From a bacterium (GTDB lineage Bacteria > Omnitrophota > Gorgyraeia > Zapsychrales > Zapsychraceae): a stretch of DNA of 64,000 nucleotides. The translations under genes were made by a program, and so were the position numbers. The notes under the pieces were generated by a model, which did not search any database, was not told the DNA's origin, and worked only from the letters and a program-made list of their open reading frames with translations. The DNA lies in NCBI GenBank assembly GCA_030429765.1, contig JAUIER010000013.1, positions 8,759-72,758 of the forward strand. The letters run 5' to 3'. Numbering within the stretch: position 1 is the first letter of the stretch; each line of letters starts with the position of its first letter. Positions 1-64,000 of this stretch are shown here, in pieces.

Positions 1-965
1 CCTATTTCGGAGGCACGCCATCACTCACGGCGACGTCAGGTCCGGGGCTGTCCTTGAAACAGGAGTTTATCGGTTACGCCTCTGCGGCCGAGATTCCATT
101 GGTCTTGGCTGACATTCAGCGATCCGGTCCATCAACGGGGATGCCGACTAAAACCGAGCAGTCAGATTTATTATCTTCTATTTACGGCGCGCATGGGGAC
201 AACACACAGGTCGTCATCGGTGTCGGAACGATGCTCGATTGCTTTTATGCGCCGCAGCTGGCGCGGTACTTTGCCGAGAAATTACGGTTGCCGGTATTCA
301 TCATGAGTGATTTTCAAATGGCCAACAGCTACAAGGTTATTCCCAAGCCCAAGACATTCAATCTGAAAAATGTCGAAGATATTTCGGATGAGGTGCTGAA
401 TCATTTTGATCTGGACCGATTGCCGCTGGATATCGAGATGGTGCGGGATGATCAGTCCAATCCCGGCGTTCCGGGACATATGCGCCGAGTCACGGGGCTG
501 AATACCGATAACGAGGGCAAGGTTAATTATTTTGCCAAAACCAATCAGCGCTCGCACGCGGTTCGTAATGAAAAAGTTCATCACGTACGGCGAAGCATGC
601 GTGAGCCGCAAATGTTTGGGGATTGCCGTGAAGGTGATGTCCTTGTCCTGGGCTGGGGAAGCACGCATGGAGCAATTTCCGAGGCGGTGGTGTCCTGTCA
701 GAAACAGGGGCTCAAGGTCGGCGGTTTGTGTTTCCGTATAATTTATCCGTTGCCGTTGATGCTGGCGGATGTGTTCAAACGATTTAAGAAGGTTGTCACC
801 GTCGAGGGGGCCTATGGTGATAAATACAAGCGAACGCCGTTGGCGATGTTTGTCCGCTCCAAGACACTGGTGGATGTGTATCCGATGATCTCCCGGGCGA
901 CGGGACGTCCGATCACGCCGAAGACAATCGAAAATCAAGTCAAAGAACTTCTCAAAAATCTATAA
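1..965 (+). CDS. korA: 2-oxoacid:ferredoxin oxidoreductase alpha subunit, C-terminal part; the 5' end lies upstream of the window
   Basis: The reading frame is open from position 3. The GPSTGMPTKTEQSDL motif is typical of KorA/OorA alpha subunits, and the gene sits immediately upstream of a TPP-binding beta subunit. Confidence 0.75.
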   Translation, partial: YFGGTPSLTATSGPGLSLKQEFIGYASAAEIPLVLADIQRSGPSTGMPTKTEQSDLLSSIYGAHGDNTQVVIGVGTMLDCFYAPQLARYFAEKLRLPVFIMSDFQMANSYKVIPKPKTFNLKNVEDISDEVLNHFDLDRLPLDIEMVRDDQSNPGVPGHMRRVTGLNTDNEGKVNYFAKTNQRSHAVRNEKVHHVRRSMREPQMFGDCREGDVLVLGWGSTHGAISEAVVSCQKQGLKVGGLCFRIIYPLPLMLADVFKRFKKVVTVEGAYGDKYKRTPLAMFVRSKTLVDVYPMISRATGRPITPKTIENQVKELLKNL

Positions 966-975
966 AGGATTACCT

Positions 976-1884
976 ATGTCGACGTCCACGGACTCTCCGA
1001 AAATCACAATCAAAGATCTCAATACGGAAAACCCGCGCTGGTGTGCCGGTTGCGGTGATTTCAGTATCATCATGGGCCTCAAACGCTTTATGGTGAATGA
1101 GCAATTAGCGCCGCACGACACGGTGAACGTGTCAGGTATCGGTTGTTCGGGGCGCGCACCGTTTTACGTGAACTCGTACGGCATTCACAGTATTCACGGA
1201 CGGGCCATTCCGGTGGCCCTGGGGTTGGCGTTAACGCGGCCTGAGCTGGACGTGTTTATTCATTCCGGTGACGGGGACGCGATCAGTATCGGCGGCAACC
1301 ATTTGATTCACGGGATCAACAAGAATTTTAACTGTGTCTTTATTCTCTATGATAACGAGCTCTACGCACTGACCAAGAGTCAGACATCACCGACGACGAG
1401 AAAAGGGCATAAAACCAACACGCAGCCGTCAGGGACTTATCTGGAACCCATCAAGGCGATCCGTCTGGTGTTGGGGATCGGCGCGTCGTTTGTGGCGAAT
1501 ACCGCCGACTGGATGCCGGACCACTTGACCAACACCTTAAGCGCGGCGTTCGCGCACAAAGGTTTTTCGTTTGTGCATGTGTCTCAGCGATGCCCGCATT
1601 TCGATCCATACAATTTCGAACACAAGTCGACCGACTGGTTCACGTTTCTCAAACACGAGAAAGGCATTGCACCGGACCGCCGGTTGGCTGACAAAACAGA
1701 GGTCCGCGAACATGATCCGTTTGATCTTAACGCGGCGTTTAATCTGTCGAATGAAGACCGCACGTATTTCGGCTTGATCTATCACAATCCGGACAAGCCA
1801 AGTTATGTGGATATAGTCCGTTCACAGCTTCCGGAATCACCGGCTGCGGATACATCCGAACTCTTCAAACCCTATGCCATCTAA
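976..1884 (+). CDS. korB: 2-oxoacid:ferredoxin oxidoreductase beta subunit (TPP-binding)
   Basis: Contains the CAGCGDF... GIGCSGR TPP-domain pattern. It follows korA after a 10-nt gap. Confidence 0.8.
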
Positions 1885-2824
1885 TACGGAAAATCTGATT
1901 ATTATCGGTTCCGGTCCGGCAGCGCACACAGCCGCGATATACGCGGCCCGGGCTGAACTCAATCCACTTATGTTTGAAGGCATGATGGCCGGCGGCGTGG
2001 CAGCCGGCGGACAGCTGACCACCACTACCGACGTGGAAAATTATCCAGGCTTTCCCGAGGGAATTATGGGGCCAGACCTGATGGTCCGTTTTCGGGAGCA
2101 ATCGGTTAAATGCGGTACACGCATTGAGACAGCGACTGTCGATCGCGTGGACCTGTCGTCCACGCCGTACAAAGTTATCGTCGGATCCAAAGAGATTGAG
2201 ACGCGTTCGATTGTGATCGCCACGGGCGCCACGGCCAAGCGATTGCGCGTACCGGGTGAGGAAAAATTGTGGCAGCGCGGCATATCGGCCTGCGCGGTGT
2301 GTGACGGCGCCTTACCGGTGTTCCGGAATAAAGTGTTGTTTGTGATCGGCGGCGGCGACACGGCCTGTGAGGAGGCGAGCTTCCTGACCAAATACGCCAG
2401 CAAGGTCGTGATGTGTGTCCGTCGGGATGAAATGCGGGCCTCCAAGGTCATGCAGGAGCGTGTGCGTAAGAACGACAAGATTGAGATCATGTGGAACACG
2501 GAACTGGTGGATGTGCTGGGCGACAAGATGCTTGAACAGGTCAAGCTGATCAACAACAAGACCGAAGAAGAGTCTACGGTCGCCGCGGGCGGATTGTTCT
2601 ACGCCATCGGTCACATTCCCAATACCTCGTTTCTGGGCGGTCAGGTCAAATGTGATGATTCCGGCTACATTATCACGCAGCCCGGGTCACCGCTGACCGA
2701 TGTGCCGGGTGTCTTTGCCTGCGGAGATGTGCAGGACAAGATCTATCGCCAGGCGATCACGGCCGCCGGATCCGGCTGTATGGCCGCGCTTGAGGCCGAA
2801 CGCTACCTCGCCGAACTCAACTGA
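1874..2824 (+). CDS. trxB: Thioredoxin-disulfide reductase
   Basis: N-terminal [13 protein letters not shown]-binding motif and the CAVCDG redox-active disulfide typical of low-Mr TrxR. Length is 316 aa. Confidence 0.85.
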
Positions 2825-2929
2825 TACGCTTTAAACAGCGGATTTCCCCCCGAAAGATTTTGAATTTCACGTAAATGTATGATACCATGCCCTTTTCCCG
2901 ACATCGGGAGTCTTCACAGGCGGTCATTT

Positions 2930-3658
2930 ATGGGTAATAATCCAGACAAAAAACTCACTGTTCCCAAGGGGCAATCCTGGCAGATGTTCAATACCATCTC
3001 AGCCCGGTATGATCTGTTAAACCGATTGCTGTCGCTGGGGCTTGACGTATCCTGGCGAAAGCGTTTGAGTCAATATGTACCCGAACGGCCCGGACTGCGT
3101 CTGCTGGATTTGGCCACCGGAACGGCGGATGTGCTGTTGACGTTGATCAAAGAACGCCCCAATATCGAGAGCGGGTTGGGACTGGATATGGCCGAGAAAA
3201 TGCTTGATGTCGGACGTGTCAAGATTCGTGAGCAGAAGCTCGACGACCGTTTAACGCTGGATGTCGGTGACGCCAATGCCATTCCCGTTGAGGACAGTAG
3301 TTATGACTGCACAACGATGTCCTTCGGCATTCGCAACGTAGAGGATCCGCGGATCGTCATGCGTGAAATGCATCGCGTGCTGAAACCCGGGGGACGGACA
3401 TTAATCCTGGAATTTTCAATGCCCAAGAATCCTGTTATTCGTCTGGGGCATATTTTTTATCTGCGGACGGTGGTCCCGTTGATCGGTTGGCTGGTCAGCG
3501 GTCAGTACAAGGCCTACAAATATCTCAATCAAACCATAGAAGAATTTCCCTACGGCGACGCATTTTGCCGATGGATGACGGACGCCGGGTTCGTTAACGT
3601 CAAGGCCAATCCGTTATTATTCGGGGTCGCCACGATCTATCAGGGAGACCGGGGATGA
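2930..3658 (+). CDS. ubiE: Demethylmenaquinone/ubiquinone C-methyltransferase (class I SAM MTase)
   Basis: UbiE/MenG-like N-terminus (FNTISARYDLLN), an LDLATGTAD SAM motif, and a position at the head of the men operon. Start chosen at the in-frame ATG at 2930. Confidence 0.8.
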   Translation: MGNNPDKKLTVPKGQSWQMFNTISARYDLLNRLLSLGLDVSWRKRLSQYVPERPGLRLLDLATGTADVLLTLIKERPNIESGLGLDMAEKMLDVGRVKIREQKLDDRLTLDVGDANAIPVEDSSYDCTTMSFGIRNVEDPRIVMREMHRVLKPGGRTLILEFSMPKNPVIRLGHIFYLRTVVPLIGWLVSGQYKAYKYLNQTIEEFPYGDAFCRWMTDAGFVNVKANPLLFGVATIYQGDRG

Positions 3659-5037
3659 TCACGGTATTCCGTGGTTCGCAGGTCTACGCGCTCAAGGATC
3701 TCAAGCCCGCGATGTTGACGCAGCTCAAGCAGCTGCCCCGGATGGTGTCCACAATCGGATCGCTCGAAACAATCTATCGGTTTGAGTATGACTGTGAACC
3801 GTTGAATATCCTAGCTTGGCTGCACAATCAATCCGCGGCCGACCGGGTTTACTGGTCGCATCGTGACGGTGATTTTGAGACGGCCGGTGTTCATCTGGCC
3901 GACGTGATCGAAGGCCGCGGGACGATTGACTACGCACAGGTTTTTAACCAGATCCAGGACCGCATCGGATCGGACAATCAACAGCTGCAGTATCTGGGCG
4001 GATTCTGTTTTGATACGGACTCCATGGGTGAGCAGTGGTCTGATTTCGGGAGCTATCGTTTCATTGTGCCTGAATTTGAGTGTACCCGTCGCAAGGACCG
4101 CACGTCGATTGCGTTTAACATTCGTGTTGACGAGATCAATGAGGACGCGATCGCGGCGGCGATACAGCATCTGGATGGCCTGTCATTTGAAGCAAGTACG
4201 CGCTACCGTAAAGTCCCCTGCATGACCAGCCGTGAGGATACGCCGGATCTTGCCAAGTGGACGAGTAATGTCCGGCAGGCACAGGAGTCGGCATTTGATA
4301 AACTGGTGCTGGCGCGCCGCTCAACATTCGGTTTTGACATGACAATCCGGCCGGACGCGCTAATCAAGTTTCTCAAAGACCGGACGCCGAATTGTTATCA
4401 CTTTAATTTTCAGCTCAGCGATTATCACGGATTCCTGGGGGCGTCGCCCGAACGACTGTGCCGTATTGAGGATGGGATGCTCAACACCGAGGCGGTGGCC
4501 GGAACCGTCGCTGCCGATGACGCGGCGCAGCAAAATCAGCAGCTCGAACAAGAGCTTCTTGATACTGACAAATTGAGGGATGAGCATCAGTTTGTGGTCG
4601 GCTATCTGGATGAGCAAATGCGGCAGTTGTGCCGTGAGTACAAGAAAGCCGATCGGCCGGGATTGATGAAGCTTAAAAATACAGTTCATCTAAGAACACC
4701 GTTTGAAGGACGGCTTCGCCCGGATTGCCCGATGGATGAAGTGCTATCCAAGCTGCATCCCACGCCCGCCGTCGGGGGATATCCAGCCAAGGGGGTTCCG
4801 TCAGCCATACGCTCGATTGAGGCGTTTGATCGCGGGTGGTATGCCGGACCGGTGGGATGTGTCGGGTATGACTGGTGTGAATTTGCCGTGGCGATTCGAT
4901 CGGGGCTGGTGCGTGACGATACATTGTCACTCTTCGCCGGTGCCGGGATTGTGAAAGATTCGGTTGCGTCGGATGAATGGGACGAAATTGAAAACAAGAT
5001 CAGCCGGTTTATGCGGGTTTTTGAACATGGGAAATAA
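3655..5037 (+). CDS. menF: Isochorismate synthase (chorismate-binding enzyme)
   Basis: C-terminal chorismate-binding core (PTPAVGGYP...GWYAGPVG...EFAVAIRS). Overlaps the ubiE stop by 4 nt. Confidence 0.8.
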   Translation: MITVFRGSQVYALKDLKPAMLTQLKQLPRMVSTIGSLETIYRFEYDCEPLNILAWLHNQSAADRVYWSHRDGDFETAGVHLADVIEGRGTIDYAQVFNQIQDRIGSDNQQLQYLGGFCFDTDSMGEQWSDFGSYRFIVPEFECTRRKDRTSIAFNIRVDEINEDAIAAAIQHLDGLSFEASTRYRKVPCMTSREDTPDLAKWTSNVRQAQESAFDKLVLARRSTFGFDMTIRPDALIKFLKDRTPNCYHFNFQLSDYHGFLGASPERLCRIEDGMLNTEAVAGTVAADDAAQQNQQLEQELLDTDKLRDEHQFVVGYLDEQMRQLCREYKKADRPGLMKLKNTVHLRTPFEGRLRPDCPMDEVLSKLHPTPAVGGYPAKGVPSAIRSIEAFDRGWYAGPVGCVGYDWCEFAVAIRSGLVRDDTLSLFAGAGIVKDSVASDEWDEIENKISRFMRVFEHGK

Positions 5038-6775
5038 CACTCAGACATCACATCAACTGATGTGGGGACAACTGATCATCGAAGAGTTGATTCGAAACGG
5101 CGTGACCTATTTTTGTCTGTCGCCGGGATCGCGGTCGACACCATTGACTGTGGCGGTGGCGCGTCATCCGCAGGCCCAAACCATGATTCACTTTGACGAG
5201 CGCGCCAGTGCGTTTCACGCCCTGGGATACGCCGCGGCCACGGGACGTCCGGTCGCGGTGATGACCACCTCGGGAACCGCCGTCGCTAATGTGCTGCCCG
5301 CCGTCGTTGAGGCCTCCAAGAAAAAGTTACCACTCATCATCCTCAGCGCTGATCGGCCGCCCGAGCTTCGATCCACCGGCGCGCACCAAACCATAGATCA
5401 GTGTCAGATATTTGGGTCGTATGTCCGCTTTTTTAAAGATGTGCCGGTGCCGACCTCAGATATCCCATCCAGCTATGTGTTAACCACGGTCGATCAGGCC
5501 GTTTTCCGCGCGACGGGAGAATTACGTGGTCCGGTGCATTTAAATTGTATGTATCGTGAGCCGTTGATTGATTCAAACACGCGCTCATCGCGGCAGGTGC
5601 TGGACGCGTCGATTGCCGGATGGTCCAAGACCGACGAACCGTTTACGACATATATCCGATCAGTCACGGCGTTTGATCCCGAAACGGTTAAACCAGTGGC
5701 TCAACGTATGGCCAAGATCAAATCCGGTGTGATTGTGGTTGGAAAGCTTCCAGATGAGGCCAGCGGCCAGGCCGTGATCACGCTGGGCCGGAAATTGGGC
5801 TGGCCGATTCTGCCGGACCTGACCTCGGGATTGCGTTTGAATGTGCGCGACGATCAGCTGATCCCGTATTTTCATCACGCGTTAAAGATGCACGCGCCGC
5901 GTTTTGACGGGGTTCTGCATCTGGGCGGACGTATCACGTCGAAGCATTGGTATCAATGTGCGCAGAAGAATCAGCCAAGCACCTATATCATGGTGTTAGG
6001 CCATCCGTTACGCAACGATCCGCTGCACAATGTGACGCATCGGATCCAGGCGCCGGTCCGTCCGTTTTGTGAAGCGCTGGTCGAACACGTCGATCAACGC
6101 AAAACGTCGATTGAGTGTCAGCGGTTGCAACGGATTAACCGCCGCATCGCGGATGAATTTCAGGAGGAGTTTGAGATCCTGCAGGACGTCACCGAACCAT
6201 CGGTCAGTCGGGCGGTGTCCCAATTGATCCCTGAGGATCACGCGCTGTTCTTGTCCAATAGTCTGCCCATCCGCGAATTCGAGCAATTCGCCGTCACCGA
6301 CGGTCCGAATGTGACTATCGGAGCGAACCGGGGGGCCAGCGGGATCGACGGGATTATTGCATCAGCCGCGGGATTTTCACGGGGGCTGGAGCAGCCGGTC
6401 ACATTGATGTTAGGGGATCTGGCCGGACTATACGATCTCAACGCGCTCGCCCAACTCAAGGCGCTTGATCAGCCGATGACGATTTGTCTGTTTAATAATG
6501 ATGGCGGCGGTATCTTTTCGTTTTTGCCGATTGCCGGGCGAGAAAAATCCTTCGAGAAGTTTTTTGGAACGCCGCATGGCCTGAGCTTTGACAAGGCGGC
6601 CGACATGTTCGGGCTTACGTATGCAGCGCCCCGGACCATGAATGAATTTTGTGAAGTGTATGCCGCGGCCGTGAGAGGCCGGAAGCATACACTGATTGAG
6701 ATCCGGACCAATCGTTCCGAGAATTTTAAATATCAAGAACATCTGTCCCGGCAGATTCAGATCAAAACCAAATAG
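5027..6775 (+). CDS. menD: 2-succinyl-5-enolpyruvyl-6-hydroxy-3-cyclohexene-1-carboxylate synthase (TPP-dependent)
   Basis: N-terminus [28 protein letters not shown] is diagnostic of MenD, and a TPP-binding [10 protein letters not shown] region is present. Start is the ATG at 5027, overlapping the menF end. Confidence 0.85.
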
Positions 6776-6788
6776 GAAGAGAGACTGT

Positions 6789-7616
6789 ATGAGCGAGAAA
6801 CCGATTCAGTGGAAGAAGGCCGGCGATTACTCGGATATCAAATATGACAAGGCCGAAGGCATCGCCAAGATCACCATCAACCGTCCCGAAGTGCGCAATG
6901 CGTTTCGTCCGCAAACAGTGCATCAGATGTCGTCCGCCCTGGCCGACGCCCGCGACGACGAATCCATCGGGGTGATTATCCTGACGGGTGAAGGCGAGCT
7001 GGCGTTTTGTTCCGGCGGTGATCAGAAGATCCGCGGTGAGGCCGGCTACAAAGACAGCGACGGGACCAATCGATTGAACGTGCTGGATTTTCAGCGTCAG
7101 ATGCGCACATGTCCCAAGCCGATCATCGCGATGGTGGCCGGTTACGCCATCGGCGGCGGTCACATCCTGCATATGATGTGTGACCTGACCATCGCCGCGG
7201 ACAACGCGCGGTTTGGTCAGACCGGTCCAAAGGTCGGATCGTTTGACGGCGGCTACGGCGCCAGTTACATGGCCCGGATCATCGGTCAGAAAAAGGCGCG
7301 TGAGATCTGGTTTCTGTGCCGGCAGTATGATGCGCAGCAGGCGCTTGATATGGGGCTGGTCAACACGGTCGTTCCTTACGCCGATCTGGAAAAGGAGACG
7401 GTGCAATGGTGCCGGGAGATCCTGCAGAATTCACCGATAGCGATACGCTGTTTGAAAGCGGCGCTGAATGCCGATTGTGACGGACAGGCCGGCTTGCAGG
7501 AGTTGGCCGGTAACGCGACGATGCTGTTTTATATGAGTGAAGAAGGTCAGGAAGGCCGCAATGCCTTTGTGGAAAAGCGCAAACCCGATTTTTCAAAGTT
7601 TCCCAAACGGCCCTAG
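6789..7616 (+). CDS. menB: 1,4-dihydroxy-2-naphthoyl-CoA synthase (crotonase fold)
   Basis: Strong MenB N-terminus ([28 protein letters not shown]) with AGGAAG RBS spaced before the ATG at 6789. Length is 276 aa. Confidence 0.9.
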
Positions 7617-7619
7617 TCT

Positions 7620-8507
7620 ATGTCGGAACAACCTACATTAAAACATTGGATGATGGCCTGCCGGCCCAAGACATTAACGGCAGCGGTGGCGCCGGTGATG
7701 ATCGGGACGGCGATGGCCTTCGGTGACGGATTGTGGCATTGGCCGTCGGCCCTGGTGTGTTTGTTCACCGCGTTGTGCGTGCAGATCGGCACCAACCTGG
7801 CCAATGATTACTTTGATTTTAAAAAAGGCGCGGACACCGAAGACCGTATCGGTCCGACACGGGTCACCCAGGCCGGGTTGATCAAACCCGAAACGGTCAA
7901 GACCGGTTTTATGCTGATGTTCGGATTAACCATGGCCGGATTTTTGATCCTGGTGTTGCGCGGCGGATGGCCCATTGCCGTTTTGGGGGTGGTGTCGATT
8001 TTATCGGGGCTGTTTTATACGGCTGGATCCAAACCTCTTGGCTATCTGGGATTGGGTGATATCTTTGTGCTGATCTTTTTCGGACCAGTCGCCGTGGCCG
8101 GGACTTATTTTGTGCAGGCGCTGGAATTGAATTACGCGATCATCCTCGCCGGAATCGCGCCGGGCCTGATCTCCGTCGCGATCCTCGCCGTGAACAATTA
8201 CCGCGATATTGACAGCGATCAACGCAGCGGCAAACGCACACTGGCGGTGCGTTATGGACGGACCTTCGCGCAGTACGAGTACGCGATCTCTGTATTGGCC
8301 GGCGCGCTGTTGCCTGTGTTGATTTATGTCTTGATCAGGGATCATATCTACATCTTATGGTGTTCGGTGATCTGCTTTTTGGCCTTGCCGGGCATTCACA
8401 CTGTTTTTTCCACCACAGAGGGGCCGCGTTTGAACAATACGCTGGGCTTTACCGGCAAGATCCTGTTAATCTACAGCATTATATTTTCCATCGGGTGGAT
8501 CCTGTGA
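7620..8507 (+). CDS. menA: 1,4-dihydroxy-2-naphthoate polyprenyltransferase (UbiA family)
   Basis: UbiA-family multi-TM protein with the NDYFD and NNYRDIDSD Asp-rich motifs. Operon context supports the call. Confidence 0.85.
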   Translation: MSEQPTLKHWMMACRPKTLTAAVAPVMIGTAMAFGDGLWHWPSALVCLFTALCVQIGTNLANDYFDFKKGADTEDRIGPTRVTQAGLIKPETVKTGFMLMFGLTMAGFLILVLRGGWPIAVLGVVSILSGLFYTAGSKPLGYLGLGDIFVLIFFGPVAVAGTYFVQALELNYAIILAGIAPGLISVAILAVNNYRDIDSDQRSGKRTLAVRYGRTFAQYEYAISVLAGALLPVLIYVLIRDHIYILWCSVICFLALPGIHTVFSTTEGPRLNNTLGFTGKILLIYSIIFSIGWIL

Positions 8508-9595
8508 CAATTTCGGATATCAAACTCTTTCGATATGATTTGGATTTGGTCACGCCTTTTATGGTGAAAGGACGGCCGCTGCCGCAACGTTCAGGATTTA
8601 TTCTTCAGCTGAGCGCTCAGGGTTGTGAAGGGTATGGTGAGATCGCTCCGTTGCCGGGCTTTAGTCCGGACACCCTGGATGAGGCGTTAATCCAGGTGCG
8701 TCTGCTCGCGTCTTTCCTCAAGTCTGATCCCGTTCCCGACGGGCTAGTCAAATTGGAAAATGGGTTTGACAATTGGTTGGGCAATCTCAATCTCAATCCC
8801 AGTGTGCAGTTCGGTATTGAAATGGCGATTCTCAATCTATGGGCCAACACGCAATCTGTTACGCTCAAGGAATTGGTGTCGGAAACCAGTCACACCCAGA
8901 TCCCCATCAGCGGTTTGCTGCAGGGACAGAGGGATCAAGTCGTCGAGCAGGCCCGATTTATGATCGAGGAAGGATTCACCGCGTTTAAACTCAAGGTGAC
9001 CGATCAAATCGACGCGGAAATCGAGACCGTCAAACAGGTGAGTGCCGTGACGAGCGGTAAGGCCTTGCTTCATCTGGATGCGAATAAGGCCTGGACGCTG
9101 GAACAGGCGATTGAATTCGGTGAGGCGGTGGGGCCGGCGGCCATTGATTACATCGAAGAACCGCTGCAGGATGTCACGGCGATCCCCGAATTTTTTCACC
9201 GCACGTTGATTCCCTCGGCGATCGATGAATCGCTGCAGACCGAGACATTTGACACCTTAAAGACGCTTGAGGGCGTGGACATCTTTGTGCTCAAACCCTC
9301 GATCCTCGGAAGTATTGAATTGACCTGGAAGATGATGCAGGAGTGCAAGCGTCTGGGTTTTGAAAGTCTGATCAGTTCCATCTTTGAATCATCGATCGGT
9401 CTGATTACCCTGGCTAACCTGGCGGGTTGTTCCTTCCGAAATACACCGGCGGGGCTGGATACGGACAAGTGGATGTCGCAATGCGTGCTCAATGAGCCGT
9501 TGGCGATTGAGCGCGGCCGCATGGACATCACAAATCGCCGGGTCAGCCATGCTGACATCAACTGGGATTTGTTAACCCCTATAGATTTATCATGA
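8504..9595 (+). CDS. menC: o-Succinylbenzoate synthase (enolase superfamily)
   Basis: Enolase-superfamily architecture (KLKV...DANKAW...IEEP). GTG start at 8504 overlaps the menA stop codon. Operon context supports the call. Confidence 0.75.
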   Translation: MTISDIKLFRYDLDLVTPFMVKGRPLPQRSGFILQLSAQGCEGYGEIAPLPGFSPDTLDEALIQVRLLASFLKSDPVPDGLVKLENGFDNWLGNLNLNPSVQFGIEMAILNLWANTQSVTLKELVSETSHTQIPISGLLQGQRDQVVEQARFMIEEGFTAFKLKVTDQIDAEIETVKQVSAVTSGKALLHLDANKAWTLEQAIEFGEAVGPAAIDYIEEPLQDVTAIPEFFHRTLIPSAIDESLQTETFDTLKTLEGVDIFVLKPSILGSIELTWKMMQECKRLGFESLISSIFESSIGLITLANLAGCSFRNTPAGLDTDKWMSQCVLNEPLAIERGRMDITNRRVSHADINWDLLTPIDLS

Positions 9596-11046
9596 CACCA
9601 ACGATTTCATGTCCGGTTTTTGCACGGGCCGATTCACGGGATAAAAACCGTCCGGCCATTCGGCAGGCGTCGCGTGTTCTATCCTATCTGGAGCTTGATC
9701 AGCTCATCTCTCAGTCAGTTCAACATTTAAAGTTTCAGAAAGTCCGCCGGCATCAGCGGGTGGCGTTGCTCGTCGAGCGTGAGGTGGATTTTATCGTGCT
9801 GTATTTTGCGTTGCTGCGTCTGGGCGCGACAGCGTGTCTGCTGAGCCCCCGGCTGCCGGGTGCTCGCATCCGTCAGGAATACGAACGGTTACGCTGCCGC
9901 GTGCTGGTCAGCCGTGAAAAGCGGCCGCGTCGCCTTTTAGGGATTCAATCATTCACCACTGATCAACTAGTGGATCGTGATCCGTCAACGGAGGCGAATC
10001 ATTCCGCAATTGAATATCAGTTAAATCAGACGTCAAATATCATGCTGACCTCCGGCAGCAGCGGCCAGCCCAAGGCGGTGGTGCATTCAGTGGGCAATCA
10101 CTACTACAGCGCGCTGGGTTCGAACATCCATATTCCGGTGACCCTGAATTCCATCTGGTTGCTGTCATTGCCGATTTATCATGTGTCGGGATTGAGTATT
10201 GTGTGGCGGATGTCTACGGCCGGCGGATCGGTATACATTCCGTCGAAGAATGAAGGTGTGCTGGATTGTGTGCGTGAGCAGCCGTTGACGAATCTGTCGC
10301 TTGTGGCAGCGCAGGTTCGCGAGCTGTTAAAGGACCGAAAGGCCAGGTCGCGGATGAAATCGATGCGCGGGATTCTGATCGGCGGCAGTGCCGTTCCCGA
10401 TGATCTCAAACAAAAAATCATACGATCCGGGATTCCAGCGTACTTAAGTTATGGTTTGACAGAGATGAGCTCTCAGGTGGCCACCACACGTTTGATCCGT
10501 TCGGAGCGGGATCTCAATTCGGCGGAGGTGCTCAAGTACCGACGCGTGCGCATTGACCAGACCGGTCGTGTGTGTGTGGGCGGTGAGACCTTGTTTAAAG
10601 GCTATGAAGTCAACGGACGGCTTAAACCGTCGGTCAGCAAGGATGGGTTTTTTCAGACCGGGGATCTGGGACGCTTTTCCTTGCTTAAATATCTGCGTAT
10701 TGTGGGGCGGGCGGATACGATGTTTATCTCGGGCGGAGAAAATATCTTTCCCGAGGAGATTGAACGATGTTTGCTCGAGATGCCGGAGATCGCATCGGCG
10801 CTGATCGTGCCGGTGTCGGATCGAACCTACGGATTTCGGCCGGCGGCCTTGATCGACGTCCGGTCAGGCCAAAAAATTTCACGGGTCAAACTGCAGCGTT
10901 TTCTCAAGAAGCGTCTGGAATCCTTCAAAGTGCCGGACGAATTTTACCGCATGCCGGTTCAGACGGTGTCCGGCATTAAGACCAGTCGTCATGACCTGGT
11001 CCGACAGGTGCAGCGTCAGCGGCACAAACTCCGCAAAATTCGTTAA
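9592..11046 (+). CDS. menE: o-Succinylbenzoate-CoA ligase (AMP-binding)
   Basis: AMP-binding motif LTSGSSGQPKAVVHS, with the start overlapping the menC stop. Final gene of the men operon. Confidence 0.8.
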   Translation: MTPTISCPVFARADSRDKNRPAIRQASRVLSYLELDQLISQSVQHLKFQKVRRHQRVALLVEREVDFIVLYFALLRLGATACLLSPRLPGARIRQEYERLRCRVLVSREKRPRRLLGIQSFTTDQLVDRDPSTEANHSAIEYQLNQTSNIMLTSGSSGQPKAVVHSVGNHYYSALGSNIHIPVTLNSIWLLSLPIYHVSGLSIVWRMSTAGGSVYIPSKNEGVLDCVREQPLTNLSLVAAQVRELLKDRKARSRMKSMRGILIGGSAVPDDLKQKIIRSGIPAYLSYGLTEMSSQVATTRLIRSERDLNSAEVLKYRRVRIDQTGRVCVGGETLFKGYEVNGRLKPSVSKDGFFQTGDLGRFSLLKYLRIVGRADTMFISGGENIFPEEIERCLLEMPEIASALIVPVSDRTYGFRPAALIDVRSGQKISRVKLQRFLKKRLESFKVPDEFYRMPVQTVSGIKTSRHDLVRQVQRQRHKLRKIR

Positions 11047-11456
11047 TTGTCTTCGTCGTAAAGGGCTTGTATGCGTTCGCGCATATCTTTGGGCAGGCTG
11101 ATCTTGCTTTGAGTGGCTTTGTCCATGGTCACATGAACCGTTCGGGCGGTTCCCACCACTTCCTGGCGGGCGTTGAGCAGGGTATAGGCAAAGGTGAAGG
11201 ATGTGTCACCGACCTTGACCACCCGCACTTGAATCTCAATCACATCACCGACAAACAACGGCCGTTTGTAATCACTTTCCGCGTGCACAATCGGTAAAAA
11301 ATACGGTTTGCTGTTCAACAGTTCCGCAAAGCCGAACCCCATCTGTTCGAGCCATAATTCGTAGGCGTCATGGATTAATTTGAACTGATTGGCGAAAAAA
11401 AGCAGGCCGGCGGCGTCGGTTTCATGCAGCTTGATGCGGGTTTGGTAAGTAAACAT
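11043..11456 (-). CDS. Hotdog-fold acyl-CoA thioesterase (YbgC/4HBT-like), candidate DHNA-CoA thioesterase
   Basis: 4HBT-like sequence (TRIKLHETDAAGLLFFANQF...). Convergent with menE, and the two stops overlap. Start set at the ATG preceded by an AAAGGA RBS; an alternative longer start is at 11492. Confidence 0.7.
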   Translation of the reverse strand: MFTYQTRIKLHETDAAGLLFFANQFKLIHDAYELWLEQMGFGFAELLNSKPYFLPIVHAESDYKRPLFVGDVIEIQVRVVKVGDTSFTFAYTLLNARQEVVGTARTVHVTMDKATQSKISLPKDMRERIQALYDEDN

Positions 11457-11846
11457 TCCGATCCTTTGTGGGTGTGATTGGTTTTTGTGCATTATAACAA
11501 AATTTTGTCCTCGAGCAAGCGTTTCGGTGCCGTATTTTCGTTGACAAAACTTATTATTTAAGTAAGATAATAAGACTTACCCAGCAGTAAATTTTTTAAC
11601 ACAAATCTTCCGAAAGGTTCACGTTGAACAGGTTATCATCACACTCGCACAATCATCGACGCAAGGCCGTTTTCTCGTCGAGAAACGCCTTTGGGGTGTT
11701 ATGCGCGGCCGCGATCGTCGCGTCGCTGACAGGCGTGTCAATGACAGGTCTTTTATGCGCCATGAGTGTGATCATGTGGGCCGTTATCAATGTGCCTAAA
11801 AAAGAGGCTGTGTTGGTCGTGAACCATACGTCACGTGGATGCAACT

Positions 11847-11872
11847 CGCGCTTAAGATCGCGCGGGTTTTTT
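11847..11872 (+). terminator. Terminator-like GC hairpin plus T6, 33 nt upstream of the tpx start
   Basis: CGCGC-ttaagatc-GCGCG stem-loop followed by TTTTTT. It could be an attenuator or the end of a leader/sRNA. Confidence 0.35.
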
Positions 11873-11904
11873 CAAATAATCGACTGTTTTGAAAGGAGTC
11901 AAAG

Positions 11905-12417
11905 ATGCCAGAAGTAACTGATGCGGTGACCATGAAGGGGAATGCCGTGACATTAATCGGAAATTCGGTGGAAGTCGGGTCCGACGCCCCGGATTGCACG
12001 CTGACAGCCAATGATTTGTCAGAATATAAACTGTCATCATTGAAGGGCAAGAAGGTTATTCTGTCGGTTGTTCCATCATTGGATACACCGATTTGTGATC
12101 TGCAAACCAAACGCTTCAACCAGGAAGCATCCGGATTGGGTGATGATGTTGTCGTGTTGACGATCAGCATGGATTTACCATTCGCCCAGAAACGCTGGTG
12201 CGGCGCGACAGGCAGCGGTCAGGTGGTGACATTGTCCGATCATCGAACAGCTGAGTTCGGTGAGGCCTATGGCCTGCTGGTCAAGGGATTGCGTTTGCTT
12301 GCCCGGGCCGTCTTTGTGGTCGATGCCAATGGAACCGTGCAGTACAAGCAATTGGTCCCGGAAATCACCAATGAGCCGAATTATGACGACGTCATCGCGG
12401 CCGTAAAGAACCTATAG
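11905..12417 (+). CDS. tpx: Thiol peroxidase (atypical 2-Cys peroxiredoxin)
   Basis: Tpx signature [21 protein letters not shown] and a GAAAGGAG RBS. Confidence 0.85.
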
Positions 12418-12479
12418 AACGACGCGACGCGTCATCAAACCGATATTACGAATCATCTAGCCAAGCAAAGGAGTTAAAC

Positions 12480-13100
12480 ATGGCTCACACATTACCTGAC
12501 CTACCATACGCGTTCGATGCACTGGAACCGCACATCGACGCGAAAACGATGGAAATCCATCACGGCAAACATCATGCCGGATATGTTGCGAAACTCAATG
12601 CCGCGATTGAAGGGACGGATCTGGCGTCCAAATCAATCGAGGACTTGATCAGTAACTTGTCGTCAGTGGATGAGGCCAAGCGCGGGGCCGTCCGTAACAA
12701 CGGAGGCGGTCATTACAATCACACGCTGTTCTGGCAAATCCTTTCACCAAAGGGCGGAGGCGAACCGTCGGGGGAACTCGCCGAGGCCATCAACGCCGCG
12801 TTCGGATCTTTCGCGGACTTCAAACAAAAATTCTCTGACGCAGCCGCCACACGCTTTGGCAGCGGTTGGGCCTGGCTTTGTGTCAAAGACGGCAAACTCT
12901 GTGTTTGCTCCACTCCTAATCAGGATAATCCGCTGATGGACATCGCGGAATGCCCTGGCACCCCCATCGCTGGACTTGATGTCTGGGAACACGCGTATTA
13001 TCTGAATTATCAGAATCGCCGACCCGATTATATAGCCGCATTTTTTAACGTCATCAACTGGGATAAAGTGGCGGAATTGTACGCCGCGGCCCGGGGCTAA
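12480..13100 (+). CDS. sod: Fe/Mn superoxide dismutase
   Basis: [28 protein letters not shown] and the C-terminal DVWEHAYY motif. Confidence 0.9.
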
Positions 13101-13132
13101 ACCGGTCCTAAATCCCTGAAAATACACACCGT

Positions 13133-13183
13133 CCCGGGAAGAATGCCGATTTTTCCCGGGGCGGGAATATTTTGATTTTTTGT
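13133..13183 (+). terminator. Probable rho-independent terminator after sod
   Basis: 8-bp stem CCCGGGAA/TTCCCGGG followed by T-rich runs. Confidence 0.45.
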
Positions 13184-13225
13184 CGCAAAAAAGTCGAAAT
13201 TTCGCTTGATTTCTGTTTAAATCGG

Positions 13226-13276
13226 AATACTATATATTGTATTGCTAGCGTCCATTTTCTCCACATATAGTGTTAT
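13226..13276. promoter_or_regulatory. Two candidate NrdR boxes upstream of nrdA
   Basis: Two AT-rich 16-bp partial palindromes (ATACTATATATTGTAT and CACATATAGTGTTATT) about three helical turns apart. They resemble the NrdR-box consensus acaCwAtATaTwGtgt. Confidence 0.4.
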
Positions 13277-13397
13277 TGAGCCAAAATCAGTAACCAATTG
13301 ATTTCAGACAATTTATAAAAAATTTGCCTGCCAAAACCGCAAATTTTTCATAGATTTGAGCAAATTTTTAACATTCAAAACGATAAAGGAGTCCTGA

Positions 13398-16300
13398 ATG
13401 TCCCATGAAACTTCAACAAGTTTGGAGATGAAAGTTTACAAACGAAATGGACAGGTGGTGGCCTTCAATGAAGCCCGCATCCAGAGCGCGATTGGCAATG
13501 CATTAAAAGAGCAGAAGAAGCTGCCGCGCGAGGCCGAGTTGTCCATTGTTGATGCCCACAACGCCAAGCACATCACGGATTGTGTGTTGTCGGTGCTGAC
13601 CGAGCGATGGTTGGAGAACGGTCAGTTAACGGTTGAAGAGATTCAGGACGAGGTGATCCGTCAGCTGTACGAGAACGGATTCAAGGAAGCGGCCGAACTG
13701 TACGCGAATTACCGCAAGCAGCATGCCGCGCGCCGGACATTATTTGAGTTGTATACGACGACCAAGCGCAACGGCAAGGTCGTATCATTCAAACCGGAAA
13801 AGATCACCATGGCCGTGTCGATGGCGTTTCGCGCGCACAATCACGGCATCCTTTCCCAGGACGTGCTTCAGCACGCCAAGAAGATTTCCGATATTGTCAT
13901 CAAAGAGATCCTCGAGAAGTGGCCGGAAGGCAAATGTGTGCATATCGAAGAGATCCAGGACATGGTCGAGAAAAACCTGATGACATCAGGTTTTCATGAA
14001 GTCGCCCGCAGTTATATCATCTACCGCGAGAAACGCAGCAAGGCCCGCCGCGCGCAGATCCTCGAAAAGACCGCGACCGAAACATTTGAATGGGCCAAGC
14101 ATCTCAAGTACAAGACCAACTCAGGCGAAGAAAAGCCGTTAAATCTCGAGGAGATCCGCTTTCAGATCGACACCTGCTGTCAGGGACTGGAAAATGTCGA
14201 GACCGACAAGATCCTCGAAGAGTCGCTCAAAAACTATTACAACGGCATCACCGAGGCCAAGATGGAGGCATCCAACATCATGGCCGCCAAATCCTTCCTC
14301 GAGCGCGAGCCGAATTACACCTACGCGGCATCGCGACTGTTACTCTTGAAACAATATCGTGAGGCCCTGAACCGGCCGGTGAGCTTTGAAGAGATCAAGA
14401 CCGAGTACTCAACCTATTTTGCCCGTTACATTCACCGGGCGGTGGATCTGGAATTATTGACACCGGATCTGCTTCAGTTTGATCTCAAGAAGCTTGGCGC
14501 GGCGATTCAGCCCAAACGTGATTTCAAGTTCCGTTATCTGGGATTGCAGACGCTGTATGACCGTTACTTTATCCACTGGGAAGAGGTTCGTCTAGAGCTT
14601 CCGCAGATCTTCTGGATGCGTGTGGCCATGGGCTTGGCGCAACGCGAAGGCGCCCGGAAGAACGAGCGCGCGATCGAGTTTTATAACATGCTATCAACCT
14701 TCCGATTTATGTCCTCGACGCCGACCTTGTTCAACGCCGGAACCCGCCATCCGCAATTGTCTTCGTGCTATCTGACCACCATCAATGACGATTTACAGCA
14801 CATCTTCAAGTGTATTCAGGACGACGCGATGCTGTCTAAATGGAGCGGCGGTCTGGGCAATGACTGGACCAATGTCCGTTCGATGGGATCGCGCATCAAG
14901 GGCACCAACGGCAAGAGCCAGGGGGTCATTCCATTCTTGAAGGTCGCCAATGATACGGCCCTCGCCGTCAATCAAGGTGGAAAACGTAAAGGCGCGATGT
15001 GTGCCTACCTTGAGGTATGGCATATGGATATCGAAGACTTTCTGGAGCTGTGGAAGAACACCGGTGATGATCGTCGGCGAACGCATGACATGCACACCGC
15101 CAGCTGGATCCCGGATCTGTTCATGAAGCGTCTTAAAGAAAACGGTAACTGGACGCTGTTCAGTCCCAACGAAGTGCCGGACCTGCATCACATTTACGGG
15201 CAGGAATTTGAACGCCGTTATGAAGAGTACGAGCGCCGGGCGCAGGCAGGCAAGATGAAGCAGTTCAAGACCATGCCGGCCGTGGATCTGTGGCGCAAAA
15301 TGCTCAACATGCTATTCGAAACAGGCCATCCATGGATCACCTGGAAGGACCCATCCAACGTGCGGTCACCTCAGAGTCATGTGGGAACAGTTCATAGCTC
15401 AAATCTGTGTACCGAAATTTTGCTGAACACGTCGTCAGAAGAGACAGCTGTATGTAACCTCGGATCAGTAAACCTGGCCGAGCACGTGTCGCTGGACGGC
15501 GGGATCAATCATCGCAAGCTGAAGTCCACGGTGCGAACGGCGGTCCGTATGCTGGATAATGTGATCGACATCAATTATTACCCGACATCCGAGGCCAAGC
15601 GCGCCAATCAGCGTCACCGCCCGATCGGGTTGGGGATTATGGGCTTCCAGGACGCGCTGTACATCCAGAACTGGAGCTATGCCTCGCGCGAAGCAGTGGA
15701 ATTTGCCGACGCGAGCATGGAGGCGGTATCCTACTATGCCATTCTGGCCTCGATCGAACTGGCCGCGGAAAAGGGCATTTACTCCTCGTACCGCGGGTCC
15801 AAATGGGATCAAGGGCTGCTGCCGATTGACACGCTGGCGCTATTGGAAAAAGAGCGCGGCGGTTATGTCAATATCGATCCCAAGACACGCATGGATTGGG
15901 ACGTCGTTCGCGGCGAACTCAAAAAGAAAGGCATCCGCAACAGTCTGGTGATGGCCATCGCCCCGACAGCGACCATCGGGAACATCGTCGGTGTCACGGC
16001 CTCCATCGAGCCGTTGTACAAGAATATCTTTGTGAAGAGTAATCTGTCCGGTGAGTTTACCGTGCTCAACGAATTTCTCGTCAATGACCTCAAGGCAGCC
16101 GGCCTGTGGGATCGGGAGATGATCGACGACTTGAAATACTTCGATGGAAGTATTCAGGAGATCGAGCGAATCCCCGAAGACCTCAAGCGCAAATACGCGA
16201 CGGCCTTTGAGATCGATTACGAATGGATCGTTGAATCCGCGGCCCGTCGTCAGAAGTGGATTGATATGGGACAATCACTCAATCTCTATCAGGCCAAACC

Positions 16301-16538
16301 CAGCGGCAAGAAGGTCAGCGATATGTATATGATGGCGTGGGAAAAAGGACTTAAGACCACGTATTACTTGAGGTCGATGGGCGCGACACGCATCGAGAAG
16401 AGCACGGTCGATGTCACACGCTACAACAACACCGTCGGACAACGCGAACGTGATGAATTCGGAAGAGTCACCGGCGCCGACGATCCCGACACAGCCCTAA
16501 GCATCGAGCCCAGCGAAGACTGCGAGGCTTGTCAGTAA
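13398..16538 (+). CDS. nrdA: Ribonucleoside-diphosphate reductase class Ia alpha subunit with N-terminal ATP-cone domains
   Basis: 1046 aa with repeated ATP-cone N-terminal segments, catalytic-core motifs (NLCTEI, SSCYL), and a C-terminal redox cysteine pair (CEAC). Confidence 0.9.
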   Translation: MSHETSTSLEMKVYKRNGQVVAFNEARIQSAIGNALKEQKKLPREAELSIVDAHNAKHITDCVLSVLTERWLENGQLTVEEIQDEVIRQLYENGFKEAAELYANYRKQHAARRTLFELYTTTKRNGKVVSFKPEKITMAVSMAFRAHNHGILSQDVLQHAKKISDIVIKEILEKWPEGKCVHIEEIQDMVEKNLMTSGFHEVARSYIIYREKRSKARRAQILEKTATETFEWAKHLKYKTNSGEEKPLNLEEIRFQIDTCCQGLENVETDKILEESLKNYYNGITEAKMEASNIMAAKSFLEREPNYTYAASRLLLLKQYREALNRPVSFEEIKTEYSTYFARYIHRAVDLELLTPDLLQFDLKKLGAAIQPKRDFKFRYLGLQTLYDRYFIHWEEVRLELPQIFWMRVAMGLAQREGARKNERAIEFYNMLSTFRFMSSTPTLFNAGTRHPQLSSCYLTTINDDLQHIFKCIQDDAMLSKWSGGLGNDWTNVRSMGSRIKGTNGKSQGVIPFLKVANDTALAVNQGGKRKGAMCAYLEVWHMDIEDFLELWKNTGDDRRRTHDMHTASWIPDLFMKRLKENGNWTLFSPNEVPDLHHIYGQEFERRYEEYERRAQAGKMKQFKTMPAVDLWRKMLNMLFETGHPWITWKDPSNVRSPQSHVGTVHSSNLCTEILLNTSSEETAVCNLGSVNLAEHVSLDGGINHRKLKSTVRTAVRMLDNVIDINYYPTSEAKRANQRHRPIGLGIMGFQDALYIQNWSYASREAVEFADASMEAVSYYAILASIELAAEKGIYSSYRGSKWDQGLLPIDTLALLEKERGGYVNIDPKTRMDWDVVRGELKKKGIRNSLVMAIAPTATIGNIVGVTASIEPLYKNIFVKSNLSGEFTVLNEFLVNDLKAAGLWDREMIDDLKYFDGSIQEIERIPEDLKRKYATAFEIDYEWIVESAARRQKWIDMGQSLNLYQAKPSGKKVSDMYMMAWEKGLKTTYYLRSMGATRIEKSTVDVTRYNNTVGQRERDEFGRVTGADDPDTALSIEPSEDCEACQ

Positions 16539-16876
16539 GGCGACACAAACCGTGTCGCCACCAGCGACACGAAGTGTCGCTGTGAGTGTTTCCGAAAGAG
16601 ATACGAAGTATCTCGAAAGGAAACACGGCAATATTACGAGATAGACGAAGTCTAAGAAGCTAGGCGACACAAACCGTGTCGCCACCAGTGCATCCCAGAA
16701 GGATGCACGTAAAAATAAGCATCCAAAGGATGTCGCCACCAGCGACACGAAGTGTCGCGTCGAGAGTTTTCGAAAGCGATATGAAATATCGTTAAAGAAT
16801 ACATGTAGCAAAGTCGCTCATACGAGTCCGACATGGTTTGTGTCGGACGAGGCGATTCAACCAGCGGCTGAATCGT
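16539..16876 (+). repeat. Dense array of at least 10 hairpins with duplicated units in the nrdA-nrdB spacer
   Basis: GGCGACAC-aaacc-GTGTCGCC appears twice (16539-16559 and 16663-16683). GCGACAC-gaa-GTGTCGC appears twice (16564-16580 and 16742-16758). There is a nested element GTGTTTCc-GAAAG-[GAGATAC-gaa-GTATCTC]-GAAAG-GAAACAC (16586-16626) with a degenerate copy at 16764-16800. Further hairpins are GTGCATCC-cagaa-GGATGCAC, GCATCC-aaa-GGATGt, GTCCGACA-tggtttg-TGTCGGAC and CGATTCA-N9-TGAATCG. The linker CCACCAGyG recurs three times. Confidence 0.6.
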
Positions 16877-16942
16877 CTACTTACCCGCCATGAGGTTAGG
16901 TAAAGTTTTCGGAATTAATTGTTCATCCCCAAGGAGTCGATC

Positions 16943-17989
16943 ATGTCAGAACCATGCATGAAAATGTCAAAACAGCGGGTCACCGCGGACGACAAAAAGA
17001 TCATTAACAACGACCGCACCGTCGACTGTAACCAGCTCGTGCCGATCAAGTACAAATGGGCCTGGAATTTTTATCTAGACGGCTGCGCCAATCACTGGAT
17101 GCCGCAGGAAGTCTCGATGCAGCGCGATATCGAGCAGTGGAAGAATCCCGACGGGTTCACCGATGCCGAGCGTCACGTGATCAAACGTACATTCGGTTTT
17201 TTTGCCACGGCCGAAACGCTGGTCGGCAACAACCTGGTGCTGGCGGTCTACAAGATCATCGACAACCCTGAAGCGCGTCAGTATCTGCTGCGTCAGGCCT
17301 TCGAGGAAGCGATTCATGTGCATGCGTTTCAGTACATCGTGCAGTCGCTGTCGCTGGATGAAGGGGAGATGTTCAATATGTACCGCGAGGTCGAGGCGAT
17401 CTACAATAAGGACGAGTACGCGATGAGCTGCACCGACGGGATCCTTGATCCGGACCTGGACACACGCAGCACCGAAGGTCTGCAGAAGTTTATCAAGAAC
17501 CTCGTGGGATTCTACGGGATCACCGAAGGGATCTTTTTCTACAGCGGGTTTGTAACGATGTTATCATTCGGACGACAGAACCGTCTGCCGGGGACATGCG
17601 AGCAGATCCAGTATATCCTGCGGGACGAAAGCATTCACATGAACTTCGGTCTGCAATTGATCAACGCGATCATCGACGAGAATCCGCAGGTCTGGACACA
17701 GGCGTTCAAGGATGAGATCGTTGAGTTTATCCGTAACGCCGTCGAGCTTGAGCACAAATACGCCGAAGAGTGTCTGCCGGACGGGATTCTGGGTCTGAAT
17801 ACAGATCTGCTCAAAGAATACATTCAGTACATCGCCGACCGCCGTTTCGAACGGCTTCGTCTGCCCAAACAATACGGCTCCGACAATCCATTCCCGTGGA
17901 TGAGCGAGATCATCGATCTCAAGAAAGAGAAGAACTTCTTCGAGACAAGGGTGACGGAGTATCAGACAGGTGGCGCGTTGGAGTGGTAA
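16943..17989 (+). CDS. nrdB: Ribonucleoside-diphosphate reductase beta subunit (di-iron/tyrosyl radical)
   Basis: R2 ferritin-like motifs (FFATAETLV, EEAIHVHAF, DESIHMNFG) and an AAGGAG RBS before the ATG at 16943. Confidence 0.9.
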   Translation: MSEPCMKMSKQRVTADDKKIINNDRTVDCNQLVPIKYKWAWNFYLDGCANHWMPQEVSMQRDIEQWKNPDGFTDAERHVIKRTFGFFATAETLVGNNLVLAVYKIIDNPEARQYLLRQAFEEAIHVHAFQYIVQSLSLDEGEMFNMYREVEAIYNKDEYAMSCTDGILDPDLDTRSTEGLQKFIKNLVGFYGITEGIFFYSGFVTMLSFGRQNRLPGTCEQIQYILRDESIHMNFGLQLINAIIDENPQVWTQAFKDEIVEFIRNAVELEHKYAEECLPDGILGLNTDLLKEYIQYIADRRFERLRLPKQYGSDNPFPWMSEIIDLKKEKNFFETRVTEYQTGGALEW

Positions 17990-18056
17990 AGAGTTAGTTT
18001 GTTTTTAGTGATTCGAGTTTCGAAGTAAATAGATAAAATGGAAACAGTTTTTAAAA

Positions 18057-18086
18057 GCCTCCGTGTCGATCGCGGAGGCTTTTTTC
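18057..18086 (+). terminator. Rho-independent terminator ending the nrdAB operon
   Basis: GCCTCCG-tgtcgatcg-CGGAGGC stem followed by TTTTTT. Confidence 0.7.
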
Positions 18087-18101
18087 CATGAGGAATCCAA
18101 C

Positions 18102-19160
18102 ATGATGTGTAAAAATTGTGGTTCGCAAAATGATACAAATAACAACCGGTGTGGTAATTGTGGAGAATCATTATCTTCTGATTCGAGAATTGATATTGAA
18201 AGAAAATTGGAAAGATTGCAGGATTTAGGTGATAGTATTGACAAGAGGATAAAATTTTTTGACAAGAACAAGGAACTTATAGAATTAAATATTGATGAAA
18301 GTTTTCGATCAATATTTAAGAAAAAGTATATAAATATAATTGGCCTTATTACTTTCATGTTCACAATTGGTGTCGTGATATTAACAATGTTTGGCTGGAA
18401 TAACTTTAAAAGTTGGTTAAGACTAGAGTCACAAGAATATATTAGACAGTTTGGTCGGGACGAAGTAGAAAAGCAGTTTGAAAGCAAAAATATTCGTGCT
18501 TTGGTAATTGAAGTCGCGGAAGATAAAATAACAAATGAGCTTAGTCCTTCGTTTGAAGATGTAAAAGGGCAGTTAGACGAGAAAGTAAAAGATTTTGACT
18601 TTGATATTAGGGAAGAATTAAGAACTACAAAGAATGATATCAGTAATCAGATTAGAATACTTAAAGAACGTAATGAAGTGGAGGCTTTAGTAGATTTAGC
18701 AATTGTTGAAGGTGACAGAGATGCTTATAATAAAATTAGTAAAGAGATAGAAAGATATTCGGATCACGCAGGTAGTACTACAAATTTCAAAAAGGTACGG
18801 CTTTATGGTTCTGCACTGACTAGAATAAAGTCATTTTATACGTCCGGGCATAGAAGACCTTACTTTAATTTAAATTTTGATCCAAATAGTATTACCGTAA
18901 AAGAATTACTGAAAATTGCTGGTAATGATACTGATTGGGTTAACAGAAGTGCTTCAGTCTATACCCTGGGATTTAAAAAAAATGAGGAAGTTGTTGAAAC
19001 TTTAATAAACGTTTGCAAGAAGGATGCTCGTCTGGATGTTGTTGAGGAGTCCATGACTTCACTGATGAGTTTACTTCAGGTGCAAATGGATGTGTTTGAT
19101 TGTGGCTGGGCTGAGTCATATTGGAGGTTAAATAGGGCGAAGGTTATCGAAAAATGGTAG
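18102..19160 (+). CDS. Hypothetical membrane protein: N-terminal Zn-ribbon (CxxC-X11-CxxC), one TM helix, long coiled-coil region, C-terminal HEAT/PBS-lyase-like repeats
   Basis: Strongly AT-rich gene unlike its flanks. N-terminus MMCKNCGSQNDTNNNRCGNCGE, a TM segment IIGLITFMFTIGVVILTMFGW, a charged coiled-coil, and a C-terminal DTDWVNRSASVYTLG...DARLDVVEESMTSL repeat. The start in the ORF track at 18063 lies inside the nrdB terminator, so the ATG at 18102 with a GAGGA RBS is preferred. Confidence 0.5.
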   Translation: MMCKNCGSQNDTNNNRCGNCGESLSSDSRIDIERKLERLQDLGDSIDKRIKFFDKNKELIELNIDESFRSIFKKKYINIIGLITFMFTIGVVILTMFGWNNFKSWLRLESQEYIRQFGRDEVEKQFESKNIRALVIEVAEDKITNELSPSFEDVKGQLDEKVKDFDFDIREELRTTKNDISNQIRILKERNEVEALVDLAIVEGDRDAYNKISKEIERYSDHAGSTTNFKKVRLYGSALTRIKSFYTSGHRRPYFNLNFDPNSITVKELLKIAGNDTDWVNRSASVYTLGFKKNEEVVETLINVCKKDARLDVVEESMTSLMSLLQVQMDVFDCGWAESYWRLNRAKVIEKW

Positions 19161-19663
19161 TTTTTACTGTCAGAATTATCGATATACTACTCATACAATG
19201 GGCTAAATTAATATGTTTGATTTATTTTCTAGCTCTATGTTTGGCTTTTTCTTCTCTGGCTCACGCCGATGTCAAAGAAGCCGAGCAGTTTTTTCTGAAG
19301 TACCAAGAGTTGTGGAATTCATTCGACATCGAAGCTGCTGATCTATATACGGATAATACTAAATTTTTGGGAAAACGTGTCTATCCTAACGGTGTTGTTC
19401 GATCTATAGATTTGCCAGCTCCGTATCTAAAGGACTTAATTCGAAACACGATGCCCCTGGCACGATTGAAAAATGATAGGACGGAGTATAGTAATGTAAA
19501 GTACGAGATTACAGAGTTAGGTGTCAAAATTTCTGCCGATCGCTATTCGACGATGAAATGCTTTACTGATCCAACATTCTATATCATTATCAAAAAAATT
19601 GATGGAGAGTACAAAATCGTCGAGTCATATGGAACGTCGCAACCGCAGTCGAATTGTCAGTAA
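19154..19663 (+). CDS. Hypothetical secreted protein, NTF2/SnoaL-like fold suspected
   Basis: Second AT-rich gene of the islet. It has a hydrophobic N-terminal signal ending AHA and a roughly 130-aa mature domain. The ATG overlaps the previous stop (ATGGTAG). Confidence 0.45.
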   Translation: MVVFTVRIIDILLIQWAKLICLIYFLALCLAFSSLAHADVKEAEQFFLKYQELWNSFDIEAADLYTDNTKFLGKRVYPNGVVRSIDLPAPYLKDLIRNTMPLARLKNDRTEYSNVKYEITELGVKISADRYSTMKCFTDPTFYIIIKKIDGEYKIVESYGTSQPQSNCQ

Positions 19664-19706
19664 CTGTAATCATTTCTTACAGGAACAGATCTGGTAAAAG
19701 TACAGC

Positions 19707-19871
19707 ATGCGAATCATTATTTATACTTTGCTAGCTATCTTAGCCTTCGTCGTGCTGATCACAGAATTATGGCACTACGATCCAGCAGAACCGGAGATAG
19801 GCGATAGTTATTCATCCGGCTACACCAATGTGATCAAACGGATGGCTCCGCTTGAGGACGAGGGATATTAG
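19707..19871 (+). CDS. Possible 54-aa single-TM micro-protein (missing from the ORF track because of its length)
   Basis: ATG at 19707, then MRIIIYTLLAILAFVVLITELW followed by an acidic tail. No homolog recognised. Confidence 0.25.
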   Translation: MRIIIYTLLAILAFVVLITELWHYDPAEPEIGDSYSSGYTNVIKRMAPLEDEGY

Positions 19872-19881
19872 AGGGCTCAAT

Positions 19882-20754
19882 GTGAAACGCCGCACGCGTA
19901 TTGTTATTTATGTAGGCATAGTACTGATGGTTTATGTCGGCCTGTTGCTGACCAATGTGATACCGTCGATGCTGTGGCGGGGGATTCGCGGGCCTCGGGG
20001 CGACGAACGGCGGATCGTGACGGTCCGGATCGAGTCGGACTATCAGCGTACACCTACCCGGATCAGGATTCTTGCCCCCAAGAATATGGAAGCAGGCCGG
20101 CGTTATCCGGTGTTGTATCTGTTGCCCTCAGTACCGCAGATCCTCGACCCGTGGTGGAACAGTCCGTTGATCGAGATCATCCGCTTCGATGTCGCCGATC
20201 GGCATCAGGTGATCTGTGTCGCGCCGACATACAGCGATATGCCGTGGTACGCCGATCATCCCACCGATCCCAAGATTCGTCAGGAAAGCTATCTGATCAA
20301 GGAGATTATTCCGTATATCGATGCCAATTATCCAACCATGGCCGAAGGGCGGGGGCGGTATCTGCTTGGGTACAGTAAATCCGGAACGGGCGCGTTCACT
20401 CTATTATTGCGGCATCCCGATCTGTTTTATCGGGCGCTCTCATGGGATGCCCCGATGTTCTTTCCGTTCAAGGAAATCCCCGGCTCTCAGCTCACCAAGA
20501 TCTACGGCACGCCGGAAAACTTCCGGCACTATCAATTACCCATCCTGTTCCGCCGGCGTTCTGCCGACTTTACAGGACCCGACCCGCGATTTATACTAAT
20601 GGGGTTCAGCGAGAATCCGATGGCGATCCATCGCGTGCACGAATACATGAACGCGTACAACATCACCCATAAATACGACAACACCACGCAAACCCGTCAC
20701 AACTGGCACAGCGGCTGGTTTGAGCGGGCGATCGGGCACTTATTTGACGAATGA
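19882..20754 (+). CDS. Putative esterase (alpha/beta hydrolase, esterase-D/enterochelin esterase-like), membrane-anchored or secreted
   Basis: PF00756-like pattern (YPVLYLLP ... RYLLGYSKSGTGAF ... SWDAPMF) and an N-terminal hydrophobic segment. The start is uncertain; the track ORF begins at a TTG at 19852. Confidence 0.55.
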   Translation: MKRRTRIVIYVGIVLMVYVGLLLTNVIPSMLWRGIRGPRGDERRIVTVRIESDYQRTPTRIRILAPKNMEAGRRYPVLYLLPSVPQILDPWWNSPLIEIIRFDVADRHQVICVAPTYSDMPWYADHPTDPKIRQESYLIKEIIPYIDANYPTMAEGRGRYLLGYSKSGTGAFTLLLRHPDLFYRALSWDAPMFFPFKEIPGSQLTKIYGTPENFRHYQLPILFRRRSADFTGPDPRFILMGFSENPMAIHRVHEYMNAYNITHKYDNTTQTRHNWHSGWFERAIGHLFDE

Positions 20755-21122
20755 TGGAATCCCAAAAATCACGATATAAGTTATCTATTTTTCTGATCCT
20801 TGGAATGATGACGCTTATACACCCGCAGCCAGCCAAGGCGGCCAATGAATGCATCCGCATCAATAAGAAAGAAAGTATGATCGCGGTGGTCGAGCGGATC
20901 AATCGTCAGCAGACCTGGTTGTATGTGATCAATGAGCAGACCGGCCGGCCGGAACGCTTTTACGCGCCGCGCGGGTATCTGAAAGAACTTGAGCCCGGCG
21001 ACCGTGTAAGGATCTATTACATCTGCGGCAGTCAGACCCTGCTGTCCGTCCGTCACATGACCCCGGTTGAGTTTGATGCCGAGGCGTCGAATCGGGGGTA
21101 TATCATGGGTGGACCCAAATAA
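20751..21122 (+). CDS. Hypothetical small secreted protein
   Basis: Signal-peptide-like N-terminus (LSIFLILGMMTLIHPQPAKA). The start overlaps the esterase stop. Confidence 0.4.
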   Translation: MMESQKSRYKLSIFLILGMMTLIHPQPAKAANECIRINKKESMIAVVERINRQQTWLYVINEQTGRPERFYAPRGYLKELEPGDRVRIYYICGSQTLLSVRHMTPVEFDAEASNRGYIMGGPK

Positions 21123-21150
21123 TGCTGTTAGTATGATATAAAATTAGTAA

Positions 21151-21367
21151 AAGGACCTGGCTTGAGTTAGGCGGAGTCGGGTTGAAGTATTAATTGGAAG
21201 CATAGAAAATAATCGTAGTCATCAATTATGGAAAGGAGGTCGGAGTCGCCTTGAAGCATGTCGACTTTAGCCTTCTAAGATTAACATGAATAAGGACTTT
21301 GCTTGAGATGGGCGGAGTCGCGTTGAGGCATCGCGACTCCTACTGGCGAAAAGCAGAGCTTTTCGCC
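21151..21367 (+). repeat. Three degenerate direct repeats at about 70-nt period (core GGAGTCG-N-TTGAAG/TTGAGG), ending in two adjacent perfect 9-bp-stem hairpins
   Basis: Repeat copies AAGGACcTgGCTTGAGtTaGGCGGAGTCGgGTTGAAG at 21151 and AAGGACtTTGCTTGAGaTgGGCGGAGTCGcGTTGAGG at 21292, with a shorter GGAGTCGCCTTGAAGCATGTCGAC between them. Hairpins GGAGTCGCG-ttgaggcat-CGCGACTCC (21314-21340) and GGCGAAAAG-cagag-CTTTTCGCC (21345-21367). Confidence 0.5.
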
Positions 21368-21433
21368 TTGGAACCTTCAAATATTTTAAAGATCAAGAGC
21401 CTGACGAGTGACTGGTATGACAAGGATATGGTC

Positions 21434-21688
21434 ATGCTGCACGCGTGTTTTCAATTGCTGGAGGACTGTGTCGAACAGGAGAACCTGCTCGACGGATTCA
21501 CCGACTGGGATCAGACCGAGGAGTTTCAGGAGGCCTACAAGGATCTCAAGGAGTTGTACGAGTGGTGGCAGATCCGTAAGCAGTTGATCACCATGGAAAA
21601 GTACGATGAGCTCGAAGAAGAAAACTACGACGAGGACACCCGCCGGCTGCAGCAGCTGATCCGCTGGCGGCATATGCTCTGGACTTAG
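21434..21688 (+). CDS. Hypothetical acidic protein (about 85 aa)
   Basis: An AAGGA RBS sits 7 nt before the ATG at 21434. The longer track ORF (from 21299) would translate through the two strong hairpins, so the shorter start is preferred. Confidence 0.4.
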   Translation: MLHACFQLLEDCVEQENLLDGFTDWDQTEEFQEAYKDLKELYEWWQIRKQLITMEKYDELEEENYDEDTRRLQQLIRWRHMLWT

Positions 21689-21696
21689 TTACAATA

Positions 21697-22218
21697 ATGA
21701 AATCAGATCTAAAGACACAGATCATTGCAATATTTGAAGAACATCGCGAAAAGCCCGAAGACGATTACAATCCCGGGCATTTCCTGGATTTTCTGATGCC
21801 GGACCCGCCAGCGCGGCGGGCGGTGATGAATTCCTTTGCGGGACTCAGACGTTACAATGCCTTTGTCGATGCCGTGCAGGAAGAACGCGGCGTGTATTTT
21901 TCGCAAAAGGACCGCGACGCGCATTACAGTCTGGATGCCTTTTGTGAGCGCGTTAAGGCCCTGCAGAATTCCCCCAAGTCATCCCTTCAATCGCTCAACA
22001 ACGCCCTCAAGCGCCGGCCCAACTGGAATTTTATGATCCTGGTCAATGTGATTGCTCTCAGTATTATCGTCGCCCTACGGCAGCATCCGTTCGTCGCCGC
22101 CGTGCTGGGCCTGATCCTGACCTTTTTCAATTATCGGCTGTACCGGTTTCACCGGCATGAACGTGACTATCTGGTCCGGCTCAATGAACAGATCAAGGCC
22201 GCCGCATCCGGCACATGA
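21697..22218 (+). CDS. Hypothetical membrane protein (two C-terminal TM helices)
   Basis: Hydrophilic N-terminal domain followed by FMILVNVIALSIIVAL and FVAAVLGLILTFF TM segments. Confidence 0.45.
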   Translation: MKSDLKTQIIAIFEEHREKPEDDYNPGHFLDFLMPDPPARRAVMNSFAGLRRYNAFVDAVQEERGVYFSQKDRDAHYSLDAFCERVKALQNSPKSSLQSLNNALKRRPNWNFMILVNVIALSIIVALRQHPFVAAVLGLILTFFNYRLYRFHRHERDYLVRLNEQIKAAASGT

Positions 22219-22315
22219 TTACAAATCTAATTGGGTTTTGTAATTAACAATCCCCCCGCCATCCAGTATAATCAAGAGAAACCAAGTCTGAGACCAATTA
22301 ATCAAAGGAGATCGT

Positions 22316-22630
22316 ATGATCACAACGAGTATTGAATCGGTTCCGGGACGCAAGATCGTGGAACAGTACGGGATCGTGCAGGGAAGTACCGTACGGGCCA
22401 AAAACGTCGGGGTGGACTGTGTGGCCGGCTGTCAGAATACGTTTGGGGGCGAGCTCAAGGGATATTCACAGCTGCTCGAAGAATCGCGGGCCGAGGCGCT
22501 TGATCGCATGATCCAGCAGGCCGAGCAAAAAGGGGCGAATGCGGTGATCAATGTCCGCTTCGGAACGTCAACCATCACCCAGGGCGCGTCCGAGATCCTG
22601 GCCTATGGAACGGCCGTTCTCGTACAATAG
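22316..22630 (+). CDS. YbjQ/UPF0145 (DUF74) family protein
   Basis: 104 aa. SVPGRKIVEQYGIVQGSTVRAKNVG...ANAVINVRF is characteristic of YbjQ. Confidence 0.8.
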   Translation: MITTSIESVPGRKIVEQYGIVQGSTVRAKNVGVDCVAGCQNTFGGELKGYSQLLEESRAEALDRMIQQAEQKGANAVINVRFGTSTITQGASEILAYGTAVLVQ

Positions 22631-22639
22631 GAGGTCCGG

Positions 22640-23104
22640 ATGGAAAATTTAATTGGACTGATTTTCACCGTCGGGCTGATCGTTGTCGCATACTTTGTGG
22701 GCAAGACGATTGAGAACCGGCACTTTGAGGCGCTGAAGGCGCGCGAGCGTGAATTTCTGGATCTGCCGAGCCTCACGACGCAGCATTCGTATGACGAGGA
22801 AGGCATACAGGACTGCCGTCTGGTCTACGGGAATGTGGTGATCTCCGGCGACTATTTCAAAATGGTGCTCGCGGCGCTGTTGAAATTTTTTGGCGGGCGC
22901 ATTGTTGGATATGAATCGTTGATTGACCGGGCCCGTCGGGAGGCGATCCTGCGCATGCAGGCGGAGGCCAGGCAGTTCGGCGCGGACGCGGTGATCAACA
23001 CCCGTTTTGAGATGAGCAAACTCGATGCCATGACGCAGAATCAGGGAACCGGCATGTTTGAGATCCTGGTGTACGGCACGGCGATTAAGGTCAATCATGG
23101 CTAA
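22640..23104 (+). CDS. YbjQ/UPF0145-like protein with N-terminal TM anchor
   Basis: TM segment LIGLIFTVGLIVVAYFV followed by a YbjQ-like core (ADAVINTRFE...ILVYGTAIKV). Confidence 0.7.
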   Translation: MENLIGLIFTVGLIVVAYFVGKTIENRHFEALKAREREFLDLPSLTTQHSYDEEGIQDCRLVYGNVVISGDYFKMVLAALLKFFGGRIVGYESLIDRARREAILRMQAEARQFGADAVINTRFEMSKLDAMTQNQGTGMFEILVYGTAIKVNHG

Positions 23105-23996
23105 GTATGTCCCCCGCGAGACAACCGATAATGTCAACGTGTCGCGTGACAATCCGCTCGGTGTTTTTATCAAGGCCCTGATCGGGTTATCCGCGCTGAT
23201 GGCGATCACCTTTGTGGTGCTGGTGACATTGTCGGAGGTGTTTATCCGGTTTATGCCGGAGCGGGTCAATTTTGCCCTGGCCAAGATTATCTCTGAGAGA
23301 ATCGATACGCCGGAGCATCTCGAGGCGGAGCGTGAACGCATTCAGCAGATCCTCAATCAGGCGCTGGCGCAGACACGCTTCGAGGGCGATGAGTTCCGGC
23401 TGGAAATCCTTGAGACCGACGAGAAAAACGCGATGGCCTTTCCCGGGCGGACGATCGCGATCACCACGGAATTGCTCAAAGAATTAAAGTATGAAAACGA
23501 ATTGGTGATGATCCTCGGGCATGAGATCGGTCATTATCACAACAATGATCATCTGCGCTCCATGAGCCGGGCCGGCATCCTGATGGGGCTGGTGGGGTTG
23601 CTTGAGATCGGCGGGGCGGGCAGCGCGTCGAGTGTGATCAGCGGCACGACCAATCTGTTTTTCGGCCAGTATTCCCGGCATCAGGAGACCATGGCCGATG
23701 AATTTGGTCTGACGGTGCTGGATCAATACTACGGTCATGTCGACGGCGCCGTCAATACGTTTGAGGTGTTACGACAGGCCAACGAAAAAATGCTGACGCT
23801 GAACGGAATCCTGTCGACGCATCCGATCACCGATCAGCGGATGGAGCATTTAGAAAAATTGATTACGCAAATGGAATTGACGGATGAATCCGACGGATTG
23901 ATCCCGTTTGAGTTTAACCCCGAACCGCCTGACGATGAGGAGCCGGAAGATGACAGCGACGATGAAGAGCGTTCAGCCGACGATCAAACCGCTTAA
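23097..23996 (+). CDS. M48-family Zn metallopeptidase (HtpX/Ste24-like), membrane-anchored, acidic C-terminal tail
   Basis: HEIGH motif (LGHEIGHYHNND), a downstream ETMADEFG, and one N-terminal TM segment. The start overlaps the YbjQ-2 stop by 8 nt. Confidence 0.8.
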   Translation: MAKYVPRETTDNVNVSRDNPLGVFIKALIGLSALMAITFVVLVTLSEVFIRFMPERVNFALAKIISERIDTPEHLEAERERIQQILNQALAQTRFEGDEFRLEILETDEKNAMAFPGRTIAITTELLKELKYENELVMILGHEIGHYHNNDHLRSMSRAGILMGLVGLLEIGGAGSASSVISGTTNLFFGQYSRHQETMADEFGLTVLDQYYGHVDGAVNTFEVLRQANEKMLTLNGILSTHPITDQRMEHLEKLITQMELTDESDGLIPFEFNPEPPDDEEPEDDSDDEERSADDQTA

Positions 23997-24015
23997 TCCG
24001 CTTAAGGCGTGGTGG

Positions 24016-24576
24016 ATGGAGCGGGTGCTGTGGTGGCGCAGTTTTTGGCCGGTGATGTTCGCGCACAAACCTTTATGCGATCGATTTCACACGCATACGA
24101 TCCGCGTTGGACGGACCCATGTGTGCCGCAGCTGCGCGATTTTGTATGTATCGATGGCCTTATCTGTCATGTTCTTTGTGGTGTTGATGCAAGGACATAC
24201 TCTCCCTATCGAGGGAATGGTCGGGATAGCGGGGCTGACCATGGTTTTATCCTTTCCACCACTATATAAAAATCTGCCGCGAATCATTAAGGATGGAGTT
24301 CGCGCGTTGTTGGGTGTGTCAATCGCGGGAACGATCATGCTGGCGGTTGACGGTCAATGGCCATGGGCCGCGGGCATGGCGGTGGGGCTGTGGGGCGCCA
24401 AGTTGTTGTTTCAGATGTTTCGCGCGCGGCGTTCGGCCTCGGCCTGCGACAGCTGTCCGGAGTATCGGCAAAATCAGATCTGTTCAGGGTATCGTCTTAA
24501 GGCCCGACGGATGAGGATCTATGAACGCGTCCTGACACAGAAGATCCTGCGGTATCAAAGGTTCAGCGAGTCCTGA
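24016..24576 (+). CDS. DUF2085-like Cys-rich membrane protein
   Basis: HKPLCDRF...VCRSCAILY matches the DUF2085 pattern (HxxPxRsf...vCaRCtGiy). Multiple TM helices, with a C-terminal CDSCPE...ICSG motif. An alternative start is at 23959. Confidence 0.5.
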   Translation: MERVLWWRSFWPVMFAHKPLCDRFHTHTIRVGRTHVCRSCAILYVSMALSVMFFVVLMQGHTLPIEGMVGIAGLTMVLSFPPLYKNLPRIIKDGVRALLGVSIAGTIMLAVDGQWPWAAGMAVGLWGAKLLFQMFRARRSASACDSCPEYRQNQICSGYRLKARRMRIYERVLTQKILRYQRFSES

Positions 24577-24602
24577 TTTTTTTTTGACGTTGTTCGTCGA
24601 TT

Positions 24603-24631
24603 TTGACAATGTCGCCTGATTCACCTATACT
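24603..24631 (+). promoter_or_regulatory. Near-consensus sigma70 promoter (TTGACA-N17-TATACT)
   Basis: Hexamers and spacing read directly from the sequence. It lies about 40 nt upstream of the 24670 gene. Confidence 0.45.
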
Positions 24632-24669
24632 AAAGATCGTTATTCACATCACCATCGGGAGGCGCATCT

Positions 24670-25365
24670 ATGATCACGCAGCGAATCAAATTCTTGCTTT
24701 TTATCGGCATGGCCGTCATGTCGATTCATCCATCCGTCGTTGAGGCGAAGATCGGCGATTCGGCCTTTCGGCTGGTCGACAATCCCTTTATTCAACAATA
24801 CAACTTTAGACGTACCACCGACGAGAAACGCCTGGATGGCGAAGAGGTGCTGCTCTACACGGCCCGCGGGAGTATGCTGGAGATCATCATCGATGCCAAC
24901 CGCACTATCCGTCAGCAATCGCTCACGACGATTTATAAATTCGCGGACAATACCATCCCGCCGATGATCGTCAGCTATATCGACGACGCCCGGGGCTTTG
25001 CCGATGGCAAGACGGAGCCGGTGGCTGAGCTGCTTGAGAAAGTGCAAAATCATCAGCGCGCGCGGATGCGGATTTCAGAACTTCATCGGCTTGAGGCGGA
25101 ATTGGAGACAGGCGCTGAGTACGCGGCCAACAGCGGTCTGCTCACGTTAACGGTGTATCCGGCCGAGGGGGTAAAGTTGGGCGTCCATAAGAAGGCGTCT
25201 TCGTCCCCGCTGATCCGTACCGGCGTCAGGACCATTTATCTACAGAACGGACGGACCTTGACCGGCGAGATCCTTGAAGAGAGCGCGACGCATTACACGG
25301 TCAACGCCTTTGACGGCACCATCCAGATGAGCTTCGACAAGTCCGAAGTCCTCCGCATCGAATAA
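24670..25365 (+). CDS. Hypothetical secreted protein
   Basis: Signal peptide (FLLFIGMAVMSIHPSVVEA) followed by a roughly 200-aa domain of unknown function. Confidence 0.5.
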   Translation: MITQRIKFLLFIGMAVMSIHPSVVEAKIGDSAFRLVDNPFIQQYNFRRTTDEKRLDGEEVLLYTARGSMLEIIIDANRTIRQQSLTTIYKFADNTIPPMIVSYIDDARGFADGKTEPVAELLEKVQNHQRARMRISELHRLEAELETGAEYAANSGLLTLTVYPAEGVKLGVHKKASSSPLIRTGVRTIYLQNGRTLTGEILEESATHYTVNAFDGTIQMSFDKSEVLRIE

Positions 25366-25508
25366 TTGGTGTCAGAACTCCCCAAACCGAATATTTGCAG
25401 ACATTTACAAATAAATTCCTGCGCCGAGATTTTTTGAGTCTAGATCATAAAATGAATTATAGCTTAAGTGATTGGTATATATAGTTTTAGCGAGTTCTGA
25501 CACCAATT
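25364..25508. mobile_element. MITE-like element: perfect 17-bp terminal inverted repeats (AATTGGTGTCAGAACTC) flanking a 111-bp AT-rich core
   Basis: The left arm is 25364-25380 and overlaps the upstream stop codon. The right arm is 25492-25508 and is its exact reverse complement. Alternatively this is a long-range terminator stem. Confidence 0.35.
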
Positions 25509-25535
25509 GTTTAAAAAGGCGGGGTTGTTTTTGAC

Positions 25536-25564
25536 ATCGGGGGATATCGGTTCTAGAATCAGGT
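25536..25564 (+). promoter_or_regulatory. Near-consensus sigma70 promoter (TTGACA-N17-TAGAAT) for the PLDc_N micro-protein gene
   Basis: Read directly from the sequence. Confidence 0.45.
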
Positions 25565-25596
25565 ATAGTGATGTCATTTAACCAAGGAGGGAAGCG

Positions 25597-25761
25597 ATGG
25601 GTTTTATTTTAGGTCCGGTTGTTTTTATTTTAGATATTCTCGCGCTGGTGGATTGCTGGAAGAGTGGGATGGATCAGAACAAGAAGATCTTGTGGACGAT
25701 TCTCATCTTGATTCTGCCATTGGTCGGATTGATCCTGTATTATCTGGTGGGAAAAAAGTAA
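25597..25761 (+). CDS. PLDc_N-family small membrane protein (54 aa)
   Basis: MGFILGPVVFILDILALVDCWKSG...KILWTILILILPLVGLILYYLVGKK matches the phospholipase-D-nuclease N-terminal micro-protein family. AAGGAGG RBS. The gene is below the ORF-track length cutoff. Confidence 0.55.
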   Translation: MGFILGPVVFILDILALVDCWKSGMDQNKKILWTILILILPLVGLILYYLVGKK

Positions 25762-25782
25762 CACGCGCTGAATTGATTGACA

Positions 25783-25812
25783 GGGCCTCCAGGGATGGAG
25801 GCCCTTTTTTGT
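25783..25812 (+). terminator. Rho-independent terminator
   Basis: GGGCCTCC-agggat-GGAGGCCC followed by TTTTTT. Confidence 0.75.
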
Positions 25813-25900
25813 TGCGTTAGCTGACGCAAAATATTTCGCATTCGAGCGCGTTTCGTGTATACTAGCTGGACTGACACAACAAACAAGAGGAGAACACACG

Positions 25901-26326
25901 ATGCCGTGCAGCGACAGCTCATCCAGTATGGTAATCCAGCTGGATCATGAGGAAAAATTTGTCGGTTTTGAATACGCGAAGATCACCTGCGGCCGGGAGA
26001 TCACCGGATCCACCGGTCTCAATGAATATTTTAAGGGATGGGAATTATCGCGCATTATCGATTGTCCTTACAATCAAATCTGCACCGCTCTGGATGTTCA
26101 GGAAGAAGAGAATCAATATATCCTGTATCTGGAATGGGACGTGCTTCGCGCTGGACTCGCGCTGTATCTGGGAATCGACGATCCGCACATCGACACCGAC
26201 CGATGTTTAATCACCTCTATTGAACACGCCGATAAGGGCATTGAGATCGCTCAGGTGGTCTTGCCCCCTAAAGAAATGCCCAAAATCCTGCCATGCAGTC
26301 TCGGTGATACCGATCCGAATCAGTAA
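25901..26326 (+). CDS. Hypothetical protein
   Basis: An ORF with an upstream TATACT -10 element. No family recognised. Confidence 0.35.
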   Translation: MPCSDSSSSMVIQLDHEEKFVGFEYAKITCGREITGSTGLNEYFKGWELSRIIDCPYNQICTALDVQEEENQYILYLEWDVLRAGLALYLGIDDPHIDTDRCLITSIEHADKGIEIAQVVLPPKEMPKILPCSLGDTDPNQ

Positions 26327-26360
26327 ACAAATAGAAAAGTAGGGAAGGCGAGACAGGTGT

Positions 26361-26861
26361 TTAGGTCTCGTCGCGGCCTTTGGCCATGACCAGTTTACCT
26401 GAACGGACCATCTCGATGATCTTGTATTCCTTGAGTTTGTCTTCCATTTTATCCAACTCGAACGTGGTGCCGGATTGTCCGATAATCAGGAATCCCTCGC
26501 TGGAATCTTCGATGTGGGCCTTGCCGCGGATGATCTTCTGAATCGCGGTTTTTTGCGCCGCTGTTTTGCAGCGCACTTTGAACAGCGCGTATTCGCGGTC
26601 GACCGAGTCCAGGCCGGTATGCTCTTCGGCATGAACGACGTCGATCAGCTTGGCGGACTGTTTGATGATCTGCTCAAGTGTTTCGGGATCTCCCTGGGCG
26701 GTGATGGTCATGCGGGAGAATTTTTCGTTAACGGCCGGTGATACGACCAAAGAATCGATATTGAATCCTCGTCGGGCAAAGATCTGCGCGCAGCGAATCA
26801 AAACCCCAGGCTTGTTCGCAACAAGTAAACTAATCGTGTGGATGTTGTTTTTATTGTTCAT
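26361..26861 (-). CDS. ilvN: Acetolactate synthase small (regulatory, ACT-domain) subunit
   Basis: TISLLVANKPGVLIRCAQIFARRGFNIDSL is an ACT-domain motif of IlvH/IlvN. The stop overlaps the ilvB start by 1 nt. Confidence 0.85.
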   Translation of the reverse strand: MNNKNNIHTISLLVANKPGVLIRCAQIFARRGFNIDSLVVSPAVNEKFSRMTITAQGDPETLEQIIKQSAKLIDVVHAEEHTGLDSVDREYALFKVRCKTAAQKTAIQKIIRGKAHIEDSSEGFLIIGQSGTTFELDKMEDKLKEYKIIEMVRSGKLVMAKGRDET

Positions 26862-28645
26862 TATGTGCTTCCTGTCGGTTTTTCAAGTTTAGTGTCTTTG
26901 CTCGGTGCTTCAATAATCATGTCATACGCGGATTTGCCCGCGGGGATCATCGGGAAGACATTGTCTTCTTTGATGACCTCAGCGTGGATCAGCGCCGGGC
27001 CTTTGTATTCCATGGCCTCTTTCAGGCGCTGGTGGCAATGTGAAACCTTGTCTATATGAAAACCTTTAATGCCGTAGGCCTCGGCCAATTTGATAAAGTC
27101 CGGATTACCTTCGAGATCAACACCGCTGTAACGGTTGTCAAAGAAGAGTTCCTGCCATTGGCGAACCATGCCCAGATATTTATTATCGACGACCAGGATC
27201 TTTACCGGCAATTTGTGGATGAAGATGGTCGACAACTCAAACAGGGTCATCTGAAAACCGCCGTCACCGCAGACCGCGACAACCAGGTCGTCGGGGCAGC
27301 CGAATTGCGCGCCGATCGCCGCCGGAAATCCAAATCCCATGGTTCCCGCGCCGCCGGAAGACAGCCATTTTTCACCTTTTAACGTCAGGTTAAACTGCGC
27401 GGACCACATCTGGTGCTGACCAACGTCCGTTGAGATAATGGCATTGCCCTTGGTGATATCCTGCAGATCCGCCAGTACGCGCTGGGCGGTTAACCCGTCG
27501 CTGTCGGAAAATTTAAGTGGAAAGTCGCGTTTGTACCCGTCGACCTCTTTTTTCCATTCGGAATGATCGGCCTTGTCGACGTGCTTGATCAGTTCTTCCA
27601 CGATCGAACGCGCGTCACCGGTGGCGGAGGCGTCACATTTAACGATCTTGCCCATCTCCGCCGGATCGATATCGATATGAATCTTTTTGGCGCCGATACA
27701 AAACTCATCGTTCTTACCGTTGATCCGGTCATCGAAACGTGAACCGATTGAACAGATCAGGTCGCAACGGGTCAGGGCCTTGTTGGCGTACGCCGTTCCG
27801 TGCATGCCCAGCATCCCGACGGATAGCGGGTCATTCTCCGGAAAACAGCCCTTACCTAGCAGGGTGTTGGTGACCGGTGAATCAATCTTCCGGGCTAGTT
27901 TTTTGATGGCCTCGGAGGCCTGGGCGATAATCGCACCGTGTCCGACGAGCAGTAGAGGACGTTCTGACTTATTGAAAAGCTTGGCGATCTTTTTGATATC
28001 GGAAACTTTCCCTTTGGATGGAACCTTGTAACCGGGCAGGTCCATCTTGGGGTCCAATGTCTTGCCGGTAAACGGCGCCGAGGTGATGTCTTTCGGCAGG
28101 TCAATGTGGACCGGTCCGGGCCGTCCCGTGTTGGTGATATGGAAAGATTCTTTAACAATACGCGGAATGTCATTGGTCTCACGGACCAGATAGCTGTGCT
28201 TGACGACGGGCATGGTGATGCCGAAGATGTCGGCTTCCTGAAACGCGTCTTTACCCAACATCGGGCTGATGGTCTGTCCGGTTAAGACGATCATCGGAAC
28301 AGAGTCCATGTGCGCGGTCATGATTCCCGTGACGGTATTGGTTGCGCCGGGACCGCTGGTCACAAGGACAACACCTGGTTTACCGGTCGCGCGGGCATAA
28401 CCGTCGGCGATGTGCGCGGCACCTTGTTCGTGGCGAACAAGGATTAATTTTATTTTAGATCCGACCAAGGCGTCGAAGATAGGAATGGCAGCACCGCCTG
28501 ATAGACCCCAGATGTATTCAACACCGTGATCTTCCAGACATTTGATCAGTGCTTCGGCTCCGGTCATTTGTTGTTGTGGCGCTTTGGCGGATGAATTCTT
28601 TGTCTTAGTGGATTTGCTCTTTGAAGTGCTCGATTTTTTTGTCAT
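26861..28645 (-). CDS. ilvB: Acetolactate synthase large subunit (TPP/FAD)
   Basis: Full-length ALS with TPP motifs (GDGGFQM...NNKYLGMV). The N-terminus is Lys/Ser-rich. An AGGAAA RBS precedes the 28645 start. Confidence 0.9.
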   Translation of the reverse strand: MTKKSSTSKSKSTKTKNSSAKAPQQQMTGAEALIKCLEDHGVEYIWGLSGGAAIPIFDALVGSKIKLILVRHEQGAAHIADGYARATGKPGVVLVTSGPGATNTVTGIMTAHMDSVPMIVLTGQTISPMLGKDAFQEADIFGITMPVVKHSYLVRETNDIPRIVKESFHITNTGRPGPVHIDLPKDITSAPFTGKTLDPKMDLPGYKVPSKGKVSDIKKIAKLFNKSERPLLLVGHGAIIAQASEAIKKLARKIDSPVTNTLLGKGCFPENDPLSVGMLGMHGTAYANKALTRCDLICSIGSRFDDRINGKNDEFCIGAKKIHIDIDPAEMGKIVKCDASATGDARSIVEELIKHVDKADHSEWKKEVDGYKRDFPLKFSDSDGLTAQRVLADLQDITKGNAIISTDVGQHQMWSAQFNLTLKGEKWLSSGGAGTMGFGFPAAIGAQFGCPDDLVVAVCGDGGFQMTLFELSTIFIHKLPVKILVVDNKYLGMVRQWQELFFDNRYSGVDLEGNPDFIKLAEAYGIKGFHIDKVSHCHQRLKEAMEYKGPALIHAEVIKEDNVFPMIPAGKSAYDMIIEAPSKDTKLEKPTGST

Positions 28646-28755
28646 ACGGGTTTCCTAGTCAAATGAAATGCGATTAAGGCCTTCTGGCGTAACTCTCACA
28701 ATTGGTTAGGTTTAGCCGAAGGATTGACTGAACATCTTAGCAAAAACTCATTTTC

Positions 28756-28780
28756 AATGCAAGGAATTTATCCTTGCATT
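28756..28780. promoter_or_regulatory. Perfect 10-bp inverted repeat (AATGCAAGGA-attta-TCCTTGCATT), candidate operator in the divergent ilvBN / PP-loop promoter region
   Basis: Read directly. It overlaps a TTGCAT -35-like hexamer of the minus-strand ilvB promoter (TTGCAT-N17-TAAGAT). Confidence 0.35.
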
Positions 28781-28826
28781 AAATGGCATAATTGGCTAGT
28801 ATTGGAGGGTTATCAGGCAAATTAAC

Positions 28827-29843
28827 ATGATTCAGTCCACGCACAAATCTCATCAGCTCAAGGCGGTCGGGATGATTTCCGGCGGTCTGGACAGCATTCT
28901 GGCGGCCAAGATCGTCAAAGACCTCGGGGTTGAGGTCCATGGCCTGTTTATGAAGATGCCCTGGGGCTGTTGCGACCAGGCCCACGCCCAGCAGGCCGCC
29001 GACAGTATTGGTATCCCATTGATTATTTTACAGCTCGACGAACGTTATCTGGAGACGGTCCGTAATCCGCGGCACGGGCGAGGGACCGCCATGAATCCCT
29101 GTGTGGATTGCCGTGTCCATATGTTCCGCCGTGCAGCCCGGTATATGGAGCACATCGGTGCGGATTTTGTCTTTACCGGCGAAGTAGTGGGGCAGCGGAT
29201 GATGTCCCAAAAAAAGCAGTCGATGGCCCTGATCGCCCGGCAGAGCGGTCTGGAAGGACGCTTGTTGCGTCCATTGTGCGCGGGAATTCTGGAGCCGACT
29301 GTCATGGAAGAGGCCGGTCAGATCGATCGGCAACGCATGATGCGTATTACGGGGCGCTCCCGTAAACCTCAGTATTTGCTGGCCAAACGCTATAGTGTTG
29401 AAGGCTATAGCGCGCCGGCCGGTGGATGTTTGTTAACGGATCAAAAATTTTCGCGGCGGATCAAAGATGTCTTCGAGCACGGTTATCGAAATTTCAGAGA
29501 GACGATTTCATTGAAGTGGGGACGTCACTACCGATTGTCGCCTGAATTCAAATGCATACTGGGGCGCAACATGGACGAGAATATGGCCCTGATTCGTTAC
29601 GCCCATCCCGACGATATCATTATGCAACTGCCGGACAATCACGGCCCAACATTAATCTTAAAAGGGATCAATCCGTCTCCCCAAATCCTTGCCACAGCCG
29701 CGGGAATTCTTCAACATTTTTCCAAACACAAAGGACAGGCGTCTATAGCTATGAAATACTGGCCTGTGAAGCAGCGGAATCTGGTTCAGCCGATCCAGGC
29801 TCAGGAACTGTCCGCGGATGATCTCAACCCCATGAAGGTATAA
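28827..29843 (+). CDS. PP-loop ATP pyrophosphatase, divergent MnmA/ThiI-like tRNA thiolation enzyme
   Basis: PP-loop KAVGMISGGLDS, then NPCVDCR...IGADFVFTGE, which resembles MnmA NPCxxCN...lGADxxATGH. Not a canonical MnmA. Confidence 0.5.
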   Translation: MIQSTHKSHQLKAVGMISGGLDSILAAKIVKDLGVEVHGLFMKMPWGCCDQAHAQQAADSIGIPLIILQLDERYLETVRNPRHGRGTAMNPCVDCRVHMFRRAARYMEHIGADFVFTGEVVGQRMMSQKKQSMALIARQSGLEGRLLRPLCAGILEPTVMEEAGQIDRQRMMRITGRSRKPQYLLAKRYSVEGYSAPAGGCLLTDQKFSRRIKDVFEHGYRNFRETISLKWGRHYRLSPEFKCILGRNMDENMALIRYAHPDDIIMQLPDNHGPTLILKGINPSPQILATAAGILQHFSKHKGQASIAMKYWPVKQRNLVQPIQAQELSADDLNPMKV

Positions 29844-29844
29844 T

Positions 29845-31155
29845 ATGGTTACGATTCAAAAGACTTTAAACGCGTTACGCGAAGTGATGCATCCGTCGAG
29901 CACACGCAACATTGTCGACGAAGGCCTGGTGCGAAATGTGGTGATCGAAGAGGGCAAGGTTACATTTGATTTGATGGTACATTCGTCCGCGCCGTCGATC
30001 GTGCATGAGATTGAAATGCGCGCCCGCCAGGCGGTGGAGGCGCTGGACTCGGTCGAGCAAGTGGTGTGTCAGGTCAAGACGTCAGCGCAGCCGGCTCAAA
30101 ACGCTCGGCCCCAGGTTCAATCTCCGATCAATCAGGTTAAAAATATTATTGCGGTCTCTTCCGCCAAGGGAGGCGTCGGCAAGTCCACGATGGCCGCGCA
30201 TCTGGCGCGGGAGCTCAAACAACAGGGCTACAACGTCGGTCTCGTCGACGTGGATATCTACGGCCCATCATTGCCGACGCTGTTTAATTTGCCCAAGGTC
30301 GACATTTATATGAACGAACAGAAGCTGTTGATGCCGGTCGAACAGGACGGGCTTAAGCTGATGTCGTTTGGTTTTTTGTTAGGCGACAAGCCCGCGGTGA
30401 TGCGCGGGCCGGTGGTGACCCGCTACGTCCAGCAAATTCTCCTGAATACAGATTGGGGGGCGCTGGATTATCTGCTGATTGATATGCCGCCGGGCACCGG
30501 CGATGTGCAGTTGACGATCACGCAATCGATCCGGCTCACGGGCGCGGTGATCATTACGACGCCGCACACATTGTCACTGATTGATGTGGCGCGCGGTATT
30601 TTGATGTTTGAAAAAGTCGAGGTCCCGATCGTCGGGGTGATTGAAAATATGAGCTATCTGCAAACCGGCGAGGACAGGCATTATGTGTTTGGACAGTCGT
30701 CGGTCCAGGGATTGTCCGAGCGATTTGGAGTTGAGATCCTTGGTGAGATTCCGATCCTTCCGGAGCTGAGCGGCGTAGCCGGTCCTTCTCAATCGACGCC
30801 GGCGATTCAGTCGGCGGTCAAACAAATGATCCGGAGTGTCGACACAGTTCGATCGAGTTCGCAGGATATTCCAACCATCAAATTTGACGAGCGAAAAGTT
30901 CAGTTGTCATGGAAAAACGGGGAGCACTGGTCGGTCAATAATTTCGATCTAAGAATGATTTCGCAGGACGCGCTGAGTGTCAATGAGATAACCGGTCAGC
31001 GTATTTTGAAGGAAGCGGATGTGCCCAAAGACATTGCGGCCGAGGAGATCACGCCGCTGGGCAATTACGGGATCGGGATTGCGTGGAATGACGGACATTC
31101 CGCGGCGATCTACACCTACAAGAATATCCGTCAAATTGCCACGATAACGACATAA
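29845..31155 (+). CDS. apbC: Fe-S cluster carrier ATPase of the Mrp/NBP35/ApbC family with N-terminal DUF59 (MIP18-like) and C-terminal DUF971 domains
   Basis: Deviant Walker A box (SAKGGVGKST) and a ParA-like core. The N-terminal MIP18-like domain contains LREVMHPSSTRNIVDEGLV. The C-terminal WNDGHSAAIYTY resembles DUF971. Confidence 0.85.
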   Translation: MVTIQKTLNALREVMHPSSTRNIVDEGLVRNVVIEEGKVTFDLMVHSSAPSIVHEIEMRARQAVEALDSVEQVVCQVKTSAQPAQNARPQVQSPINQVKNIIAVSSAKGGVGKSTMAAHLARELKQQGYNVGLVDVDIYGPSLPTLFNLPKVDIYMNEQKLLMPVEQDGLKLMSFGFLLGDKPAVMRGPVVTRYVQQILLNTDWGALDYLLIDMPPGTGDVQLTITQSIRLTGAVIITTPHTLSLIDVARGILMFEKVEVPIVGVIENMSYLQTGEDRHYVFGQSSVQGLSERFGVEILGEIPILPELSGVAGPSQSTPAIQSAVKQMIRSVDTVRSSSQDIPTIKFDERKVQLSWKNGEHWSVNNFDLRMISQDALSVNEITGQRILKEADVPKDIAAEEITPLGNYGIGIAWNDGHSAAIYTYKNIRQIATITT

Positions 31156-31157
31156 AT

Positions 31158-31472
31158 CTACGAATTTAACAGCTGTTCCAATTCACCGTTGGTGTGCATT
31201 TCGGTGATGATATCGCATCCGCCGATAAATTCTCCCTTGACATACAATTGAGGGATCGTCGGCCAGTCTGAATATTCTTTGATGCCCGCGCGGATTTCAT
31301 CATCTTCCAAGACATTTGACGATTTAAAATCGGCATTATAGTGCTGCAGCAGATTGACGGCCTGAGAAGAAAAACCGCACATCGGCATTTCAGGCGTGCC
31401 TTTCATATACAAAAAGATCTTGTTATTCTTCACATCATTGTCGATACGTTGACGAATTTCCTCGTTCATCAC
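31158..31472 (-). CDS. grxD: Monothiol (CGFS) glutaredoxin, Grx4 family
   Basis: Contains the PMCGFSSQ active-site motif. Length is 104 aa. Confidence 0.85.
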   Translation of the reverse strand: MMNEEIRQRIDNDVKNNKIFLYMKGTPEMPMCGFSSQAVNLLQHYNADFKSSNVLEDDEIRAGIKEYSDWPTIPQLYVKGEFIGGCDIITEMHTNGELEQLLNS

Positions 31473-31512
31473 TTTCTCCTTACCGTTGATTATTTCCTTT
31501 AAATTCTTTGGA

Positions 31513-31773
31513 TTAAAAACCGAACTGGGCGCGGTTTTCTTCCCACTTAGCGGGCGTAAACGTTTTCAGGCCCAGGGCGTGCACACTGCTGGCGAAGGCC
31601 TCTTTGAGCGGCTGCATCACCATCTTGTGCTGTTTGACCAGCATCATGCCTTCAAACGTCGACGAGATGACGAAGGCCTGCAGATGTTCGCCGTCATTCA
31701 TCGGATCGAGGACGATGGCCTCGGAATCCGGGATATTTGATTCGATGATTTTTTTGATGTCGTCGAGTGTCAT
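31513..31773 (-). CDS. bolA: BolA family protein
   Basis: 86 aa with a BolA-like class II KH fold signature (VISSTFEGMMLVKQHKMV). It is adjacent to the CGFS glutaredoxin. Confidence 0.7.
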   Translation of the reverse strand: MTLDDIKKIIESNIPDSEAIVLDPMNDGEHLQAFVISSTFEGMMLVKQHKMVMQPLKEAFASSVHALGLKTFTPAKWEENRAQFGF

Positions 31774-32009
31774 GGTGTGGGGTTATCCTTTAACCAGTTG
31801 ATGATATCATCGGATTCATACATGATCGTTCCGTCGATGTCGAGCGCCGGGACCTGTGTTTTTCCTCCGGCCTCCAGAAGTTCATCGCGAAAGCGGGGAT
31901 TATCCAGTACATTCTTGAGATCGAGGGTGATTTCATTGTCATGCATAAATCCCAAAACTTTTTGGCAATAGGGACATGTTTCCATGTAGTAAAGCGTTAA
32001 ATTTGGCAT
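31770..32009 (-). CDS. Dithiol glutaredoxin (CPYC)
   Basis: 79 aa with LTLYYMETCPYCQKV. Confidence 0.75.
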   Translation of the reverse strand: MPNLTLYYMETCPYCQKVLGFMHDNEITLDLKNVLDNPRFRDELLEAGGKTQVPALDIDGTIMYESDDIINWLKDNPTP

Positions 32010-32027
32010 ATGCGGGATCCTTTCAGC

Positions 32028-32984
32028 TCATATTTTACCCGGGACACGTTGCCGGTCAATAAGTTTTTCGGCGAAGTCGATCACCTGATCCTCTAACTGG
32101 ACGTTCTGCAGCGAGTTGATCTCCTGCACACAGGTCGGCGAGGTGACATTGATCTCAGTCAGGTAATCGCCCAGCATATCGATTCCGACAAAATACAGGC
32201 CCATCTCCTGCAGGTAGGGCTTGAGCCGCGCGCAGACATCCAAATCGCGTTCAGTGATTTCCGTGGGCTGGGCCGAGCCGCCGGCCATAAAGTTATTGCG
32301 AAAGTCGTCCTGACCGTGCACCCGCAACACGGCACCGATGGGTTCACCGTTAAGGAGCAGGATGCGTTTATCACCGATTTCCGCTTCTTTGATGTATTGC
32401 TGAACAATGATCTCGGTCCGCCATTTGTTGGTCAATTTCGATAGGCTCTCAATGACGTAATTGGTGTTTGAAAGTTTGATGATCCCTTGGCCGCCGAAGC
32501 CATTCGCCGGTTTGGCGACGACCATTTTGTATTCATCGATAAATTTGACAATCTCCTCGCGCTGGGAACTCACCAGCGTCGGAGGGAGAAGGTCGGTAAA
32601 TTGGGTGGCCCAGATCTTTTCATTACATTGACGGATGCCGGCCGGTTCATTGATGACCGGGATGTGTTTGGGTAACAAGTCCAGCAGCCACGTCTGCATC
32701 AGATAGGCCTCATCAAACGGCGGATCGGTTCGAATGAACACGATATCGATATCATTCTCTGTGAGAATCACGGATTGCTCATCAGTGAATGGTTTGTCGG
32801 GATTCATCTGTGCGGTGACCCGGGTCGCACTCATCAGCACCTGACCGTTTTTGCGTGTCGTGCCGCCTTCATGCAGCAGATGCACGGTGTGGCCGCGACG
32901 CTGGGCGCCTATCATGAAGATAAAAGATGTATCTTTGTGAACGTTCCACGTGTCGTACTTGTCAACCAGAAAGACAAAGTTCAT
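32028..32984 (-). CDS. gshB: Glutathione synthetase (ATP-grasp)
   Basis: Prokaryotic GshB N-domain plus ATP-grasp core. The start is set at MNFVFL, where an AGGAAA RBS is present. Length is 318 aa. Confidence 0.85.
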   Translation of the reverse strand: MNFVFLVDKYDTWNVHKDTSFIFMIGAQRRGHTVHLLHEGGTTRKNGQVLMSATRVTAQMNPDKPFTDEQSVILTENDIDIVFIRTDPPFDEAYLMQTWLLDLLPKHIPVINEPAGIRQCNEKIWATQFTDLLPPTLVSSQREEIVKFIDEYKMVVAKPANGFGGQGIIKLSNTNYVIESLSKLTNKWRTEIIVQQYIKEAEIGDKRILLLNGEPIGAVLRVHGQDDFRNNFMAGGSAQPTEITERDLDVCARLKPYLQEMGLYFVGIDMLGDYLTEINVTSPTCVQEINSLQNVQLEDQVIDFAEKLIDRQRVPGKI

Positions 32985-33009
32985 GGGATTTTCCTTGTGA
33001 AATGTTGGA

Positions 33010-34290
33010 CTACGAGGCCGCTTCCAGCTGGATGATTTCCCGGTGCGCGGAGATGCCCGCGATCCGGGCGAGGATGCGGTACACATCAAATATATTGATA
33101 TCCGGATGAGCGACGCAATCGCCGTACTTGCTTGAATGAGGGCAGATGGTCTGAAAGGTCATGCCCTTGGAATTCAAATTATCACGTTGCCCCTTGGATC
33201 CGTGCATCCGGTAAAATCCGCCGACGAGCTTGTTTTCGATCTGATAGATCACCACTTCGCTGACCTGATCAGCCACGTTGTAGATGGTCGGGACACCTTC
33301 CTGCAGCAGGTAACGGGTGATCGACTGAGAACTTTTACCGACGGACAGCGCGTTCCGTTTCTTTCGATTGAGATTGAGGATGTCGTCCGGTGATTCGATG
33401 CTCATGACGCCCATGCCATACGTGCCGGAATCACTCTTGAGAACCACATAGGGTTTTTCGGTGATGCCGTGTTCGTCATACTTGGTCTGAATGGATTTGA
33501 GCAGATCGGCGGTGGCATCCGCCAGTTTTTGCCGCTCGGCCTGATCATTGACATCGGAATTCTCAATCACCCGGAACTGACAGCTCAACAGCCATGGATC
33601 GACGTCAATCAGCCGGGCAAAATCGGCCATCACATCTTCAGTGTGCGCGAAATGATGCGACTTAAGCCGTGAATGCCATCCGGCCGCGATCGACGGATAG
33701 ATCGGAACTCGGGCCGATTTCAAGATATCGGGAATGCCCGTGGTGAGGTCATTGTTGAGTATGATCAGACAAAATTTTTCACGTCCGGCTTCGTAGTCGT
33801 CGAGAATTTTTTTAAAGCAGTGCAGGCGCACCGGTTGGCCGGTGGCGGTTTCCAGTTCGACAAATCGTGTTTTTTCACAGAAGTCGGGTTGAATCGTGAG
33901 GAAGGTCGCGATCTTGACATTGAAGCCGGCCTTCTCGGCGATATTCTGCAGGATGCGGATGTTTTCCAGATACCACGTGTTACGCGTGTGTTCTTCGGCG
34001 ATGATCAGGATGTTCCGGCAGCCGGAGACGCGCCGCTGAATCGCTTCACGCATAAAGGTGACGGCGTCATCCAAACCATGCTCACAGAGATTGTTAAAGC
34101 CGGCTGGAAAGATATTGGTATCGACCACGGACATCTTGAAGCCCGAGTCGCGAATGTCGACCGACGAATAGATCGGCAGCTCATTGGCGCCCTCCATCGA
34201 GGTCAGCCAATTATGGATCTGTTCCTGATTGGTCTTGATGTGATCAATCAGGGTATTCATGGTTGGTGATTGGGAATGAATAGGATTCAT
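33010..34290 (-). CDS. Putative glutamate-cysteine ligase of the divergent (Acidithiobacillus-type) family
   Basis: 426 aa located immediately upstream of gshB in the same orientation. It is not E. coli-type GshA. The assignment rests on context plus a resemblance to the non-canonical bacterial GCL family. Confidence 0.45.
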   Translation of the reverse strand: MNPIHSQSPTMNTLIDHIKTNQEQIHNWLTSMEGANELPIYSSVDIRDSGFKMSVVDTNIFPAGFNNLCEHGLDDAVTFMREAIQRRVSGCRNILIIAEEHTRNTWYLENIRILQNIAEKAGFNVKIATFLTIQPDFCEKTRFVELETATGQPVRLHCFKKILDDYEAGREKFCLIILNNDLTTGIPDILKSARVPIYPSIAAGWHSRLKSHHFAHTEDVMADFARLIDVDPWLLSCQFRVIENSDVNDQAERQKLADATADLLKSIQTKYDEHGITEKPYVVLKSDSGTYGMGVMSIESPDDILNLNRKKRNALSVGKSSQSITRYLLQEGVPTIYNVADQVSEVVIYQIENKLVGGFYRMHGSKGQRDNLNSKGMTFQTICPHSSKYGDCVAHPDINIFDVYRILARIAGISAHREIIQLEAAS

Positions 34291-34355
34291 GATTTAAATA
34301 TGTTTATATACACTTAAATGGCTATTATGCCGAAAACCCGACGGATTGTCCAGCA

Positions 34356-35591
34356 TTATCTTTGCTTTCGAGTCTGATAGTCAACGATCAAGGTGCCGAT
34401 GGTGTCGCCTTTGACGTTGATCATGGTGCGCACGGCATCCAGCAAGCGGTCAATGGGATACAGGATCGCGATGGCCTCGGCCGGTAGTCCCACCGATTGT
34501 AACACCATCACCATGGTCACCATCCCGGCACTGGGGATGCCCGGCGCGCCGATCGAGGCCAGGATCGACATCGTGAACACGATCAGCTGCTGGGCGAGAT
34601 TTAATTCAATACCCACCAGATTGGCGATAAAGATGGCGGCGATGGCCTCGTACAGCGCCGTCCCGTCCATGTTGATCGTCGCTCCGAGCGGGAGCACAAA
34701 ACCGGCGATGTCTTTATCGGCCTCGAGATTCTCCTCGAGACAACGGTAGGTGATCGGCAATGTCGCCGCCGACGAACTCGTAGAGAAGGCGGTGATCAGC
34801 GCCTGACGCACGCCGCGGTAATATCGGAACAGCGACGTGTCGGAAAATGTCTTGAGGATGACCGGCAGGGTCACAAAGCCGTGAAACAGTGTCGCCCCGA
34901 CAACGACCAGGATAAATTTTCCCAGCGCGGCAAACAGCGATACATCCTGGGTCGCGACCAGACCCGTGAGCAGACAGAACAGGCCCAACGGCAAGAGCGC
35001 CATGATCCACTGCACAATCAGCATGATCAGCTCGAAGATCTCATTGAGGACATTGAGCGTGGTTTGCGCCCGGCCGCCCATGACGACCAATCCGATGCCG
35101 AGGAAAATCGCAAACATGATCGTCGGAAGGATTTGGCCTTGGGCCATCGAGGCCACCGGGTTCATAAACAGATTGGTCAGGAAGTTTTCGATAAACTCCA
35201 ACGGTGACATGTGTTGGACCGTCATGGTCGTCATCGAGTCCTTGAACATATCCATCTGCAGTCCGACGCCCGGTTGAAACAGATTCACGACGGTGAGTCC
35301 CAGAAAGACCGCCAGCATGGTCGTCGAGATATAGTACAGGAGCGTCATCCGCCAGACGCTGGACATCTGGGCGTGGGCCCGCAGGTTGGCAATACCCACC
35401 GTGATGGATGTAAAGACCAGCGGGATCAGGATCATCTTCAGCAAGCTGATAAAGATCTTGGCGATCACCCCGAACAGATGCAGGGCGTGCTTGATCACGG
35501 GGGCATCCGTCCCGACGAAGGCAAAGACAAGGCCCGTGACAATCCCGAGCACCGTCCCGATCAGGATTTGAGTGTTGTAGGTTAGTCGCAT
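34356..35591 (-). CDS. Dicarboxylate/amino acid:cation symporter (DAACS family)
   Basis: 411-aa multi-TM protein with the GltP/SstT-like DAACS signature (AAIFIANL... PSAGMVTM). Confidence 0.8.
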   Translation of the reverse strand: MRLTYNTQILIGTVLGIVTGLVFAFVGTDAPVIKHALHLFGVIAKIFISLLKMILIPLVFTSITVGIANLRAHAQMSSVWRMTLLYYISTTMLAVFLGLTVVNLFQPGVGLQMDMFKDSMTTMTVQHMSPLEFIENFLTNLFMNPVASMAQGQILPTIMFAIFLGIGLVVMGGRAQTTLNVLNEIFELIMLIVQWIMALLPLGLFCLLTGLVATQDVSLFAALGKFILVVVGATLFHGFVTLPVILKTFSDTSLFRYYRGVRQALITAFSTSSSAATLPITYRCLEENLEADKDIAGFVLPLGATINMDGTALYEAIAAIFIANLVGIELNLAQQLIVFTMSILASIGAPGIPSAGMVTMVMVLQSVGLPAEAIAILYPIDRLLDAVRTMINVKGDTIGTLIVDYQTRKQR

Positions 35592-35706
35592 ACAATCTCA
35601 ATTATTCGTTGACGGTTGAGCAAATCAATCTATGATCTATGTTACACCATTTAGGACGTTGACCGAAGAATTAATCCATGATTGTGAGCACAAGCGGAGG
35701 TCTAAG

Positions 35707-35973
35707 ATGACAGACAAAATTCGTGAATTAATCGCTGCGCATATCAATGTGAGCCATTTTGAAATTATGGACGACTCGCATAAGCACGCGCATCACGCCG
35801 GCGCGAGGGAATCCGGCGGCGGGCATTACCTGGTGCTGGTGGTCAGTGATGATTTTGAGGGCGTGTCACGTGTCCGTCGTCATCGGATGATCTACGAGGC
35901 GCTTAAATCCATCAAAGACCATATTCACGCCTTGGGAATCCGCGCTTACACATCTGACGAATACCAGCGTTAA
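35707..35973 (+). CDS. BolA-family protein (IbaG/YrbA-like)
   Basis: 88 aa with a GGGHY...V.S..F core and a GGAGG RBS. Confidence 0.6.
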   Translation: MTDKIRELIAAHINVSHFEIMDDSHKHAHHAGARESGGGHYLVLVVSDDFEGVSRVRRHRMIYEALKSIKDHIHALGIRAYTSDEYQR

Positions 35974-36740
35974 GTCCGCAGTTTATAGCCGATCTTGAAG
36001 AGGAATACCGCGACATTGAAGAAAACCGCCGCCATGACCAGTGTCACCAGCGCGCTGATGACGATGCTGATATCTGAGACGCCGGTCACACTGTAACGAA
36101 TGCCCTGGACCAGATAAAACATCGGATTGAACAGCGAGATGTCCTGTACGATTTGCGGTAAGAGATGAACAGGATGAAAGACTCCGCCCAAAAGCACCAA
36201 CGGGATGATCAAGTAGATGTTCCACATGTTGAGCATGTTGAAGTCTTCCGCCCATAACGCGGCGAGCATGCCGATGCACGAAAAGATCACGGAAACCATC
36301 ACCATAAAATAAAGCAGATACAACGGATGCAGCGCGGGAAAGTTGCCGAACATCAGCGAGACCAGATATATGCCGGTGCAGACCACCACGCCGCGCATCA
36401 CGCCGCCCGCTAACAATCCCAGCACCATTTCAAAATACGACAACGGCGATAACAAAAGTTCCTGAATGTGATTGTGCCAGCGGCCCAGAAATAGCGAGAA
36501 GGACGTGTTTTCATACGAAGTTGAAATCAGATGCATGGTCATCAGTCCGGGGACAATAAAGCTAAAGTAGGACACCTGGGCGGATGTAAAATCAATGCGG
36601 TTGCCGATCGCGACGCCGAAGATAAACATAAACAGCGACGCGCTAAGGATGGCCGGGAAAACGGTTTGGGTCGCGACCGATAAAAAACGAAAGATCTCGC
36701 GCTTGGCGAGCGAGGCTGTGCCGATGGGATTTGTGATCAT
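35970..36740 (-). CDS. ABC-2 type transporter permease
   Basis: Six-TM ABC-2 permease. Its start overlaps the upstream ATPase gene by 4 nt. Confidence 0.7.
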   Translation of the reverse strand: MITNPIGTASLAKREIFRFLSVATQTVFPAILSASLFMFIFGVAIGNRIDFTSAQVSYFSFIVPGLMTMHLISTSYENTSFSLFLGRWHNHIQELLLSPLSYFEMVLGLLAGGVMRGVVVCTGIYLVSLMFGNFPALHPLYLLYFMVMVSVIFSCIGMLAALWAEDFNMLNMWNIYLIIPLVLLGGVFHPVHLLPQIVQDISLFNPMFYLVQGIRYSVTGVSDISIVISALVTLVMAAVFFNVAVFLFKIGYKLRT

Positions 36741-37465
36741 TCGAGTCCTGTGACTTCAATAAAGACGTCTTGAAGTGATTTGTCCTGTAAGATTTGACTT
36801 TTTTCGCCGATGCGGACAATATTTCCGCTATTGATAATACCGATGGTCTTGCAGAGTTTTTCGGCTTCCTCCATGTAATGTGTGGTCAGAAAGATGGTCT
36901 TGCCTTCCTGATTTAATTCCTTGAGATAGTTCCAGATCTGAAATTTGAGTTCGAGATCACAACCCGCGGTAGGCTCATCGAGAATGATGATCTCCGGCTC
37001 ATGGATCAACGCCCGGCATAATAGCAGACGTTTTTTCATCCCGCCGCTGAGCGTGCGGTGTTTGGCATTGCGTTTTTCGTACAATCCAAAGCGCTCCAGC
37101 AACTCATCGGCGCGGCGCTTGGCCTTAGGCGGGAGGATGCCGAAGTATCCGGCCTGAAAGACCAGCAGATTCCGGATCGTCAGGAACGGATCGAAATTAA
37201 ATTCCTGGGCGCACAGTCCGACCAGCCGGCGGGCCTGAATGTAGTCTTTGGTGGTGCTGTATCCGAAGATGCGCACATCTCCTGACTGATAATTAGATAG
37301 TCCGGTCAGGACATTGATGGTGGTGGTTTTACCGGCGCCGTTGGGTCCCAGAAACGCGAAGAAGTCACCGCGTTTGACCTGAAACGAAACATCCTTCAGG
37401 GCCGCTAGATTGCCGTAATATTTGGACAGATTTTTGATCTCAATTGCGAATTTTGAATCGCGCAT
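36737..37465 (-). CDS. ABC transporter ATP-binding protein
   Basis: Walker A GPNGAGKTT, signature LSGGMKKRL, and Walker B IIILDEPT. Confidence 0.85.
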   Translation of the reverse strand: MRDSKFAIEIKNLSKYYGNLAALKDVSFQVKRGDFFAFLGPNGAGKTTTINVLTGLSNYQSGDVRIFGYSTTKDYIQARRLVGLCAQEFNFDPFLTIRNLLVFQAGYFGILPPKAKRRADELLERFGLYEKRNAKHRTLSGGMKKRLLLCRALIHEPEIIILDEPTAGCDLELKFQIWNYLKELNQEGKTIFLTTHYMEEAEKLCKTIGIINSGNIVRIGEKSQILQDKSLQDVFIEVTGLE

Positions 37466-37484
37466 TCAATCAACCTCGTTGATA

Positions 37485-38885
37485 TTAGGCCGCCGCTGAA
37501 GCCGTGGCCCGTGCCGTAAATTCGGCCTGGGCCCGTCGGGCCGCGTTGCGGACTATCTCCGGCAGGGCCGGATGGATATAAATCATATTGAGCAGATCAT
37601 CGAGCGTGCCGTCCTTGTTCATAAACGCGATGATCATATGGATCATATTGGACGCCTCGGGGCCGACAATATGCGCGCCGAGGATCCGCCGCGTCTTCGC
37701 GCAGATCAGGATCTTACAAAAGCCGTGATCGGAAAGCAGGGCCATGCCCATCGCGCTCTTGGCGTAGGGATTGACACCGCTGATGTAATCGACACCTTCG
37801 GCCTTGAGTTCATCTTCGGTTTTTCCAACACCCGCCACCTGCGGATTGGAAAAAATCGCATGCGGCACCGGCGGATACTGGATGGGCCGGTCGTGCGGAT
37901 TGGCGAAGGCCGATTCAAACAGATATTCACCTTCAAAATTAACGCTGTGCCGGAAGAAATACCGGCCGATGCAGTCGCCCAGCGCGTAAACACCGTCGAC
38001 ACTGGTTCGCAGGTGATCATCGACGTCAATGAATCCTTTGGATGTCACTTTAATGTCGGTGTTTTCCAGTTTAAGGGTGTCACTGTTGGGAACTACGCCG
38101 GTGGCGATCAGTAAGGCGTCACACTGTATGGTTTTTGATTCTTCATGTTGTTTGTAGGTGATGCGGAAAATGCCATTGCGGTAATCGACCTTGGTTGGAC
38201 AGGCCTTGATGTGACAACTGTACTTTTCAGAGAAGACACGCGTAAACTCCTGGGCGACCTGTGAATCTTCCCCGCGTAGGAATCTGGACCGGACCATAAA
38301 TTGAACGTCACACCCGAGCGCCGCGTATGCGTGTCCTAATTCAACGGCGATGTAACTGGCCCCGACAACCACCATTTTCTGCGGGAGTTTGGTCAGGCGC
38401 AATGCTTCGGTGCTGGTCATGAACGGGGTGTCTTTGAGTCCCGGGATGTCCGGAATGTGCGGCCGGGCCCCTACGCCAATCACGATGCGTTCGGCGGTTA
38501 ATTGTTCGCCGTTGACCTCAACAACCTTGTTGGTCAGGAAGCTGGCGGTTCCGTGATAGTAATCAATATTGGGATTTTTGGAATAACCGACGACGATACT
38601 GTCGGAATCATGATCGACCGTGCTGGAGATACGTGTCACCAGCTTTTGAAAATCGACTGAAAAGTGCGGATTGTTATGAATATCAAACTTAGAGGCCTCG
38701 CGGATCTCTTGAGCCACATCGGCCGGATGAATTAACATCTTGGAGGGGATGCATCCGCGATTCAGACATGTCCCGCCAAGGCGGTCTTTTTCGATGACGG
38801 CGACTTTTAAGCCCATCCGAGCCGCCGGTGAGGTGATTTTAGATCCGCCGCCGGACCCGATGACGATGACATCGTAATTTTTCAT
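37485..38885 (-). CDS. Class I pyridine nucleotide-disulfide oxidoreductase of the dihydrolipoyl dehydrogenase/glutathione reductase family
   Basis: GGTCLNRGCIPSK redox-active disulfide, N-terminal FAD motif VIVIGSGGG, and C-terminal HPALPE dimer-interface His-Pro. Confidence 0.8.
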   Translation of the reverse strand: MKNYDVIVIGSGGGSKITSPAARMGLKVAVIEKDRLGGTCLNRGCIPSKMLIHPADVAQEIREASKFDIHNNPHFSVDFQKLVTRISSTVDHDSDSIVVGYSKNPNIDYYHGTASFLTNKVVEVNGEQLTAERIVIGVGARPHIPDIPGLKDTPFMTSTEALRLTKLPQKMVVVGASYIAVELGHAYAALGCDVQFMVRSRFLRGEDSQVAQEFTRVFSEKYSCHIKACPTKVDYRNGIFRITYKQHEESKTIQCDALLIATGVVPNSDTLKLENTDIKVTSKGFIDVDDHLRTSVDGVYALGDCIGRYFFRHSVNFEGEYLFESAFANPHDRPIQYPPVPHAIFSNPQVAGVGKTEDELKAEGVDYISGVNPYAKSAMGMALLSDHGFCKILICAKTRRILGAHIVGPEASNMIHMIIAFMNKDGTLDDLLNMIYIHPALPEIVRNAARRAQAEFTARATASAAA

Positions 38886-38967
38886 ATGTATGCGATCGTT
38901 TGCAAGTAATTGGTTGATTAGGTGGCTATTTTATCAACGCGTCTAGTAAATGCAACAAAAATCATTC

Positions 38968-39948
38968 TTAGCTGCAGGTCTGATTCCGGTTTTGATCGAC
39001 AAAATCATAGAGCCGCTGGACGATCTCATCAAAATCCAGCATCGGCATTAAATCTTTACGTAACTGGGCCACGTTAGGGACGCCTTTGAGATAGCCGGTG
39101 TAAAATTTACGAAACGGAATCAAACCGCGGCGGATGTCTTTGGTCTCGACAGACATGCGTAAGTGATCAATGCATACGTCGACCCGTTCTTTCAGTGTCG
39201 GCGGCGGCAGTTCCTGGCCGGTCTTAAGCAAGTGCTGGACCTGAGCAAAGATCCACGGATTACCGATGGCGGCGCGGCCGATCATGACGCCGTCACAGCC
39301 AGTCTCCAGCATTTGTTTGGCATCCTGTGCGGTGCGAACATCGCCATTGCCGAAGACCGGGATGGAGACCACTTTTTTGATGCGCTCCAGCCAGCTCCAG
39401 TCCGCCGGGGCCTTGTCATGTCCCTGAGAGCGGGTGCGGCAGTGGACGGTGAGTCCCTGGGCGCCCACATCTTCGATCATGCGGGCCACATCGAGGATCA
39501 CGATATTATCCTCATCCCAGCCCAGTCGTGTTTTGACAGTGACAGGGAGAGATGTTCCCTTGACGGTCGAGGCAACGATCTTTTTAAAGCGGGGCAGGTC
39601 TTTGAGGAGTGCCGCGCCTTGACCGCGGGCCACGTGATTCTTTACCCAGCAACCGCAGTTGATGTCGATAAAGTCAGGGTTGAGGCTTTCGGCCATGGTG
39701 GCGGCATCGAACATGCATTCTTCTTCGCCGCCAAAAATCTGGATCGCAACCGGACGTTCCTCGTCACAGACCTCAATCTTGTTGATCGCCTTGGGGATGT
39801 TGCGGATGATCGCGTCACTGCTGGTAAATTCCGTGTAGACGATGTCCGCGCCCATCTTGCGACAGATCCGGCGAAACGCCATGTCGGTGACATCTTCCAT
39901 CGGAGCCAGCGAAATCGGGGTGTCAATGTCAATCGAGCCAATCTTCAT
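38968..39948 (-). CDS. dus: tRNA-dihydrouridine synthase
   Basis: LAPMEDVTDMAFRRICRKMGADIVYTEF and a TIM-barrel Dus core. Confidence 0.85.
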   Translation of the reverse strand: MKIGSIDIDTPISLAPMEDVTDMAFRRICRKMGADIVYTEFTSSDAIIRNIPKAINKIEVCDEERPVAIQIFGGEEECMFDAATMAESLNPDFIDINCGCWVKNHVARGQGAALLKDLPRFKKIVASTVKGTSLPVTVKTRLGWDEDNIVILDVARMIEDVGAQGLTVHCRTRSQGHDKAPADWSWLERIKKVVSIPVFGNGDVRTAQDAKQMLETGCDGVMIGRAAIGNPWIFAQVQHLLKTGQELPPPTLKERVDVCIDHLRMSVETKDIRRGLIPFRKFYTGYLKGVPNVAQLRKDLMPMLDFDEIVQRLYDFVDQNRNQTCS

Positions 39949-39949
39949 T

Positions 39950-40180
39950 CTAATTGCCTACAATAAAATCCTTTACAATATTAAGCATGTTGCCGATCGT
40001 GTCGCCGTTGACCAGGCGATAGAGGACCACAATCACTACCAAAAAAAGTATCGACGAAATTTTCTCTCCAAAATTCTTTTGTTCGCCGATGCAAAACCAG
40101 GCGAACAGACACAAACCAACGATGAGGATGATGAGCCCCGAAGGCATGTTTGCGATCATAGAGCGCTCCTTGATAACCAT
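39950..40180 (-). CDS. Hypothetical small membrane protein
   Basis: 76 aa with two hydrophobic helices. Weakly supported. Confidence 0.3.
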   Translation of the reverse strand: MVIKERSMIANMPSGLIILIVGLCLFAWFCIGEQKNFGEKISSILFLVVIVVLYRLVNGDTIGNMLNIVKDFIVGN

Positions 40181-40255
40181 TTGCGTAAAACCATCCCGGC
40201 GGGTTGATATTTACGAGTACTCTAAGTATACTACATAGATTAAGTGTAATTATAC

Positions 40256-41545
40256 ATGGAAAATCAAATGGATCAAACACTGAATAGTCGCATTTGCGCA
40301 GTCCAGCAGGGAATCAAGATAGTCGGCGTGGGTAAAAAGGGCAGCCGTGAGCTGCCGGACGAGCTGATCGAGGCTATAGCGGACGAATTGGCGCGGCAGG
40401 ATGCGCCGGACATTGCCGTCGGCGCCCTATTGGCCGGCCTGTGGATGAAAGGCGTTTCAGCTGATGAGCAGCGCATTGGCGCTGTTTGCTCACCGTCATT
40501 TTTTGAATCCGCTGAATGTTTGATCGACTATATTTGTCATGATATCAATTATGAGATCCGTCAGCTGATGGATATTCTGGCGGATCGCCGATCGTTGAAC
40601 CAAGCGCAGGCAGAACGGTTGGGCGCATTTTTATTGGGCAATGTGCCCGGTGATCGCGCACGCGGATTTGCGGCGTCACTCTTACGCGTTCGATACGAAA
40701 CAGACGATGAGTATGCCGGGCTGCTAAGAGCGATGGAAGCGACGTTCAATGAGCCGTTTAAACGTCCGCTCCCGGCGGGAAAGCCGGTGCTCACGCTGGC
40801 TGAACCGTTTGACGGCGTTGACCGTTCGAACATGATCACCCCGCTGGTGGCCGATCAATGTCAGCAGCTGGGATTTCGGGTAGTCACATTGGCCGGACGC
40901 AACAGCGGTCCCAAGTTTGGCAATAACGTATGCGATATCCATCGCCAGCTGGGATCGCGCTTTCTGACATCCAGTGATCAACTGACCGATGACATCATCC
41001 CTTATGGACATGTGCTGGATCAGGCGGATTTGTCGACAGCCCTTGACCGCTGGGTGGATTATCGGCACACGATTATCAAGCGTCCCTTTCTGGCGACCCT
41101 GGAACGTTTTGTCGATCCGTTTTCAAGTGATCTACTGGTGGCCTCGGCGTTTCATCCGCCGTACGGAGAGAAGATGCTGCGTATTTGTGAGCGGGCCGGT
41201 TTTTCAGGGGCGGTGATTGTGCGCAATGGAATGGAGGGGACCATGGCCTTTCCGTTGATGCGGGCGGCCAAGGTATTATGTAGTGCGGTACAAGCCGACG
41301 GCAGCTATCGGCGGCATGAATTCGAGGTCAACGCGCGGGATTTTGGCATTCCGTCATTCCAGGTCGAGGAACGGATCGAACAGCCGGATCTGGGAAAAAA
41401 TGTTGATCTGATACAGCGCTATTATAAGGAAGGTCAAACCGGATATGATTTGTTTGATTCACGTGTAAAAGTTACTTGTGCCGGTCTGCAAAAGGCTATA
41501 AAATGGGTTTTGGATCACCGGGTCAAGCCGGACAAAATCTCCTAA
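40256..41545 (+). CDS. TrpD-like (glycosyltransferase family 3 / anthranilate phosphoribosyltransferase-like) paralog lacking the canonical GTGGD motif
   Basis: The N-terminal helical domain resembles TrpD (IAVGALLAGLWMKGVSADE). The core has DGVDRSNMITPL where TrpD has GTGGD. Confidence 0.55.
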   Translation: MENQMDQTLNSRICAVQQGIKIVGVGKKGSRELPDELIEAIADELARQDAPDIAVGALLAGLWMKGVSADEQRIGAVCSPSFFESAECLIDYICHDINYEIRQLMDILADRRSLNQAQAERLGAFLLGNVPGDRARGFAASLLRVRYETDDEYAGLLRAMEATFNEPFKRPLPAGKPVLTLAEPFDGVDRSNMITPLVADQCQQLGFRVVTLAGRNSGPKFGNNVCDIHRQLGSRFLTSSDQLTDDIIPYGHVLDQADLSTALDRWVDYRHTIIKRPFLATLERFVDPFSSDLLVASAFHPPYGEKMLRICERAGFSGAVIVRNGMEGTMAFPLMRAAKVLCSAVQADGSYRRHEFEVNARDFGIPSFQVEERIEQPDLGKNVDLIQRYYKEGQTGYDLFDSRVKVTCAGLQKAIKWVLDHRVKPDKIS

Positions 41546-41559
41546 AGGGCTTGTGTTAA

Positions 41560-41928
41560 ATGATTTGGATTAGATTAGCCAGTTTTTTTATGCTGAGCGG
41601 CGTCGCTCTGGGAGCGATGGGCGCGCACGCGCTTAAAAAGCGTCTGACCGCGGACAGCCTGGCCAGTTTTGAGACCGGGGTCATGTATCAGATTATTCAC
41701 GCGTTGGCCCTGTTTGTCATTGCCTGGTTGATCACACAGAGCTCAGATCCCAAGGTCTCGATCGCCGGCGCTGTGATCACGGCTGGTATTGTGCTATTCA
41801 GTGGATCCATTTATGTGCTGGCATTAACCAATATCAAGTGGGTTTGGCCATTGACCCCGTTGGGCGGAATCGCATTTATGATCGGATGGGGCATTTTATT
41901 ATTGAGTCAATATGATAAGTTCGGATAA
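41560..41928 (+). CDS. DUF423 (YgdD-like) membrane protein
   Basis: LSGVALGAMGAHAL...YQIIHALAL is typical of DUF423. Confidence 0.7.
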   Translation: MIWIRLASFFMLSGVALGAMGAHALKKRLTADSLASFETGVMYQIIHALALFVIAWLITQSSDPKVSIAGAVITAGIVLFSGSIYVLALTNIKWVWPLTPLGGIAFMIGWGILLLSQYDKFG

Positions 41929-43213
41929 TCAAACAACAGTTTCCTTCTATACCCTTGGCTGTCGATTGAATCAAAGCGAGACGGCCTCAATTGAGCAGAG
42001 TTTCGCCAAGGACGGGTTTCGGATCGTTGATTTCAAGCAACCGGCGGATGTGGTTATTATCAACACGTGTACGGTCACGGAAAACGGCGACGCGGACACA
42101 CGCCGCCTGGTCAACAAGGTCAATCGTATAAATCCAGCGGCCCGCATCGCTTTGATCGGATGCCAGGCGCAGGTCCAGAAATCCAAACTCACCGAGTTGC
42201 CGAATGTCGCGTGGGTCGTCGGCAATCAACGCAAGATGGACATCGCCGAGATCGTCGCGCAGCTGCCGCAGCCGGCTGAACCGACAGTGATCGCACCGAC
42301 CATCACCCGCGATCCGTTTACCATTCCAACTGCCAGTATAGACTCCCGGCACACACGGGCCAACATCAAGATCCAGGATGGATGTGATTTTTTCTGTTCG
42401 TTTTGCGAGATTCCTTACGCGCGGGGACGGGCGCGCTCCCGGGTGTTCGACGATATTCTGACGGAAGCCCGCGCGCTGACCGCGGCCGGACATCAGGAGT
42501 TGGTGATCACCGGGATCAATGTCGGCACCTATCAATACCAAGGTTACGGATTTATGGATGTCATCGACGCGCTTGAGCAGATTGACGAGCTTAAACGTAT
42601 TCGTATTTCGTCGATCGAGCCCACGACCATTCCATTCGCACTTTTTGAGCGGATGTCAAAAACATCCAAGTTATGCCGACACCTGCATATTCCGTTGCAA
42701 AGCGGGGATGACGCAGTGCTCGCGGCCATGAAGCGCAAATACACCACCCGGGAATTCCTGGATTTTATTCAGCACGTGGAGGACACGGTTGATGAGGTTT
42801 GCATCGGCACAGACGTTATCGTCGGATTTCCGGGAGAGAGTGAAACGCAATTTCAGGCCACCGAGGATTTTCTGCGTGAAGCGCCGGTAGATTATTTTCA
42901 TGTCTTCAGCTATTCCCGACGCTATCTGGCCAAGAGTCAGGACATGGCCGGCGAACAGACACCCCCGATTATTCAGGAGCGCAGTCGACGGCTGAGAGAG
43001 TTGGGGCAACGCAAGCGGCGTATGTTTCATGAATCGCTGGTCGCGACGGATCAGCTGGTGCTGTTTGAGCAGCTGAAAAATGGACGCCTGACCGGTATCA
43101 CGGACAATTATGTCCGGGTGGCCGTGGATGAAACGGAAGCTTTGTGTAATCATTTCCGCGCAGTCAATCTACAGTCGATTGAAGGGGACGTTATTTTCGG
43201 AAAAATCAAATAA
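41912..43213 (+). CDS. mtaB: Radical-SAM methylthiotransferase of the MiaB/RimO/MtaB family, MtaB-like
   Basis: MTTase N-domain (FYTLGCRLNQSE...VIINTCTV), a radical-SAM CDFFCSFC motif, and a C-terminal TRAM domain. Confidence 0.75.
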   Translation: MISSDNQTTVSFYTLGCRLNQSETASIEQSFAKDGFRIVDFKQPADVVIINTCTVTENGDADTRRLVNKVNRINPAARIALIGCQAQVQKSKLTELPNVAWVVGNQRKMDIAEIVAQLPQPAEPTVIAPTITRDPFTIPTASIDSRHTRANIKIQDGCDFFCSFCEIPYARGRARSRVFDDILTEARALTAAGHQELVITGINVGTYQYQGYGFMDVIDALEQIDELKRIRISSIEPTTIPFALFERMSKTSKLCRHLHIPLQSGDDAVLAAMKRKYTTREFLDFIQHVEDTVDEVCIGTDVIVGFPGESETQFQATEDFLREAPVDYFHVFSYSRRYLAKSQDMAGEQTPPIIQERSRRLRELGQRKRRMFHESLVATDQLVLFEQLKNGRLTGITDNYVRVAVDETEALCNHFRAVNLQSIEGDVIFGKIK

Positions 43214-43231
43214 ACTGATAATTTGTTTGTT

Positions 43232-43840
43232 ATGAGTAATGATCAGAAACATTCAGAGGACAGAGAGCAGCGGCTAAGACAGATCGTCATGGCCACCCGA
43301 AATTTGAATTTTCGCGACAAGGCGGCCCTGGATCAACATCTCGCCCATGTCAAATCAGAAATAGCCGCTATATGCGGGGAAGATTCGCATCCCCTGAAGT
43401 TTGTGAACCGGATACAGTTCGCTCCCGAGTCGTTCTATTCAAGTGCGAATGAATACGAACGGGCCTGGTATGGCGGGCTCAATGAAATTATCAATTTGTG
43501 TAATGTCCTTCTCGAGGATTGTCCCGGGGCCCAACCCGAGGCCTTGCTTGAACTTCCGCCGGAGGAACCATCGGAGGACGACAATCTTCACTTTGACTCT
43601 GTTATCGATGATGACGGATCAGCGCAGGGAGAGCCGGCCGAACCCGAGATCCCCGAAGAAGGGCATGAATTCGACAAGGTCGAGGAGGTCATCGACACTA
43701 TCACATCCAAGGTTGAAGATGTGTTGTCTGAGATCGATGATCCCGAACAGGGCAAGGCCCGAGGATTTTTCAACTATGTCAAAAAGAAGATCAAGAAGAG
43801 CATGGAGTACAAACCGCGCGACGACGAAAACCCTACCTGA
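43232..43840 (+). CDS. Hypothetical acidic protein
   Basis: ORF with a highly acidic C-terminal half. No family recognised. Confidence 0.4.
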   Translation: MSNDQKHSEDREQRLRQIVMATRNLNFRDKAALDQHLAHVKSEIAAICGEDSHPLKFVNRIQFAPESFYSSANEYERAWYGGLNEIINLCNVLLEDCPGAQPEALLELPPEEPSEDDNLHFDSVIDDDGSAQGEPAEPEIPEEGHEFDKVEEVIDTITSKVEDVLSEIDDPEQGKARGFFNYVKKKIKKSMEYKPRDDENPT

Positions 43841-44600
43841 TCCCAAACCCGTCATCCTGATCCTGCTGGCTATACTTGCAGTCTGGTGCTTCATCTTGGT
43901 GTCCCAGGCACATGCCGAGCGTACCGATGGATCGGCGCCTTTCGCATTGGTCGAGCTTTACACATCGGAGGGCTGTTCAAGCTGTCCGCCGGCCGATCGG
44001 ATCCTACAGCAACTAACCCGCGAGGCGCGGGACAAGGATTTACGAGTATTCACGTTGAGTTTTCATGTCGATTACTGGAACTATCTGGGCTGGAGAGATC
44101 CGTTTAGCCAGGCCAGTTTTTCAGATCGTCAACGGCGGTTTGCCCAAATCACCCGCTCGAGCACGGTCTACACACCGCAAATGATCGTCAATGGCGAGCA
44201 TGGTTTTGGCGGTTATCGGGCCGATCAGGCGGAGCAGTTTATCCAGCAGGCCTTAAGCGAACCCACTGGAGTAACGGTAGATGTCGCTGTCAACGATCAG
44301 GGTGGTGATTCCATCGTGATTACTTATTCCACTTCAGGGGCCCGTGCCGGACAGGTGATCAATTTTGCGGTGGTCGAACGCGGACTGGCCGTCGATGTCA
44401 GCCGGGGCGAAAATGCCGGACGGCGTATTGAGCATGAAAATGTCGTCCGGGTATTTGAAACGTTTGAGGTGAAGGATAAGGCCGAGGCGGTGGTGCTCAA
44501 GCTTCCCGCGGCCATGGATCGATCGAACAGCAGTGTGATTGCCTACGTGCAGGATCCGGCGACGTTTGACGTGCTGGGGGTTGACGCAGTCGATCTGTAA
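43776..44600 (+). CDS. DUF1223 family secreted thioredoxin-like protein
   Basis: After a signal peptide, ELYTSEGCSSCPPAD...HVDYWNYLGWRDPF...YTPQMIVNG is diagnostic of DUF1223. The chosen ATG overlaps the upstream ORF by 65 nt, so the start is uncertain. Confidence 0.6.
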   Translation: MSKRRSRRAWSTNRATTKTLPDPKPVILILLAILAVWCFILVSQAHAERTDGSAPFALVELYTSEGCSSCPPADRILQQLTREARDKDLRVFTLSFHVDYWNYLGWRDPFSQASFSDRQRRFAQITRSSTVYTPQMIVNGEHGFGGYRADQAEQFIQQALSEPTGVTVDVAVNDQGGDSIVITYSTSGARAGQVINFAVVERGLAVDVSRGENAGRRIEHENVVRVFETFEVKDKAEAVVLKLPAAMDRSNSSVIAYVQDPATFDVLGVDAVDL

Positions 44601-44660
44601 GCCATGATAAAATTTCAAAAAAGATCTTTCCTTCCGTTAATTTCATGTTATCCTACAAAT

Positions 44661-45050
44661 ATGAAACGCACTCGCAGTGGATTTACCCTAGTGGAAATTA
44701 TGGTTGTGGTTCTGATTATTGCCATTCTCGCGGCCATCGCCATACCCAATTTGATCAGGGCCCGTGTCACGGCTAATGAATCAGCCGCCAAGGCGACGCT
44801 GAAATCGATCAGCACGGCGCTCGAAAATTACTACAGCATCAACAGCCAATATCCCACCAACACCACCGCCTTGATCGGTGATGTTCCGCCGTATCTCAGT
44901 ACCGATTACTTCGCCAGCGCGCATCAGGGGTACACCTTCGCCGCGACATTGAATCCTTACACGTATTCCGTAATCGCCGTGCCGGTCAGCACCAGCACGG
45001 GGTCGGCCAGCTATACAATCAATACGCAGGGCGTTCTGACCCAAAACTAG
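44661..45050 (+). CDS. Type IV pilin / T2SS pseudopilin with prepilin N-terminal methylation motif
   Basis: GFTLVEIMVVVLIIAILAAIAIP is a class III signal peptide. Confidence 0.7.
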   Translation: MKRTRSGFTLVEIMVVVLIIAILAAIAIPNLIRARVTANESAAKATLKSISTALENYYSINSQYPTNTTALIGDVPPYLSTDYFASAHQGYTFAATLNPYTYSVIAVPVSTSTGSASYTINTQGVLTQN

Positions 45051-45151
45051 CGTATCTTTCCTATCTAATTTATTCCGAAAAGTTTATGTGATTTTTGTGC
45101 AATTGTGCTATACTTGCAATTGTTTAGAGGGAAACTGTACCAAGAACGGTT

Positions 45152-46840
45152 ATGATAAAACATTTTAAGTTCGATCAACTGTTTATCTTCACTTTACTCC
45201 TGACTACCTGGAGTGTCACACCCCGGGTTCATGCCCAGGAGCTTACACCGATTACCTCGCCTAATTGCAATCAGTTTGTTTTTGATGCCAGTGAATCATC
45301 TGATCCCGACAACGAAAAGATTACCTATGATTGGGATTTCGGGGACGGCAATACCGCGGGCGGTATGGTTGTTAATCATACGTATCAGTCTTCGGGGGAG
45401 TATTTTGTCAATCTGACGATTACCGACAATTCCGGGATTGAATGCAGCACGGACAGCATCACTGAACATGTATTGGTCAATATTCCGCCATTCGCCGATT
45501 TTACGGCTCAAAGCCGTGTGTGTGTCAATGATCCGATCTTCATGGATGCGTCGGCCAGTTACGCGGACAGCGGTCAGCCATTAGTGTATGCCTGGGATTT
45601 CGGCGACGGGACGGGTCAAGAAAATGTCAGCCAGGTGACCAAGGTCTACACACGAGGCGGGTCGTACGAGATCACGCTGTTGGTGGATGATCCGGCCAAT
45701 CAGGTGTGTTCATCGGCGGTGGCCAAACGGGCCATCTATGTCAATGAACCGCCGATCGTCGATGTGGGATCCAAGGATATGTTTAAGTGCATCACTACTC
45801 CGGATGATCTCGTGGTGAAATTTGACGCGTCGAATACCAAGGATATCAACAATGACACGCTCAAGTACACCTGGGATTTTGGTGACGGCGAAAGCGGGAC
45901 GGGATCGGTGATCCAGCACCAGTATGATCGAAGCGGAATTTACAGTGTCAAACTGATTGTCGACGATAATTCAGAGCTGGTTTGCTCGTCGAGTGTTAGC
46001 TTTATTAATCTGCGACTCACACAAACACCCAAAGCGCATGCCGGCGACGATGTGATCGGATGTGTGGGTGAGGAAATTCCGTTTGACGGCACGCAATCTG
46101 TCTCGGAAACGCCGGGAACCTTGTCGGCTGTGTGGAATTTCGGTGACGGTCAGTCCAGCGAAGGCGTTGTCACCAGTTATGCTTACCCAAGTCCCGGGCA
46201 GTATCAGGCGATTTTGACGGTGACCGATCAGCTCAATCCGATGTGTCCATCATCAAGCGATATCAAAAATGTCGTGATCAATGCCACACCGACGGTGGCG
46301 ATTAAGTCGCAGCCGCTGGGCTGTCTGGGTGAAGAGATCCAGTTTGACGCCACCTCCGCGCTGGACCCGGATGGAGATGAACTCGAATTCTACTGGACCT
46401 TCGGGGATGGTCAGATCCTCAAGGGTGGTCCGGTTGTCAAACATCAGTATCAGCAGGGCGGTGAGTACCGCGTTACTGTCATTGTCGATGACGGTCAGGC
46501 GTCGAGTTGTTCGACCGCGACGGCCGAAACAGTCGTCAGGATCAATACACCTCCGCAGGCCGATGCCGGTCCGAACATGACCTGTTGCGCTGGAGTTCAG
46601 GCTGAATTTAACGCGACCGCGTCGATTGATGCGGACAATGATCCGCTGATCTACACCTGGGATTTCGGGGATGGCAATACGCAAGAGGGGGCGGTGGTCA
46701 ACCATGCCTACGCCAAAAGCGGATCCTACAATGTCGTGCTGACCGTCGATGATAACTCCCGAACACAATGCAGTAAATCCAGCGTTAATTTTGTCGCCGA
46801 GGTCAATGCGCAGCCGGTGGCGACCTTCAAAGTTCGATAG
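45152..46840 (+). CDS. Secreted protein with six tandem PKD domains
   Basis: Signal peptide, then six repeats each containing WDFGDG...Y/V...TVTD-like PKD motifs. Confidence 0.8.
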   Translation: MIKHFKFDQLFIFTLLLTTWSVTPRVHAQELTPITSPNCNQFVFDASESSDPDNEKITYDWDFGDGNTAGGMVVNHTYQSSGEYFVNLTITDNSGIECSTDSITEHVLVNIPPFADFTAQSRVCVNDPIFMDASASYADSGQPLVYAWDFGDGTGQENVSQVTKVYTRGGSYEITLLVDDPANQVCSSAVAKRAIYVNEPPIVDVGSKDMFKCITTPDDLVVKFDASNTKDINNDTLKYTWDFGDGESGTGSVIQHQYDRSGIYSVKLIVDDNSELVCSSSVSFINLRLTQTPKAHAGDDVIGCVGEEIPFDGTQSVSETPGTLSAVWNFGDGQSSEGVVTSYAYPSPGQYQAILTVTDQLNPMCPSSSDIKNVVINATPTVAIKSQPLGCLGEEIQFDATSALDPDGDELEFYWTFGDGQILKGGPVVKHQYQQGGEYRVTVIVDDGQASSCSTATAETVVRINTPPQADAGPNMTCCAGVQAEFNATASIDADNDPLIYTWDFGDGNTQEGAVVNHAYAKSGSYNVVLTVDDNSRTQCSKSSVNFVAEVNAQPVATFKVR

Positions 46841-46869
46841 CATATCCATTCCATCAGACAGGAGAAACA

Positions 46870-47934
46870 ATGAACGCCGAATCAAAAAAATTTCTCACAC
46901 AACTTTTAGCTCAATGCGGTCCATCCGGATTTGAAGAATCCGCTCAATCGGTTTGGCTGAAACGAACAAAATCATTTGCCGATAAATCGTATAAGGATAT
47001 CCACGGCAACGCGTACGCGGTCCTCAACCCGCAGGCCGATTTTCGAATCATGCTTGCCGGGCATTGTGATGAGATCGGATTTGTGGTTTCGAGTATTTCG
47101 GAAGAAGGATATCTGTACGTCAATCCGATCGGCGGGATCGACGCCGGGGTATTGCCCGGAAGTCAGGTCAAGGTTCAGACCGCCAAGGGGTGGGTCGACG
47201 GGGTGATCGGGAAAAAGGCCATTCATCTGATGACCGCCGATGAACGCAAAAAAGTTTTTCCGCTCAAAGATATGTGGGTGGATATCGGTGCCAAGGATCA
47301 GGCCGATGCTAAAAAAATCGCGGCCGTCGGCGATCCCGTGTCCTTTGCTCCGAATTTCATTGAGCTCAAGAATAATAATTTTTCATCCAAAGGGTGTGAC
47401 GACAAGACCGGCGCGTTTGTGGTCTCTGAGGTTATCAAGATTTTGAGTGAATCGAAATTACGAAAAGACGTTGGTGTATATTCGGTGGCCACGGTTCAGG
47501 AAGAGGTTGGATTGCGCGGGGCGATCACCAGTTCATATGGGGTCAATCCCAAAGCGGCTATTGCCGTTGATGTTGGGCACACATCGGATCTGCCCGACGT
47601 CGACAAGCGTCACGTCGGAGAGATCACGCTCGGCAAAGGACCGTTGCTCCACAATGGTCCGGTGATCAACAAGGTCTTGGGACAACTGCTGATCAGCACG
47701 GCCAAGTCCAAAAAAATTCCCTATCAGTTCGCACCATTAGGTCGGCCCGGCGGAACAGATACCGCCATGATTCAGGTCAGCCGGGAAGGTGTGGCGACCG
47801 CCTTGATTGGTGTCCCGACACGTTACATGCATACGATGGTGGAGACGTGTAATTTTATGGATGTGAAACATACCGCCCAGTTGATCGCGGAGACCATTCT
47901 CAAGATTACACCAAAAACAGATTTTATCCCTTGA
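46870..47934 (+). CDS. M42 family metallo-aminopeptidase (FrvX/YsdC-like)
   Basis: HCDEIGF, QEEVGLRGA and a C-terminal TRYMH are M42 hallmarks. Confidence 0.85.
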   Translation: MNAESKKFLTQLLAQCGPSGFEESAQSVWLKRTKSFADKSYKDIHGNAYAVLNPQADFRIMLAGHCDEIGFVVSSISEEGYLYVNPIGGIDAGVLPGSQVKVQTAKGWVDGVIGKKAIHLMTADERKKVFPLKDMWVDIGAKDQADAKKIAAVGDPVSFAPNFIELKNNNFSSKGCDDKTGAFVVSEVIKILSESKLRKDVGVYSVATVQEEVGLRGAITSSYGVNPKAAIAVDVGHTSDLPDVDKRHVGEITLGKGPLLHNGPVINKVLGQLLISTAKSKKIPYQFAPLGRPGGTDTAMIQVSREGVATALIGVPTRYMHTMVETCNFMDVKHTAQLIAETILKITPKTDFIP

Positions 47935-47941
47935 TCCCGTC

Positions 47942-48451
47942 ATGCGAGACTACATCGCAAAATTACCACTGGTTCAGTGTTTTACCGTCCAGGGACGACG
48001 GACACCCGGATTCTATGCGATCACGCTGGCCCTCGGGCTGGCCCTTGTCCTTCAGTGTCTCAAGCTGATCCATCCCGCGACACAACAATCATTTCTCAAG
48101 CAATTTCATTGTCAAACCCGATCGTTCGCCGTGTGGAGTCTGCGTCAGACAGTGCCGAGTATGTACAGTTTCGAAAATCAGGTCTGGTGGAGCCGGGCGC
48201 CGTTGGATGGTCGGCCGACGTTTACCCAGTCGGATCTTGACGCGGGACGCTACCACGTATGGCTCAATCACTTTCCGTTGCACTTCGTGACGTATAATTT
48301 TTACCGTGATCTGTTTTTTATGGAGAGTGACGAAAGTTACCTGCATCTGGAATCGAGTTTTCAGCATCAAAACCTGAGTTCTTCCTACAAACTCGAGCGC
48401 GATCATGACGTGGTCCGTATCATCCCAATGAGAGGGGCGGGGGATGAGTAA
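47942..48451 (+). CDS. Hypothetical protein
   Basis: ORF translationally coupled to the downstream membrane-protein gene. No family recognised. Confidence 0.35.
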   Translation: MRDYIAKLPLVQCFTVQGRRTPGFYAITLALGLALVLQCLKLIHPATQQSFLKQFHCQTRSFAVWSLRQTVPSMYSFENQVWWSRAPLDGRPTFTQSDLDAGRYHVWLNHFPLHFVTYNFYRDLFFMESDESYLHLESSFQHQNLSSSYKLERDHDVVRIIPMRGAGDE

Positions 48452-49235
48452 GATTGAGTTTACGAATCTGCAGATTTTGCGCGTGGCCATGGGCGCGTGG
48501 TTTTTCGGCTGGTTCATCCGGTTTCAGTATTTTAAGACGTATTTGTTCACTTTTATTGAACGCTATCCGATCACCTTTGATTTCTTCCCCGGTTTTTTAC
48601 AACAAGGGGAGGTGTCGATGGTCGTGTTTTTTCTGCCAATCCTGATTGTGCCCGCTCTGCAGATCCCGTCGCAACGGCGTATGATTGTGGCCAGTATGAC
48701 TTTGCTGGTTACAGCGACGATCTCCATGCTGCACCTTGATACCTATAATGATGCCACCAATGTCACCTGTTTCTGGTCCGCGATATGGCTGCTGTGGTTT
48801 TCGGTGAATTGTCATCGGACGGACGTGGCCTTTCGCACGCAGGCCCGCTTCCTGGTGCAGTTGATTGTCACGGTGATCTTTGTGGGCGGATTTGTCGGAA
48901 AGATCACGCCGGCTTATCTTAGTGGGCAGGCATGGTTTGAAATGTTTATGTCGAAGGATTCTTATTTCTTCGGATCCGTTCTGCGCGGTCTGATTGACGC
49001 GGATCCGCGGCTGCTCAGCCGATATCTGAGCTGGGGGATGATTTTTGCCGAGGGCTGTATGGGATTGATGATCCTCGTGCCGTACCGCTTGGGCGCCATC
49101 TGCGCGTCGGTGCTGATGCTGCTCATGTTATTGATGTCGAATACCGTCTTGATCCTCTCGGTGCTGGGCTGTTTGATCGGCATGATGTTATCGTTACTGA
49201 TGTGGCGGGACATTGATCTTGAGGGTGATCGATGA
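48444..49235 (+). CDS. Hypothetical polytopic membrane protein (HTTM-like?)
   Basis: Multiple TM helices. The N-terminus LRVAMGAWFFGWFIRF loosely resembles HTTM-domain proteins. It overlaps the genes on both sides. Confidence 0.4.
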   Translation: MSKIEFTNLQILRVAMGAWFFGWFIRFQYFKTYLFTFIERYPITFDFFPGFLQQGEVSMVVFFLPILIVPALQIPSQRRMIVASMTLLVTATISMLHLDTYNDATNVTCFWSAIWLLWFSVNCHRTDVAFRTQARFLVQLIVTVIFVGGFVGKITPAYLSGQAWFEMFMSKDSYFFGSVLRGLIDADPRLLSRYLSWGMIFAEGCMGLMILVPYRLGAICASVLMLLMLLMSNTVLILSVLGCLIGMMLSLLMWRDIDLEGDR

Positions 49236-50857
49236 TAGTCTCACTCATCGGCTTGGTTGTGGTTGGGCTGGGTCTGCGAATCCTTTATATCCTCGCCCTT
49301 CACGGGCATCCGTTGCTGGAATTGTCGGTGCAGTCGAACGTGTTTGACCAGGCGCGTTTTATGGAGCTGGCCCGCGTGTTTGCGTCGGGGCAATGGTTGG
49401 GGACCATCACCGAAGGACATTTTGCATCGGCTTATTCATATATCATCGCGATTTGTTTGAGTGTTTTTCAGCAGGATATGTACGGTGTTTTTTTCCTGCA
49501 GGCAATCATCGGCGGCGCGGCCATTCTGGTGATGTATCGACTGGGAGTTGAACTCTTTGACAACAAGGTCGCGGCCTTTGCCGCTGCGGCGATACTCACC
49601 TTTTATGGACCGCTGATTTTTTTTGAAGGCGCGTTGTTACGGGCGTCTCTGTTGGCCTACGTCAATCTGTTTGCCTTTTATGCCATTGTAAAGGCGATCA
49701 AAGGTGGTCGACTGCGGTTGTACTTTATCGGTGGACTTTGGCTAGCGCTCTCGCATGCCATCCGGCCTGGAGTACTCATTCCCATGGTGGGGCTCTATTT
49801 GATCATCGCTGCGTTACGATCAGCCAAGCGATGGAAGGCGGTCGCGGTATTTGCGCTGGCTGTTGTTACGGTGCTGGTGCCGATGAAGGTTCGAGATCAT
49901 CTGGCCCGGGCGGACCAAACCATTGAGTCGCAAAACATGTCGATCTTCTGGATCGGTAACACGCACGACTCGTCGGGGATTGGTTTGTGGCGTTCACCGC
50001 TGCGTATGCAATTGACGCGTGAAGCCGGAGGCTCGAAACTGGCCACCGCCGGTATACTGTGGCGGGAAATCAAGGCCCATCCCGGGGATTATGCCGCGTT
50101 GTACTATCGAAAATTTCGAATGTTTCTCAATGGCTATGAGATCCCGGGAAATATCAACTATTATCATTTTCAGGAATTATTTCCCGTCCTGAAATTAGGC
50201 TGGATAAATTTTACACCGATGTTCCCATTTTTTTGTATGGGTCTTGTGTGTGCGATTCGAAAACGCGAGCAAATCGGTCTATTGATGGTTTTTTTGCTGA
50301 CGCTTTCGTTGAGCGTGATCGTCTTTCATGTTCAGGCCCGTTATCGGATCCCAAGCATTCCGTTTTATATCCTGATCGCCGGTCGCGGTGTGAGCGGTTT
50401 GGTGGATGCGATTCGTTTGTCCCATCGAAAGGCCCTGATCGGCTATTTGGTGTTGTCCGGTCTTGCAATGATATGGGCCTTACCGGATCAGTCGATGATT
50501 CAACGCTACTTTGGTTCGATGGTCCGACCGATTGACTATGTCAATGAGGCCGTGGCCTGGCATGTTTCCTCAATACAAAATCCGTCTGATGGGAGGGTAA
50601 ATAGTCATATCATCGAGGCGTTTCAAAAGGCCTATGATAAGACGCCGGTCAAGGCCTCCGGACTCCGTACGGATTGTCTGCTGAATATCGCTGTGTTTCA
50701 AAAACAGGGCGGTCAATTTAATGAATCCAAACAAACACTTCAACAGGCGATTGATGTAAGTCATCGCCCGGCCGCGGAGCTGCGTCAAAATATCATCGAG
50801 CGCGACGTGCAGCTTCAAACCAACCCCGCCGAGTACCAGTATCTCTATTACTTTTAA
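49232..50857 (+). CDS. ArnT/PMT-like (GT39/GT83) membrane glycosyltransferase with a C-terminal soluble domain
   Basis: N-terminal polytopic region typical of dolichyl-phosphate-mannose / 4-amino-arabinose transferase-like enzymes, plus a C-terminal non-membrane extension. Confidence 0.55.
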   Translation: MIVSLIGLVVVGLGLRILYILALHGHPLLELSVQSNVFDQARFMELARVFASGQWLGTITEGHFASAYSYIIAICLSVFQQDMYGVFFLQAIIGGAAILVMYRLGVELFDNKVAAFAAAAILTFYGPLIFFEGALLRASLLAYVNLFAFYAIVKAIKGGRLRLYFIGGLWLALSHAIRPGVLIPMVGLYLIIAALRSAKRWKAVAVFALAVVTVLVPMKVRDHLARADQTIESQNMSIFWIGNTHDSSGIGLWRSPLRMQLTREAGGSKLATAGILWREIKAHPGDYAALYYRKFRMFLNGYEIPGNINYYHFQELFPVLKLGWINFTPMFPFFCMGLVCAIRKREQIGLLMVFLLTLSLSVIVFHVQARYRIPSIPFYILIAGRGVSGLVDAIRLSHRKALIGYLVLSGLAMIWALPDQSMIQRYFGSMVRPIDYVNEAVAWHVSSIQNPSDGRVNSHIIEAFQKAYDKTPVKASGLRTDCLLNIAVFQKQGGQFNESKQTLQQAIDVSHRPAAELRQNIIERDVQLQTNPAEYQYLYYF

Positions 50858-50861
50858 CAGT

Positions 50862-52778
50862 TTATTGAAGGACGAATGGTCCGACTAGATAAACGCTTGA
50901 TCCCTGATCCGCGCTTTGGACATTGAATAAAAATTCACTGGGCGTGTCGTGTGCCACGCGCGGATCGATGGCGTACATTTGATACGAGTAGCCATAGTCC
51001 TGTTTGAGTTGATAGGATTGCCCCGCGACGGTGATATCAAATTCACTGCCGCCTTTGACAAAAAACAGGATTTGCGCCTCACGGGATAATGAAGGCAGCT
51101 GCTGTTTCAGGGAGGTTTGCGATTCCTTGGAAAAAACGCGCGCGTGAAAATAATGGTCCGGATAGACGCCTTTGAGTTGAGTCAGATCATACAATTGTCC
51201 CGACGGTGTGTCATAGAAAGCTTGAGCCAGGTGTAATTCTTCCACCGCCGTCGCGTGGCGTAAATTATCATATGAGACGATGGCTTGACCGGATTCAATG
51301 GCCTTGAGGTATTTGATCGGGATGATCCGTCCATAGAACGGTGACGGGCTTGCAAAGCGATCGTACCCCAGCGTCGGTAAATGTCCGGTCGGGAAGGCCA
51401 GATAGGTCGGGGTATTATCGGAGGCAGATACAACATCGCCGATCTGTTTGATGTGACGGACTTGACGCTGAATCTCCGGACTATTCCACCCAAACATCTT
51501 GAGGGCATCGGACGGTCCGCATTTCAGATGAATCGCATGGCTGATGCTGATCAGCGAAACGGCCACGGCTAAAATAGCCGTCTGGATTGAACGGAATGAC
51601 ATGCTCGGCCACAGGCATCCCAGGATCAGTGTAACGATGACGGCCTCGGCATACGGGTAGTAATAGCTGAAAAACAGCAGACTCGGGAACACTGTCCCTT
51701 GAGGCATGATCGTGTCATGTACGCCGCTATCGTGCGGCATGACCATAGTCTTGACGACAAAGAGTCCCGCTAACAGACCGGCTATCCCGAATTGCTTGGA
51801 GCGGCAACGGATCATACACATTCCAAGTATGCCTAAAAATCCAATCGTTCCGAGCAGGCCGGCGGGCGATGCAGACCAATAGCCGAAATTACGACGCATA
51901 AAAAACAAGCCGAACGCTGATGCCATATCCGAGTAGGTGTGCGGATTGCCCCAATAAGACACGTATTTGGCCAGGATCTGCGGATGACGGAAGGACAGCG
52001 CGGCATTGGGATCGTCGGGGACCGGGCTGATCGTGTAAGCAAAGATGGCGAAGCCGACGAAAGCCGTCAGCAAGGTTGAAATGAAGAGAATCGTCCGTCG
52101 TGACCAAAGTAGTTGACGGCGTTGGGCGAATCCGATGTAAAGCCACAATCCGGGGATCAGGAAGTAGGCGGTTTCATCCGTGATCATCGCGCAAAACGCC
52201 GCGATCCATACCAGACACAGGGAACGGCCCGGGATCCGGTCAAAATGGCGTTGGGGTCGTGAAAGAATGATCCAGGCCAACAGCCAAAAGGTCACAACGA
52301 GCAGTTTGGCATTTCGAAAGGGATACATCAGTGTGGCCATTGCGATCCCGGAATTAAGGAAGGTCAGCGCGGCAAGTGTCGCAAGGGTTCGATTTTGTCG
52401 CCACTGGTGGATTAATTTACCCACGAGCAGGCTGTTGATGATGTGAATGAGGATCAGTCCCCAGTTACGTAAATAGACGGCGCCGAACAGCTGGCCAAAC
52501 TTAAATGTCAGCATTTCGATCAGGTAAGACAGATGCCGGACTCGGAAGATGCCATCGACGAAGTAGTAATCAAATATCTTCGCCCAATCGCTGAACCACA
52601 GGCCGGTGTGATAGGCCGTGTCCTGATGGGAATTCAATGACCAGAACAATCCATGGTACACGATCTCACCGTTGGTCCATGCCACTGGCTGGGCATGAAT
52701 CCAGACGAACGTCGCGATAGGCAGGAACACGCCAAGCCATGGTCCGAAGGCAATAATGACACGTAAAAATTTATTCAT
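50862..52778 (-). CDS. Large polytopic membrane protein, hypothetical (glycosyltransferase-like?)
   Basis: About 12 or more TM helices in the N-terminal two-thirds and a roughly 200-aa C-terminal soluble domain. The start is set at MNKFL. Confidence 0.45.
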   Translation of the reverse strand: MNKFLRVIIAFGPWLGVFLPIATFVWIHAQPVAWTNGEIVYHGLFWSLNSHQDTAYHTGLWFSDWAKIFDYYFVDGIFRVRHLSYLIEMLTFKFGQLFGAVYLRNWGLILIHIINSLLVGKLIHQWRQNRTLATLAALTFLNSGIAMATLMYPFRNAKLLVVTFWLLAWIILSRPQRHFDRIPGRSLCLVWIAAFCAMITDETAYFLIPGLWLYIGFAQRRQLLWSRRTILFISTLLTAFVGFAIFAYTISPVPDDPNAALSFRHPQILAKYVSYWGNPHTYSDMASAFGLFFMRRNFGYWSASPAGLLGTIGFLGILGMCMIRCRSKQFGIAGLLAGLFVVKTMVMPHDSGVHDTIMPQGTVFPSLLFFSYYYPYAEAVIVTLILGCLWPSMSFRSIQTAILAVAVSLISISHAIHLKCGPSDALKMFGWNSPEIQRQVRHIKQIGDVVSASDNTPTYLAFPTGHLPTLGYDRFASPSPFYGRIIPIKYLKAIESGQAIVSYDNLRHATAVEELHLAQAFYDTPSGQLYDLTQLKGVYPDHYFHARVFSKESQTSLKQQLPSLSREAQILFFVKGGSEFDITVAGQSYQLKQDYGYSYQMYAIDPRVAHDTPSEFLFNVQSADQGSSVYLVGPFVLQ

Positions 52779-52952
52779 AGGTCGATGATCTGAATTTATT
52801 CGGCTCGCCGTCAGTATATCACCGATAACACCGGTTGCGGAAAAAATCAAAGCTGATATAATTGAAGACTACGCCGTTCGGGCGACGTTCAAATCAACAT
52901 CAAATCCGGAATAGTCTAAATGATATCAACCCACTTTGGAAAGGAGCGAAGG

Positions 52953-53552
52953 ATGAAGCGAATTCTCCCAATCTTATTTCTGTGTCTAGGTATGGCGACG
53001 ATGTACACGGTTTCGGCCGATGCCGGCGCGTGTCATAAAGGCGGATGCAAGGGATCGTCATGCAGTCAAGGCAAGGCAAGCAAATGCAAGATCACCAAGC
53101 TTAAAAAAATGACCAAGATGCTGTACTGGCACAAAGATGCTCTGGAAATCACCGATGACCAAATGGATCAGATCAAGTCGGTTAAACATACCGCGATTAA
53201 GACTTTGATCAAACTTCGTGCTGATAAAGATATAGTTAAAGTGGATCTCAAATCGGAGATGTGGGAAGACATGATTGATGTGGATCGGGTCAATGATCTG
53301 ATCGATCAGAAGTATGCCATCAAGACGTCGGCCAGCAAGGTCTACGTCAAGGCCATCGCCGATATTCTAAAAATCCTCAACGAAGACCAGCGTAAGATGG
53401 TCAAAAAGATCGCCAAGCACAAGAAAATGGGTAAAAGCTGCGGAACGTCCAGCTGTTGCGGAAAATGCGGTTCAGGTGGGGCCGGCAAGGTTTGTCCGAT
53501 TACCGGTAAGCCGCTTGATGGCAAAGGATCGATGAAGGGATCCATGAAGTAG
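52953..53552 (+). CDS. Periplasmic CpxP/Spy/ZraP-like (LTXXQ-motif) protein with Cys-rich N- and C-terminal tails
   Basis: Signal peptide, then CHKGGCKGSSCSQGKASKC, a helical core with ITDDQ and LNEDQ motifs, and a C-terminal SCGTSSCCGKCGSGG...CPITGKP. Confidence 0.5.
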   Translation: MKRILPILFLCLGMATMYTVSADAGACHKGGCKGSSCSQGKASKCKITKLKKMTKMLYWHKDALEITDDQMDQIKSVKHTAIKTLIKLRADKDIVKVDLKSEMWEDMIDVDRVNDLIDQKYAIKTSASKVYVKAIADILKILNEDQRKMVKKIAKHKKMGKSCGTSSCCGKCGSGGAGKVCPITGKPLDGKGSMKGSMK

Positions 53553-53567
53553 TTCACACACATTATC

Positions 53568-53594
53568 TGACAGCCGTCGCCCAAGGGCGGCGGC
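53568..53594 (+). terminator. Terminator-like 12-bp hairpin with a weak U-tract
   Basis: CAGCCGTCGCCC-aag-GGCGGCGGCTG followed by GTTTAATT. Confidence 0.3.
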
Positions 53595-53614
53595 TGGTTT
53601 AATTAAGGAAAGTT

Positions 53615-54067
53615 ATGCTGAAAAAAAATGTGTACCTTGTGTTAAGTTTCGCCATGCTGTTGCTGATCGGGCCGGGGGTGGCGGAATCCTCTCTGACGCC
53701 TAATCAACTCAAACGTGTCAAGGTGGCCCGGAGTCTTTTGGGATCGGCCGAGACCAGTTCACTTCAACAATTAACGGATGATATCACGCAGTCCCCGGCG
53801 CCTGAAGGCGCGCTTCAGATCCTCGAGGCCGTCGCCAAGGTATACCGAAAGATGGCCAATGAGTATGAAATCATCAATCCAGCCGATCAACAACGTTTGC
53901 TGGGAAAGATCAGGATGAATATGGCCTACTTTCAGCTAGGCGGGCCGGATGTGGAACGTGACGGGGAGGGACTCTTGAACATTGTCATTCGGCGAGAACT
54001 CAAGGCGACCCTGTCACCCAAGGTGTTTCAAGATCGACGATTATTCTATTCGCTGACCGATCAGTAA
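53615..54067 (+). CDS. Hypothetical secreted protein
   Basis: Signal peptide (VLSFAMLLLIGPGVAES) followed by a helical roughly 125-aa domain. Confidence 0.4.
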   Translation: MLKKNVYLVLSFAMLLLIGPGVAESSLTPNQLKRVKVARSLLGSAETSSLQQLTDDITQSPAPEGALQILEAVAKVYRKMANEYEIINPADQQRLLGKIRMNMAYFQLGGPDVERDGEGLLNIVIRRELKATLSPKVFQDRRLFYSLTDQ

Positions 54068-54081
54068 CATTCAGGGGGAGT

Positions 54082-55260
54082 GTGATCGGTATGCGAAAAA
54101 TTTTGTTTCCAATCGTTTTGCTCATTCTTGTCTGGGGATCCATCGAAGTTTTAAGCTGGGCCGGCCTGGCGGCGTTCAAGCATTTCAAGTCCGTAGAGTT
54201 CGCGCCATTCTCCTCTGAATTTCTCTACGATCATCAGAAAGAAATCATCCGAAAATTATTGGCCGGGGAAAATCAATACACCGATTATCATGCGGTGTTA
54301 GGATGGACGGTCAAGCCTTCTGCTGGCTCAGAACCTTATCAGTCCAATTCACAGGGCGTTCGCTCCGTCAGAGAATACACCTCTCAACCAGCCACGGGAA
54401 AAACCCGGATCGTCGCGTATGGCGATTCTTTTACCCACGGCGATGAAATCCCCAACGATCAGACGTGGACACATTATCTGGAGCAGGGCGACACCACCAT
54501 CGATGCGTTAAACCTCGGCGTCGGCGGTTACGGACTCGATCAGGCATATTTGCGGTATCAACTGCATGAAAATCAATTTTCGGCCGATATCGTCTTGATT
54601 GGTTACATGGTCAATAATGTCGAACGGACGGTGAATACTTTTCGTCCGTTTTACACGGAGAAGTCCGGGCTGCCGCTCACCAAGCCGCGGTTTACTCTCG
54701 AGGAGGGGCGTCTCAAACTCATCCCGAATCCTATTCAGGATCTATCCGAATACCGGGCGTTGCTGAACGAAGACCCTGCCATGATCCGACGGATCAGTGA
54801 ACACGATTTTTATTACAAGAAAAAATATTTTGCCGGTCCTTTTGATACATTGCCGAGTGTACGCCTGGTCAAGGTTCTTAAGCGGGAATACCGTCAGTTG
54901 ATTAATGAGCGTGAAAAGCAATTGGCCTTTGATATCAATGAACAGATTTTTGTTGAGTTTGCGGACCTGGCCCAACGTTATGGATCACGGCCGATTGTGC
55001 TGATTTTTCCAACCAAATACGATTTTTACCGTAAACGTTTGGGACATGAGTGCCGCTATCAGAATGTGATCGATACGCTTGAGGTCAATCAATTAGAGTA
55101 TATCGATATGATTGAGGCCTTTGATCTGACGAACCCAGAGTTTCCCATTGAAGACATGTTTGCGCCGTACAAACACTATTCGGGGCAGGCGAATCAGCGC
55201 ATCGCCCGTTATATTCTGTCCTATTTAAAAACGACTGGCACGACAGTTAAACCAAATTGA
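54082..55260 (+). CDS. Membrane-anchored SGNH/GDSL-like hydrolase (DltD/AlgX-like fold)
   Basis: N-terminal TM segment, a GDSF block I (RIVAYGDSFTHGDE), a Gly-rich block II (NLGVGGYGLDQ), and GYMVNN. Confidence 0.55.
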   Translation: MIGMRKILFPIVLLILVWGSIEVLSWAGLAAFKHFKSVEFAPFSSEFLYDHQKEIIRKLLAGENQYTDYHAVLGWTVKPSAGSEPYQSNSQGVRSVREYTSQPATGKTRIVAYGDSFTHGDEIPNDQTWTHYLEQGDTTIDALNLGVGGYGLDQAYLRYQLHENQFSADIVLIGYMVNNVERTVNTFRPFYTEKSGLPLTKPRFTLEEGRLKLIPNPIQDLSEYRALLNEDPAMIRRISEHDFYYKKKYFAGPFDTLPSVRLVKVLKREYRQLINEREKQLAFDINEQIFVEFADLAQRYGSRPIVLIFPTKYDFYRKRLGHECRYQNVIDTLEVNQLEYIDMIEAFDLTNPEFPIEDMFAPYKHYSGQANQRIARYILSYLKTTGTTVKPN

Positions 55261-55297
55261 CATCGGCAGCGCCGGAAAGATTTAGTATAATACGTGT

Positions 55298-55993
55298 ATG
55301 AAAACACTAGGATTGATCGGCGGGATGAGCTGGACGTCGACCGAACATTATTACCGGGGACTAAATGAATTGGTTCAGCAGCGGCTGGGGGCCAAGCATT
55401 CCGCGCAACTCCTGCTGTACAGTGTGGATTTTGCACAGATAGCGCAGTGGCAACGCCGTCATGATTGGGCCTGTGTGGCCGAGTATCTCACAGATATTGC
55501 GCGCCGGCTTGAACTCGCGGGTTGCGATTTATTGGGATTGTGTTCCAACACCATTCATCAGGTTGCCGATGATATCGCGGCGAAAATCGATGTCCCTGTC
55601 GTACAGATCACATCAAGTGTCGCCGAAAAAATTTCAGATCTCAAGCTTAAGCGGGTCGCCGTGCTGGGCACGCGATATGTCATGGCAGAGGGATTCTATC
55701 GTCAGCGAATCGAGACATCCAGTGCCTGTGAATCCGTTGTTCCTTCCGTACCCGATCAGGAGTGGATCCATTCCACGATTTTTGACGAGTTATGTCATGG
55801 AACAGTGAATTCATCCATCCGCCGACGATTCCGACAGATGATCGGGCAGTTGTGTGACACCTCGATAGATGGAGTTTTATTGGCCTGTACGGAACTGGGA
55901 TTGGCCATTGATATCAATGCCCATGAAAAGCCCGTTCTTGACTCCACGCAAATCCACATCCAAGCCCTGGGGGAGGCGATGCTGAATGACTAA
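55298..55993 (+). CDS. Aspartate/glutamate racemase family protein
   Basis: MKTLGLIGGMSWTST N-terminus, a second conserved Cys region (LACTELG), and a length of 231 aa typical of aspartate racemase. Confidence 0.8.
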   Translation: MKTLGLIGGMSWTSTEHYYRGLNELVQQRLGAKHSAQLLLYSVDFAQIAQWQRRHDWACVAEYLTDIARRLELAGCDLLGLCSNTIHQVADDIAAKIDVPVVQITSSVAEKISDLKLKRVAVLGTRYVMAEGFYRQRIETSSACESVVPSVPDQEWIHSTIFDELCHGTVNSSIRRRFRQMIGQLCDTSIDGVLLACTELGLAIDINAHEKPVLDSTQIHIQALGEAMLND

Positions 55994-57137
55994 GCGGTCG
56001 AACCGTTCAAACAGATTATTTGTGCTCTTGACCATTCTGTTGATGCTGGGTGTGACGGCGGTCATCGGTGAAATCTATTTGCGCGTGTTTGCCGCGGACA
56101 AGGTCTGGACGCCGGAACAATTGAAGCAGGATTCCTGGCAGCTGGATCCGGCGGTGTTTGCGCAACATGTCTTTCCGCTGCGCGAACAACTATTCATCGA
56201 CAAACAGTGGGCCAAACCCGGTGAAGGTTATCTCAAGCGATATGTGAACAAACTTGGTTACCGCGGGGCGGAATTTTCACCGGTGAAACCTCAAGGGGTG
56301 ACACGGATTCTCATCTATGGCGGATCGTTTGTCTTTGATATTTATGCATCACTCAATCAGGATTGGCCCAACCAGATTCAAATGTTGCTTCATGAGCGCG
56401 GCTACACCAACGTGGAGGTGATCAATGCGGGAATCCCCGGACATCGTTCATCCGACTCGGTGGGGCGATTATTCACCGAGGGCCATCGATTTGATCCAGA
56501 CTTCGTGGTGCTATGTAATACATTTAATGATATTAAATTTTTTGATCTGAAAAAACCGTTCCTGCGGGAAGTGGTTCCGTACCAGCCGGAAAATAATCCG
56601 ATGACCAATTACCACGGGGAAATTGACCGCTTATTAAGTGAATCATCCCGACTCTACACGTTTATCCGCCAGGAGTATTATCAGCGCAAATACAAGGTCG
56701 GCCTGGAAGGTGCCCGGCGGCGGGGGCATAATCACAACTACTATGAAGCCCGGCAGATGTTTCCGGCCGCAGTCGGTCAGTTTGAGCTGAATGTCGAATT
56801 ATTTGTGGACGCCGCCAAAAATATCGGGGCCGTACCCGTCGTGATGTCTCAGCCGCGCCTGGTGACGGCTGATAATGCTGAGTTGGAGGAGCACAAATTA
56901 CGCAACTTCCGGCCGATGTTTCGACATCAGGATTATGTGGTGGATTGTTTTAAGGCGGCGGATCAAATTATTCAGCGGGTGGCCCGTGAAAAATCGGCCG
57001 TTTTTATCCATGCCGCGGCTCAATTTACCGGCGACGGGGATATGTTTGTGGACCATATTCATCTGTCTGAGTCGGGATCGCGTCGACTGGCTGCGTATGT
57101 GGCGGATCAATTAATCCCCTTATTACCCAAGCCATAA
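55986..57137 (+). CDS. Membrane-anchored SGNH-like hydrolase paralog
   Basis: N-terminal TM segment, block I ILIYGGSFVFD (Ser retained), block II NAGIPGH, block III CNTFNDI, and block V VDHIHLS (DxxH). The start overlaps the racemase stop by 8 nt. Confidence 0.55.
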   Translation: MTKRSNRSNRLFVLLTILLMLGVTAVIGEIYLRVFAADKVWTPEQLKQDSWQLDPAVFAQHVFPLREQLFIDKQWAKPGEGYLKRYVNKLGYRGAEFSPVKPQGVTRILIYGGSFVFDIYASLNQDWPNQIQMLLHERGYTNVEVINAGIPGHRSSDSVGRLFTEGHRFDPDFVVLCNTFNDIKFFDLKKPFLREVVPYQPENNPMTNYHGEIDRLLSESSRLYTFIRQEYYQRKYKVGLEGARRRGHNHNYYEARQMFPAAVGQFELNVELFVDAAKNIGAVPVVMSQPRLVTADNAELEEHKLRNFRPMFRHQDYVVDCFKAADQIIQRVAREKSAVFIHAAAQFTGDGDMFVDHIHLSESGSRRLAAYVADQLIPLLPKP

Positions 57138-57238
57138 TCCGGCGAATGGGAAGATTAATCCAAGGGAAAATTTGATTTTGATCGGCCCGATGCGTATAAT
57201 CGAACATTTAAACAAACCGATGAGGTTGATTTCAATTC

Positions 57239-59551
57239 ATGGATAAGTGTATTTTACGCAAAATATTACTGATCACGATCGCCTGTGTTTTGGTGACCGG
57301 TGTGCTTTGGCCCTGGTCGGCCGGCGCTCTGAATCAGAATTATTACAACTCTGAGACACCCATATTCGGGGCCTCCAAACTCACCGATCATCTCAAGAAT
57401 TCAGGGTTCAGTCCGCAGTACAGTATCGGTAACTTTAAACAGGTATATTCCCGCAACACTCGTCGAATCTATTGGTTCGGCCAGACCGGATTGCACGATC
57501 GTCCCTACGATATTCACGGGCATTGGATTACGCCCAGTGGTGAATTGTTTCATCAGGACAGGGCCGAACGCAATAGTGACGGCTATTATTCGGCGAAACT
57601 CAAACTACCGCGCCGCCGCAGCAAGGTCGAGACCGGTCAATGGAGCTTTGAATTGCGCGATGGTGAGGGACATTTAATCCTAAGGGAATACTTTTATATC
57701 GGGACCGATTCGGGCAATACCACGGTCGATCTCGATGCCATATGGACTGATCCGGAATACAATATCCATGAGGCGGATGCGGTTATTTTTGATCACATCA
57801 TTGATATCGACGTTGATGACGACTATGTGGTGACCCGCACCATTCACAAACGGATGAAAATTTTGACGGAAAAAGGCGCGCGTATGTCCCAGCTGTACGA
57901 GCCGTACCGCGAAGCTCACGAGTCCGCCCGCATTACATTGATGAACACGATCAAACCCAACGGTGAGATTGTGCGCATTCCGCAACAGCTGGTCGGGCAG
58001 GTCACCGAGTATCATCCGGAGTACACATCCTCGAAGGCCGTTGTTTTTGCCTTTCCGGAAGTTGAGGTGGGATCCGTCCTGGAATATGAGATCACGTTCA
58101 AGGGGAATAAGCCTGTATCCCGGGATTTGTTCTATCATCAGTTCCGGTTTTCAGAAAGTATCCCGGTGGCCAATGTGCGCTACACGGTAACCGTGCCGCA
58201 AAGTTTTGGGTTACGATACCTGAATGTTAATCATGATTACGAGCCTGAGATTGAGGTGCTCGACAAATCACGTGAGAACCGTATTCGCTGGACGATCAAA
58301 AATACACCTCCATTAACGTTTGAGAAACACATGCCGCCGTATCGCGAAGTGGGACGATCGGTGGTTGTCAGTACGACGGCCCATTGGGGACCGGTGGCCA
58401 AATGGTGGCTGCAGGAATCGCGACGCAAGCGGATCCTGAGCGACAAGATGAAGGAATTCGTCGACCAGGCGGTTAAGGACGAGACCCATCCACAACGCAA
58501 GCTGGCCCGCATTTTTGCGGCCTTCAGGGCGAAGTTTACCGTTCTACCGGAGGAGTTGGGGCGTGTGTCGTATGAACCGATTCCAACAGATGAGGTCTTC
58601 CGGCGGGAGGCCGGCAATAGCCGTGATCTTTCGCATACCCTTGAAGTCCTATTAGAGTATGCCGGCATTGAGGCGTTCCCGACCTTCGTCCGCACGCGTC
58701 CTTTGGGGGATTTAGCCCCGAATGTCACCGGCCTGGGTGAATTCAATCACATGATCCTCACGGTAGAGTTTGAGCCGAATGCTCCCCAGTTTCTGGATCC
58801 ACGCGCCACACATTTCCAAAAAGGCACGTTCAAGTCGGATCTTTTTGGGGCTGAGCTGATGGTCGTCAAGGGGGACGTCATTGATATGATCACCCTGCCG
58901 ATACCCGGACCGACGGTCAGCGGGCAGACGCTTGATGTGGATGCCGTGGTGCATTCGGATTTTTCAATGACCGGAACGATGACGATGGAATACTTCGGTA
59001 CGGCGGACGGGGAGATCAAGGCCCGGCTCAATGGCATGAAGAACCGTGATTTTCAATTGTTTATCCAGAGTCTGGTCACCCGCATCTTTCCCAACGGGCG
59101 TTTTGAACGTTGTGAGACCTTTAACCAGAAAAAATTTACCCGTAATGCCCGGCTGGTCATCACATTTTCTGTGCCGAACGTGATCCAGGAAAAGGCCGGA
59201 GGCTACGCCATTCGAATGGTCGGGACGCCGATCAATGTGCCGGAGCATGTTAAACCGGAGCGGGTCAATCCGATATACAAACCCACTTATGGATTCAGCA
59301 AGACCAGTATGTTTATCCAGCTGCCGGAGGGGCTACGTGCCGCCAATGTGCCGTCGCGGCAGACGGTGGATACCGATATGGTGGCGTACTACACGGAGTT
59401 TTCGGCGGTGGATAATTCCATCCGATTGGATGATTCAATCACTGATAAACGTCTGGAAGTGGGTCTTGATGAGTACGAACGGTATTTCGGATTTTTTGAC
59501 GCCTATCGTCAGGGGGTTCAGGTGGATATTCCGCTGGAACTCGTGCCTTAA
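57239..59551 (+). CDS. Large secreted protein (770 aa), DUF3857/transglutaminase-like architecture suspected
   Basis: Signal peptide. The overall size and sequence character resemble DUF3857-containing proteins, but the family call is weak. Confidence 0.4.
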   Translation: MDKCILRKILLITIACVLVTGVLWPWSAGALNQNYYNSETPIFGASKLTDHLKNSGFSPQYSIGNFKQVYSRNTRRIYWFGQTGLHDRPYDIHGHWITPSGELFHQDRAERNSDGYYSAKLKLPRRRSKVETGQWSFELRDGEGHLILREYFYIGTDSGNTTVDLDAIWTDPEYNIHEADAVIFDHIIDIDVDDDYVVTRTIHKRMKILTEKGARMSQLYEPYREAHESARITLMNTIKPNGEIVRIPQQLVGQVTEYHPEYTSSKAVVFAFPEVEVGSVLEYEITFKGNKPVSRDLFYHQFRFSESIPVANVRYTVTVPQSFGLRYLNVNHDYEPEIEVLDKSRENRIRWTIKNTPPLTFEKHMPPYREVGRSVVVSTTAHWGPVAKWWLQESRRKRILSDKMKEFVDQAVKDETHPQRKLARIFAAFRAKFTVLPEELGRVSYEPIPTDEVFRREAGNSRDLSHTLEVLLEYAGIEAFPTFVRTRPLGDLAPNVTGLGEFNHMILTVEFEPNAPQFLDPRATHFQKGTFKSDLFGAELMVVKGDVIDMITLPIPGPTVSGQTLDVDAVVHSDFSMTGTMTMEYFGTADGEIKARLNGMKNRDFQLFIQSLVTRIFPNGRFERCETFNQKKFTRNARLVITFSVPNVIQEKAGGYAIRMVGTPINVPEHVKPERVNPIYKPTYGFSKTSMFIQLPEGLRAANVPSRQTVDTDMVAYYTEFSAVDNSIRLDDSITDKRLEVGLDEYERYFGFFDAYRQGVQVDIPLELVP

Positions 59552-59656
59552 TTTCATCATTTTCGGAAGAAACTTGCCAAGTCATCGGCTTTTGGCTAAA
59601 ATATGGTCGTGAATGGCCGTTCGGTCACGACTAATTTCCAATTTAAGGAGTCACGC

Positions 59657-60217
59657 ATGGATCTAATGAAGCTTATCACTAAAAATCCTGACCTGGTCGG
59701 TCAAATCGCCAAGCAATTTCAATTAACCGGAGATCAGGCCAAGTCCGCGCTTTCGGCCTTGACCAAAGCCGTCGCCGGAGGTATTAAAAAGAACACGCAG
59801 TCGGCCGATGGTATCAGCGGATTGATGTCAGCCTTGAAAGGCGGCAGTCATGAACGCTACATCGAGAATCCGCAGGAATTGACGCGTGAAGAGAATATTC
59901 GTGAAGGCAATGGCATCCTGTCGCACATTTTCGGTAATAAAGAAACCAGCCGTCAGGTGGCCCAACAGGCGTCAGCCGCCAGCGGTGTAGATGTCGGGAT
60001 TCTCAAAAAGATGTTGCCGTTAGTCGCCGGTATGACCATGGGCGGCCTGAAAAAGCAGACGTCCTCGTCCGGTATGCTCAGCGGGTTGATGTCAAAGGGC
60101 GGATCGGCCCCGGATCGAGACGCACTGGGAGGCCTGACGAAATTTCTGGATAGTGACGGCGACGGATCGGTCAAAGATGACTTGATGGGATTGGCCGGAA
60201 AATTTTTCGGGAAGTAA
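59657..60217 (+). CDS. DUF937 (YidB-like) family protein
   Basis: Gly/Leu/Met-rich low-complexity repeats (GLMSALKGG...GMLSGLMSKGG) typical of DUF937, and an AGGAG RBS. Confidence 0.55.
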   Translation: MDLMKLITKNPDLVGQIAKQFQLTGDQAKSALSALTKAVAGGIKKNTQSADGISGLMSALKGGSHERYIENPQELTREENIREGNGILSHIFGNKETSRQVAQQASAASGVDVGILKKMLPLVAGMTMGGLKKQTSSSGMLSGLMSKGGSAPDRDALGGLTKFLDSDGDGSVKDDLMGLAGKFFGK

Positions 60218-60243
60218 ACGACAAAGCGGGGAACAGCTAAGTT

Positions 60244-60570
60244 ATGGCAAATACTAGCAATCGTCGACGGGCTAATCGGATTAAATCCAGTCTGCCCATC
60301 GAACTGCAGATCGATCAGCAAATCACTGTTCAGGGACGCCTCAAGGATATCACGGTCAAGAGTGCCTTTGTCCTGATGAAAAGCAGTGTTTACATGGAAG
60401 TCAATGACGAGTTTCGTTTCTACATCCGAAGTGTGACCAATGCGGAAGACGAGGCCTTAACCGGTATCGCGCGGGTATCCCGTATCGCTCCCGGTGAAGG
60501 GATTGCGATCTACTTTACAGACATGGACACCTCGGCAACGAACCGTTTAGCTGAAATGCTGAATTCATAG
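60244..60570 (+). CDS. Putative PilZ-domain protein
   Basis: RRRANRIK (RxxxR) near the N-terminus and a beta-barrel-sized 108-aa protein. The DxSxxG half-motif is imperfect. Confidence 0.35.
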   Translation: MANTSNRRRANRIKSSLPIELQIDQQITVQGRLKDITVKSAFVLMKSSVYMEVNDEFRFYIRSVTNAEDEALTGIARVSRIAPGEGIAIYFTDMDTSATNRLAEMLNS

Positions 60571-60591
60571 GGTCGGAACGAGCGGAGCAGG

Positions 60592-60990
60592 ATGGATACA
60601 CAAATTCTCAATACAATTCAGACGTGGTTTAGCGGTTCAACGAATCTTCCCAATTGGGCGTTGGTCCTGATGGGCGCAATTTGCGTCTGGTTCGTGTTGG
60701 GTAAGCTGCTTGGCGGACGAACCGCTTATAATCCACGCCGAAAACACAAACGCATTCCCAAGCCCGAAGAACAGATCATGCTGTTTCTCACCAAGCGGGA
60801 TGGAAAACCCATGCCGTCATATGTCGTTAAGGACGGTTTTCCTGACATCAGTCCGACCAAGCTGCTGCATCACATCAGTGAATTAAAAAGTTATCGCTAT
60901 ATCGGCGGCAATACGAACCTGGAATTGACCAAGTTCGGCCGCGCCTACCTCGTCAAACACAATCTCGTTGAAGAAACCACAGCCTCATAG
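60592..60990 (+). CDS. Hypothetical protein with one TM helix
   Basis: An ORF containing WALVLMGAICVWFVLG. Its stop abuts the convergent gene. Confidence 0.35.
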   Translation: MDTQILNTIQTWFSGSTNLPNWALVLMGAICVWFVLGKLLGGRTAYNPRRKHKRIPKPEEQIMLFLTKRDGKPMPSYVVKDGFPDISPTKLLHHISELKSYRYIGGNTNLELTKFGRAYLVKHNLVEETTAS

Positions 60991-62613
60991 TTATTGGGCC
61001 CGACGCCGTAAAATCTTCACGGCACAGGTGTCCGTCCACTGGTAGTCTTTATCCCAATCCCCGATGGTTTTGACCAGTTCAAAATGATCATCAAGATAGC
61101 GCTTGATTAAGCGCGAGTGAGATGTTCCGAATATTCCCTCACCACGATCGTCGGAATGGATCCGGTTGGAGAGGACGATCCATTGCGTTCGACTCTCGTT
61201 TAATTCTCTAATGATATCCTGCTGTTGAGTGTCCGGGATCGCCGTGAATTCAAAAAATACAAGCTGCCGGGTCGGACTGTCACGATCGAGCAGGAAATAA
61301 TACAACGGATCATATGGCGCAAACAATATGGCCTCGTCAGGGGGAATGTGATCATTCACAAACTTGATGGTGTTGAGGACCGTATACATCCAGCGCGGAT
61401 TGTTTTTGATGGTGACATCGGCGCGGTCAAACTTTAGGCGCTGCCAGGGCTTCCGCAGATGTTTAACCTCCAGATGGGTGATAAACAGCTGGGCGGCCGC
61501 GGCCGCGATCAGCCCGCCGACCACGGTTCGACGCAGATAGGCCGGTGCTCGCTGAGCCATAAATCCGATGCTTAATCCCAGCAGGATCATATAAAACGGT
61601 TCACTGAAAAATGACCGGAAGTATACACCGCTGAGTATAAATTCATGGCATTGCCCGACGAGGAATATCGCGGTGATCAACCACGCACACCAAATACTAT
61701 TTCTGTTAGGGTGATGATGATTGGATGTTGATCGCTGCCCAATCATCTGCGCGATGACCAGGATCAGGATCCCGCCGGCCACAACAAGTGTGATCCATTC
61801 CAGTTGAAGCCGGCCACTGATCTCACGTACCAAAAATATGATATTCTCCGGAATAGAGGGATACTCATCGACCGTGGCGTCATTACCGAAATACTGATAG
61901 CATTGGCGGATCACATGGAACGGCAGTCCACGTACGGTCAGCCAGCTCAGCCCCATGATAAGCAATGGAACCGATACGATTCCGTGGATATAAAGAATGA
62001 TGTTGTCCTTGCTGAACGCTTGTCGATGGACCAGAAGTTGAGCGATCAAGACGCTCAGGATCAATTCCAGCGACATCACAATGCCGAAATTCAGCTTGAT
62101 CAGCCCCGCCAATACCGCGCAAATCAACCCTCCGTACACGTACCGCCGACGCGGGGTGTCGATATACGAAACGCATAGATAAAAGAGGATCGCGGACAAT
62201 GCCACAATCCCGATATGATTATAGGTATAGAAGAAGGTCTTGCCATACAGCCAAAAACAGGCGGCGGCAAAAAATCCGATGGCCGGTCTAACAAATCGGG
62301 CCAGGGACTGATAAAGCATCGTGCCAGTGACAATACTCAAGAGTGTTTGCCCCATCAGGACGCTGGACAGATGAATCCCCAACCATTTCATCCACAGGGC
62401 ATAATAGTAAAGCATCAACGGGCCGTAAAAATAGTGAAAATCGTGATATGGGCGCTGACCCTCCAGAATTTTTTCAGCTCCATACAGGACGAGGCCGTGA
62501 TCACCGGTGGCCAGCCAGGCCTGAAAGTTGAGATGGATGGTGTGATAGGCGCATCCAAACGCGATGGTTAGAAAGAGAAAAAACTTCTTTGAAAAGGAGG
62601 GTGAGTTGGACAT
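60991..62613 (-). CDS. Polytopic membrane protein, GT87/DUF2029-like putative glycosyl (mannosyl) transferase
   Basis: About 12 TM helices and an N-terminal GDHGLVLYGAEKILEGQRPYHDFHYFYGP, reminiscent of the PimE/DUF2029 family. Confidence 0.4.
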   Translation of the reverse strand: MSNSPSFSKKFFLFLTIAFGCAYHTIHLNFQAWLATGDHGLVLYGAEKILEGQRPYHDFHYFYGPLMLYYYALWMKWLGIHLSSVLMGQTLLSIVTGTMLYQSLARFVRPAIGFFAAACFWLYGKTFFYTYNHIGIVALSAILFYLCVSYIDTPRRRYVYGGLICAVLAGLIKLNFGIVMSLELILSVLIAQLLVHRQAFSKDNIILYIHGIVSVPLLIMGLSWLTVRGLPFHVIRQCYQYFGNDATVDEYPSIPENIIFLVREISGRLQLEWITLVVAGGILILVIAQMIGQRSTSNHHHPNRNSIWCAWLITAIFLVGQCHEFILSGVYFRSFFSEPFYMILLGLSIGFMAQRAPAYLRRTVVGGLIAAAAAQLFITHLEVKHLRKPWQRLKFDRADVTIKNNPRWMYTVLNTIKFVNDHIPPDEAILFAPYDPLYYFLLDRDSPTRQLVFFEFTAIPDTQQQDIIRELNESRTQWIVLSNRIHSDDRGEGIFGTSHSRLIKRYLDDHFELVKTIGDWDKDYQWTDTCAVKILRRRAQ

Positions 62614-62710
62614 AATGATTTAACTTATTATTTGCTAACATCTTATCAAAAAAGAGCTTGTCCAGCCACAGGCTTTTAAGTTTATCACGGCTGTGATAGA
62701 ATAGGCTGCT

Positions 62711-63457
62711 ATGAATCTTGTATCTGTCATTATCCCTGCCAAAAACGAAGTTCAAAACATAGAATCAACTGTTCACGCCATCCGTAAGGCCTTTCGCGAC
62801 GCGCAGATCGAGTACGATATCATCGTCGTCAATGACGGCAGCACAGATGGGACGGGTAAAAAGATCAAGGCCCTGGCCGAGATCGATCCGGCTGTCCGGC
62901 TGATTCGAAATCGACCGCCCTACGGATTCGGATACGCCATACGAAAAGGGCTTAACAATTACAAAGGTGATATCGTGATGATCGTGATGGCGGATGCCTC
63001 GGATGATCCCCTGGATATGGTCAAGTACGTACGTGAGGTTCAGGCCGGTGCGGACTGCTGCTTTGGCACGCGTTGGCATAAGGAAGCCAAGGTCGATAAT
63101 TATCCCAAGGTCAAATATTTTCTGAATCGGTGGGTGAATGGATGGATCAATTTCTTTTTCGGGCTGGGCTACAATGATACGACCAATGCGTTTAAGTGTT
63201 ATTCCAAGGAATGTATTGAAGGGATCAAGCCGATTATGTCGCGTCATTTTAATATCACCGTCGAGATGCCGCTGAAGGCCGTCGTCCGCGGTTATAATTA
63301 TTCTGTGGTGCCGACGAACTGGTATGATCGGACCAAAGGGACGTCCAAGCTCAAGCTCAAGGAGATGGGTAGCCGATATTTATTTATTGTGATCTATGTG
63401 TTTCTTGAACGTCTGTTGTGCGGTAATGATTACAAGAAGGGTCAGAAAATCAGATAA
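62711..63457 (+). CDS. GT2 family glycosyltransferase (polyprenol-phosphate sugar synthase-like)
   Basis: VSVIIPAKNE...VVNDGSTDGT...DAD GT-A fold motifs. Confidence 0.8.
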   Translation: MNLVSVIIPAKNEVQNIESTVHAIRKAFRDAQIEYDIIVVNDGSTDGTGKKIKALAEIDPAVRLIRNRPPYGFGYAIRKGLNNYKGDIVMIVMADASDDPLDMVKYVREVQAGADCCFGTRWHKEAKVDNYPKVKYFLNRWVNGWINFFFGLGYNDTTNAFKCYSKECIEGIKPIMSRHFNITVEMPLKAVVRGYNYSVVPTNWYDRTKGTSKLKLKEMGSRYLFIVIYVFLERLLCGNDYKKGQKIR

Positions 63458-63463
63458 GACAGC

Positions 63464-64000
63464 ATGCTTTCAGTTATCATTCCAACTAAAAACGAGGCCG
63501 AGCACCTGCCGAATACGTTGCGGGCCCTGCGTGAGTATGCGACGGCCAATCAATCCCTCGAAATCATCGTCGTGGACACAGGCTCCTCGGACAACACCGT
63601 CAAACTGGCGAGGGAGCTCGGCGTTCGTGTGATCGAATGTCCGGACGCCACGCCCGGACGGGCCAGTCCGTTGAACACAGGAGCTCGGGAGTCCAGTGCC
63701 GATGTGCTCCTGTTTCTCGACGCGGACTCGATTGTTCCGATGGGATATGATGCCCATATATTTGAAACCTTGGCTGACAAAGCTATCGTCGCGGGCGCTT
63801 TTGAATTTAAACTCGACGGTCCTGAATTTGGATTGCGGGTTGTCGAGTGGATTAACCGTACACGTTATCGCATCTGGAAGCGTTACTACGGAGATCAGGG
63901 CTTATTTGTCCGGCGGGACATATTCCATAAGGCCGGCGGATTTCCAGCGGTGCGGCTTATGGAGTCCTCGGATCTGTGTATCAAACTGGCGAAATTCGGA
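63464..64000 (+). CDS. GT2 family glycosyltransferase, 5' portion; continues beyond the window
   Basis: LSVIIPTKNE...IIVVDTGSSDNT...DADS. There is no stop codon before the window end. Confidence 0.75.
   Translation, partial: MLSVIIPTKNEAEHLPNTLRALREYATANQSLEIIVVDTGSSDNTVKLARELGVRVIECPDATPGRASPLNTGARESSADVLLFLDADSIVPMGYDAHIFETLADKAIVAGAFEFKLDGPEFGLRVVEWINRTRYRIWKRYYGDQGLFVRRDIFHKAGGFPAVRLMESSDLCIKLAKFG

What the first reader, a model, noticed from the sequence alone, without database searches (positions are those of the whole stretch)
22316..24576. Translationally coupled YbjQ-YbjQ(TM)-M48 protease operon followed by a DUF2085 Cys-rich membrane protein
Two tandem YbjQ/UPF0145 genes (described as putative heavy-metal-binding, but functionally uncharacterised) lie together, and the second carries an N-terminal membrane anchor. 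Their stops and starts overlap or nearly abut a membrane-anchored HEIGH M48 metalloprotease that has a long Asp/Glu-rich tail. A DUF2085 membrane protein with multiple Cys motifs follows. The tight coupling suggests the YbjQ pair works with, or regulates, the M48 protease. It could be an uncharacterised envelope proteolysis or metal-stress module.
Basis: partly seen in the sequence, partly recalled or inferred. Interest (0 to 1): 0.5.

Follow-up and report, generated by a model that had tools for sequence, protein, structure and literature searches.

The report
YbjQ ring–M48 membrane protease operon
Four tightly packed genes encode a soluble and a membrane-anchored YbjQ protein, a membrane-anchored zinc protease and a cysteine-rich membrane protein; the first three recur together across at least nine bacterial phyla and are sometimes fused into one protein, which gives the long-uncharacterised YbjQ family its first solid functional partner.

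Summary
Only the DUF2085 label fails: there is no Pfam hit at threshold.

- All 44 non-cyanobacterial species genomes carrying this M48 subfamily, with upstream sequence to judge, have YbjQ(~104 aa)-YbjQ(TM)-M48.
- Searching from YbjQ2 instead, 68 of 74 assessable metagenome loci have the M48 next to it.
- Two divergent lineages fuse YbjQ2 and M48 into one chain.

Those fusions, charge bias and signal-peptide variants place the YbjQ domains and the conserved N-tail of M48 in the cytoplasm, and the catalytic domain in the periplasm.

Oxygenic cyanobacteria replace the YbjQ pair with three AIM24 paralogues. The fourth gene belongs to a second YbjQ-linked module (TM Zn-ribbon, YbjQ, Cys-rich protein; 6 of 6 look-ups). 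It co-occurs with a DCxxGC motif in YbjQ1.

Best reading: a cytoplasmic YbjQ ring is a subunit or regulator of an inner-membrane, periplasm-facing M48 protease. I found no paper describing this. The function is inferred, not shown.

The parts
22244..22272 (+). Promoter-like site (TTAACA-17-TATAAT, 11 of 12) upstream of YbjQ1
   Evidence: Consensus scan only. The next comparable site is at 24603-24631, after the fourth gene, which fits a four-gene transcription unit. Not evidence of function.
22316..22630 (+). YbjQ1: soluble canonical YbjQ/UPF0145 protein, 104 aa, with a lineage-specific D34-C35-V-A-G-C39 motif
   Evidence: PF01906 E=1e-35, full length. Matches PDB 1VR4/2GTC at E=2.5e-13; each entry holds 5 chains. 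An orthologous ~104-aa gene sits in the same position in all assessable loci. Median identity to 76 orthologues is 59.6%. DCxxGC occurs in only 5 of 77.
22640..23104 (+). YbjQ2: N-terminal TM helix, a conserved E-x-R-H-Y/F...R-E juxtamembrane helix, then a YbjQ domain; 154 aa
   Evidence: PF01906 E=5e-24 on residues 46-151. TM helix found in every orthologue. 4.5 K/R in the 15 aa after the TM, which indicates N-out/C-in. Invariant DYF, GG and DRARRE motifs. 433 cluster representatives at E<=1e-30.
23097..23996 (+). M48 zinc metalloprotease: about 20-aa N-tail with a V-N-V-S-x-x-x-P-L motif, one long TM helix, catalytic domain (H142-E143-x-x-H146, E197), acidic C-tail; 299 aa
   Evidence: PF01435 E=2e-29. 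Invariant H142, E143, H146, E197. AF2 model pLDDT 83.6 with helix 20-51. Nearest solved folds are 3C37 and BepA. N-tail motif: N in 90 of 94, P in 82 of 94.
23950..24576 (+). ORF4: Cys-rich four-helix membrane protein (AHKPLC...CRSC at the N-terminus, C-x-x-C-P-E...ICSGY at the C-terminus); 208 aa from ATG 23950 (alternative starts 23962 and 24016)

Best explanation
The four genes form one operon that encodes a membrane complex.

YbjQ1 (soluble) and YbjQ2 (held at the membrane by an N-out/C-in helix) probably assemble into a mixed YbjQ ring on the cytoplasmic face of the inner membrane. Solved YbjQ entries each hold five chains. The M48 protein crosses the membrane once. Its short, conserved N-tail (VNVS..PL) lies in the cytoplasm beside the ring, and its zinc-protease domain, which is BepA/LoiP-like and has all catalytic residues intact, faces the periplasm. 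The ring therefore cannot be the protease's substrate. It most likely acts as a cytoplasmic subunit that docks on the N-tail and TM helix. In that role it could cluster the periplasmic protease, or switch it according to a cytoplasmic signal, for envelope protein processing or quality control.

In the window's lineage a fourth subunit has been added: a four-helix membrane protein that presents six invariant cysteines and a histidine to the cytoplasm. Its presence goes with a DCxxGC motif in YbjQ1, which suggests a shared metal or thiol site.

What is shown: gene order, conservation, fusions, catalytic residues and the fold. What is inferred: ring composition, topology, docking through the N-tail, and a regulatory rather than purely structural role.
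For: - Conserved triad from the M48 side: 44 of 44 assessable non-cyanobacterial GTDB species loci. These come from Acidobacteriota, Gammaproteobacteria, delta-proteobacterial groups, Nitrospinota, Nitrospirota, Omnitrophota, Myxococcota, Melainabacteria and Opitutaceae.
- Conserved triad from the YbjQ2 side: 68 of 74 assessable metagenome loci, with YbjQ1 upstream in every assessable case.
- No other gene family is conserved around the cassette.
- Translational coupling is general: 50 of 98 YbjQ2/M48 junctions overlap (40 of them by 4 nt) and 41 lie within 0-30 nt.
- Natural YbjQ2-M48 fusions: P0248 (442 aa, PF01906+PF01435, YbjQ1 directly upstream, seen on 2 contigs) and P0305 (410 aa, seen on 4 contigs).
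- Topology of YbjQ2: 4.5 K/R after the TM helix. Variants carry a signal peptide and a ~200-aa N-terminal domain before the TM (P0279, P0329). YbjQ1 has no hydrophobic segment that could act as a signal or anchor.
- Topology of M48: N-tail net charge +0.76 against -1.39 for the C-flank, n=94. In the fusions the N-tail follows the YbjQ domain directly.
- The protease looks active: HExxH plus E are invariant, and the fold matches 3C37 and BepA.
- Ring: five chains in each of 1VR4, 2GTC and 1Y2I. One protein has five tandem YbjQ domains in a single chain (P0219).
- ORF4 link: it follows a YbjQ gene in 6 of 6 look-ups. ORF4 was present in 4 of 4 assessable loci with DCxxGC-YbjQ1 and in 0 of 57 others.
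- Specificity: a more distant M48 (P0062) has no such partner.
Against: - No experiment and no complex prediction was possible.
- Topology rests on charge statistics and architecture logic, not on measurement.
- Six YbjQ1-YbjQ2 pairs lack M48, two cyanobacterial M48s stand alone and one locus lacks YbjQ2. The partnership is therefore not obligatory.
- The difference in N-tail between partner types is a single evolutionary event, so it is weak evidence for tail-ring contact.
- The ORF4/DCxxGC association within triads is also one lineage, and the first Cys is not invariant in the ORF4-only modules.
- No ligand, substrate or phenotype is known for any component. The 'heavy-metal-binding' label of PF01906 is an annotation, not a tested function.
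Confidence: 0.6

Rival explanations
1. Processing model. The M48 protease cleaves YbjQ2, for example to release the ring from its anchor, or it matures or degrades YbjQ proteins. In this model the YbjQ pair is the substrate or cargo rather than a regulator.
For: Membrane protease and substrate operons exist (NfeD-stomatin; my knowledge). YbjQ2 has a conserved juxtamembrane segment. Coupling is tight.
Against: The fusions and charge bias put the catalytic domain and the YbjQ domains on opposite sides of the membrane. The periplasmic N-terminus of YbjQ2 is only about 2-8 residues long. A stable fusion of a protease to its own substrate domain in two lineages is odd for a release switch.
Confidence: 0.12
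2. Reverse topology. The M48 domain is cytoplasmic, as in HtpX, and works directly on or with the YbjQ ring on the same side. The conserved N-tail would then be periplasmic.
For: HtpX, another M48 protease, has a cytoplasmic active site (my knowledge). My first 15-aa charge window showed no bias for M48.
Against: In P0248 and P0305 the N-tail follows the YbjQ domain with no intervening TM, so the tail and YbjQ share a side and the catalytic domain is across the second TM. The N-tail carries ~3 K/R and the C-flank is acidic. The best sequence and fold matches are the periplasmic BepA/LoiP type rather than HtpX.
Confidence: 0.1
3. Metal or redox homeostasis module. The YbjQ ring binds a metal ion (or an Fe-S or thiol group) together with the Cys-rich ORF4, and the protease is an accessory.
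For: PF01906 is annotated as putative heavy-metal-binding. ORF4 has six invariant Cys and a His. DCxxGC in YbjQ1 occurs exactly where ORF4 is present. ORF4-only modules add a CxxC...CxxC Zn-ribbon protein. There are weak hits to the FeoB-associated Cys-rich family.
Against: 72 of 77 triads have no Cys motif in YbjQ1, and among those with enough downstream sequence to judge none has ORF4. Metal or thiol chemistry therefore cannot be the core function of the YbjQ-YbjQ-M48 triad. No metal transporter or regulator is conserved nearby. The Pfam label is untested.
Confidence: 0.15
4. Anti-phage defence or toxin-antitoxin-like cassette. A membrane-anchored ring would act as a pore-forming effector held in check by a protease.
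For: It is a self-contained cassette in variable genomic contexts. One locus has a PIN-like gene inserted. Partner modules are swapped (YbjQ versus AIM24).
Against: No PADLOC model matches any of the proteins. The M48 has no homologue in 72,556 plasmids or 50,697 phage records. The distribution follows taxonomy, for example in all sampled Woeseiaceae and in one cyanobacterial clade. Only one cassette was found in each ~12-kb locus, and YbjQ1 is highly conserved. That pattern fits housekeeping genes better than arms-race genes.
Confidence: 0.05

Closest known systems
BepA (YfgC), LoiP (YggG) and Geobacter 3C37-type periplasmic M48 proteases
   Same: Same catalytic family and fold. Best NCBIfam matches are LoiP (E=1e-12) and BepA (E=1e-11). 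Best structural matches are 3C37 and BepA 6AIT/6SAR. HExxH plus E are intact. The inferred location is periplasmic.
   Different: Scores are far below the equivalog cut-offs (48 vs 365 bits; 44 vs 570 bits). There is no TPR domain and no lipoprotein signal. Instead it has an N-terminal cytoplasmic tail and a TM anchor, and a conserved operon partnership with YbjQ or AIM24 proteins that I do not know to be reported for BepA or LoiP.
HtpX (inner-membrane M48 protease)
   Same: An M48 metalloprotease anchored in the inner membrane, associated with membrane protein quality control (my knowledge).
   Different: Only weak partial matches (E about 1e-6, 22-28 bits against cut-offs of 245-422). It has one TM rather than several. 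The inferred active site is periplasmic rather than cytoplasmic.
Protease/oligomeric-scaffold operons: NfeD-stomatin and FtsH-HflK/C
   Same: A membrane protease encoded with, and acting together with, a membrane-anchored homo- or hetero-oligomeric ring protein. This is an analogy of organisation, from my knowledge.
   Different: The protein families are unrelated. Here the ring and the catalytic domain appear to lie on opposite sides of the membrane.
GlnK-AmtB (small cytoplasmic PII oligomer docking on a membrane partner encoded in the same operon)
   Same: A small alpha/beta oligomer in the cytoplasm, co-operonic with a membrane protein, and plausibly sensing a ligand. The analogy is from my knowledge, and it is the model I favour for how the ring might work.
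   Different: No homology. No ligand is known for YbjQ. YbjQ2 has its own TM anchor. The partner is a protease, not a channel.
YbjQ/UPF0145 structural-genomics proteins (PDB 1VR4, 2GTC, 1Y2I)
   Same: YbjQ1 aligns full length (E=2.5e-13). Each entry has five chains.
   Different: Those are stand-alone soluble proteins of unknown function. The window has a soluble plus TM-anchored pair tied to a protease.
DUF2085 (PF09858) membrane proteins
   Same: An N-terminal Cys/His motif followed by TM helices. From memory, ORF4's AHKPLC...CRSC resembles the CHQxPxRS...CARC motif of DUF2085. 3 of 21 homologues give weak hits (best E=0.005).
   Different: The window protein and all 21 homologues fail the Pfam threshold. 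ORF4 also has a second, C-terminal Cys cluster.

Membership tests
YbjQ / UPF0145 (PF01906) | Full-length match to the PF01906 profile above the gathering score (23 bits) | tested here: met
   YbjQ1 scores 122.9 bits over profile positions 1-103. YbjQ2 scores 85.3 bits over positions 4-103.
YbjQ / UPF0145 (PF01906) | Pentameric ring assembly | not testable with these tools
   Solved homologues have 5 chains per entry, and a natural chain with five tandem domains exists.
Peptidase family M48 (PF01435) | Profile match above the gathering score (20.3 bits) | tested here: met
   103.3 bits, profile positions 2-185 of 186.
Peptidase family M48 (PF01435) | HExxH zinc motif plus a downstream Glu ligand | tested here: met
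   H142, E143, H146 and E197 are invariant in 31 subfamily members. Reading E197 as the third zinc ligand is my inference.
Peptidase family M48 (PF01435) | M48 catalytic fold | tested here: met
   AF2 model pLDDT 83.6. Foldseek finds 3C37 at E=8e-7 and BepA at E=4e-5, followed by ZMPSTE24 and BlaR1.
BepA (NF052400) / LoiP (NF052399) / HtpX equivalogs | Score at or above the NCBIfam curated cut-off; a TPR domain (BepA) or a lipoprotein signal (LoiP) | tested here: not met
   44 vs 570 bits, 48 vs 365 bits, and at most 28 vs at least 245 bits. Pfam finds no TPR. The N-terminus is a tail plus TM helix, not a lipobox.
DUF2085 (PF09858), for ORF4 | Match to PF09858 at or above the gathering score | tested here: not met
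   The window protein has no hit at E<=10. No precomputed Pfam domain in 21 homologues. 3 of 21 give sub-threshold hits, best E=0.005. A remote relationship is not excluded.
Known anti-phage defence systems (PADLOC-DB 2.0) | Any component matching a PADLOC model | tested here: not met
   0 families at E<=0.1 for seven proteins of the region.
Conserved YbjQ-YbjQ(TM)-M48 cassette (defined here) | A ~104-aa soluble YbjQ, then a ~150-aa TM-YbjQ, then a single-TM M48 with the N-tail xNVSxxxPL motif, on the same strand and overlapping or within 30 nt | tested here: met
   The window matches all of these features. The same features are present in 44 GTDB loci and 68 metagenome loci.

The most novel reading that the evidence does not exclude
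YbjQ rings, and in oxygenic cyanobacteria hetero-oligomers of three AIM24 paralogues, are interchangeable cytoplasmic regulatory subunits of a single-pass, periplasm-facing M48 protease. Together they would form a previously unrecognised 'inside-out' transmembrane protease switch that is widespread in diderm bacteria. More generally, the YbjQ ring would be a portable cytoplasmic adaptor or sensor that plugs into different membrane partners: the M48 protease, or the Cys-rich four-helix ORF4 protein together with a TM Zn-ribbon. That would assign a first biochemical role to two old families of unknown function, UPF0145 and DUF124/AIM24. The latter has mitochondrial homologues in eukaryotes, which also have an M48 protease (Oma1) in the same membrane.
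Probability: 0.3. Interest if true: 0.8.

Novelty: new variant of a known kind. Interest (0 to 1): 0.6.

Why it matters
YbjQ/UPF0145 has had crystal structures for about twenty years and still has no function. The 26 papers that mention it contain no dedicated study, and one confuses it with YjbQ. Bacterial AIM24/DUF124 is equally blank.

A rigidly conserved operon, natural fusions and a partner swap now tie both families to one clade of membrane-anchored M48 proteases. This turns 'unknown function' into concrete experiments on complex formation, topology and protease activity with and without the ring. If the ring controls a periplasmic protease from the cytoplasm, it would be a new way of coupling cytoplasmic state to envelope proteolysis in diderm bacteria. 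The Cys-bearing four-gene variant in this window would be the natural entry point for testing a metal or redox input.

Tried and rejected
- **Complex prediction.** No interface prediction was therefore possible.
- **Mobile or defence origin.** PADLOC gave no hit, and plasmids and phages gave none. I rejected a mobile-defence origin as the leading reading.
- **RNA elements.** Rfam over the whole window found nothing, so there is no known riboswitch or leader in front of the operon.
- **Literature.** I searched YbjQ, UPF0145, PF01906, AIM24+M48, AIM24+cyanobacteria and Aim24+Oma1. Nothing describes the linkage. The PF01906 coevolution mention is unrelated. The 'YbjQ = ThiE analogue' statement is almost certainly about YjbQ.
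- **Y1-Y2 fusions.** I first took the ~250-aa YbjQ2 homologues for YbjQ1-YbjQ2 fusions. They are YbjQ2 with an extra ~90-aa C-terminal domain, and they still sit in the triad.
- **ORF4 as a core part.** I first concluded that ORF4 was a lineage-specific bystander. I revised this after look-ups showed it is always next to a YbjQ gene.
- **Charge test.** The first charge-bias test for M48, using 15-aa windows around the hydrophobic core, showed no bias. Redone on aligned tail and flank regions, it favours N-in.
- **Residue coevolution.** I did not attempt it. About 100 paired sequences are too few.
Full report
**1. What is in the window**

Four + strand ORFs lie between a promoter-like site (TTAACA-17-TATAAT, 22244-22272) and the next one (24603-24631).
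- YbjQ1, 22316-22630, is 104 aa and is a full-length PF01906 match (E=1e-35).
- After a 9-nt gap containing GGAGG comes YbjQ2, 22640-23104, 154 aa. It has a hydrophobic N-terminal helix (residues 3-21, mean Kyte-Doolittle 2.23), then a conserved basic helix, then PF01906 (E=5e-24).
- The M48 gene starts at ATG 23097, 8 nt before the YbjQ2 stop, and ends at 23996. It is 299 aa, with PF01435 E=2e-29, the motif LGHEIGHY and an acidic C-terminal tail.
- The fourth ORF most likely starts at ATG 23950. That start has a GAGGAG ribosome-binding site, matches the database call of 208 aa, and is supported by homologues that align upstream of the ATG at 24016. It overlaps the M48 3' end and ends at 24576.
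- ORF4 is a four-helix membrane protein (AF2 pLDDT 91.3). It has invariant H17, C21, C37 and C40 near the N-terminus and C144, C147 and C156 near the C-terminus (numbered from the 24016 start).
- Pfam, NCBIfam and PADLOC give ORF4 no family.

**2. Is the linkage conserved? From the protease side**

Homologues of the M48 protein form a distinct subfamily of 260-300 aa with an N-tail, one TM helix and a catalytic domain. I scanned one genome per GTDB species with the subfamily alignment and kept the best 80 loci. I then called ORFs and searched them with HMMs that I built from the window proteins and from a cyanobacterial locus.
- All 44 non-cyanobacterial loci with upstream sequence to judge carry YbjQ genes directly upstream on the same strand. 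In 42 of them these are a ~104-aa soluble YbjQ followed by a ~150-165-aa YbjQ with an N-terminal TM helix. L029 lacks YbjQ2, and in L050 YbjQ1 is cut off by the contig end.
- The 44 comprise 8 Acidobacteriota, 20 Gammaproteobacteria/Pseudomonadota (mostly Woeseiaceae), 8 delta-proteobacterial lineages, 2 Melainabacteria, one each of Nitrospinota, Nitrospirota, Omnitrophota, Myxococcota and Opitutaceae, and one unclassified bacterium.
- Other minor departures: L022 has a PIN-like ORF inserted and L015 has a 400-nt gap.
- Thirty loci, all oxygenic cyanobacteria plus one unnamed bin, instead carry three AIM24 (PF01987) genes in front of the M48. Two cyanobacterial M48 genes stand alone (L046, L071), and four loci sit at contig ends.
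- All-against-all clustering of the ORFs found no other conserved neighbour. The unit is a self-contained cassette in varying contexts.
- A more distant M48 (P0062, E=6e-11) has no such partner.

**3. From the YbjQ2 side**

TM-anchored YbjQ2 homologues are numerous. There are 840 word-index hits. A profile search of 1.84 billion cluster representatives gives 433 at E<=1e-30, 1,407 at E<=1e-10 and 4,625 at E<=1e-3.

A metagenome scan with the YbjQ2 alignment returned 80 loci.
- YbjQ1 is upstream wherever the contig allows.
- M48 follows in 68 of the 74 loci with enough downstream sequence.
- The six exceptions are YbjQ1-YbjQ2 pairs without the protease. Two of them are followed by SbcD/SbcC.
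- Across 98 junctions, the M48 start overlaps the YbjQ2 stop in 50 (40 by the 4-nt ATGA type) and lies within 30 nt in 41.

Relative to the window proteins, median identity over 76 other triads is 59.6% for YbjQ1, 44.6% for YbjQ2 and 31.5% for M48. The small soluble YbjQ is therefore the most constrained component.

**4. Fusions and topology**

The representative search turned up two divergent single-chain fusions.
- P0248 is 442 aa. Pfam finds PF01906 and PF01435 on one product, a 108-aa YbjQ1 overlaps its start by 4 nt, and it is seen on two ~41-kb contigs.
- P0305 is 410 aa and is seen on four contigs from several sources.

In both, the order is TM helix, YbjQ domain, the M48 N-tail motif (INIS..SPL or VNTT), a second TM helix, then the catalytic domain.

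These fusions are classical evidence for physical association, and they fix the relative topology. The YbjQ domain and the M48 N-tail are on one side of the membrane, and the catalytic domain is on the other.

Three observations say which side is which.
- YbjQ2 proteins have 4.5 K/R in the 15 residues after the TM and almost nothing before it (n=115).
- Some relatives (P0279, P0329) carry a signal peptide and a ~200-aa domain in front of the TM.
- YbjQ1 has no hydrophobic segment that could act as a signal or anchor.

All three place the YbjQ domains in the cytoplasm. In agreement, the M48 N-tail has net charge +0.76 against -1.39 for the flank after the helix (n=94; the N side is more positive in 70 of 96).

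The catalytic domain is closest to the periplasmic BepA/LoiP type by profile and by fold (3C37 and BepA, then ZMPSTE24, BlaR1 and minigluzincins). I therefore infer a periplasm-facing protease with a cytoplasmic tail.

The tail is a conserved short motif, M-[KR]-[YF]-x-P-[RK]-x-P-x-[ED]-x-[VI]-N-V-[ST]-x-x-[HS]-P-L-x-E, with N in 90 of 94 and P in 82 of 94. The catalytic residues H142, E143, H146 and E197 are invariant, so the enzyme is probably active.

**5. The partner swap**

In a neighbour-joining tree of 133 catalytic domains, the 31 AIM24-linked and 4 partner-less M48s form one clade with no YbjQ-linked member inside it (no support values were computed). Melainabacteria keep the YbjQ type. 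One replacement therefore happened on the stem of the oxygenic cyanobacteria.

The three AIM24 genes are ancient paralogues in a fixed order. Orthologues share 67-73% identity and paralogues 34-41%, and none has a TM segment. AIM24 homologues have solved structures of unknown function (1YOX, 1PG6).

The AIM24-linked M48s have a different N-tail (PYSSPIS.RNPEPN). This fits the tail being the docking element, but it is a single event and so weak evidence.

**6. The fourth gene**

Among roughly 160 loci, ORF4 homologues follow M48 only in the window, L002, L085 and L086. These loci, together with L087, form the window's M48 clade.

The same five loci are the only ones of 77 whose YbjQ1 carries D-C-x-x-G-C.
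- Among assessable loci the association is 4 of 4 against 0 of 57 (Fisher p=2e-6). This reflects one lineage, so the p-value overstates independence.
- L087 ends 19 nt after M48 and cannot be judged.

Independent support comes from ORF4 homologues elsewhere. In 6 of 6 look-ups (Chloroflexota, Planctomycetota and unnamed bins), the ORF4 homologue directly follows a 149-164-aa YbjQ, often with a 4-nt overlap. That YbjQ has no TM. It has an N-terminal GTRPEI extension, an M-G-C motif at the same position (the first Cys is present in 4 of 6) and a C-terminal extension. The YbjQ in turn follows a 55-83-aa protein with one TM and a CxxC...CxxC zinc ribbon. No M48 is present.

ORF4 is thus a second kind of YbjQ-linked membrane partner, and the window operon combines both modules. 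With four helices and basic residues after helix 4, both Cys clusters should face the cytoplasm. That is an inference.

**7. Mechanism**

*Shown:* the operon structure, the conservation, the fusions, intact catalytic residues and an M48 fold.

*Inferred, in decreasing order of confidence:*
1. YbjQ1, YbjQ2 and M48 are subunits of one membrane complex.
2. The YbjQ domains form a mixed ring. Each solved entry holds five chains, and a natural chain has five tandem domains.
3. The ring sits in the cytoplasm and the protease faces the periplasm.
4. The ring contacts the M48 N-tail and TM helix.
5. The ring clusters the protease, or switches it in response to a cytoplasmic signal. The analogy is PII proteins docking on AmtB, or HflK/C and stomatin rings organising FtsH and NfeD.

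The opposite-side topology argues against YbjQ being the substrate.

All 44 GTDB carriers are from diderm phyla. That fits an envelope role, but it is a small and capped sample.

The 'heavy-metal-binding' name of PF01906 is untested. Cys-based metal or redox chemistry is plausible only for the ORF4-bearing variant.

**8. Comparison with what is known, and novelty**

The protein families are known: PF01906 and PF01435. By the curated cut-offs the M48 is not a BepA, LoiP or HtpX equivalog.

No PADLOC model, plasmid record or phage record matches. Searches of 8 million full texts found no paper linking YbjQ or AIM24 with M48, and no functional study of YbjQ at all.

I file this as a new variant of a known kind: a membrane protease with an oligomeric accessory ring. 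If the trans-membrane coupling is real, it may be something more distinct.

**9. Limits**
- Both collection scans were pattern-seeded and capped (the best 80 of 218 and of 503).
- Gene calls and HMMs for the loci are my own.
- The taxonomy of the metagenome loci is unknown.
- The tree has no support values.
- No complex model could be computed, and afdb50 was unavailable.
Its closest named homologues are from Candidatus Omnitrophica bins.

Noticed in passing
window:18005-19700: A 37% GC island in a ~52% GC contig, lying between the ribonucleotide reductase genes (13398-16538 and 16919-17989) and an esterase gene. It holds a 365-aa ORF (18063-19160) with an N-terminal CxxC..CxxC zinc ribbon and one TM, and a 169-aa ORF (19154-19663). 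It is probably horizontally acquired.
   Followed up: no
L003:3730-6813 and 29 other GTDB loci (e.g. L017, L024, L045): Oxygenic cyanobacteria carry three ancient AIM24/DUF124 paralogues in a fixed order directly upstream of the orthologous M48 protease, in place of the YbjQ pair.
   Followed up: partly
L166:150-1507, L167:3288-4555, L168:3219-4430, L169:3347-4597, L174:593-1858, L176:2355-3606: A second conserved three-gene module: a small TM plus zinc-ribbon protein, then a YbjQ variant (GTRPEI extension and MGC motif), then an ORF4-family Cys-rich membrane protein, with no M48.
   Followed up: partly
L170:3001-4329 (P0248); P0305: Natural single-chain fusions of TM-YbjQ and M48 in two divergent lineages. 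In L170 a YbjQ1 gene overlaps the fusion's start by 4 nt.
   Followed up: yes
P0219 (627 aa), P0272 (460 aa, N-terminally cut): Proteins made of five (P0219) or at least four (P0272) tandem, diverged YbjQ domains in one chain, in effect a ring in a single polypeptide. Source organism unknown.
   Followed up: no
L171:3501-4253 (P0174); P0103, P0097, P0143, P0159: YbjQ2 variants of ~240-265 aa with an extra conserved ~90-aa C-terminal domain (RYKVVFSGE...GA.CRIE). They still sit in a YbjQ1-YbjQ2-M48 operon.
   Followed up: partly
L022:5535-5921: A PIN-like ORF (MRALLDTHVFLW...) is inserted between YbjQ2 and M48 in a Bryobacterales genome.
   Followed up: no
L124, L127, L132, L143, L152, L159: YbjQ1-YbjQ2 pairs with no M48 downstream. 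In L132 and L159 the next genes look like SbcD/SbcC.
   Followed up: no
window:25597-26326 and L002:8509-9273: Downstream synteny is shared with the closest relative: a 54-aa PLDc_N membrane protein, a NifU_N-like ORF, then acetolactate synthase small and large subunits on the minus strand. This does not appear in the other loci.
   Followed up: no
PMC7084401 (literature): The paper describes 'YbjQ' as a thiamin phosphate synthase (ThiE) analogue. To my knowledge that activity was reported for YjbQ (UPF0047), a different family, so the statement should not be carried over to PF01906.
   Followed up: no

What the first reader, a model, noticed from the sequence alone, without database searches (positions are those of the whole stretch)
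29845..35973. Unusually complete Fe-S trafficking and glutathione gene neighbourhood, including a triple-domain ApbC and a non-canonical GshA
Within 6 kb lie an ApbC/Mrp fused to both DUF59 (MIP18-like) and DUF971, a CGFS monothiol glutaredoxin, a BolA, a CPYC glutaredoxin, gshB, a divergent 426-aa protein in the gshA position, a DAACS amino-acid symporter (plausibly for Glu/Cys supply), and a divergent second BolA-family gene. Grx4-BolA heterocomplexes and Mrp/NBP35 are established Fe-S carriers, but it is uncommon for them all to be encoded together with the GSH biosynthesis genes. The DUF971 fusion on ApbC is functionally unexplained.
Basis: partly seen in the sequence, partly recalled or inferred. 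Interest (0 to 1): 0.55.

Follow-up and report, generated by a model that had tools for sequence, protein, structure and literature searches.

The report
Glutathione/Fe-S gene cluster with cysteine-free HCF101
All the reported glutathione and iron-sulfur trafficking genes are present and belong to known families, but the "ApbC" is an HCF101-type ATPase that has lost every cysteine this family normally uses to hold an iron-sulfur cluster.

Summary
On the minus strand a tight six-gene operon encodes a DAACS transporter, GshA, GshB, a CPYC glutaredoxin, BolA and a CGFS Grx4. It converges on a plus-strand pair: a ThiI-like PP-loop/NFACT-R_2 gene followed by a DUF59-ParA-DUF971 gene. A second bolA is transcribed divergently.

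The "non-canonical GshA" is the curated family TIGR02049/PF08886, which has a solved structure (3k1t). The "triple-domain ApbC" has the HCF101 architecture already described in PVC bacteria.

The gene order recurs in 9 of 10 related Omnitrophota-type loci and in none of 158 Mrp loci from other lineages. Unrelated flanking genes are conserved too, so much of this is inherited synteny.

The window protein has one non-conserved Cys in 436 residues. Eighty-eight of 120 homologues keep seven conserved Cys: one in DUF59, one in the P-loop, the ParA CxxC, and the DUF971 CxCxxC. It therefore cannot be a canonical [4Fe-4S]-bridging carrier, yet it is under purifying selection.

I infer that it is an ATP-driven adaptor that uses clusters held by Grx4/BolA/GSH. 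It is a new variant of a known kind, of moderate interest.

The parts
28827..29843 (+). ThiI-like PP-loop ATPase fused to NFACT-R_2 (DUF814). It is a predicted tRNA 4-thiouridine synthase and a likely [4Fe-4S] client. Its stop codon lies 1 nt before the next gene's start.
   Evidence: Pfam NFACT-R_2 58.2 bits, tRNA_Me_trans 42.7, ThiI 30.0. SGGLDS, C48-C49, C92xxC95 and C201 are invariant in 8 orthologues. The family and its predicted function are described in PMC4075521. It lies directly upstream of the HCF101-like gene in the window and in L001-L005, L008, L089 and L170, and upstream with insertions in between in L006 and L007.
29845..31155 (+). HCF101-type Mrp/NBP35 P-loop ATPase of 436 aa. 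Domains: DUF59 at 29866-30063, ParA/NUBPL at 30133-30789, DUF971 at 30880-31128. The only Cys is C75.
   Evidence: Pfam domains. The NCBIfam ApbC equivalog scores 239, below its 348 cut-off. Cys content. Walker A KGGVGKST and Walker B DMPPGTGD are invariant in alignment A1. AF2 mean pLDDT is 80.8 and all three domains fold. dN against L001 is 0.41 for DUF59, 0.22 for ParA and 0.10 for DUF971.
30658..30672 (+). Site of the lost ParA CxxC cluster-bridging motif. The window reads ENMSYLQTGEDRHYVFG. Cys-full homologues read ENMSYFxCDxCxKKHYIFG.
   Evidence: Alignments. E. coli-type ApbC (8zkc) has ICSNCGHH at this position.
30961..30978 (+). DUF971 metal-site motif CxCxxC replaced by S373-x-D375-x-x-S378. 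H418 is retained.
   Evidence: All 32 homologues lacking the motif read S-D-S, and 88 read C-C-C. Among 86 DUF971-bearing cluster representatives, only 2 read SDS.
31158..31472 (-). Monothiol CGFS glutaredoxin (Grx4/GrxD type), the last gene of the operon.
   Evidence: TIGR00365 scores 152, above 117.1. The motif PMCGFSSQ is in the translation.
31513..31773 (-). BolA-family protein of 86 aa. It looks IbaG-like, and the C-terminal VHAL histidine is present.
   Evidence: PF01722 scores 51.7, above 25.7. Its start overlaps the upstream grx stop by 4 nt. The IbaG resemblance is from memory and was not tested.
31770..32009 (-). Dithiol CPYC glutaredoxin, 79 aa.
   Evidence: PF00462 scores 47.0 and GST_N_3 scores 52.3. 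The motif TCPYCQ is in the translation.
32028..32984 (-). Glutathione synthase GshB (ATP-grasp), 318 aa.
   Evidence: NF003573 scores 330, above 272. TIGR01380 scores 324.9, above 299.
33010..34290 (-). Glutamate-cysteine ligase of the TIGR02049/PF08886 ('T. ferrooxidans') type, 426 aa.
   Evidence: PF08886 scores 424.2 over profile positions 3-402 of 402. TIGR02049 scores 378.3, above 293.9. PDB 3k1t matches at E = 4.6e-92. There is weak ATP-grasp-like similarity to GshB (E = 0.015 for that single comparison).
34356..35591 (-). DAACS/SDF family symporter, the first gene of the operon. Its substrate is unknown.
   Evidence: PF00375 scores 388.4. GltP scores 230 against a 638 cut-off, DctA scores 203 against 513, and SstT scores 132 against 308. 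The gene holds this position in L002, L004, L170, L171 and L172, but not in L007 or L169.
35707..35973 (+). Second BolA, the canonical BolA_H type, 88 aa from the likely start. The ORF as listed begins at 35632. It is divergent from the operon.
   Evidence: PF01722 scores 89.4. GGAGG lies 7 nt before the ATG at 35707, and a promoter-like TTGACG-16-TATGAT lies at 35609-35636.
25901..26326 (+). Conserved 141-aa divergent IscU/NifU_N-like protein in the same synteny block.
   Evidence: There is no Pfam hit. A profile of 9 orthologues hits human ISCU at E = 2.4e-5. C30, C102 and C132 are invariant, and the N-terminal MPCSD is present in 5 of the 9 sequences (MPCND in one more; absent from two that start later in the alignment).
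37485..38885 (-). Lpd-like flavoprotein disulfide reductase, conserved in the block. It is a candidate GSSG reductase (inference).
   Evidence: NF004944 scores 625.3, above 619. The glutathione reductase models fall below their cut-offs. The gene is present in L002, L004, L169, L170 and L171.

Best explanation
Shown: the region holds two converging transcription units plus one divergent gene, in a genome whose closest named relatives are Omnitrophota.
- Unit 1 (minus strand, gaps from -4 to 65 nt): DAACS symporter, GshA (TIGR02049 type), GshB, CPYC glutaredoxin, BolA, CGFS Grx4.
- Unit 2 (plus strand, 1-nt gap): ThiI-like PP-loop/NFACT-R_2 enzyme followed by an HCF101-type DUF59-ParA-DUF971 ATPase.
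- A second bolA diverges from Unit 1.

Inferred from family knowledge: Unit 1 makes glutathione and the glutathione-dependent [2Fe-2S] carriers, namely the Grx4 homodimer and Grx4-BolA heterodimers. It also encodes a dithiol glutaredoxin for disulfide reduction, for example of the class I ribonucleotide reductase encoded upstream.

Shown: the HCF101-type protein keeps an intact deviant Walker A, Walker B and all three folded domains, and it is under purifying selection. It has lost the ParA CxxC, the DUF971 CxCxxC (now SxDxxS), the DUF59 Cys and the P-loop Cys.

Inferred: it cannot bridge a [4Fe-4S] cluster as ApbC, Nbp35 or Cfd1 do, nor bind one through the three cysteines that plant HCF101 needs. 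I propose that it works as an ATP-dependent dimerising adaptor or targeting factor. DUF59 and DUF971 would serve as docking modules. The protein would take clusters held by Grx4/BolA/GSH (and perhaps the nearby IscU-like protein) to apo-clients. The co-transcribed ThiI-like enzyme, with its invariant CxxC + C site, is the most obvious client. A Mrp/MinD-family precedent is ATPase-type HypB, which assists HypA without carrying an Fe-S cluster itself.
For: - Family assignments and thresholds.
- Operon geometry.
- Cys loss: 1 Cys in 436 aa. Of the 120 best homologues, 88 have CxxC + CxCxxC and 32 have neither, always with S-D-S in place of CxCxxC. The 12 closest have also lost the DUF59 and P-loop Cys.
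- Rarity: only 2 of 86 DUF971-bearing 50%-identity cluster representatives read SDS.
- Constraint: the ATPase motifs are invariant, dN is 0.10 in DUF971 against 0.22 in ParA, and overall dN/dS is about 0.09-0.14 with dS saturated. AF2 folds all three domains.
- Synteny: Grx4-BolA-(Grx)-GshB-GshA follows the HCF101-like gene in 9 of 10 related loci and in 0 of 158 control Mrp loci. In all 8 Cys-less loci the HCF101-like and grx4 genes abut (from -4 to 167 nt). In the 3 Cys-full loci that have grx4, other genes are inserted between them.
- Literature: CXXC is a defining signature of the family and essential in vivo (PMC6345978). GLRX3 transfers [2Fe-2S] clusters to NUBP1 (PMC8007109). DUF971 is cofit with Mrp and BolA (10.1101/072470). 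ThiI+DUF814 keeps the ThiI CxxC + Cys (PMC4075521), and rhodanese-less ThiI-type enzymes need a [4Fe-4S] cluster (PMC9825150, abstract).
- Structural neighbours of the model include ATPase-type HypB, with TM-score about 0.84 on the target.
Against: - No experiment bears on this protein.
- The HCF101-like gene and the Grx/GSH operon are convergent, not co-transcribed.
- Unrelated genes (ilvBN, an ABC-2 transporter, dus) are conserved in the same block. The adjacency may be vertical inheritance within one family-level clade.
- Cys-full relatives (L007, L171, L172) have the same GSH/Grx neighbourhood. The neighbourhood therefore predates the Cys loss and does not explain it.
- The abutting-versus-inserted contrast rests on 8 versus 3 phylogenetically non-independent loci.
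- The ThiI-like gene is missing next to the HCF101-like gene in L169, L171 and L172.
- I could not check whether the same genome also has a canonical CxxC Mrp elsewhere.
- Plant HCF101 shows that loss of CxxC does not by itself abolish cluster binding.
Confidence: 0.45

Rival explanations
1. The two modules are functionally separate and neighbours only by descent. The GSH/Grx4/BolA operon serves general thiol and Fe-S homeostasis. The thiI-like/HCF101-like pair serves tRNA thiolation or another ATPase function with no special link to Grx4/BolA.
For: - The orientation is convergent, with stop codons 2 nt apart.
- Unrelated genes (AHAS, ABC-2/ABC, dus) are conserved in the same order in L002, L004, L169 and L170.
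- Insertions between the two modules are tolerated in L007, L171 and L172.
- L006 has the thiI-like/HCF101-like pair without any Grx/GSH genes.
Against: - Independent genetic data link DUF971 with Mrp and BolA (10.1101/072470).
- A CGFS glutaredoxin transfers clusters to an NBP35-type protein in humans (PMC8007109).
- 9 of 10 related loci keep the adjacency down to about 50% protein identity, against 0 of 158 control loci.
Confidence: 0.3
2. The block is mainly an oxygen and thiol-redox defence island. Glutathione, the CPYC glutaredoxin and the Lpd-like reductase would support class I ribonucleotide reductase and peroxide detoxification. The Fe-S trafficking reading would then be secondary.
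For: - AhpC/Redoxin, Fe/Mn SOD and class I RNR large and small subunits lie upstream in the window and in L002, L004, L008, L169 and L170.
- A cytochrome bd oxidase is inserted in L007.
- A flavoprotein disulfide reductase is conserved downstream.
- Aerobic or microaerophilic Omnitrophia are described in PMC10066038.
Against: CGFS Grx4 and two BolA proteins are Fe-S and iron-homeostasis factors rather than general reductases. This reading is also not exclusive of the best explanation.
Confidence: 0.25
3. The cysteine-free HCF101-like protein still carries an Fe-S cluster. It would use non-cysteine ligands (H241, D375, H418, Ser) and/or glutathione thiolates supplied by the neighbouring pathway.
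For: - The replacement is always S-D-S, with His418 kept.
- Q241H distinguishes the 32 SDS forms (H 100%) from the 88 Cys-full forms (Q 99%) within the 120 Omnitrophota-type homologues. H also occurs at this position in Cys-full forms of other lineages.
- Cys to Asp needs two nucleotide changes.
- DUF971 is the most conserved domain.
- Plant HCF101 binds [4Fe-4S] without CxxC (PMC2805927).
- Glutaredoxins set the precedent for glutathione as a cluster ligand.
Against: Plant HCF101 needs three cysteines (C128, C347, C419), and all three equivalents are absent here. No Fe-S protein with an all-O/N protein ligand set is known to me. The invariant S-D-S may simply reflect common ancestry.
Confidence: 0.1
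4. The protein is a decaying relic whose Fe-S function has been taken over by other carriers, with no specific remaining role.
For: The Cys loss is progressive: first CxxC + CxCxxC, then the DUF59 Cys, then the P-loop Cys. DUF59 evolves fastest (dN 0.41).
Against: Full-length ORFs occur in 32 separate 90%-identity clusters spanning about 50-85% identity. The ATPase motifs are invariant. dN/dS is about 0.1 and DUF971 is highly conserved. The gene has a 1-nt junction with the upstream gene.
Confidence: 0.05

Closest known systems
HCF101 (chloroplast and mitochondrial Fe-S scaffold) and the bacterial HCF101-like proteins of the PVC group
   Same: Both have the DUF59-ParA-DUF971 architecture (PMC7980591). 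Like land-plant HCF101, the window protein lacks the ParA CxxC and the DUF971 CxCxxC (PMC2805927).
   Different: Land-plant HCF101 keeps the DUF59 Cys (C128), the P-loop Cys (CKGGVGKS) and plant-specific C347 and C419, and needs C128, C347 and C419 to bind [4Fe-4S]. The window protein has none of these. Its DUF971 motif is S-x-D-x-x-S with His kept, whereas plants have D-x-S-x-x-S with His changed to Phe. Most bacterial HCF101-like proteins keep all seven Cys.
ApbC/Mrp (Salmonella, E. coli; PDB 8zkc) and Nbp35/Cfd1/Ind1
   Same: They share the P-loop ATPase fold, the deviant Walker A and an N-terminal DUF59. 8zkc is the best structural hit and the best sequence hit (E = 1.7e-59).
   Different: The window protein has no CxxC, so it cannot bridge a [4Fe-4S] cluster. 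It has an extra DUF971. It scores below the ApbC equivalog cut-off (239 against 348).
ATPase-type HypB (Mrp/MinD family, Thermococcus; PDB 3vx3, 5aun-5auq)
   Same: Both are Mrp/MinD-type ATPases without an Fe-S-bridging CxxC role, and the ATPase domains are close in structure (TM-score about 0.84 on the target). From memory, HypB is an ATP-dependent partner of the metallochaperone HypA. This is an analogy for how the window protein might work, not a membership claim.
   Different: HypB serves nickel insertion into hydrogenase and has no DUF59 or DUF971. No hyp genes are present here.
TIGR02049/PF08886 glutamate-cysteine ligase (Acidithiobacillus ferrooxidans type; PDB 3k1t)
   Same: The match is full length and above the equivalog cut-off. 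The gene lies directly upstream of gshB.
   Different: None of substance was found. It is an ordinary member in a new lineage.
Grx4/GrxD-BolA/IbaG [2Fe-2S] heterodimers of E. coli, and GLRX3-BOLA2 to NUBP1 transfer in the human CIA pathway
   Same: A CGFS glutaredoxin, two BolA paralogues, glutathione and an Mrp/NBP35-family ATPase are all encoded together here. GLRX3-to-NUBP1 transfer is documented (PMC8007109).
   Different: The acceptor ATPase here has no cysteines to receive a cluster. The components are clustered in one locus, which was not seen in 158 other Mrp loci.
ThiI+DUF814 (NFACT-R_2) predicted 4-thiouridine synthases (Burroughs and Aravind 2014, PMC4075521)
   Same: Both have a PP-loop followed by NFACT-R_2, with conserved SGGLDS, CxxC and an internal Cys.
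   Different: That paper reports TusA as the only conserved neighbourhood partner. Here the conserved neighbour is an HCF101-type ATPase.

Membership tests
Mrp/NBP35 (ApbC) Fe-S carrier ATPases | Deviant Walker A GKGGhGK[ST] (PMC6345978) plus Walker B | tested here: met
   The window reads S-A-KGGVGKST, with Ala in place of the first Gly. K108 to T115 and D213 to D220 are invariant in A1. PF10609 scores 272 bits.
Mrp/NBP35 (ApbC) Fe-S carrier ATPases | Conserved CXXC motif that bridges a [4Fe-4S] cluster and is essential in vivo (PMC6345978) | tested here: not met
   ENMSYLQTGEDRHYVFG contains no Cys. E. coli-type ApbC has ICSNCGHH at this position, and 88 of 120 homologues have CxxC.
Mrp/NBP35 (ApbC) Fe-S carrier ATPases | Score at or above the NCBIfam ApbC equivalog cut-off (NF008669) | tested here: not met
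   239.1 bits against a 348 cut-off. MrpORP scores 236.9 against 450.
Mrp/NBP35 (ApbC) Fe-S carrier ATPases | ATP hydrolysis and transient Fe-S cluster binding and transfer | not testable with these tools
   This needs purified protein.
HCF101 type | N-terminal DUF59/FSCA, central ParA and C-terminal DUF971 (PMC7980591) | tested here: met
   All three Pfam domains score above their gathering thresholds. AF2 folds all three.
HCF101 type | CxCxxC motif in DUF971, conserved in bacterial and most eukaryotic HCF101 (PMC7980591) | tested here: not met
   The window has S373-Q-D375-A-L-S378. Land plants also lack the motif, reading DRSAQS.
HCF101 type | The cysteines required for [4Fe-4S] binding in Arabidopsis HCF101: C128 in DUF59, C347 and C419 (PMC2805927) | tested here: not met
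   The equivalent positions are non-Cys: 'SSAPS' aligns with TTPACP and ENMS with ENMC, and there is no Cys in the linker.
HCF101 type | P-loop cysteine (CKGGVGKS), noted as plant-HCF101-specific in PMC2805927 | tested here: not met
   The window has A107. The Cys is present in 107 of 120 bacterial homologues.
TIGR02049/PF08886 glutamate-cysteine ligase | Full-length HMM match above the curated cut-off | tested here: met
   TIGR02049 scores 378.3, above 293.9. PF08886 scores 424 bits over profile positions 3-402 of 402. PDB 3k1t 'Glutamate--cysteine ligase GshA' matches at E = 4.6e-92.
TIGR02049/PF08886 glutamate-cysteine ligase | gamma-Glutamylcysteine synthetase activity | not testable with these tools
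   The family was defined by complementation of an E. coli gshA mutant. That is my recollection of Powles et al. 1996, which I did not read here. The supporting context is that gshB lies 25 nt downstream.
Prokaryotic glutathione synthase GshB | GSH-S_N and GSH-S_ATP domains, with the equivalog cut-off reached | tested here: met
   PF02951 scores 93.4 and PF02955 scores 198.6. TIGR01380 scores 324.9, above 299.
Grx4-family monothiol glutaredoxin | CGFS active site and the equivalog cut-off reached | tested here: met
   The motif PMCGFSSQ is present. TIGR00365 scores 152, above 117.1.
BolA family | PF01722 above the gathering score, with the conserved C-terminal His ligand | tested here: met
   The two genes score 51.7 and 89.4 bits against a 25.7 cut-off. 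VHAL and IHAL are present in the translations. Neither reaches the E. coli BolA equivalog cut-off (35 and 51 against 137).
DAACS (SDF) symporters | PF00375 match, and substrate assignment by an equivalog model | tested here: inconclusive
   The family match is clear (388 bits). The GltP, DctA and SstT models all fall far below their cut-offs, so the substrate (Glu, Cys/cystine, or other) is unknown.
ThiI+DUF814 predicted s4U synthases | PP-loop SGGxDS, the ThiI-type CxxC and internal Cys, and a C-terminal NFACT-R_2 (PMC4075521) | tested here: met
   Pfam architecture. S18-G-G-L-D-S23, C92xxC95 and C201 are invariant.

The most novel reading that the evidence does not exclude
A clade of Omnitrophota has turned an HCF101-type Fe-S carrier into a cysteine-free ATPase. 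In this reading the protein no longer ligates the cluster itself. Instead it works on clusters ligated by glutathione, Grx4 and BolA, either as an ATP-driven docking and insertion factor or by using glutathione thiolates as exogenous ligands. It would be a natural separation-of-function variant that isolates what the ATPase, DUF59 and DUF971 modules do apart from cluster binding. It would also be a bacterial parallel to the Cys reshuffling seen in land-plant HCF101.
Probability: 0.2. Interest if true: 0.65.

Novelty: new variant of a known kind. Interest (0 to 1): 0.42.

Why it matters
The roles of ATP hydrolysis, DUF59 and DUF971 in Mrp/NBP35/HCF101 proteins are still undefined, because in every studied member they are confounded with cluster binding. 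A conserved, selected, cysteine-free HCF101-type protein is a natural experiment. Whatever it still does is the cluster-independent part of the mechanism. It is encoded beside its most plausible partners (Grx4, two BolA proteins, the glutathione pathway and an IscU-like protein) and a plausible client (a ThiI-like enzyme).

The clean co-loss of the ParA CxxC and the DUF971 CxCxxC within this lineage (88 with both, 32 with neither) suggests that the two sites work together. In other lineages, however, the CxxC is lost alone.

Everything else in the finding is useful annotation for an uncultured lineage but is not new biology. That includes the GshA type, the HCF101 architecture and the Grx-BolA pairing.

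Tried and rejected
- Exact look-ups of the window's HCF101-like protein returned no contig, so the source record was not recovered. The organism is assigned only through named homologues (Omnitrophota).
Only two Omnitrophota relatives (L089, L091) were returned. I reused the other 158 loci as negative controls.
- An NJ tree with the motif columns masked did not give one clean SDS clade. Twenty-seven SDS sequences cluster together, P0017, P0048 and P0108 lie beside them, and P0043 and P0064 nest among Cys-full forms. Single versus multiple origin is unresolved, and I make no claim of convergence.
- dN/dS: dS is saturated for every available pair. Only the relative dN per domain is informative.
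- The idea that Cys loss correlates with the presence of the GSH/Grx neighbourhood is rejected. The Cys-full loci L007, L171 and L172 have the neighbourhood too.
- The idea that Q241H is unique to the Cys-less clade is rejected. H also occurs in some Cys-full forms from other lineages.
- Pfam found nothing in the 141-aa ORF. Only a 9-sequence profile reached IscU.
- Rfam and tRNA scans of the window found nothing.
- The consensus scan placed no terminator-like site at the convergent junction at 31155-31160.

Full report
**1. What is there**

ORF listing and HMM scans confirm every gene in the finding.

On the minus strand, six genes lie with gaps of 65, 25, 18, -4 and 40 nt:
- an SDF/DAACS symporter (34356-35591);
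- GshA (33010-34290);
- GshB (32028-32984; the longer TTG-started ORF is not the gene);
- a CPYC glutaredoxin (31770-32009);
- a BolA (31513-31773);
- a CGFS Grx4 (31158-31472).

On the plus strand, a ThiI-like PP-loop/NFACT-R_2 gene (28827-29843) ends 1 nt before the DUF59-ParA-DUF971 gene (29845-31155). The stop codon of that gene lies 2 nt from the Grx4 stop. The "ApbC" therefore converges on the Grx/GSH operon and is not part of it.

A second bolA diverges from the symporter gene. Its likely start is 35707, which has a GGAGG 7 nt upstream and a promoter-like site at 35609-35636. By Pfam score (89 against 52 bits) it is the more canonical BolA, not the divergent one.

**2. The two selling points are known**

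The 426-aa protein matches PF08886 end to end (424 bits). It exceeds the cut-off of the NCBIfam equivalog TIGR02049, "glutamate--cysteine ligase" (378 against 294). It also matches the solved structure 3k1t, "Glutamate--cysteine ligase GshA", at E = 4.6e-92. It shows weak ATP-grasp-like similarity to GshB. It is an ordinary member of a curated family.

The triple-domain architecture is that of HCF101. A 2021 survey (PMC7980591) already reported bacterial FSCA-ParA-DUF971 proteins in PVC bacteria, proteobacteria and Bacteroidetes. All 120 best homologues in the 5.8-billion-protein database carry ParA and DUF971, and at least 119 also carry DUF59. The named ones are Omnitrophota.

DUF971 is not entirely unexplained. 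Standalone DUF971 genes are cofit with Mrp, BolA and YggX in Shewanella and Pseudomonas (bioRxiv 10.1101/072470; PMC12041740).

**3. The neighbourhood is conserved, but only within this lineage**

Among related loci with enough flank, 9 of 10 have Grx4-BolA-(Grx)-GshB-GshA downstream of the HCF101-like gene. These are the window, L002, L004, L007, L008, L169, L170, L171 and L172; the exception is L006. Most also have the symporter, the second BolA, an ABC-2 transporter and an Lpd-like reductase.

None of 158 Mrp loci from other phyla, 13 of which carry DUF971, has any of these genes within 10 kb. The clustering is therefore real and unusual for Mrp genes.

The block also preserves unrelated genes: ilvBN upstream, and the ABC transporter and dus downstream. 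Upstream of those lie AhpC, SOD and class I RNR. Much of the conservation is thus inherited synteny in one family-level clade.

More than 75% of Omnitrophota genomes are reported to encode glutathione synthesis (PMC10066038).

**4.

The window's HCF101-type protein contains one cysteine in 436 residues, C75, and it is not conserved.

In an alignment with its 119 best homologues, 88 have seven conserved cysteines:
- the DUF59 "TTPACP" Cys;
- a P-loop Cys (CKGGVGKS), a feature that PMC2805927 considered unique to plant HCF101;
- the ParA CxxC;
- the DUF971 CxCxxC.

The other 32 lack both CxxC and CxCxxC, all or none. The CxCxxC is always replaced by S-x-D-x-x-S, and the downstream His is kept. 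The 12 closest to the window have also lost the DUF59 and P-loop Cys and hold 0-2 Cys in total.

Among 86 DUF971-bearing representatives of 50%-identity clusters, the S-D-S state occurs in only 2. Plant-type D-S-S occurs in 2, and most read C-C-C-H. Some 15-20 have lost the ParA CxxC alone.

Land-plant HCF101 sequences were retrieved and aligned here. They also lack CxxC and CxCxxC, but they keep the DUF59 and P-loop Cys and have plant-specific cysteines. Three of these (C128, C347, C419) are needed for [4Fe-4S] binding (PMC2805927). None has an equivalent in the window protein.

The CXXC motif is one of the two signatures of the Mrp/NBP35 family and is essential in vivo (PMC6345978). This protein therefore fails a defining test for a canonical Fe-S carrier. 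It also scores below the ApbC equivalog cut-off (239 against 348).

**5. It is not a relic**

- Walker A and Walker B and many other positions are invariant.
- Full-length ORFs exist in 32 separate 90%-identity clusters.
- dN against the closest DNA relative is 0.41 for DUF59, 0.22 for ParA and 0.10 for DUF971. dS is saturated, and the overall ratio is about 0.09-0.14.
- DUF971, which has lost its metal-site cysteines, is the most constrained domain.
- AlphaFold2 folds all three domains (mean pLDDT 80.8).
- No three-domain structure is solved. The nearest are ApbC 8zkc, Cfd1 and ATPase-type HypB.

**6. Mechanism**

These steps are inferred. Unit 1 supplies glutathione through GshA and GshB, with possible substrate import by the DAACS carrier. 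It also supplies the glutathione-dependent [2Fe-2S] carriers: the Grx4 homodimer and the Grx4-BolA heterodimers. From memory, these heterodimers are established in E. coli and eukaryotes. Transfer from GLRX3 to NUBP1 is documented in PMC8007109.

The cysteine-free HCF101-type ATPase most plausibly acts as an ATP-dependent adaptor that brings such clusters to clients. The best client candidate is the adjacent ThiI-like enzyme, which lies 1 nt upstream in the same orientation. It has an invariant PP-loop, CxxC and Cys201, belongs to a family predicted to make s4U (PMC4075521), and resembles rhodanese-less ThiI enzymes that need a [4Fe-4S] cluster (PMC9825150).

In all 8 Cys-less loci the ATPase and grx4 genes abut. 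In the 3 Cys-full loci that have grx4, other genes are inserted between them. This is suggestive, but the loci are not phylogenetically independent.

The rivals are:
- separate modules adjacent only by descent;
- a primarily oxygen and thiol-redox island that supports RNR;
- residual cluster binding through non-Cys or glutathione ligands;
- functional decay.

**7. Verdict**

The neighbourhood and all its families are known kinds. The GshA and the triple-domain fusion are not novel. The cysteine-free HCF101-type ATPase is a new variant of a known kind and the only feature that would surprise a specialist. Interest is moderate.

Noticed in passing
window 25901-26326 (+): A conserved 141-aa ORF with no Pfam hit is a divergent IscU/NifU_N-like protein. 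A 9-sequence profile hits human ISCU at E = 2.4e-5. C30, C102 and C132 are invariant, and the N-terminal MPCSD is present in 5 of the 9 sequences. An 'LPPKELPKILPC' motif sits at the C-terminus rather than at the usual IscU position. The gene lies just before ilvN in most related loci checked.
   Followed up: partly
window 28827-29843 (+): A ThiI-like PP-loop + NFACT-R_2 (DUF814) gene ends 1 nt before the start of the HCF101-type gene. The pairing recurs in most related loci checked (L001-L008, L089, L170). The paper that defined this family (PMC4075521) names TusA as the only conserved neighbourhood association.
   Followed up: partly
window 11905-17989 (+): AhpC/Redoxin, Fe/Mn superoxide dismutase and class I ribonucleotide reductase large and small subunits lie upstream. 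They are conserved in the same order in L002, L004, L008, L169 and L170. This points to an oxygen-exposed lifestyle for this Omnitrophota lineage.
   Followed up: partly
window 37485-38885 (-): A stand-alone Lpd-like flavoprotein disulfide reductase barely passes one dihydrolipoyl dehydrogenase model (625 against 619). No E1 or E2 genes are nearby. It is conserved downstream of the block and is a candidate glutathione-disulfide reductase.
   Followed up: partly
L002 15908-17239 and L004 15825-17183, corresponding to window ~35592-35706: Relatives carry a 443-452 aa HTTM/VKGC-like (vitamin K-dependent gamma-carboxylase-like) gene between the symporter and the second bolA. It is absent from the window, L170 and L171.
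   Followed up: no
window 18001-20000: G+C drops to 0.371 against about 0.52 elsewhere. The region holds ORF 18063-19160, which has only weak Zn-ribbon and HEAT matches. About 8 kb between the RNR small subunit and ilvN is absent from L002, L004 and L170, so it may be acquired DNA.
   Followed up: no
window 48001-50000: AT skew is strongly negative (-0.264) compared with the rest of the window.
   Followed up: no
window 41912-43213 (+): A UPF0004 + radical SAM protein (MiaB/RimO-type methylthiotransferase), another [4Fe-4S] client, is encoded a few kb downstream.
   Followed up: no
homologues P0001-P0120 and plant HCF101 P0123-P0231: The P-loop cysteine (CKGGVGKS) was described as unique to plant HCF101. 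It is present in 107 of 120 Omnitrophota-type HCF101-like proteins. This shared trait may bear on the bacterial origin of eukaryotic HCF101.
   Followed up: partly

What the first reader, a model, noticed from the sequence alone, without database searches (positions are those of the whole stretch)
52953..53552. CpxP/Spy-family periplasmic protein capped at both ends with Cys-rich tracts
The helical core carries two LTXXQ-like motifs typical of CpxP/Spy/ZraP periplasmic chaperones and stress adaptors. However, the mature N-terminus (CHKGGCKGSSCSQGKASKC) and the C-terminus (SCGTSSCCGKCGSGG...CP) are dense in cysteines. Known ZraP uses His/Gly-rich tails for zinc. A Cys-rich variant would be suited to soft metals (Cu, Cd, Hg) or redox sensing.
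Basis: partly seen in the sequence, partly recalled or inferred. Interest (0 to 1): 0.5.

Follow-up and report, generated by a model that had tools for sequence, protein, structure and literature searches.

The report
Spy/ZraP-like periplasmic protein with cysteine tails
This gene encodes an exported helical protein of the Spy/CpxP/ZraP stress-chaperone family whose two floppy ends each carry a conserved three-cysteine motif, most likely for holding soft metals; it is an uncharacterised variant of a known theme, not a new kind of system.

Summary
Window 52953-53552 (+) is a real 199-aa gene with a strong ribosome-binding site, a signal peptide, two LTXXQ-like motifs (ITDDQ 66-70, LNEDQ 142-146) and 9 mature-chain cysteines, all in the tails.

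It belongs to a small clade of 24 clusters at 50% identity. The clade is defined by N-tail C-x-K-C…C-K-I-x-K-L-K-K and C-tail C-x-K-C-x(5-9)-K-x-C-P-I-T-G-K-P-L-x-x-K-G-S-x-K-G-S-M-K. The clade sits in a family of more than 3000 clusters whose tails are enriched in Cys, Met and His.

Cys/His and Met/His swaps between relatives and a knuckle shared with YHS/TRASH metal domains favour thiolate metal binding. So do thiol-redox neighbours (thioredoxin+CcdA, DoxX twice, MsrA) in 4 of 10 loci. A redox-switch role is not excluded. No two-component system is adjacent in any locus. Nothing was tested biochemically.

Verdict: new variant of a known kind, moderate interest.

The parts
52940..52946 (+). 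Shine-Dalgarno AAAGGAG, 6 nt before the ATG
   Evidence: Read directly. The same AAAGGAG spacing lies upstream of all 7 homologue genes examined.
52953..53552 (+). Whole gene, 199 codons plus stop. LTXXQ/Spy-CpxP-ZraP-clan exported protein.
   Evidence: Identical protein P0001 occurs on contigs from NCBI and Logan; L002 is 100% identical to window 44953-58216.
52953..53024 (+). Signal peptide, residues 1-24: MKR, hydrophobic ILPILFLCLGMATMYTV, then A-D-A followed by G
   Evidence: Sequence inspection only; no predictor was available. A24 is at least 90% conserved, and homologues end the hydrophobic stretch with AxA-type sites (VQA, SFA, VMA). A Cys at +1 is not conserved, so it is not a lipoprotein.
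53025..53087 (+). N-terminal tail, residues 25-45: GACHKGGCKGSSCSQGKASKC, with Cys 27, 32, 37, 45. Subfamily consensus C-x-K-C-x(3-5)-C-K-I-x-K-L-K-K.
   Evidence: Alignments (C45 at least 90% conserved). AF2 pLDDT is below 50 for residues 18-40.
53088..53429 (+). Helical core, residues 46-159: long alpha-hairpin plus flanking helices, no cysteine
53148..53162 (+). First LTXXQ-like motif, I66-T-D-D-Q70
   Evidence: Q70 is invariant. It aligns with Spy LNLTDAQ.
53376..53390 (+). Second LTXXQ-like motif, L142-N-E-D-Q146
   Evidence: L142 and Q146 are invariant. It aligns with Spy ILTPEQ.
53430..53549 (+). C-terminal tail, residues 160-199, with Cys 163, 168, 169, 172, 181
   Evidence: AF2 pLDDT is below 50 for 161-177 and 190-199, and about 57 around 181-190.
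53457..53510 (+). Three-Cys unit C169-G-K-C172 ... K-V-C181-P-I-T-G-K186
   Evidence: C181 is invariant in the 25-sequence alignment; P182, T184, G185 and K186 are invariant in the 12-sequence alignment and at least 90% conserved in the 25-sequence one. The unit is duplicated as a block in P0006. The K-x-C-P-I-T-G-K knuckle is the same local motif that opens YHS/TRASH domains in other secreted proteins.
53523..53549 (+). C-terminal K-G-S-M-K-G-S-M-K repeat
   Evidence: It is conserved in most subfamily members. Met is replaced by His in P0005 and P0009. The same KGSMKGS motif ends a Cu,Zn-SOD 1.1 kb from the homologue in L003.
53571..53606 (+). Terminator-like hairpin (11 pairs, 9 G-C) plus GTTTAATTAA, 19 nt after the stop codon
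   Evidence: It implies the gene is transcribed on its own.

Best explanation
The gene makes a Sec-exported, lysine-rich protein of the LTXXQ (Spy/CpxP/ZraP) clan.

Its cysteine-free helical hairpin core is the usual scaffold of these ATP-independent periplasmic chaperones and stress adaptors. The core probably self-associates as they do; this is inferred.

Each flexible tail carries a conserved three-cysteine set. The N-tail has CxxC-type plus C45 at the start of helix 1. The C-tail has C169xxC172 plus C181 in the knuckle CPITGKPL, followed by a Met/Lys/Ser/Gly repeat (KGSMKGSMK).

The most likely role of the tails is to bind soft or borderline metal ions through thiolates, assisted by Met or His. 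Candidates are Cu(I), Zn(II) and Cd(II). The protein would then buffer or hand over metal in the periplasm in the manner of ZraP, using Cys where ZraP uses His/Gly-rich tails. Envelope reducing pathways would keep the thiols available.

Shown: the gene, the export signal by inspection, family membership by profile and fold, the conserved motifs, and the tail composition.
Inferred: metal binding, which metal, oligomeric state and chaperone activity.
For: Family:
- LTXXQ is the top Pfam hit over nearly the whole model.
- 12 of 12 homologues hit it, and 5 of 10 tested pass the gathering score.
- The family profile aligns to Spy with 90.6% probability, both motifs in register.

Tails as ligand carriers:
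- Across 150 family representatives, tails hold 8.3% and 7.4% Cys against 0.6% in the core. Met is 7.9% in C-tails against 3.6%, and His is 5.8% in N-tails against 1.4%.
- Ligand-type swaps occur at matching tail positions in close relatives. P0002 has GHGHSHA where the window has GKSCGTS. P0008 has CSKH for CxKC. P0009 ends KGSHGHEH instead of KGSMKGSMK. P0012 has HH and no N-tail Cys. A disulfide partner cannot be replaced by His, but a metal ligand can.
- The [CxxC...CPITGK] unit is duplicated as a block in P0006.
- The K-x-C-P-I-T-G-K knuckle recurs in metagenomic secreted proteins as the first knuckle of YHS/TRASH metal-binding domains (YHS 64.9 bits, TRASH 49.3 bits).
- The KGSMKGS tail also ends a periplasmic Cu,Zn-SOD next to a homologue.

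Context:
- 4 of 10 loci place the gene directly beside envelope thiol-redox or repair genes. These are secreted thioredoxin + CcdA (L006), DoxX (L009 and L005) and MsrA (L003).
- DoxX genes are also linked to Sec-exported Cys-containing copper chelators (bufferins, PMC11626156).
- ZraP and Spy are described as periplasmic zinc-binding chaperones (PMC9175090).
Against: There is no biochemical evidence at all.
- The window gene itself sits among glycosyltransferase, GDSL-hydrolase and racemase genes. No metal-efflux, metal-sensor or redox gene is nearby.
- Its positional orthologue P0019 has the same housekeeping-type neighbourhood.
- The one efflux pump found next to a homologue (L001) scores as multidrug-type rather than CusA/CzcA-type: 388.7 vs 235.7 bits, both far below cut-offs.
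- PF13801 'heavy-metal resistance' hits are all below threshold.
- The tail alone matches no Pfam family and is not a canonical YHS/TRASH domain.
- The window encodes a class I ribonucleotide reductase and an Fe/Mn SOD. The host therefore probably meets oxygen, and exported cysteines may be oxidised to disulfides.
- AF2 gives the tails low confidence, so no site geometry is available.
Confidence: 0.45

Rival explanations
1. Redox-switched or sacrificial chaperone. The tail thiols, possibly holding Zn at rest, react with oxidants such as HOCl or H2O2. Disulfide formation then changes tail conformation and turns holdase activity on or off. This would be a periplasmic analogue of the Hsp33 principle. 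Alternatively the tails simply scavenge oxidant and are re-reduced by CcdA/thioredoxin.
For: Neighbours in 4 of 10 loci are thiol-redox or oxidative-repair genes: thioredoxin + CcdA, DoxX twice, and MsrA with SodC nearby. DoxX and MsrAB belong to the same HOCl-responsive envelope regulon in H. influenzae and Neisseria (PMC7907618). Spy itself is inactivated by Met oxidation and repaired by MsrPQ (PMC12503329). Disordered tails modulate Spy client release (PMC9122904). The host shows aerobic markers.
Against: Cys-to-His and Met-to-His swaps at tail positions fit ligands better than redox-active thiols. The MsrA next to P0004 lacks a signal peptide, since its alignment starts at residue 7, so it is cytoplasmic. 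The window locus has no redox neighbour.
Confidence: 0.22
2. Plain Spy-like holdase. The cysteines are only structural. A small Zn-knuckle or fixed disulfides would staple the tails or link subunits, as Cys does in some oligomeric relatives, with no role in metal homeostasis or redox sensing.
For: C45 (at least 90%) and C181 (invariant) are the two best conserved cysteines and lie at opposite ends of the core, which suits a staple. CPITGK is a generic knuckle also found at the N-terminus of ribosomal protein bL28. The window and P0019 neighbourhoods look like housekeeping regions. The gene stands alone with its own terminator.
Against: The number and spacing of cysteines vary widely, from 4 to 11 per protein with both odd and even counts. 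Members lack whole Cys sets: P0011 has no C-tail CxxC and P0012 has no N-tail Cys. The wider family swaps Cys-rich for Met- or His-rich tails. None of this is expected for a fixed structural element.
Confidence: 0.2
3. CpxP/ZraP-type signalling adaptor. The protein binds the periplasmic domain of a sensor kinase and uses its tails to report metal or redox state.
For: It belongs to the same clan as CpxP and ZraP, which repress their cognate two-component systems (background knowledge; ZraP reference cited in PMC9175090).
Against: No histidine kinase or response regulator lies adjacent in any of the 10 loci. The nearest is a HAMP kinase about 3 kb away in L004 and two orphan receiver genes about 1.3-2.1 kb upstream in L003. 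No sigma-54-like promoter was found upstream in 8 loci.
Confidence: 0.06

Closest known systems
ZraP (zinc resistance-associated protein; PDB 3lay)
   Different: ZraP tails are His/Gly-rich. Here they are Cys/Lys/Gly/Ser-rich with fixed motifs (CxKC...C, CxKC...CPITGKPL, KGSMKGSMK). Structure-based identity is only about 10%. No ZraSR-type two-component system or sigma-54-like promoter is adjacent.
Spy (E. coli periplasmic ATP-independent chaperone; PDB 3o39, 5wo2)
   Same: Both LTXXQ motifs align in register. It is the Foldseek top hit. Both are basic, have disordered termini and occur as stand-alone genes.
   Different: Spy has no cysteine and no metal-ligand tails. Sequence similarity is detectable only at profile level (E 0.67 by hmmsearch against PDB).
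CpxP (PDB 3itf, 3qzc) and CnrX/NccX (PF13801; PDB 2y39, 4clv)
   Same: They share the fold class and appear among the top Foldseek hits with probability 0.97-0.99.
   Different: CpxP is encoded next to cpxRA, and CnrX is a membrane-anchored sensor that binds Ni/Co inside the bundle (background knowledge). Here there is no adjacent regulator, PF13801 scores are sub-threshold (best 22.8 vs 29.2), and the ligand residues are in the tails rather than the core.
YHS / TRASH metal-binding domains (PF04945, PF08394, PF24273)
   Same: They share the local knuckle K-x-C-P-[IV]-[TS]-G-K-x-[LIV] and use three cysteines. Metagenomic secreted proteins carrying the exact KxCPITGK string are YHS/TRASH proteins.
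   Different: In YHS/TRASH the knuckle comes first and is followed about 20 residues later by CCxxC. Here a CxxC precedes the knuckle by 5-9 residues and nothing follows but KGS repeats. The tail gives no Pfam hit at E<=1.
Bufferins (Sec-exported Cys-containing copper-chelating RiPPs with DoxX in the operon)
   Same: Both are exported Cys-bearing polypeptides, and DoxX is a neighbour in two loci (PMC11626156).
   Different: No MNIO (DUF692) or DUF2063 gene was seen in any locus (Pfam lists). The protein is a folded 175-aa chaperone-type protein, not a short core peptide.

Membership tests
LTXXQ / Spy-CpxP family (Pfam PF07813) | Score at or above the Pfam gathering threshold (24.3 bits) | tested here: inconclusive
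   The window protein scores 16.2 bits, E 0.018, but covers profile positions 10-98 of 100. Subfamily members at 40-53% identity to it score 28.7, 27.9, 27.8, 26.7 and 24.6 bits, so 5 of 10 pass. All 12 first-round homologues hit it. Membership follows by transitivity, not from the protein's own score.
LTXXQ / Spy-CpxP family (Pfam PF07813) | Two LTXXQ motifs, one in each arm of the hairpin, in register with Spy | tested here: met
   ITDDQ 66-70 and LNEDQ 142-146. Q70, L142 and Q146 are invariant. They align to Spy LNLTDAQ and ILTPEQ.
LTXXQ / Spy-CpxP family (Pfam PF07813) | Profile-level homology to a characterised member | tested here: met
   hhalign of the 150-sequence profile against E. 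coli Spy gives probability 90.6% and E 1.3e-6. Its aligned region agrees with the PDB chains printed.
LTXXQ / Spy-CpxP family (Pfam PF07813) | Long alpha-helical hairpin fold | tested here: met
LTXXQ / Spy-CpxP family (Pfam PF07813) | Export to the periplasm | tested here: met
   An N-terminal signal peptide with an A-D-A cleavage site was found by inspection and is conserved in homologues. Loci of homologues encode LptF/G and an outer-membrane factor, so those hosts are diderm. No signal-peptide predictor was available.
LTXXQ / Spy-CpxP family (Pfam PF07813) | ATP-independent chaperone activity | not testable with these tools
   This needs aggregation and refolding assays.
ZraP | His/Gly-rich zinc-binding tails | tested here: not met
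   The tails are Cys/Lys/Gly/Ser-rich. The window protein has one His in the N-tail and none in the C-tail.
ZraP | Encoded next to the ZraSR two-component system with a sigma-54 promoter | tested here: not met
   No kinase or regulator is adjacent in 10 loci. No sigma-54-like element lies in the 200 nt upstream in 8 loci.
CnrX/NccX, Metal_resist (PF13801) | HMM score above the gathering threshold (29.2 bits) | tested here: not met
   The window protein has no hit. The best homologue scores 22.8 bits. 6 of 12 homologues hit at E<=1.
YHS / TRASH domain | HMM hit, and the C-x(19-22)-C-x3-C arrangement with the CPxxG knuckle first | tested here: not met
   The 43-aa tail gives no Pfam family at E<=1, while control proteins with the same knuckle give YHS 64.9 bits and TRASH 49.3 bits. 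The order of elements is reversed in the tail.
Bufferin-type RiPP precursor | Adjacent MNIO (DUF692) and DUF2063 maturase genes | tested here: not met
   Neither family appears in the Pfam lists of any locus.
Hsp33-like redox-regulated chaperone (works-like comparison only) | Zn-thiolate centre released on oxidation, activating holdase function | not testable with these tools
   This needs metal analysis and activity assays with and without oxidant.

The most novel reading that the evidence does not exclude
The conserved three-Cys sets at both ends form a metal-thiolate switch that couples periplasmic oxidant or copper stress to chaperone activity. At rest the tails are clamped by Zn or Cu(I). 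Oxidation or metal exchange releases them and changes client binding. CcdA/thioredoxin or DoxX-type membrane oxidoreductases then reset the switch. This would be a periplasmic, ATP-independent counterpart of the Hsp33 redox switch, built on a Spy scaffold.
Probability: 0.1. Interest if true: 0.7.

Novelty: new variant of a known kind. Interest (0 to 1): 0.33.

Why it matters
Spy, CpxP and ZraP are model systems for how small ATP-independent periplasmic proteins protect the envelope and report stress. Their flexible tails are known to tune activity.

This clade shows that the same scaffold has been fitted, in poorly studied uncultured bacteria, with fixed cysteine motifs instead of ZraP's histidine tails. 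The only named genome that carries it is a Candidatus Omnitrophota MAG. More broadly, the wider family swaps Cys-, Met- and His-rich tails freely.

If the tails bind metal, they give a compact, testable example of how ligand chemistry is exchanged on a constant chaperone core to match different metals or redox conditions. If they are redox-active, they would extend redox-regulated chaperoning to the periplasm.

The practical value is modest. The result is a well-defined motif set and a short protein that is easy to express and test.

Tried and rejected
1. A tail-only profile search of the 5.8-billion-protein collection (A3; a first attempt was too short). 52 candidates shared words with the query and none scored E<=10. 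It could not show whether the tail is a mobile module.
2. The search for related loci in metagenome contigs. A5 was too diverse. A1 matched 116 pattern stretches but none was a relative.
3. A degenerate DNA scan for KxCPITGK in metagenomes. It returned no LTXXQ gene. It did return YHS/TRASH proteins and bL28, which explained the knuckle.
4. Genome collection scan. It found only one relative, in an Omnitrophota MAG.
5. Conserved gene neighbourhood. There is none across the clade. The downstream 150-aa and upstream 662-aa window proteins have no counterpart beside homologues.
6. Heavy-metal efflux link via L001. It was rejected because the pump scores as multidrug-type.
7. Periplasmic MsrA link via L003. 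It was weakened because that MsrA has no signal peptide.
8. Lipoprotein reading of A-C at the cleavage site. It was rejected because Cys at +1 is not conserved.
9. Regulatory RNA. There are no Rfam hits in the window.
10. Sigma-70 promoter scan upstream found none. A sigma-54 pattern search found none.
11. A second copy in the window. There is none.
12. The AFDB fold library was unavailable.
13. Literature searches for Cys-rich LTXXQ/Spy-family proteins found nothing relevant.
Full report
**1. The observation**

Window 52953-53552 (+) is an intact 199-codon gene. A longer reading frame begins at 52920, but AAAGGAG at 52940-52946 lies 6 nt before ATG 52953. All seven homologue genes examined have the same AAAGGAG-to-ATG spacing and start MKK or MKR.

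A G+C-rich hairpin (11 pairs, 53571-53596) with a T-rich tail follows the stop codon by 19 nt. The upstream gene is divergent. The gene is therefore most likely transcribed alone. No sigma-70-like promoter was found in 52600-54200, and there is no Rfam match anywhere in the window.

The protein reads as follows:
- Residues 1-24: signal peptide MKR-ILPILFLCLGMATMYTV-SADA.
- Residues 25-45: N-tail GACHKGGCKGSSCSQGKASKC.
- Residues 46-159: a Cys-free, Lys-rich helical core carrying ITDDQ (66-70) and LNEDQ (142-146).
- Residues 160-199: C-tail GKSCGTSSCCGKCGSGGAGKVCPITGKPLDGKGSMKGSMK.

All nine mature-chain cysteines lie in the 61 tail residues out of 175. That is about 8e-5 under random placement (my arithmetic).

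**2. Family**

*Sequence evidence.*
- Pfam's best hit is LTXXQ (PF07813) over profile positions 10-98 of 100. The score is below the curated cut-off (E 0.018, 16.2 vs 24.3 bits). NCBIfam and a direct PDB sequence search gave nothing meaningful.
- The word-indexed search of 5.8 billion proteins found only 12 relatives, including an identical protein from NCBI and Logan assemblies.
- All 12 hit LTXXQ at E<=1. Of 10 subfamily members scanned individually, 5 exceed the gathering score at 28.7, 27.9, 27.8, 26.7 and 24.6 bits. PF13801 (Metal_resist) appears only below threshold, with a best score of 22.8 vs 29.2 bits.
- A profile of 150 family representatives picks Spy and the Spy-like STV protein as its best PDB sequence matches. 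These are not significant (E 0.16-1.9), but both motifs are in register.
- hhalign of that profile against E. coli Spy gives 90.6% probability. Its aligned part agrees with the PDB printout.

*Structure evidence.*
- An AlphaFold2 model from the 12-sequence alignment is confident for residues about 41-160 (pLDDT above 90; helices 46-59, 68-103, 110-141, 144-159). It is unconfident for both tails.
- Foldseek against the PDB lists Spy, ZraP, CpxP and CnrX/NccX at the top, with probability 0.97-1.0 but E-values of 0.18-0.9.

Taken together, membership of the LTXXQ/Spy-CpxP-ZraP clan is well supported. It rests on relatives and profiles rather than on the protein's own Pfam score.

**3. The clade and its motifs**

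An exhaustive HMMER profile search of 1.84 billion cluster representatives found 3136 proteins at E<=1e-3, 702 at <=1e-10 and 18 at <=1e-30. There is a clear drop after the first 16 hits, from 1e-45 to 1e-32.

The string CP[ILVMF][TSA][GE] occurs only in P0001-P0024 among the 159 sequences held. The 25-sequence alignment defines the clade as follows:
- Signal peptide.
- N-tail: C-x-K-C-x(3-5)-C-K-[IV]-x-K-L-K-K.
- Core with Q70, K83, I86, D98, K120, K124, L142 and Q146 invariant.
- C-tail: C-x-K-C-x(5-9)-[GK]-K-x-C-P-I-T-G-K-P-L-x-x-K-G-S-x-K-G-S-M-K.
- C181 is invariant. C45, P182, T184, G185, K186 and the last Cys of the CxxC are at least 90% conserved.

Each tail therefore offers a three-cysteine set. 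P0006 carries two tandem copies of the [CxxC...CPITGK] unit, so the unit behaves as a block.

The only hit in the species-representative genome collection is a Candidatus Omnitrophota MAG (L006). The loci recovered have G+C contents from 0.32 to 0.53, so several lineages are involved. The window's own taxon was not determined.

**4. Tails in the wider family**

Cys-rich tails are not unique to this protein. In the 150 best representatives:

| Residue | N-tail | C-tail | Core |
|---|---|---|---|
| Cys | 8.3% | 7.4% | 0.6% |
| Met | 3.5% | 7.9% | 3.6% |
| His | 5.8% | 3.0% | 1.4% |

Gly and Lys are also abundant in the tails. 27% of C-tail cysteines are followed by Pro, against a Pro frequency of 4.7%. 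Of the 159 sequences held, 32 have at least 3 Cys in the C-tail, 36 have at least 3 Met and 7 have at least 3 His.

The three residues enriched in the tails are the three classical metal-ligand side chains. They also replace one another at matching positions in close relatives:
- P0002 (77% identical) has MGHGHSHAKSCCGKC where the window has MGKSCGTSSCCGKC.
- P0008 has CSKH for CxKC.
- P0005 ends KGSHKGSMK and P0009 ends KGSHGHEH.
- P0012 has HH and no N-tail cysteine.
- P0011 lacks the C-tail CxxC.

Cysteine counts range from 4 to 11 and are both odd and even. This pattern fits ligand-bearing tails better than a fixed disulfide architecture.

**5. What the CPITGK knuckle resembles**

A tail-only profile search returned nothing. 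A degenerate DNA scan for K-x-C-P-I-T-G-K in metagenome contigs returned no LTXXQ genes among the 120 stretches fetched. It did show the same string in two recurrent settings:
- The N-terminus of ribosomal protein bL28.
- Secreted proteins with repeats such as DDPINKKCPITGKDIVSGKTVEYEKQLIGFCCQDCVGKFE.

Pfam identifies the second group as YHS (64.9 bits, three stretches) and TRASH domains (49.3 bits, four stretches), which are metal-binding modules. The window's 43-aa tail gives no Pfam hit in the same run. In the tail the CxxC precedes the knuckle instead of a CCxxC following it about 20 residues later.

The tail therefore shares a local metal-knuckle motif and a three-Cys count with YHS/TRASH, but it is not a member of those families.

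**6. Genomic context**

Ten loci of clade members were read (25/72, 30-32, 88). There is no conserved operon and no adjacent two-component system. A sigma-54 pattern search over the 200 nt upstream of eight genes found nothing.

*The window.* The gene lies between a divergent 662-aa membrane protein with no Pfam match, which is next to a PMT_2 glycosyltransferase, and a 150-aa secreted protein of unknown function. GDSL hydrolases, an Asp/Glu racemase and a DUF3857 protein follow. P0019 sits in a syntenic block (PKD protein, M42 peptidase, two small proteins, GDSL hydrolase, the gene, DUF3857). It is encoded on GCA_020429915.1 and many metagenome contigs. In that lineage the gene is therefore a stable chromosomal resident.

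*Thiol-redox and repair neighbours.* Four of the ten loci put the gene directly beside envelope thiol-redox or oxidative-repair genes on the same strand:
- A secreted thioredoxin (WCPSC) plus a CcdA/DsbD_TM protein, 50 nt upstream, in the Omnitrophota MAG.
- DoxX 85 nt upstream in L009, and DoxX/MauE 77 nt downstream in L005.
- MsrA 21 nt upstream in L003, with a Cu,Zn-SOD 1.1 kb downstream.

DoxX genes are uncommon in bacterial genomes (my general knowledge), so two independent adjacencies in different orientations and different G+C backgrounds are unlikely to be chance. That judgement is my own rough estimate, not a computed statistic.

*What the literature says about these neighbours.*
- DoxX belongs to the HOCl-responsive envelope regulon together with MsrAB in H. 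influenzae and Neisseria.
- DoxX is part of a thiol oxidoreductase complex in M. tuberculosis (PMC7907618).
- DoxX is a frequent but dispensable member of operons for bufferins, which are Sec-exported Cys-containing copper chelators (PMC11626156).

*Caveats.*
- The MsrA in L003 lacks a signal peptide.
- The RND pump beside P0003 in L001 scores as multidrug-type rather than CusA/CzcA-type.
- tblastn with these neighbour proteins finds nothing in the window.

*A shared tail motif.* The L003 Cu,Zn-SOD has a Met-rich N-terminal extension (SSKGSMSGAKSMDGMMK) and ends ...HGSPKGSMKGSTTY. This is the same KGSMKGS motif that ends the LTXXQ proteins. The motif was found in no other six-frame ORF of the window and the loci then held, L001-L014.

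**7. Mechanism**

*Best-supported reading.* The protein is a periplasmic Spy/ZraP-type scaffold. Its two flexible tails each present three thiolates, plus Met in the terminal repeat, for soft or borderline metals. It would act as a metal buffer or hand-over protein and possibly as a metal-modulated holdase. Reducing pathways such as CcdA/thioredoxin would keep the thiols available. I rate this at about 0.45.

*Shown:*
- gene structure;
- export signal, by inspection only;
- clan membership;
- conserved motifs;
- ligand-type composition and swaps;
- knuckle resemblance to YHS/TRASH;
- redox-type neighbours in some loci.

*Inferred:*
- metal binding, the identity of the metal, oligomeric state and chaperone activity.

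*Rivals:*
- A redox-switched or sacrificial chaperone (0.22). It is favoured by the neighbours and by the aerobic markers in the window, namely a class I ribonucleotide reductase and an Fe/Mn SOD.
- A plain holdase with purely structural cysteines (0.20).
- A CpxP-like signalling adaptor (0.06). It is disfavoured because no kinase is adjacent in any locus.

**8. Comparison, novelty and score**

The protein works like ZraP in concept and belongs to the same clan. It fails ZraP's specific features (His/Gly tails, ZraSR linkage). It also fails the tests for CnrX, YHS/TRASH and bufferin membership.

Full-text searches found no description of Cys-tailed LTXXQ proteins. One JGI record names a member only 'Spy/CpxP family protein refolding chaperone'.

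I class it as a new variant of a known kind. It has a defined motif set, is rare (24 clusters at 50% identity) and has never been tested. Interest is moderate (0.33). A specialist would find the conserved CxxC...CPITGKPL...KGSMKGSMK architecture and the Cys/Met/His tail swapping worth an experiment, but not surprising in principle.

Noticed in passing
L003:4803-5489 (+): A periplasmic Cu,Zn-superoxide dismutase lies 1.1 kb downstream of homologue P0004. It has a Met-rich N-terminal extension (SSKGSMSGAKSMDGMMK) and ends HGSPKGSMKGSTTY, the same KGSMKGS tail motif as the LTXXQ clade. The motif KGS.KGS occurs in no other six-frame ORF of the window and loci L001-L014. It may be a modular tail on several exported metalloproteins in these organisms.
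   Followed up: partly
L006:796-1938; L009:3960-4367; L005:5580-6047; L003:2525-3064: Envelope thiol-redox or repair genes lie directly beside the homologue in 4 of 10 loci, on the same strand with gaps of 21-85 nt. They are a secreted thioredoxin + CcdA, DoxX, DoxX/MauE, and MsrA. The window locus has none.
   Followed up: partly
L001:4300-4309, L007:9954-9963, L009:4427-4436; window 60540-60549 and 5636-5645: The 10-mer RAACCGTTWA lies 15-38 nt upstream of the start codon of three homologue genes from different contigs. It is absent upstream of the window gene. In the window it occurs twice (expected 0.43). One copy lies 42 nt upstream of an unrelated 132-aa ORF at 60592-60990. It could be a promoter or operator element, or chance.
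   Followed up: partly
L132, L071, L056, L119, L134 (metagenome contigs): Secreted proteins built of tandem YHS/TRASH repeats begin each repeat with DDPINKKCPITGK. An RND-adaptor-like fragment carries CPITGKPLGSMG...LLCCDGC. The N-terminus of ribosomal protein bL28 carries the same KVCPITGK string.
   Followed up: partly
L005:3161-5503: Homologue P0006 has a duplicated [CxxC...CPITGK] unit. It lies 13 nt downstream of a large serine recombinase, with a second resolvase gene nearby, on a 32% G+C contig. This may be a mobile-element setting.
   Followed up: no
window 53615-54067 (+): A 150-aa ORF starts 62 nt after the LTXXQ gene and has an N-terminal hydrophobic signal-like segment. It has no Pfam family and no counterpart beside homologues. 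Its function is unknown.
   Followed up: partly
window 50862-52850 (-) and 49232-50857 (+): A 662-aa multi-pass membrane protein without any Pfam match converges tail-to-tail (4 nt gap) on a PMT_2-type glycosyltransferase. Both are absent from the otherwise syntenic P0019 locus, so they look like an insertion into the conserved block.
   Followed up: no
window 12480-13100, 13398-16538, 16919-17989: The window encodes an Fe/Mn superoxide dismutase and both chains of a class I ribonucleotide reductase, with ATP-cone domains on the large chain. The host therefore probably lives with oxygen, which matters for the redox state of exported cysteines.
   Followed up: no
window 44953-58216 vs L135/L136 (GCA_020429915.1, JAGQKV010000002.1): A conserved gene order links the window to a named NCBI assembly and to many metagenome contigs: PKD-repeat protein, M42 peptidase, two small unknown proteins, GDSL hydrolase, LTXXQ gene, DUF3857 protein. 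P0019 is listed in 70 blocks of the collection.
   Followed up: partly
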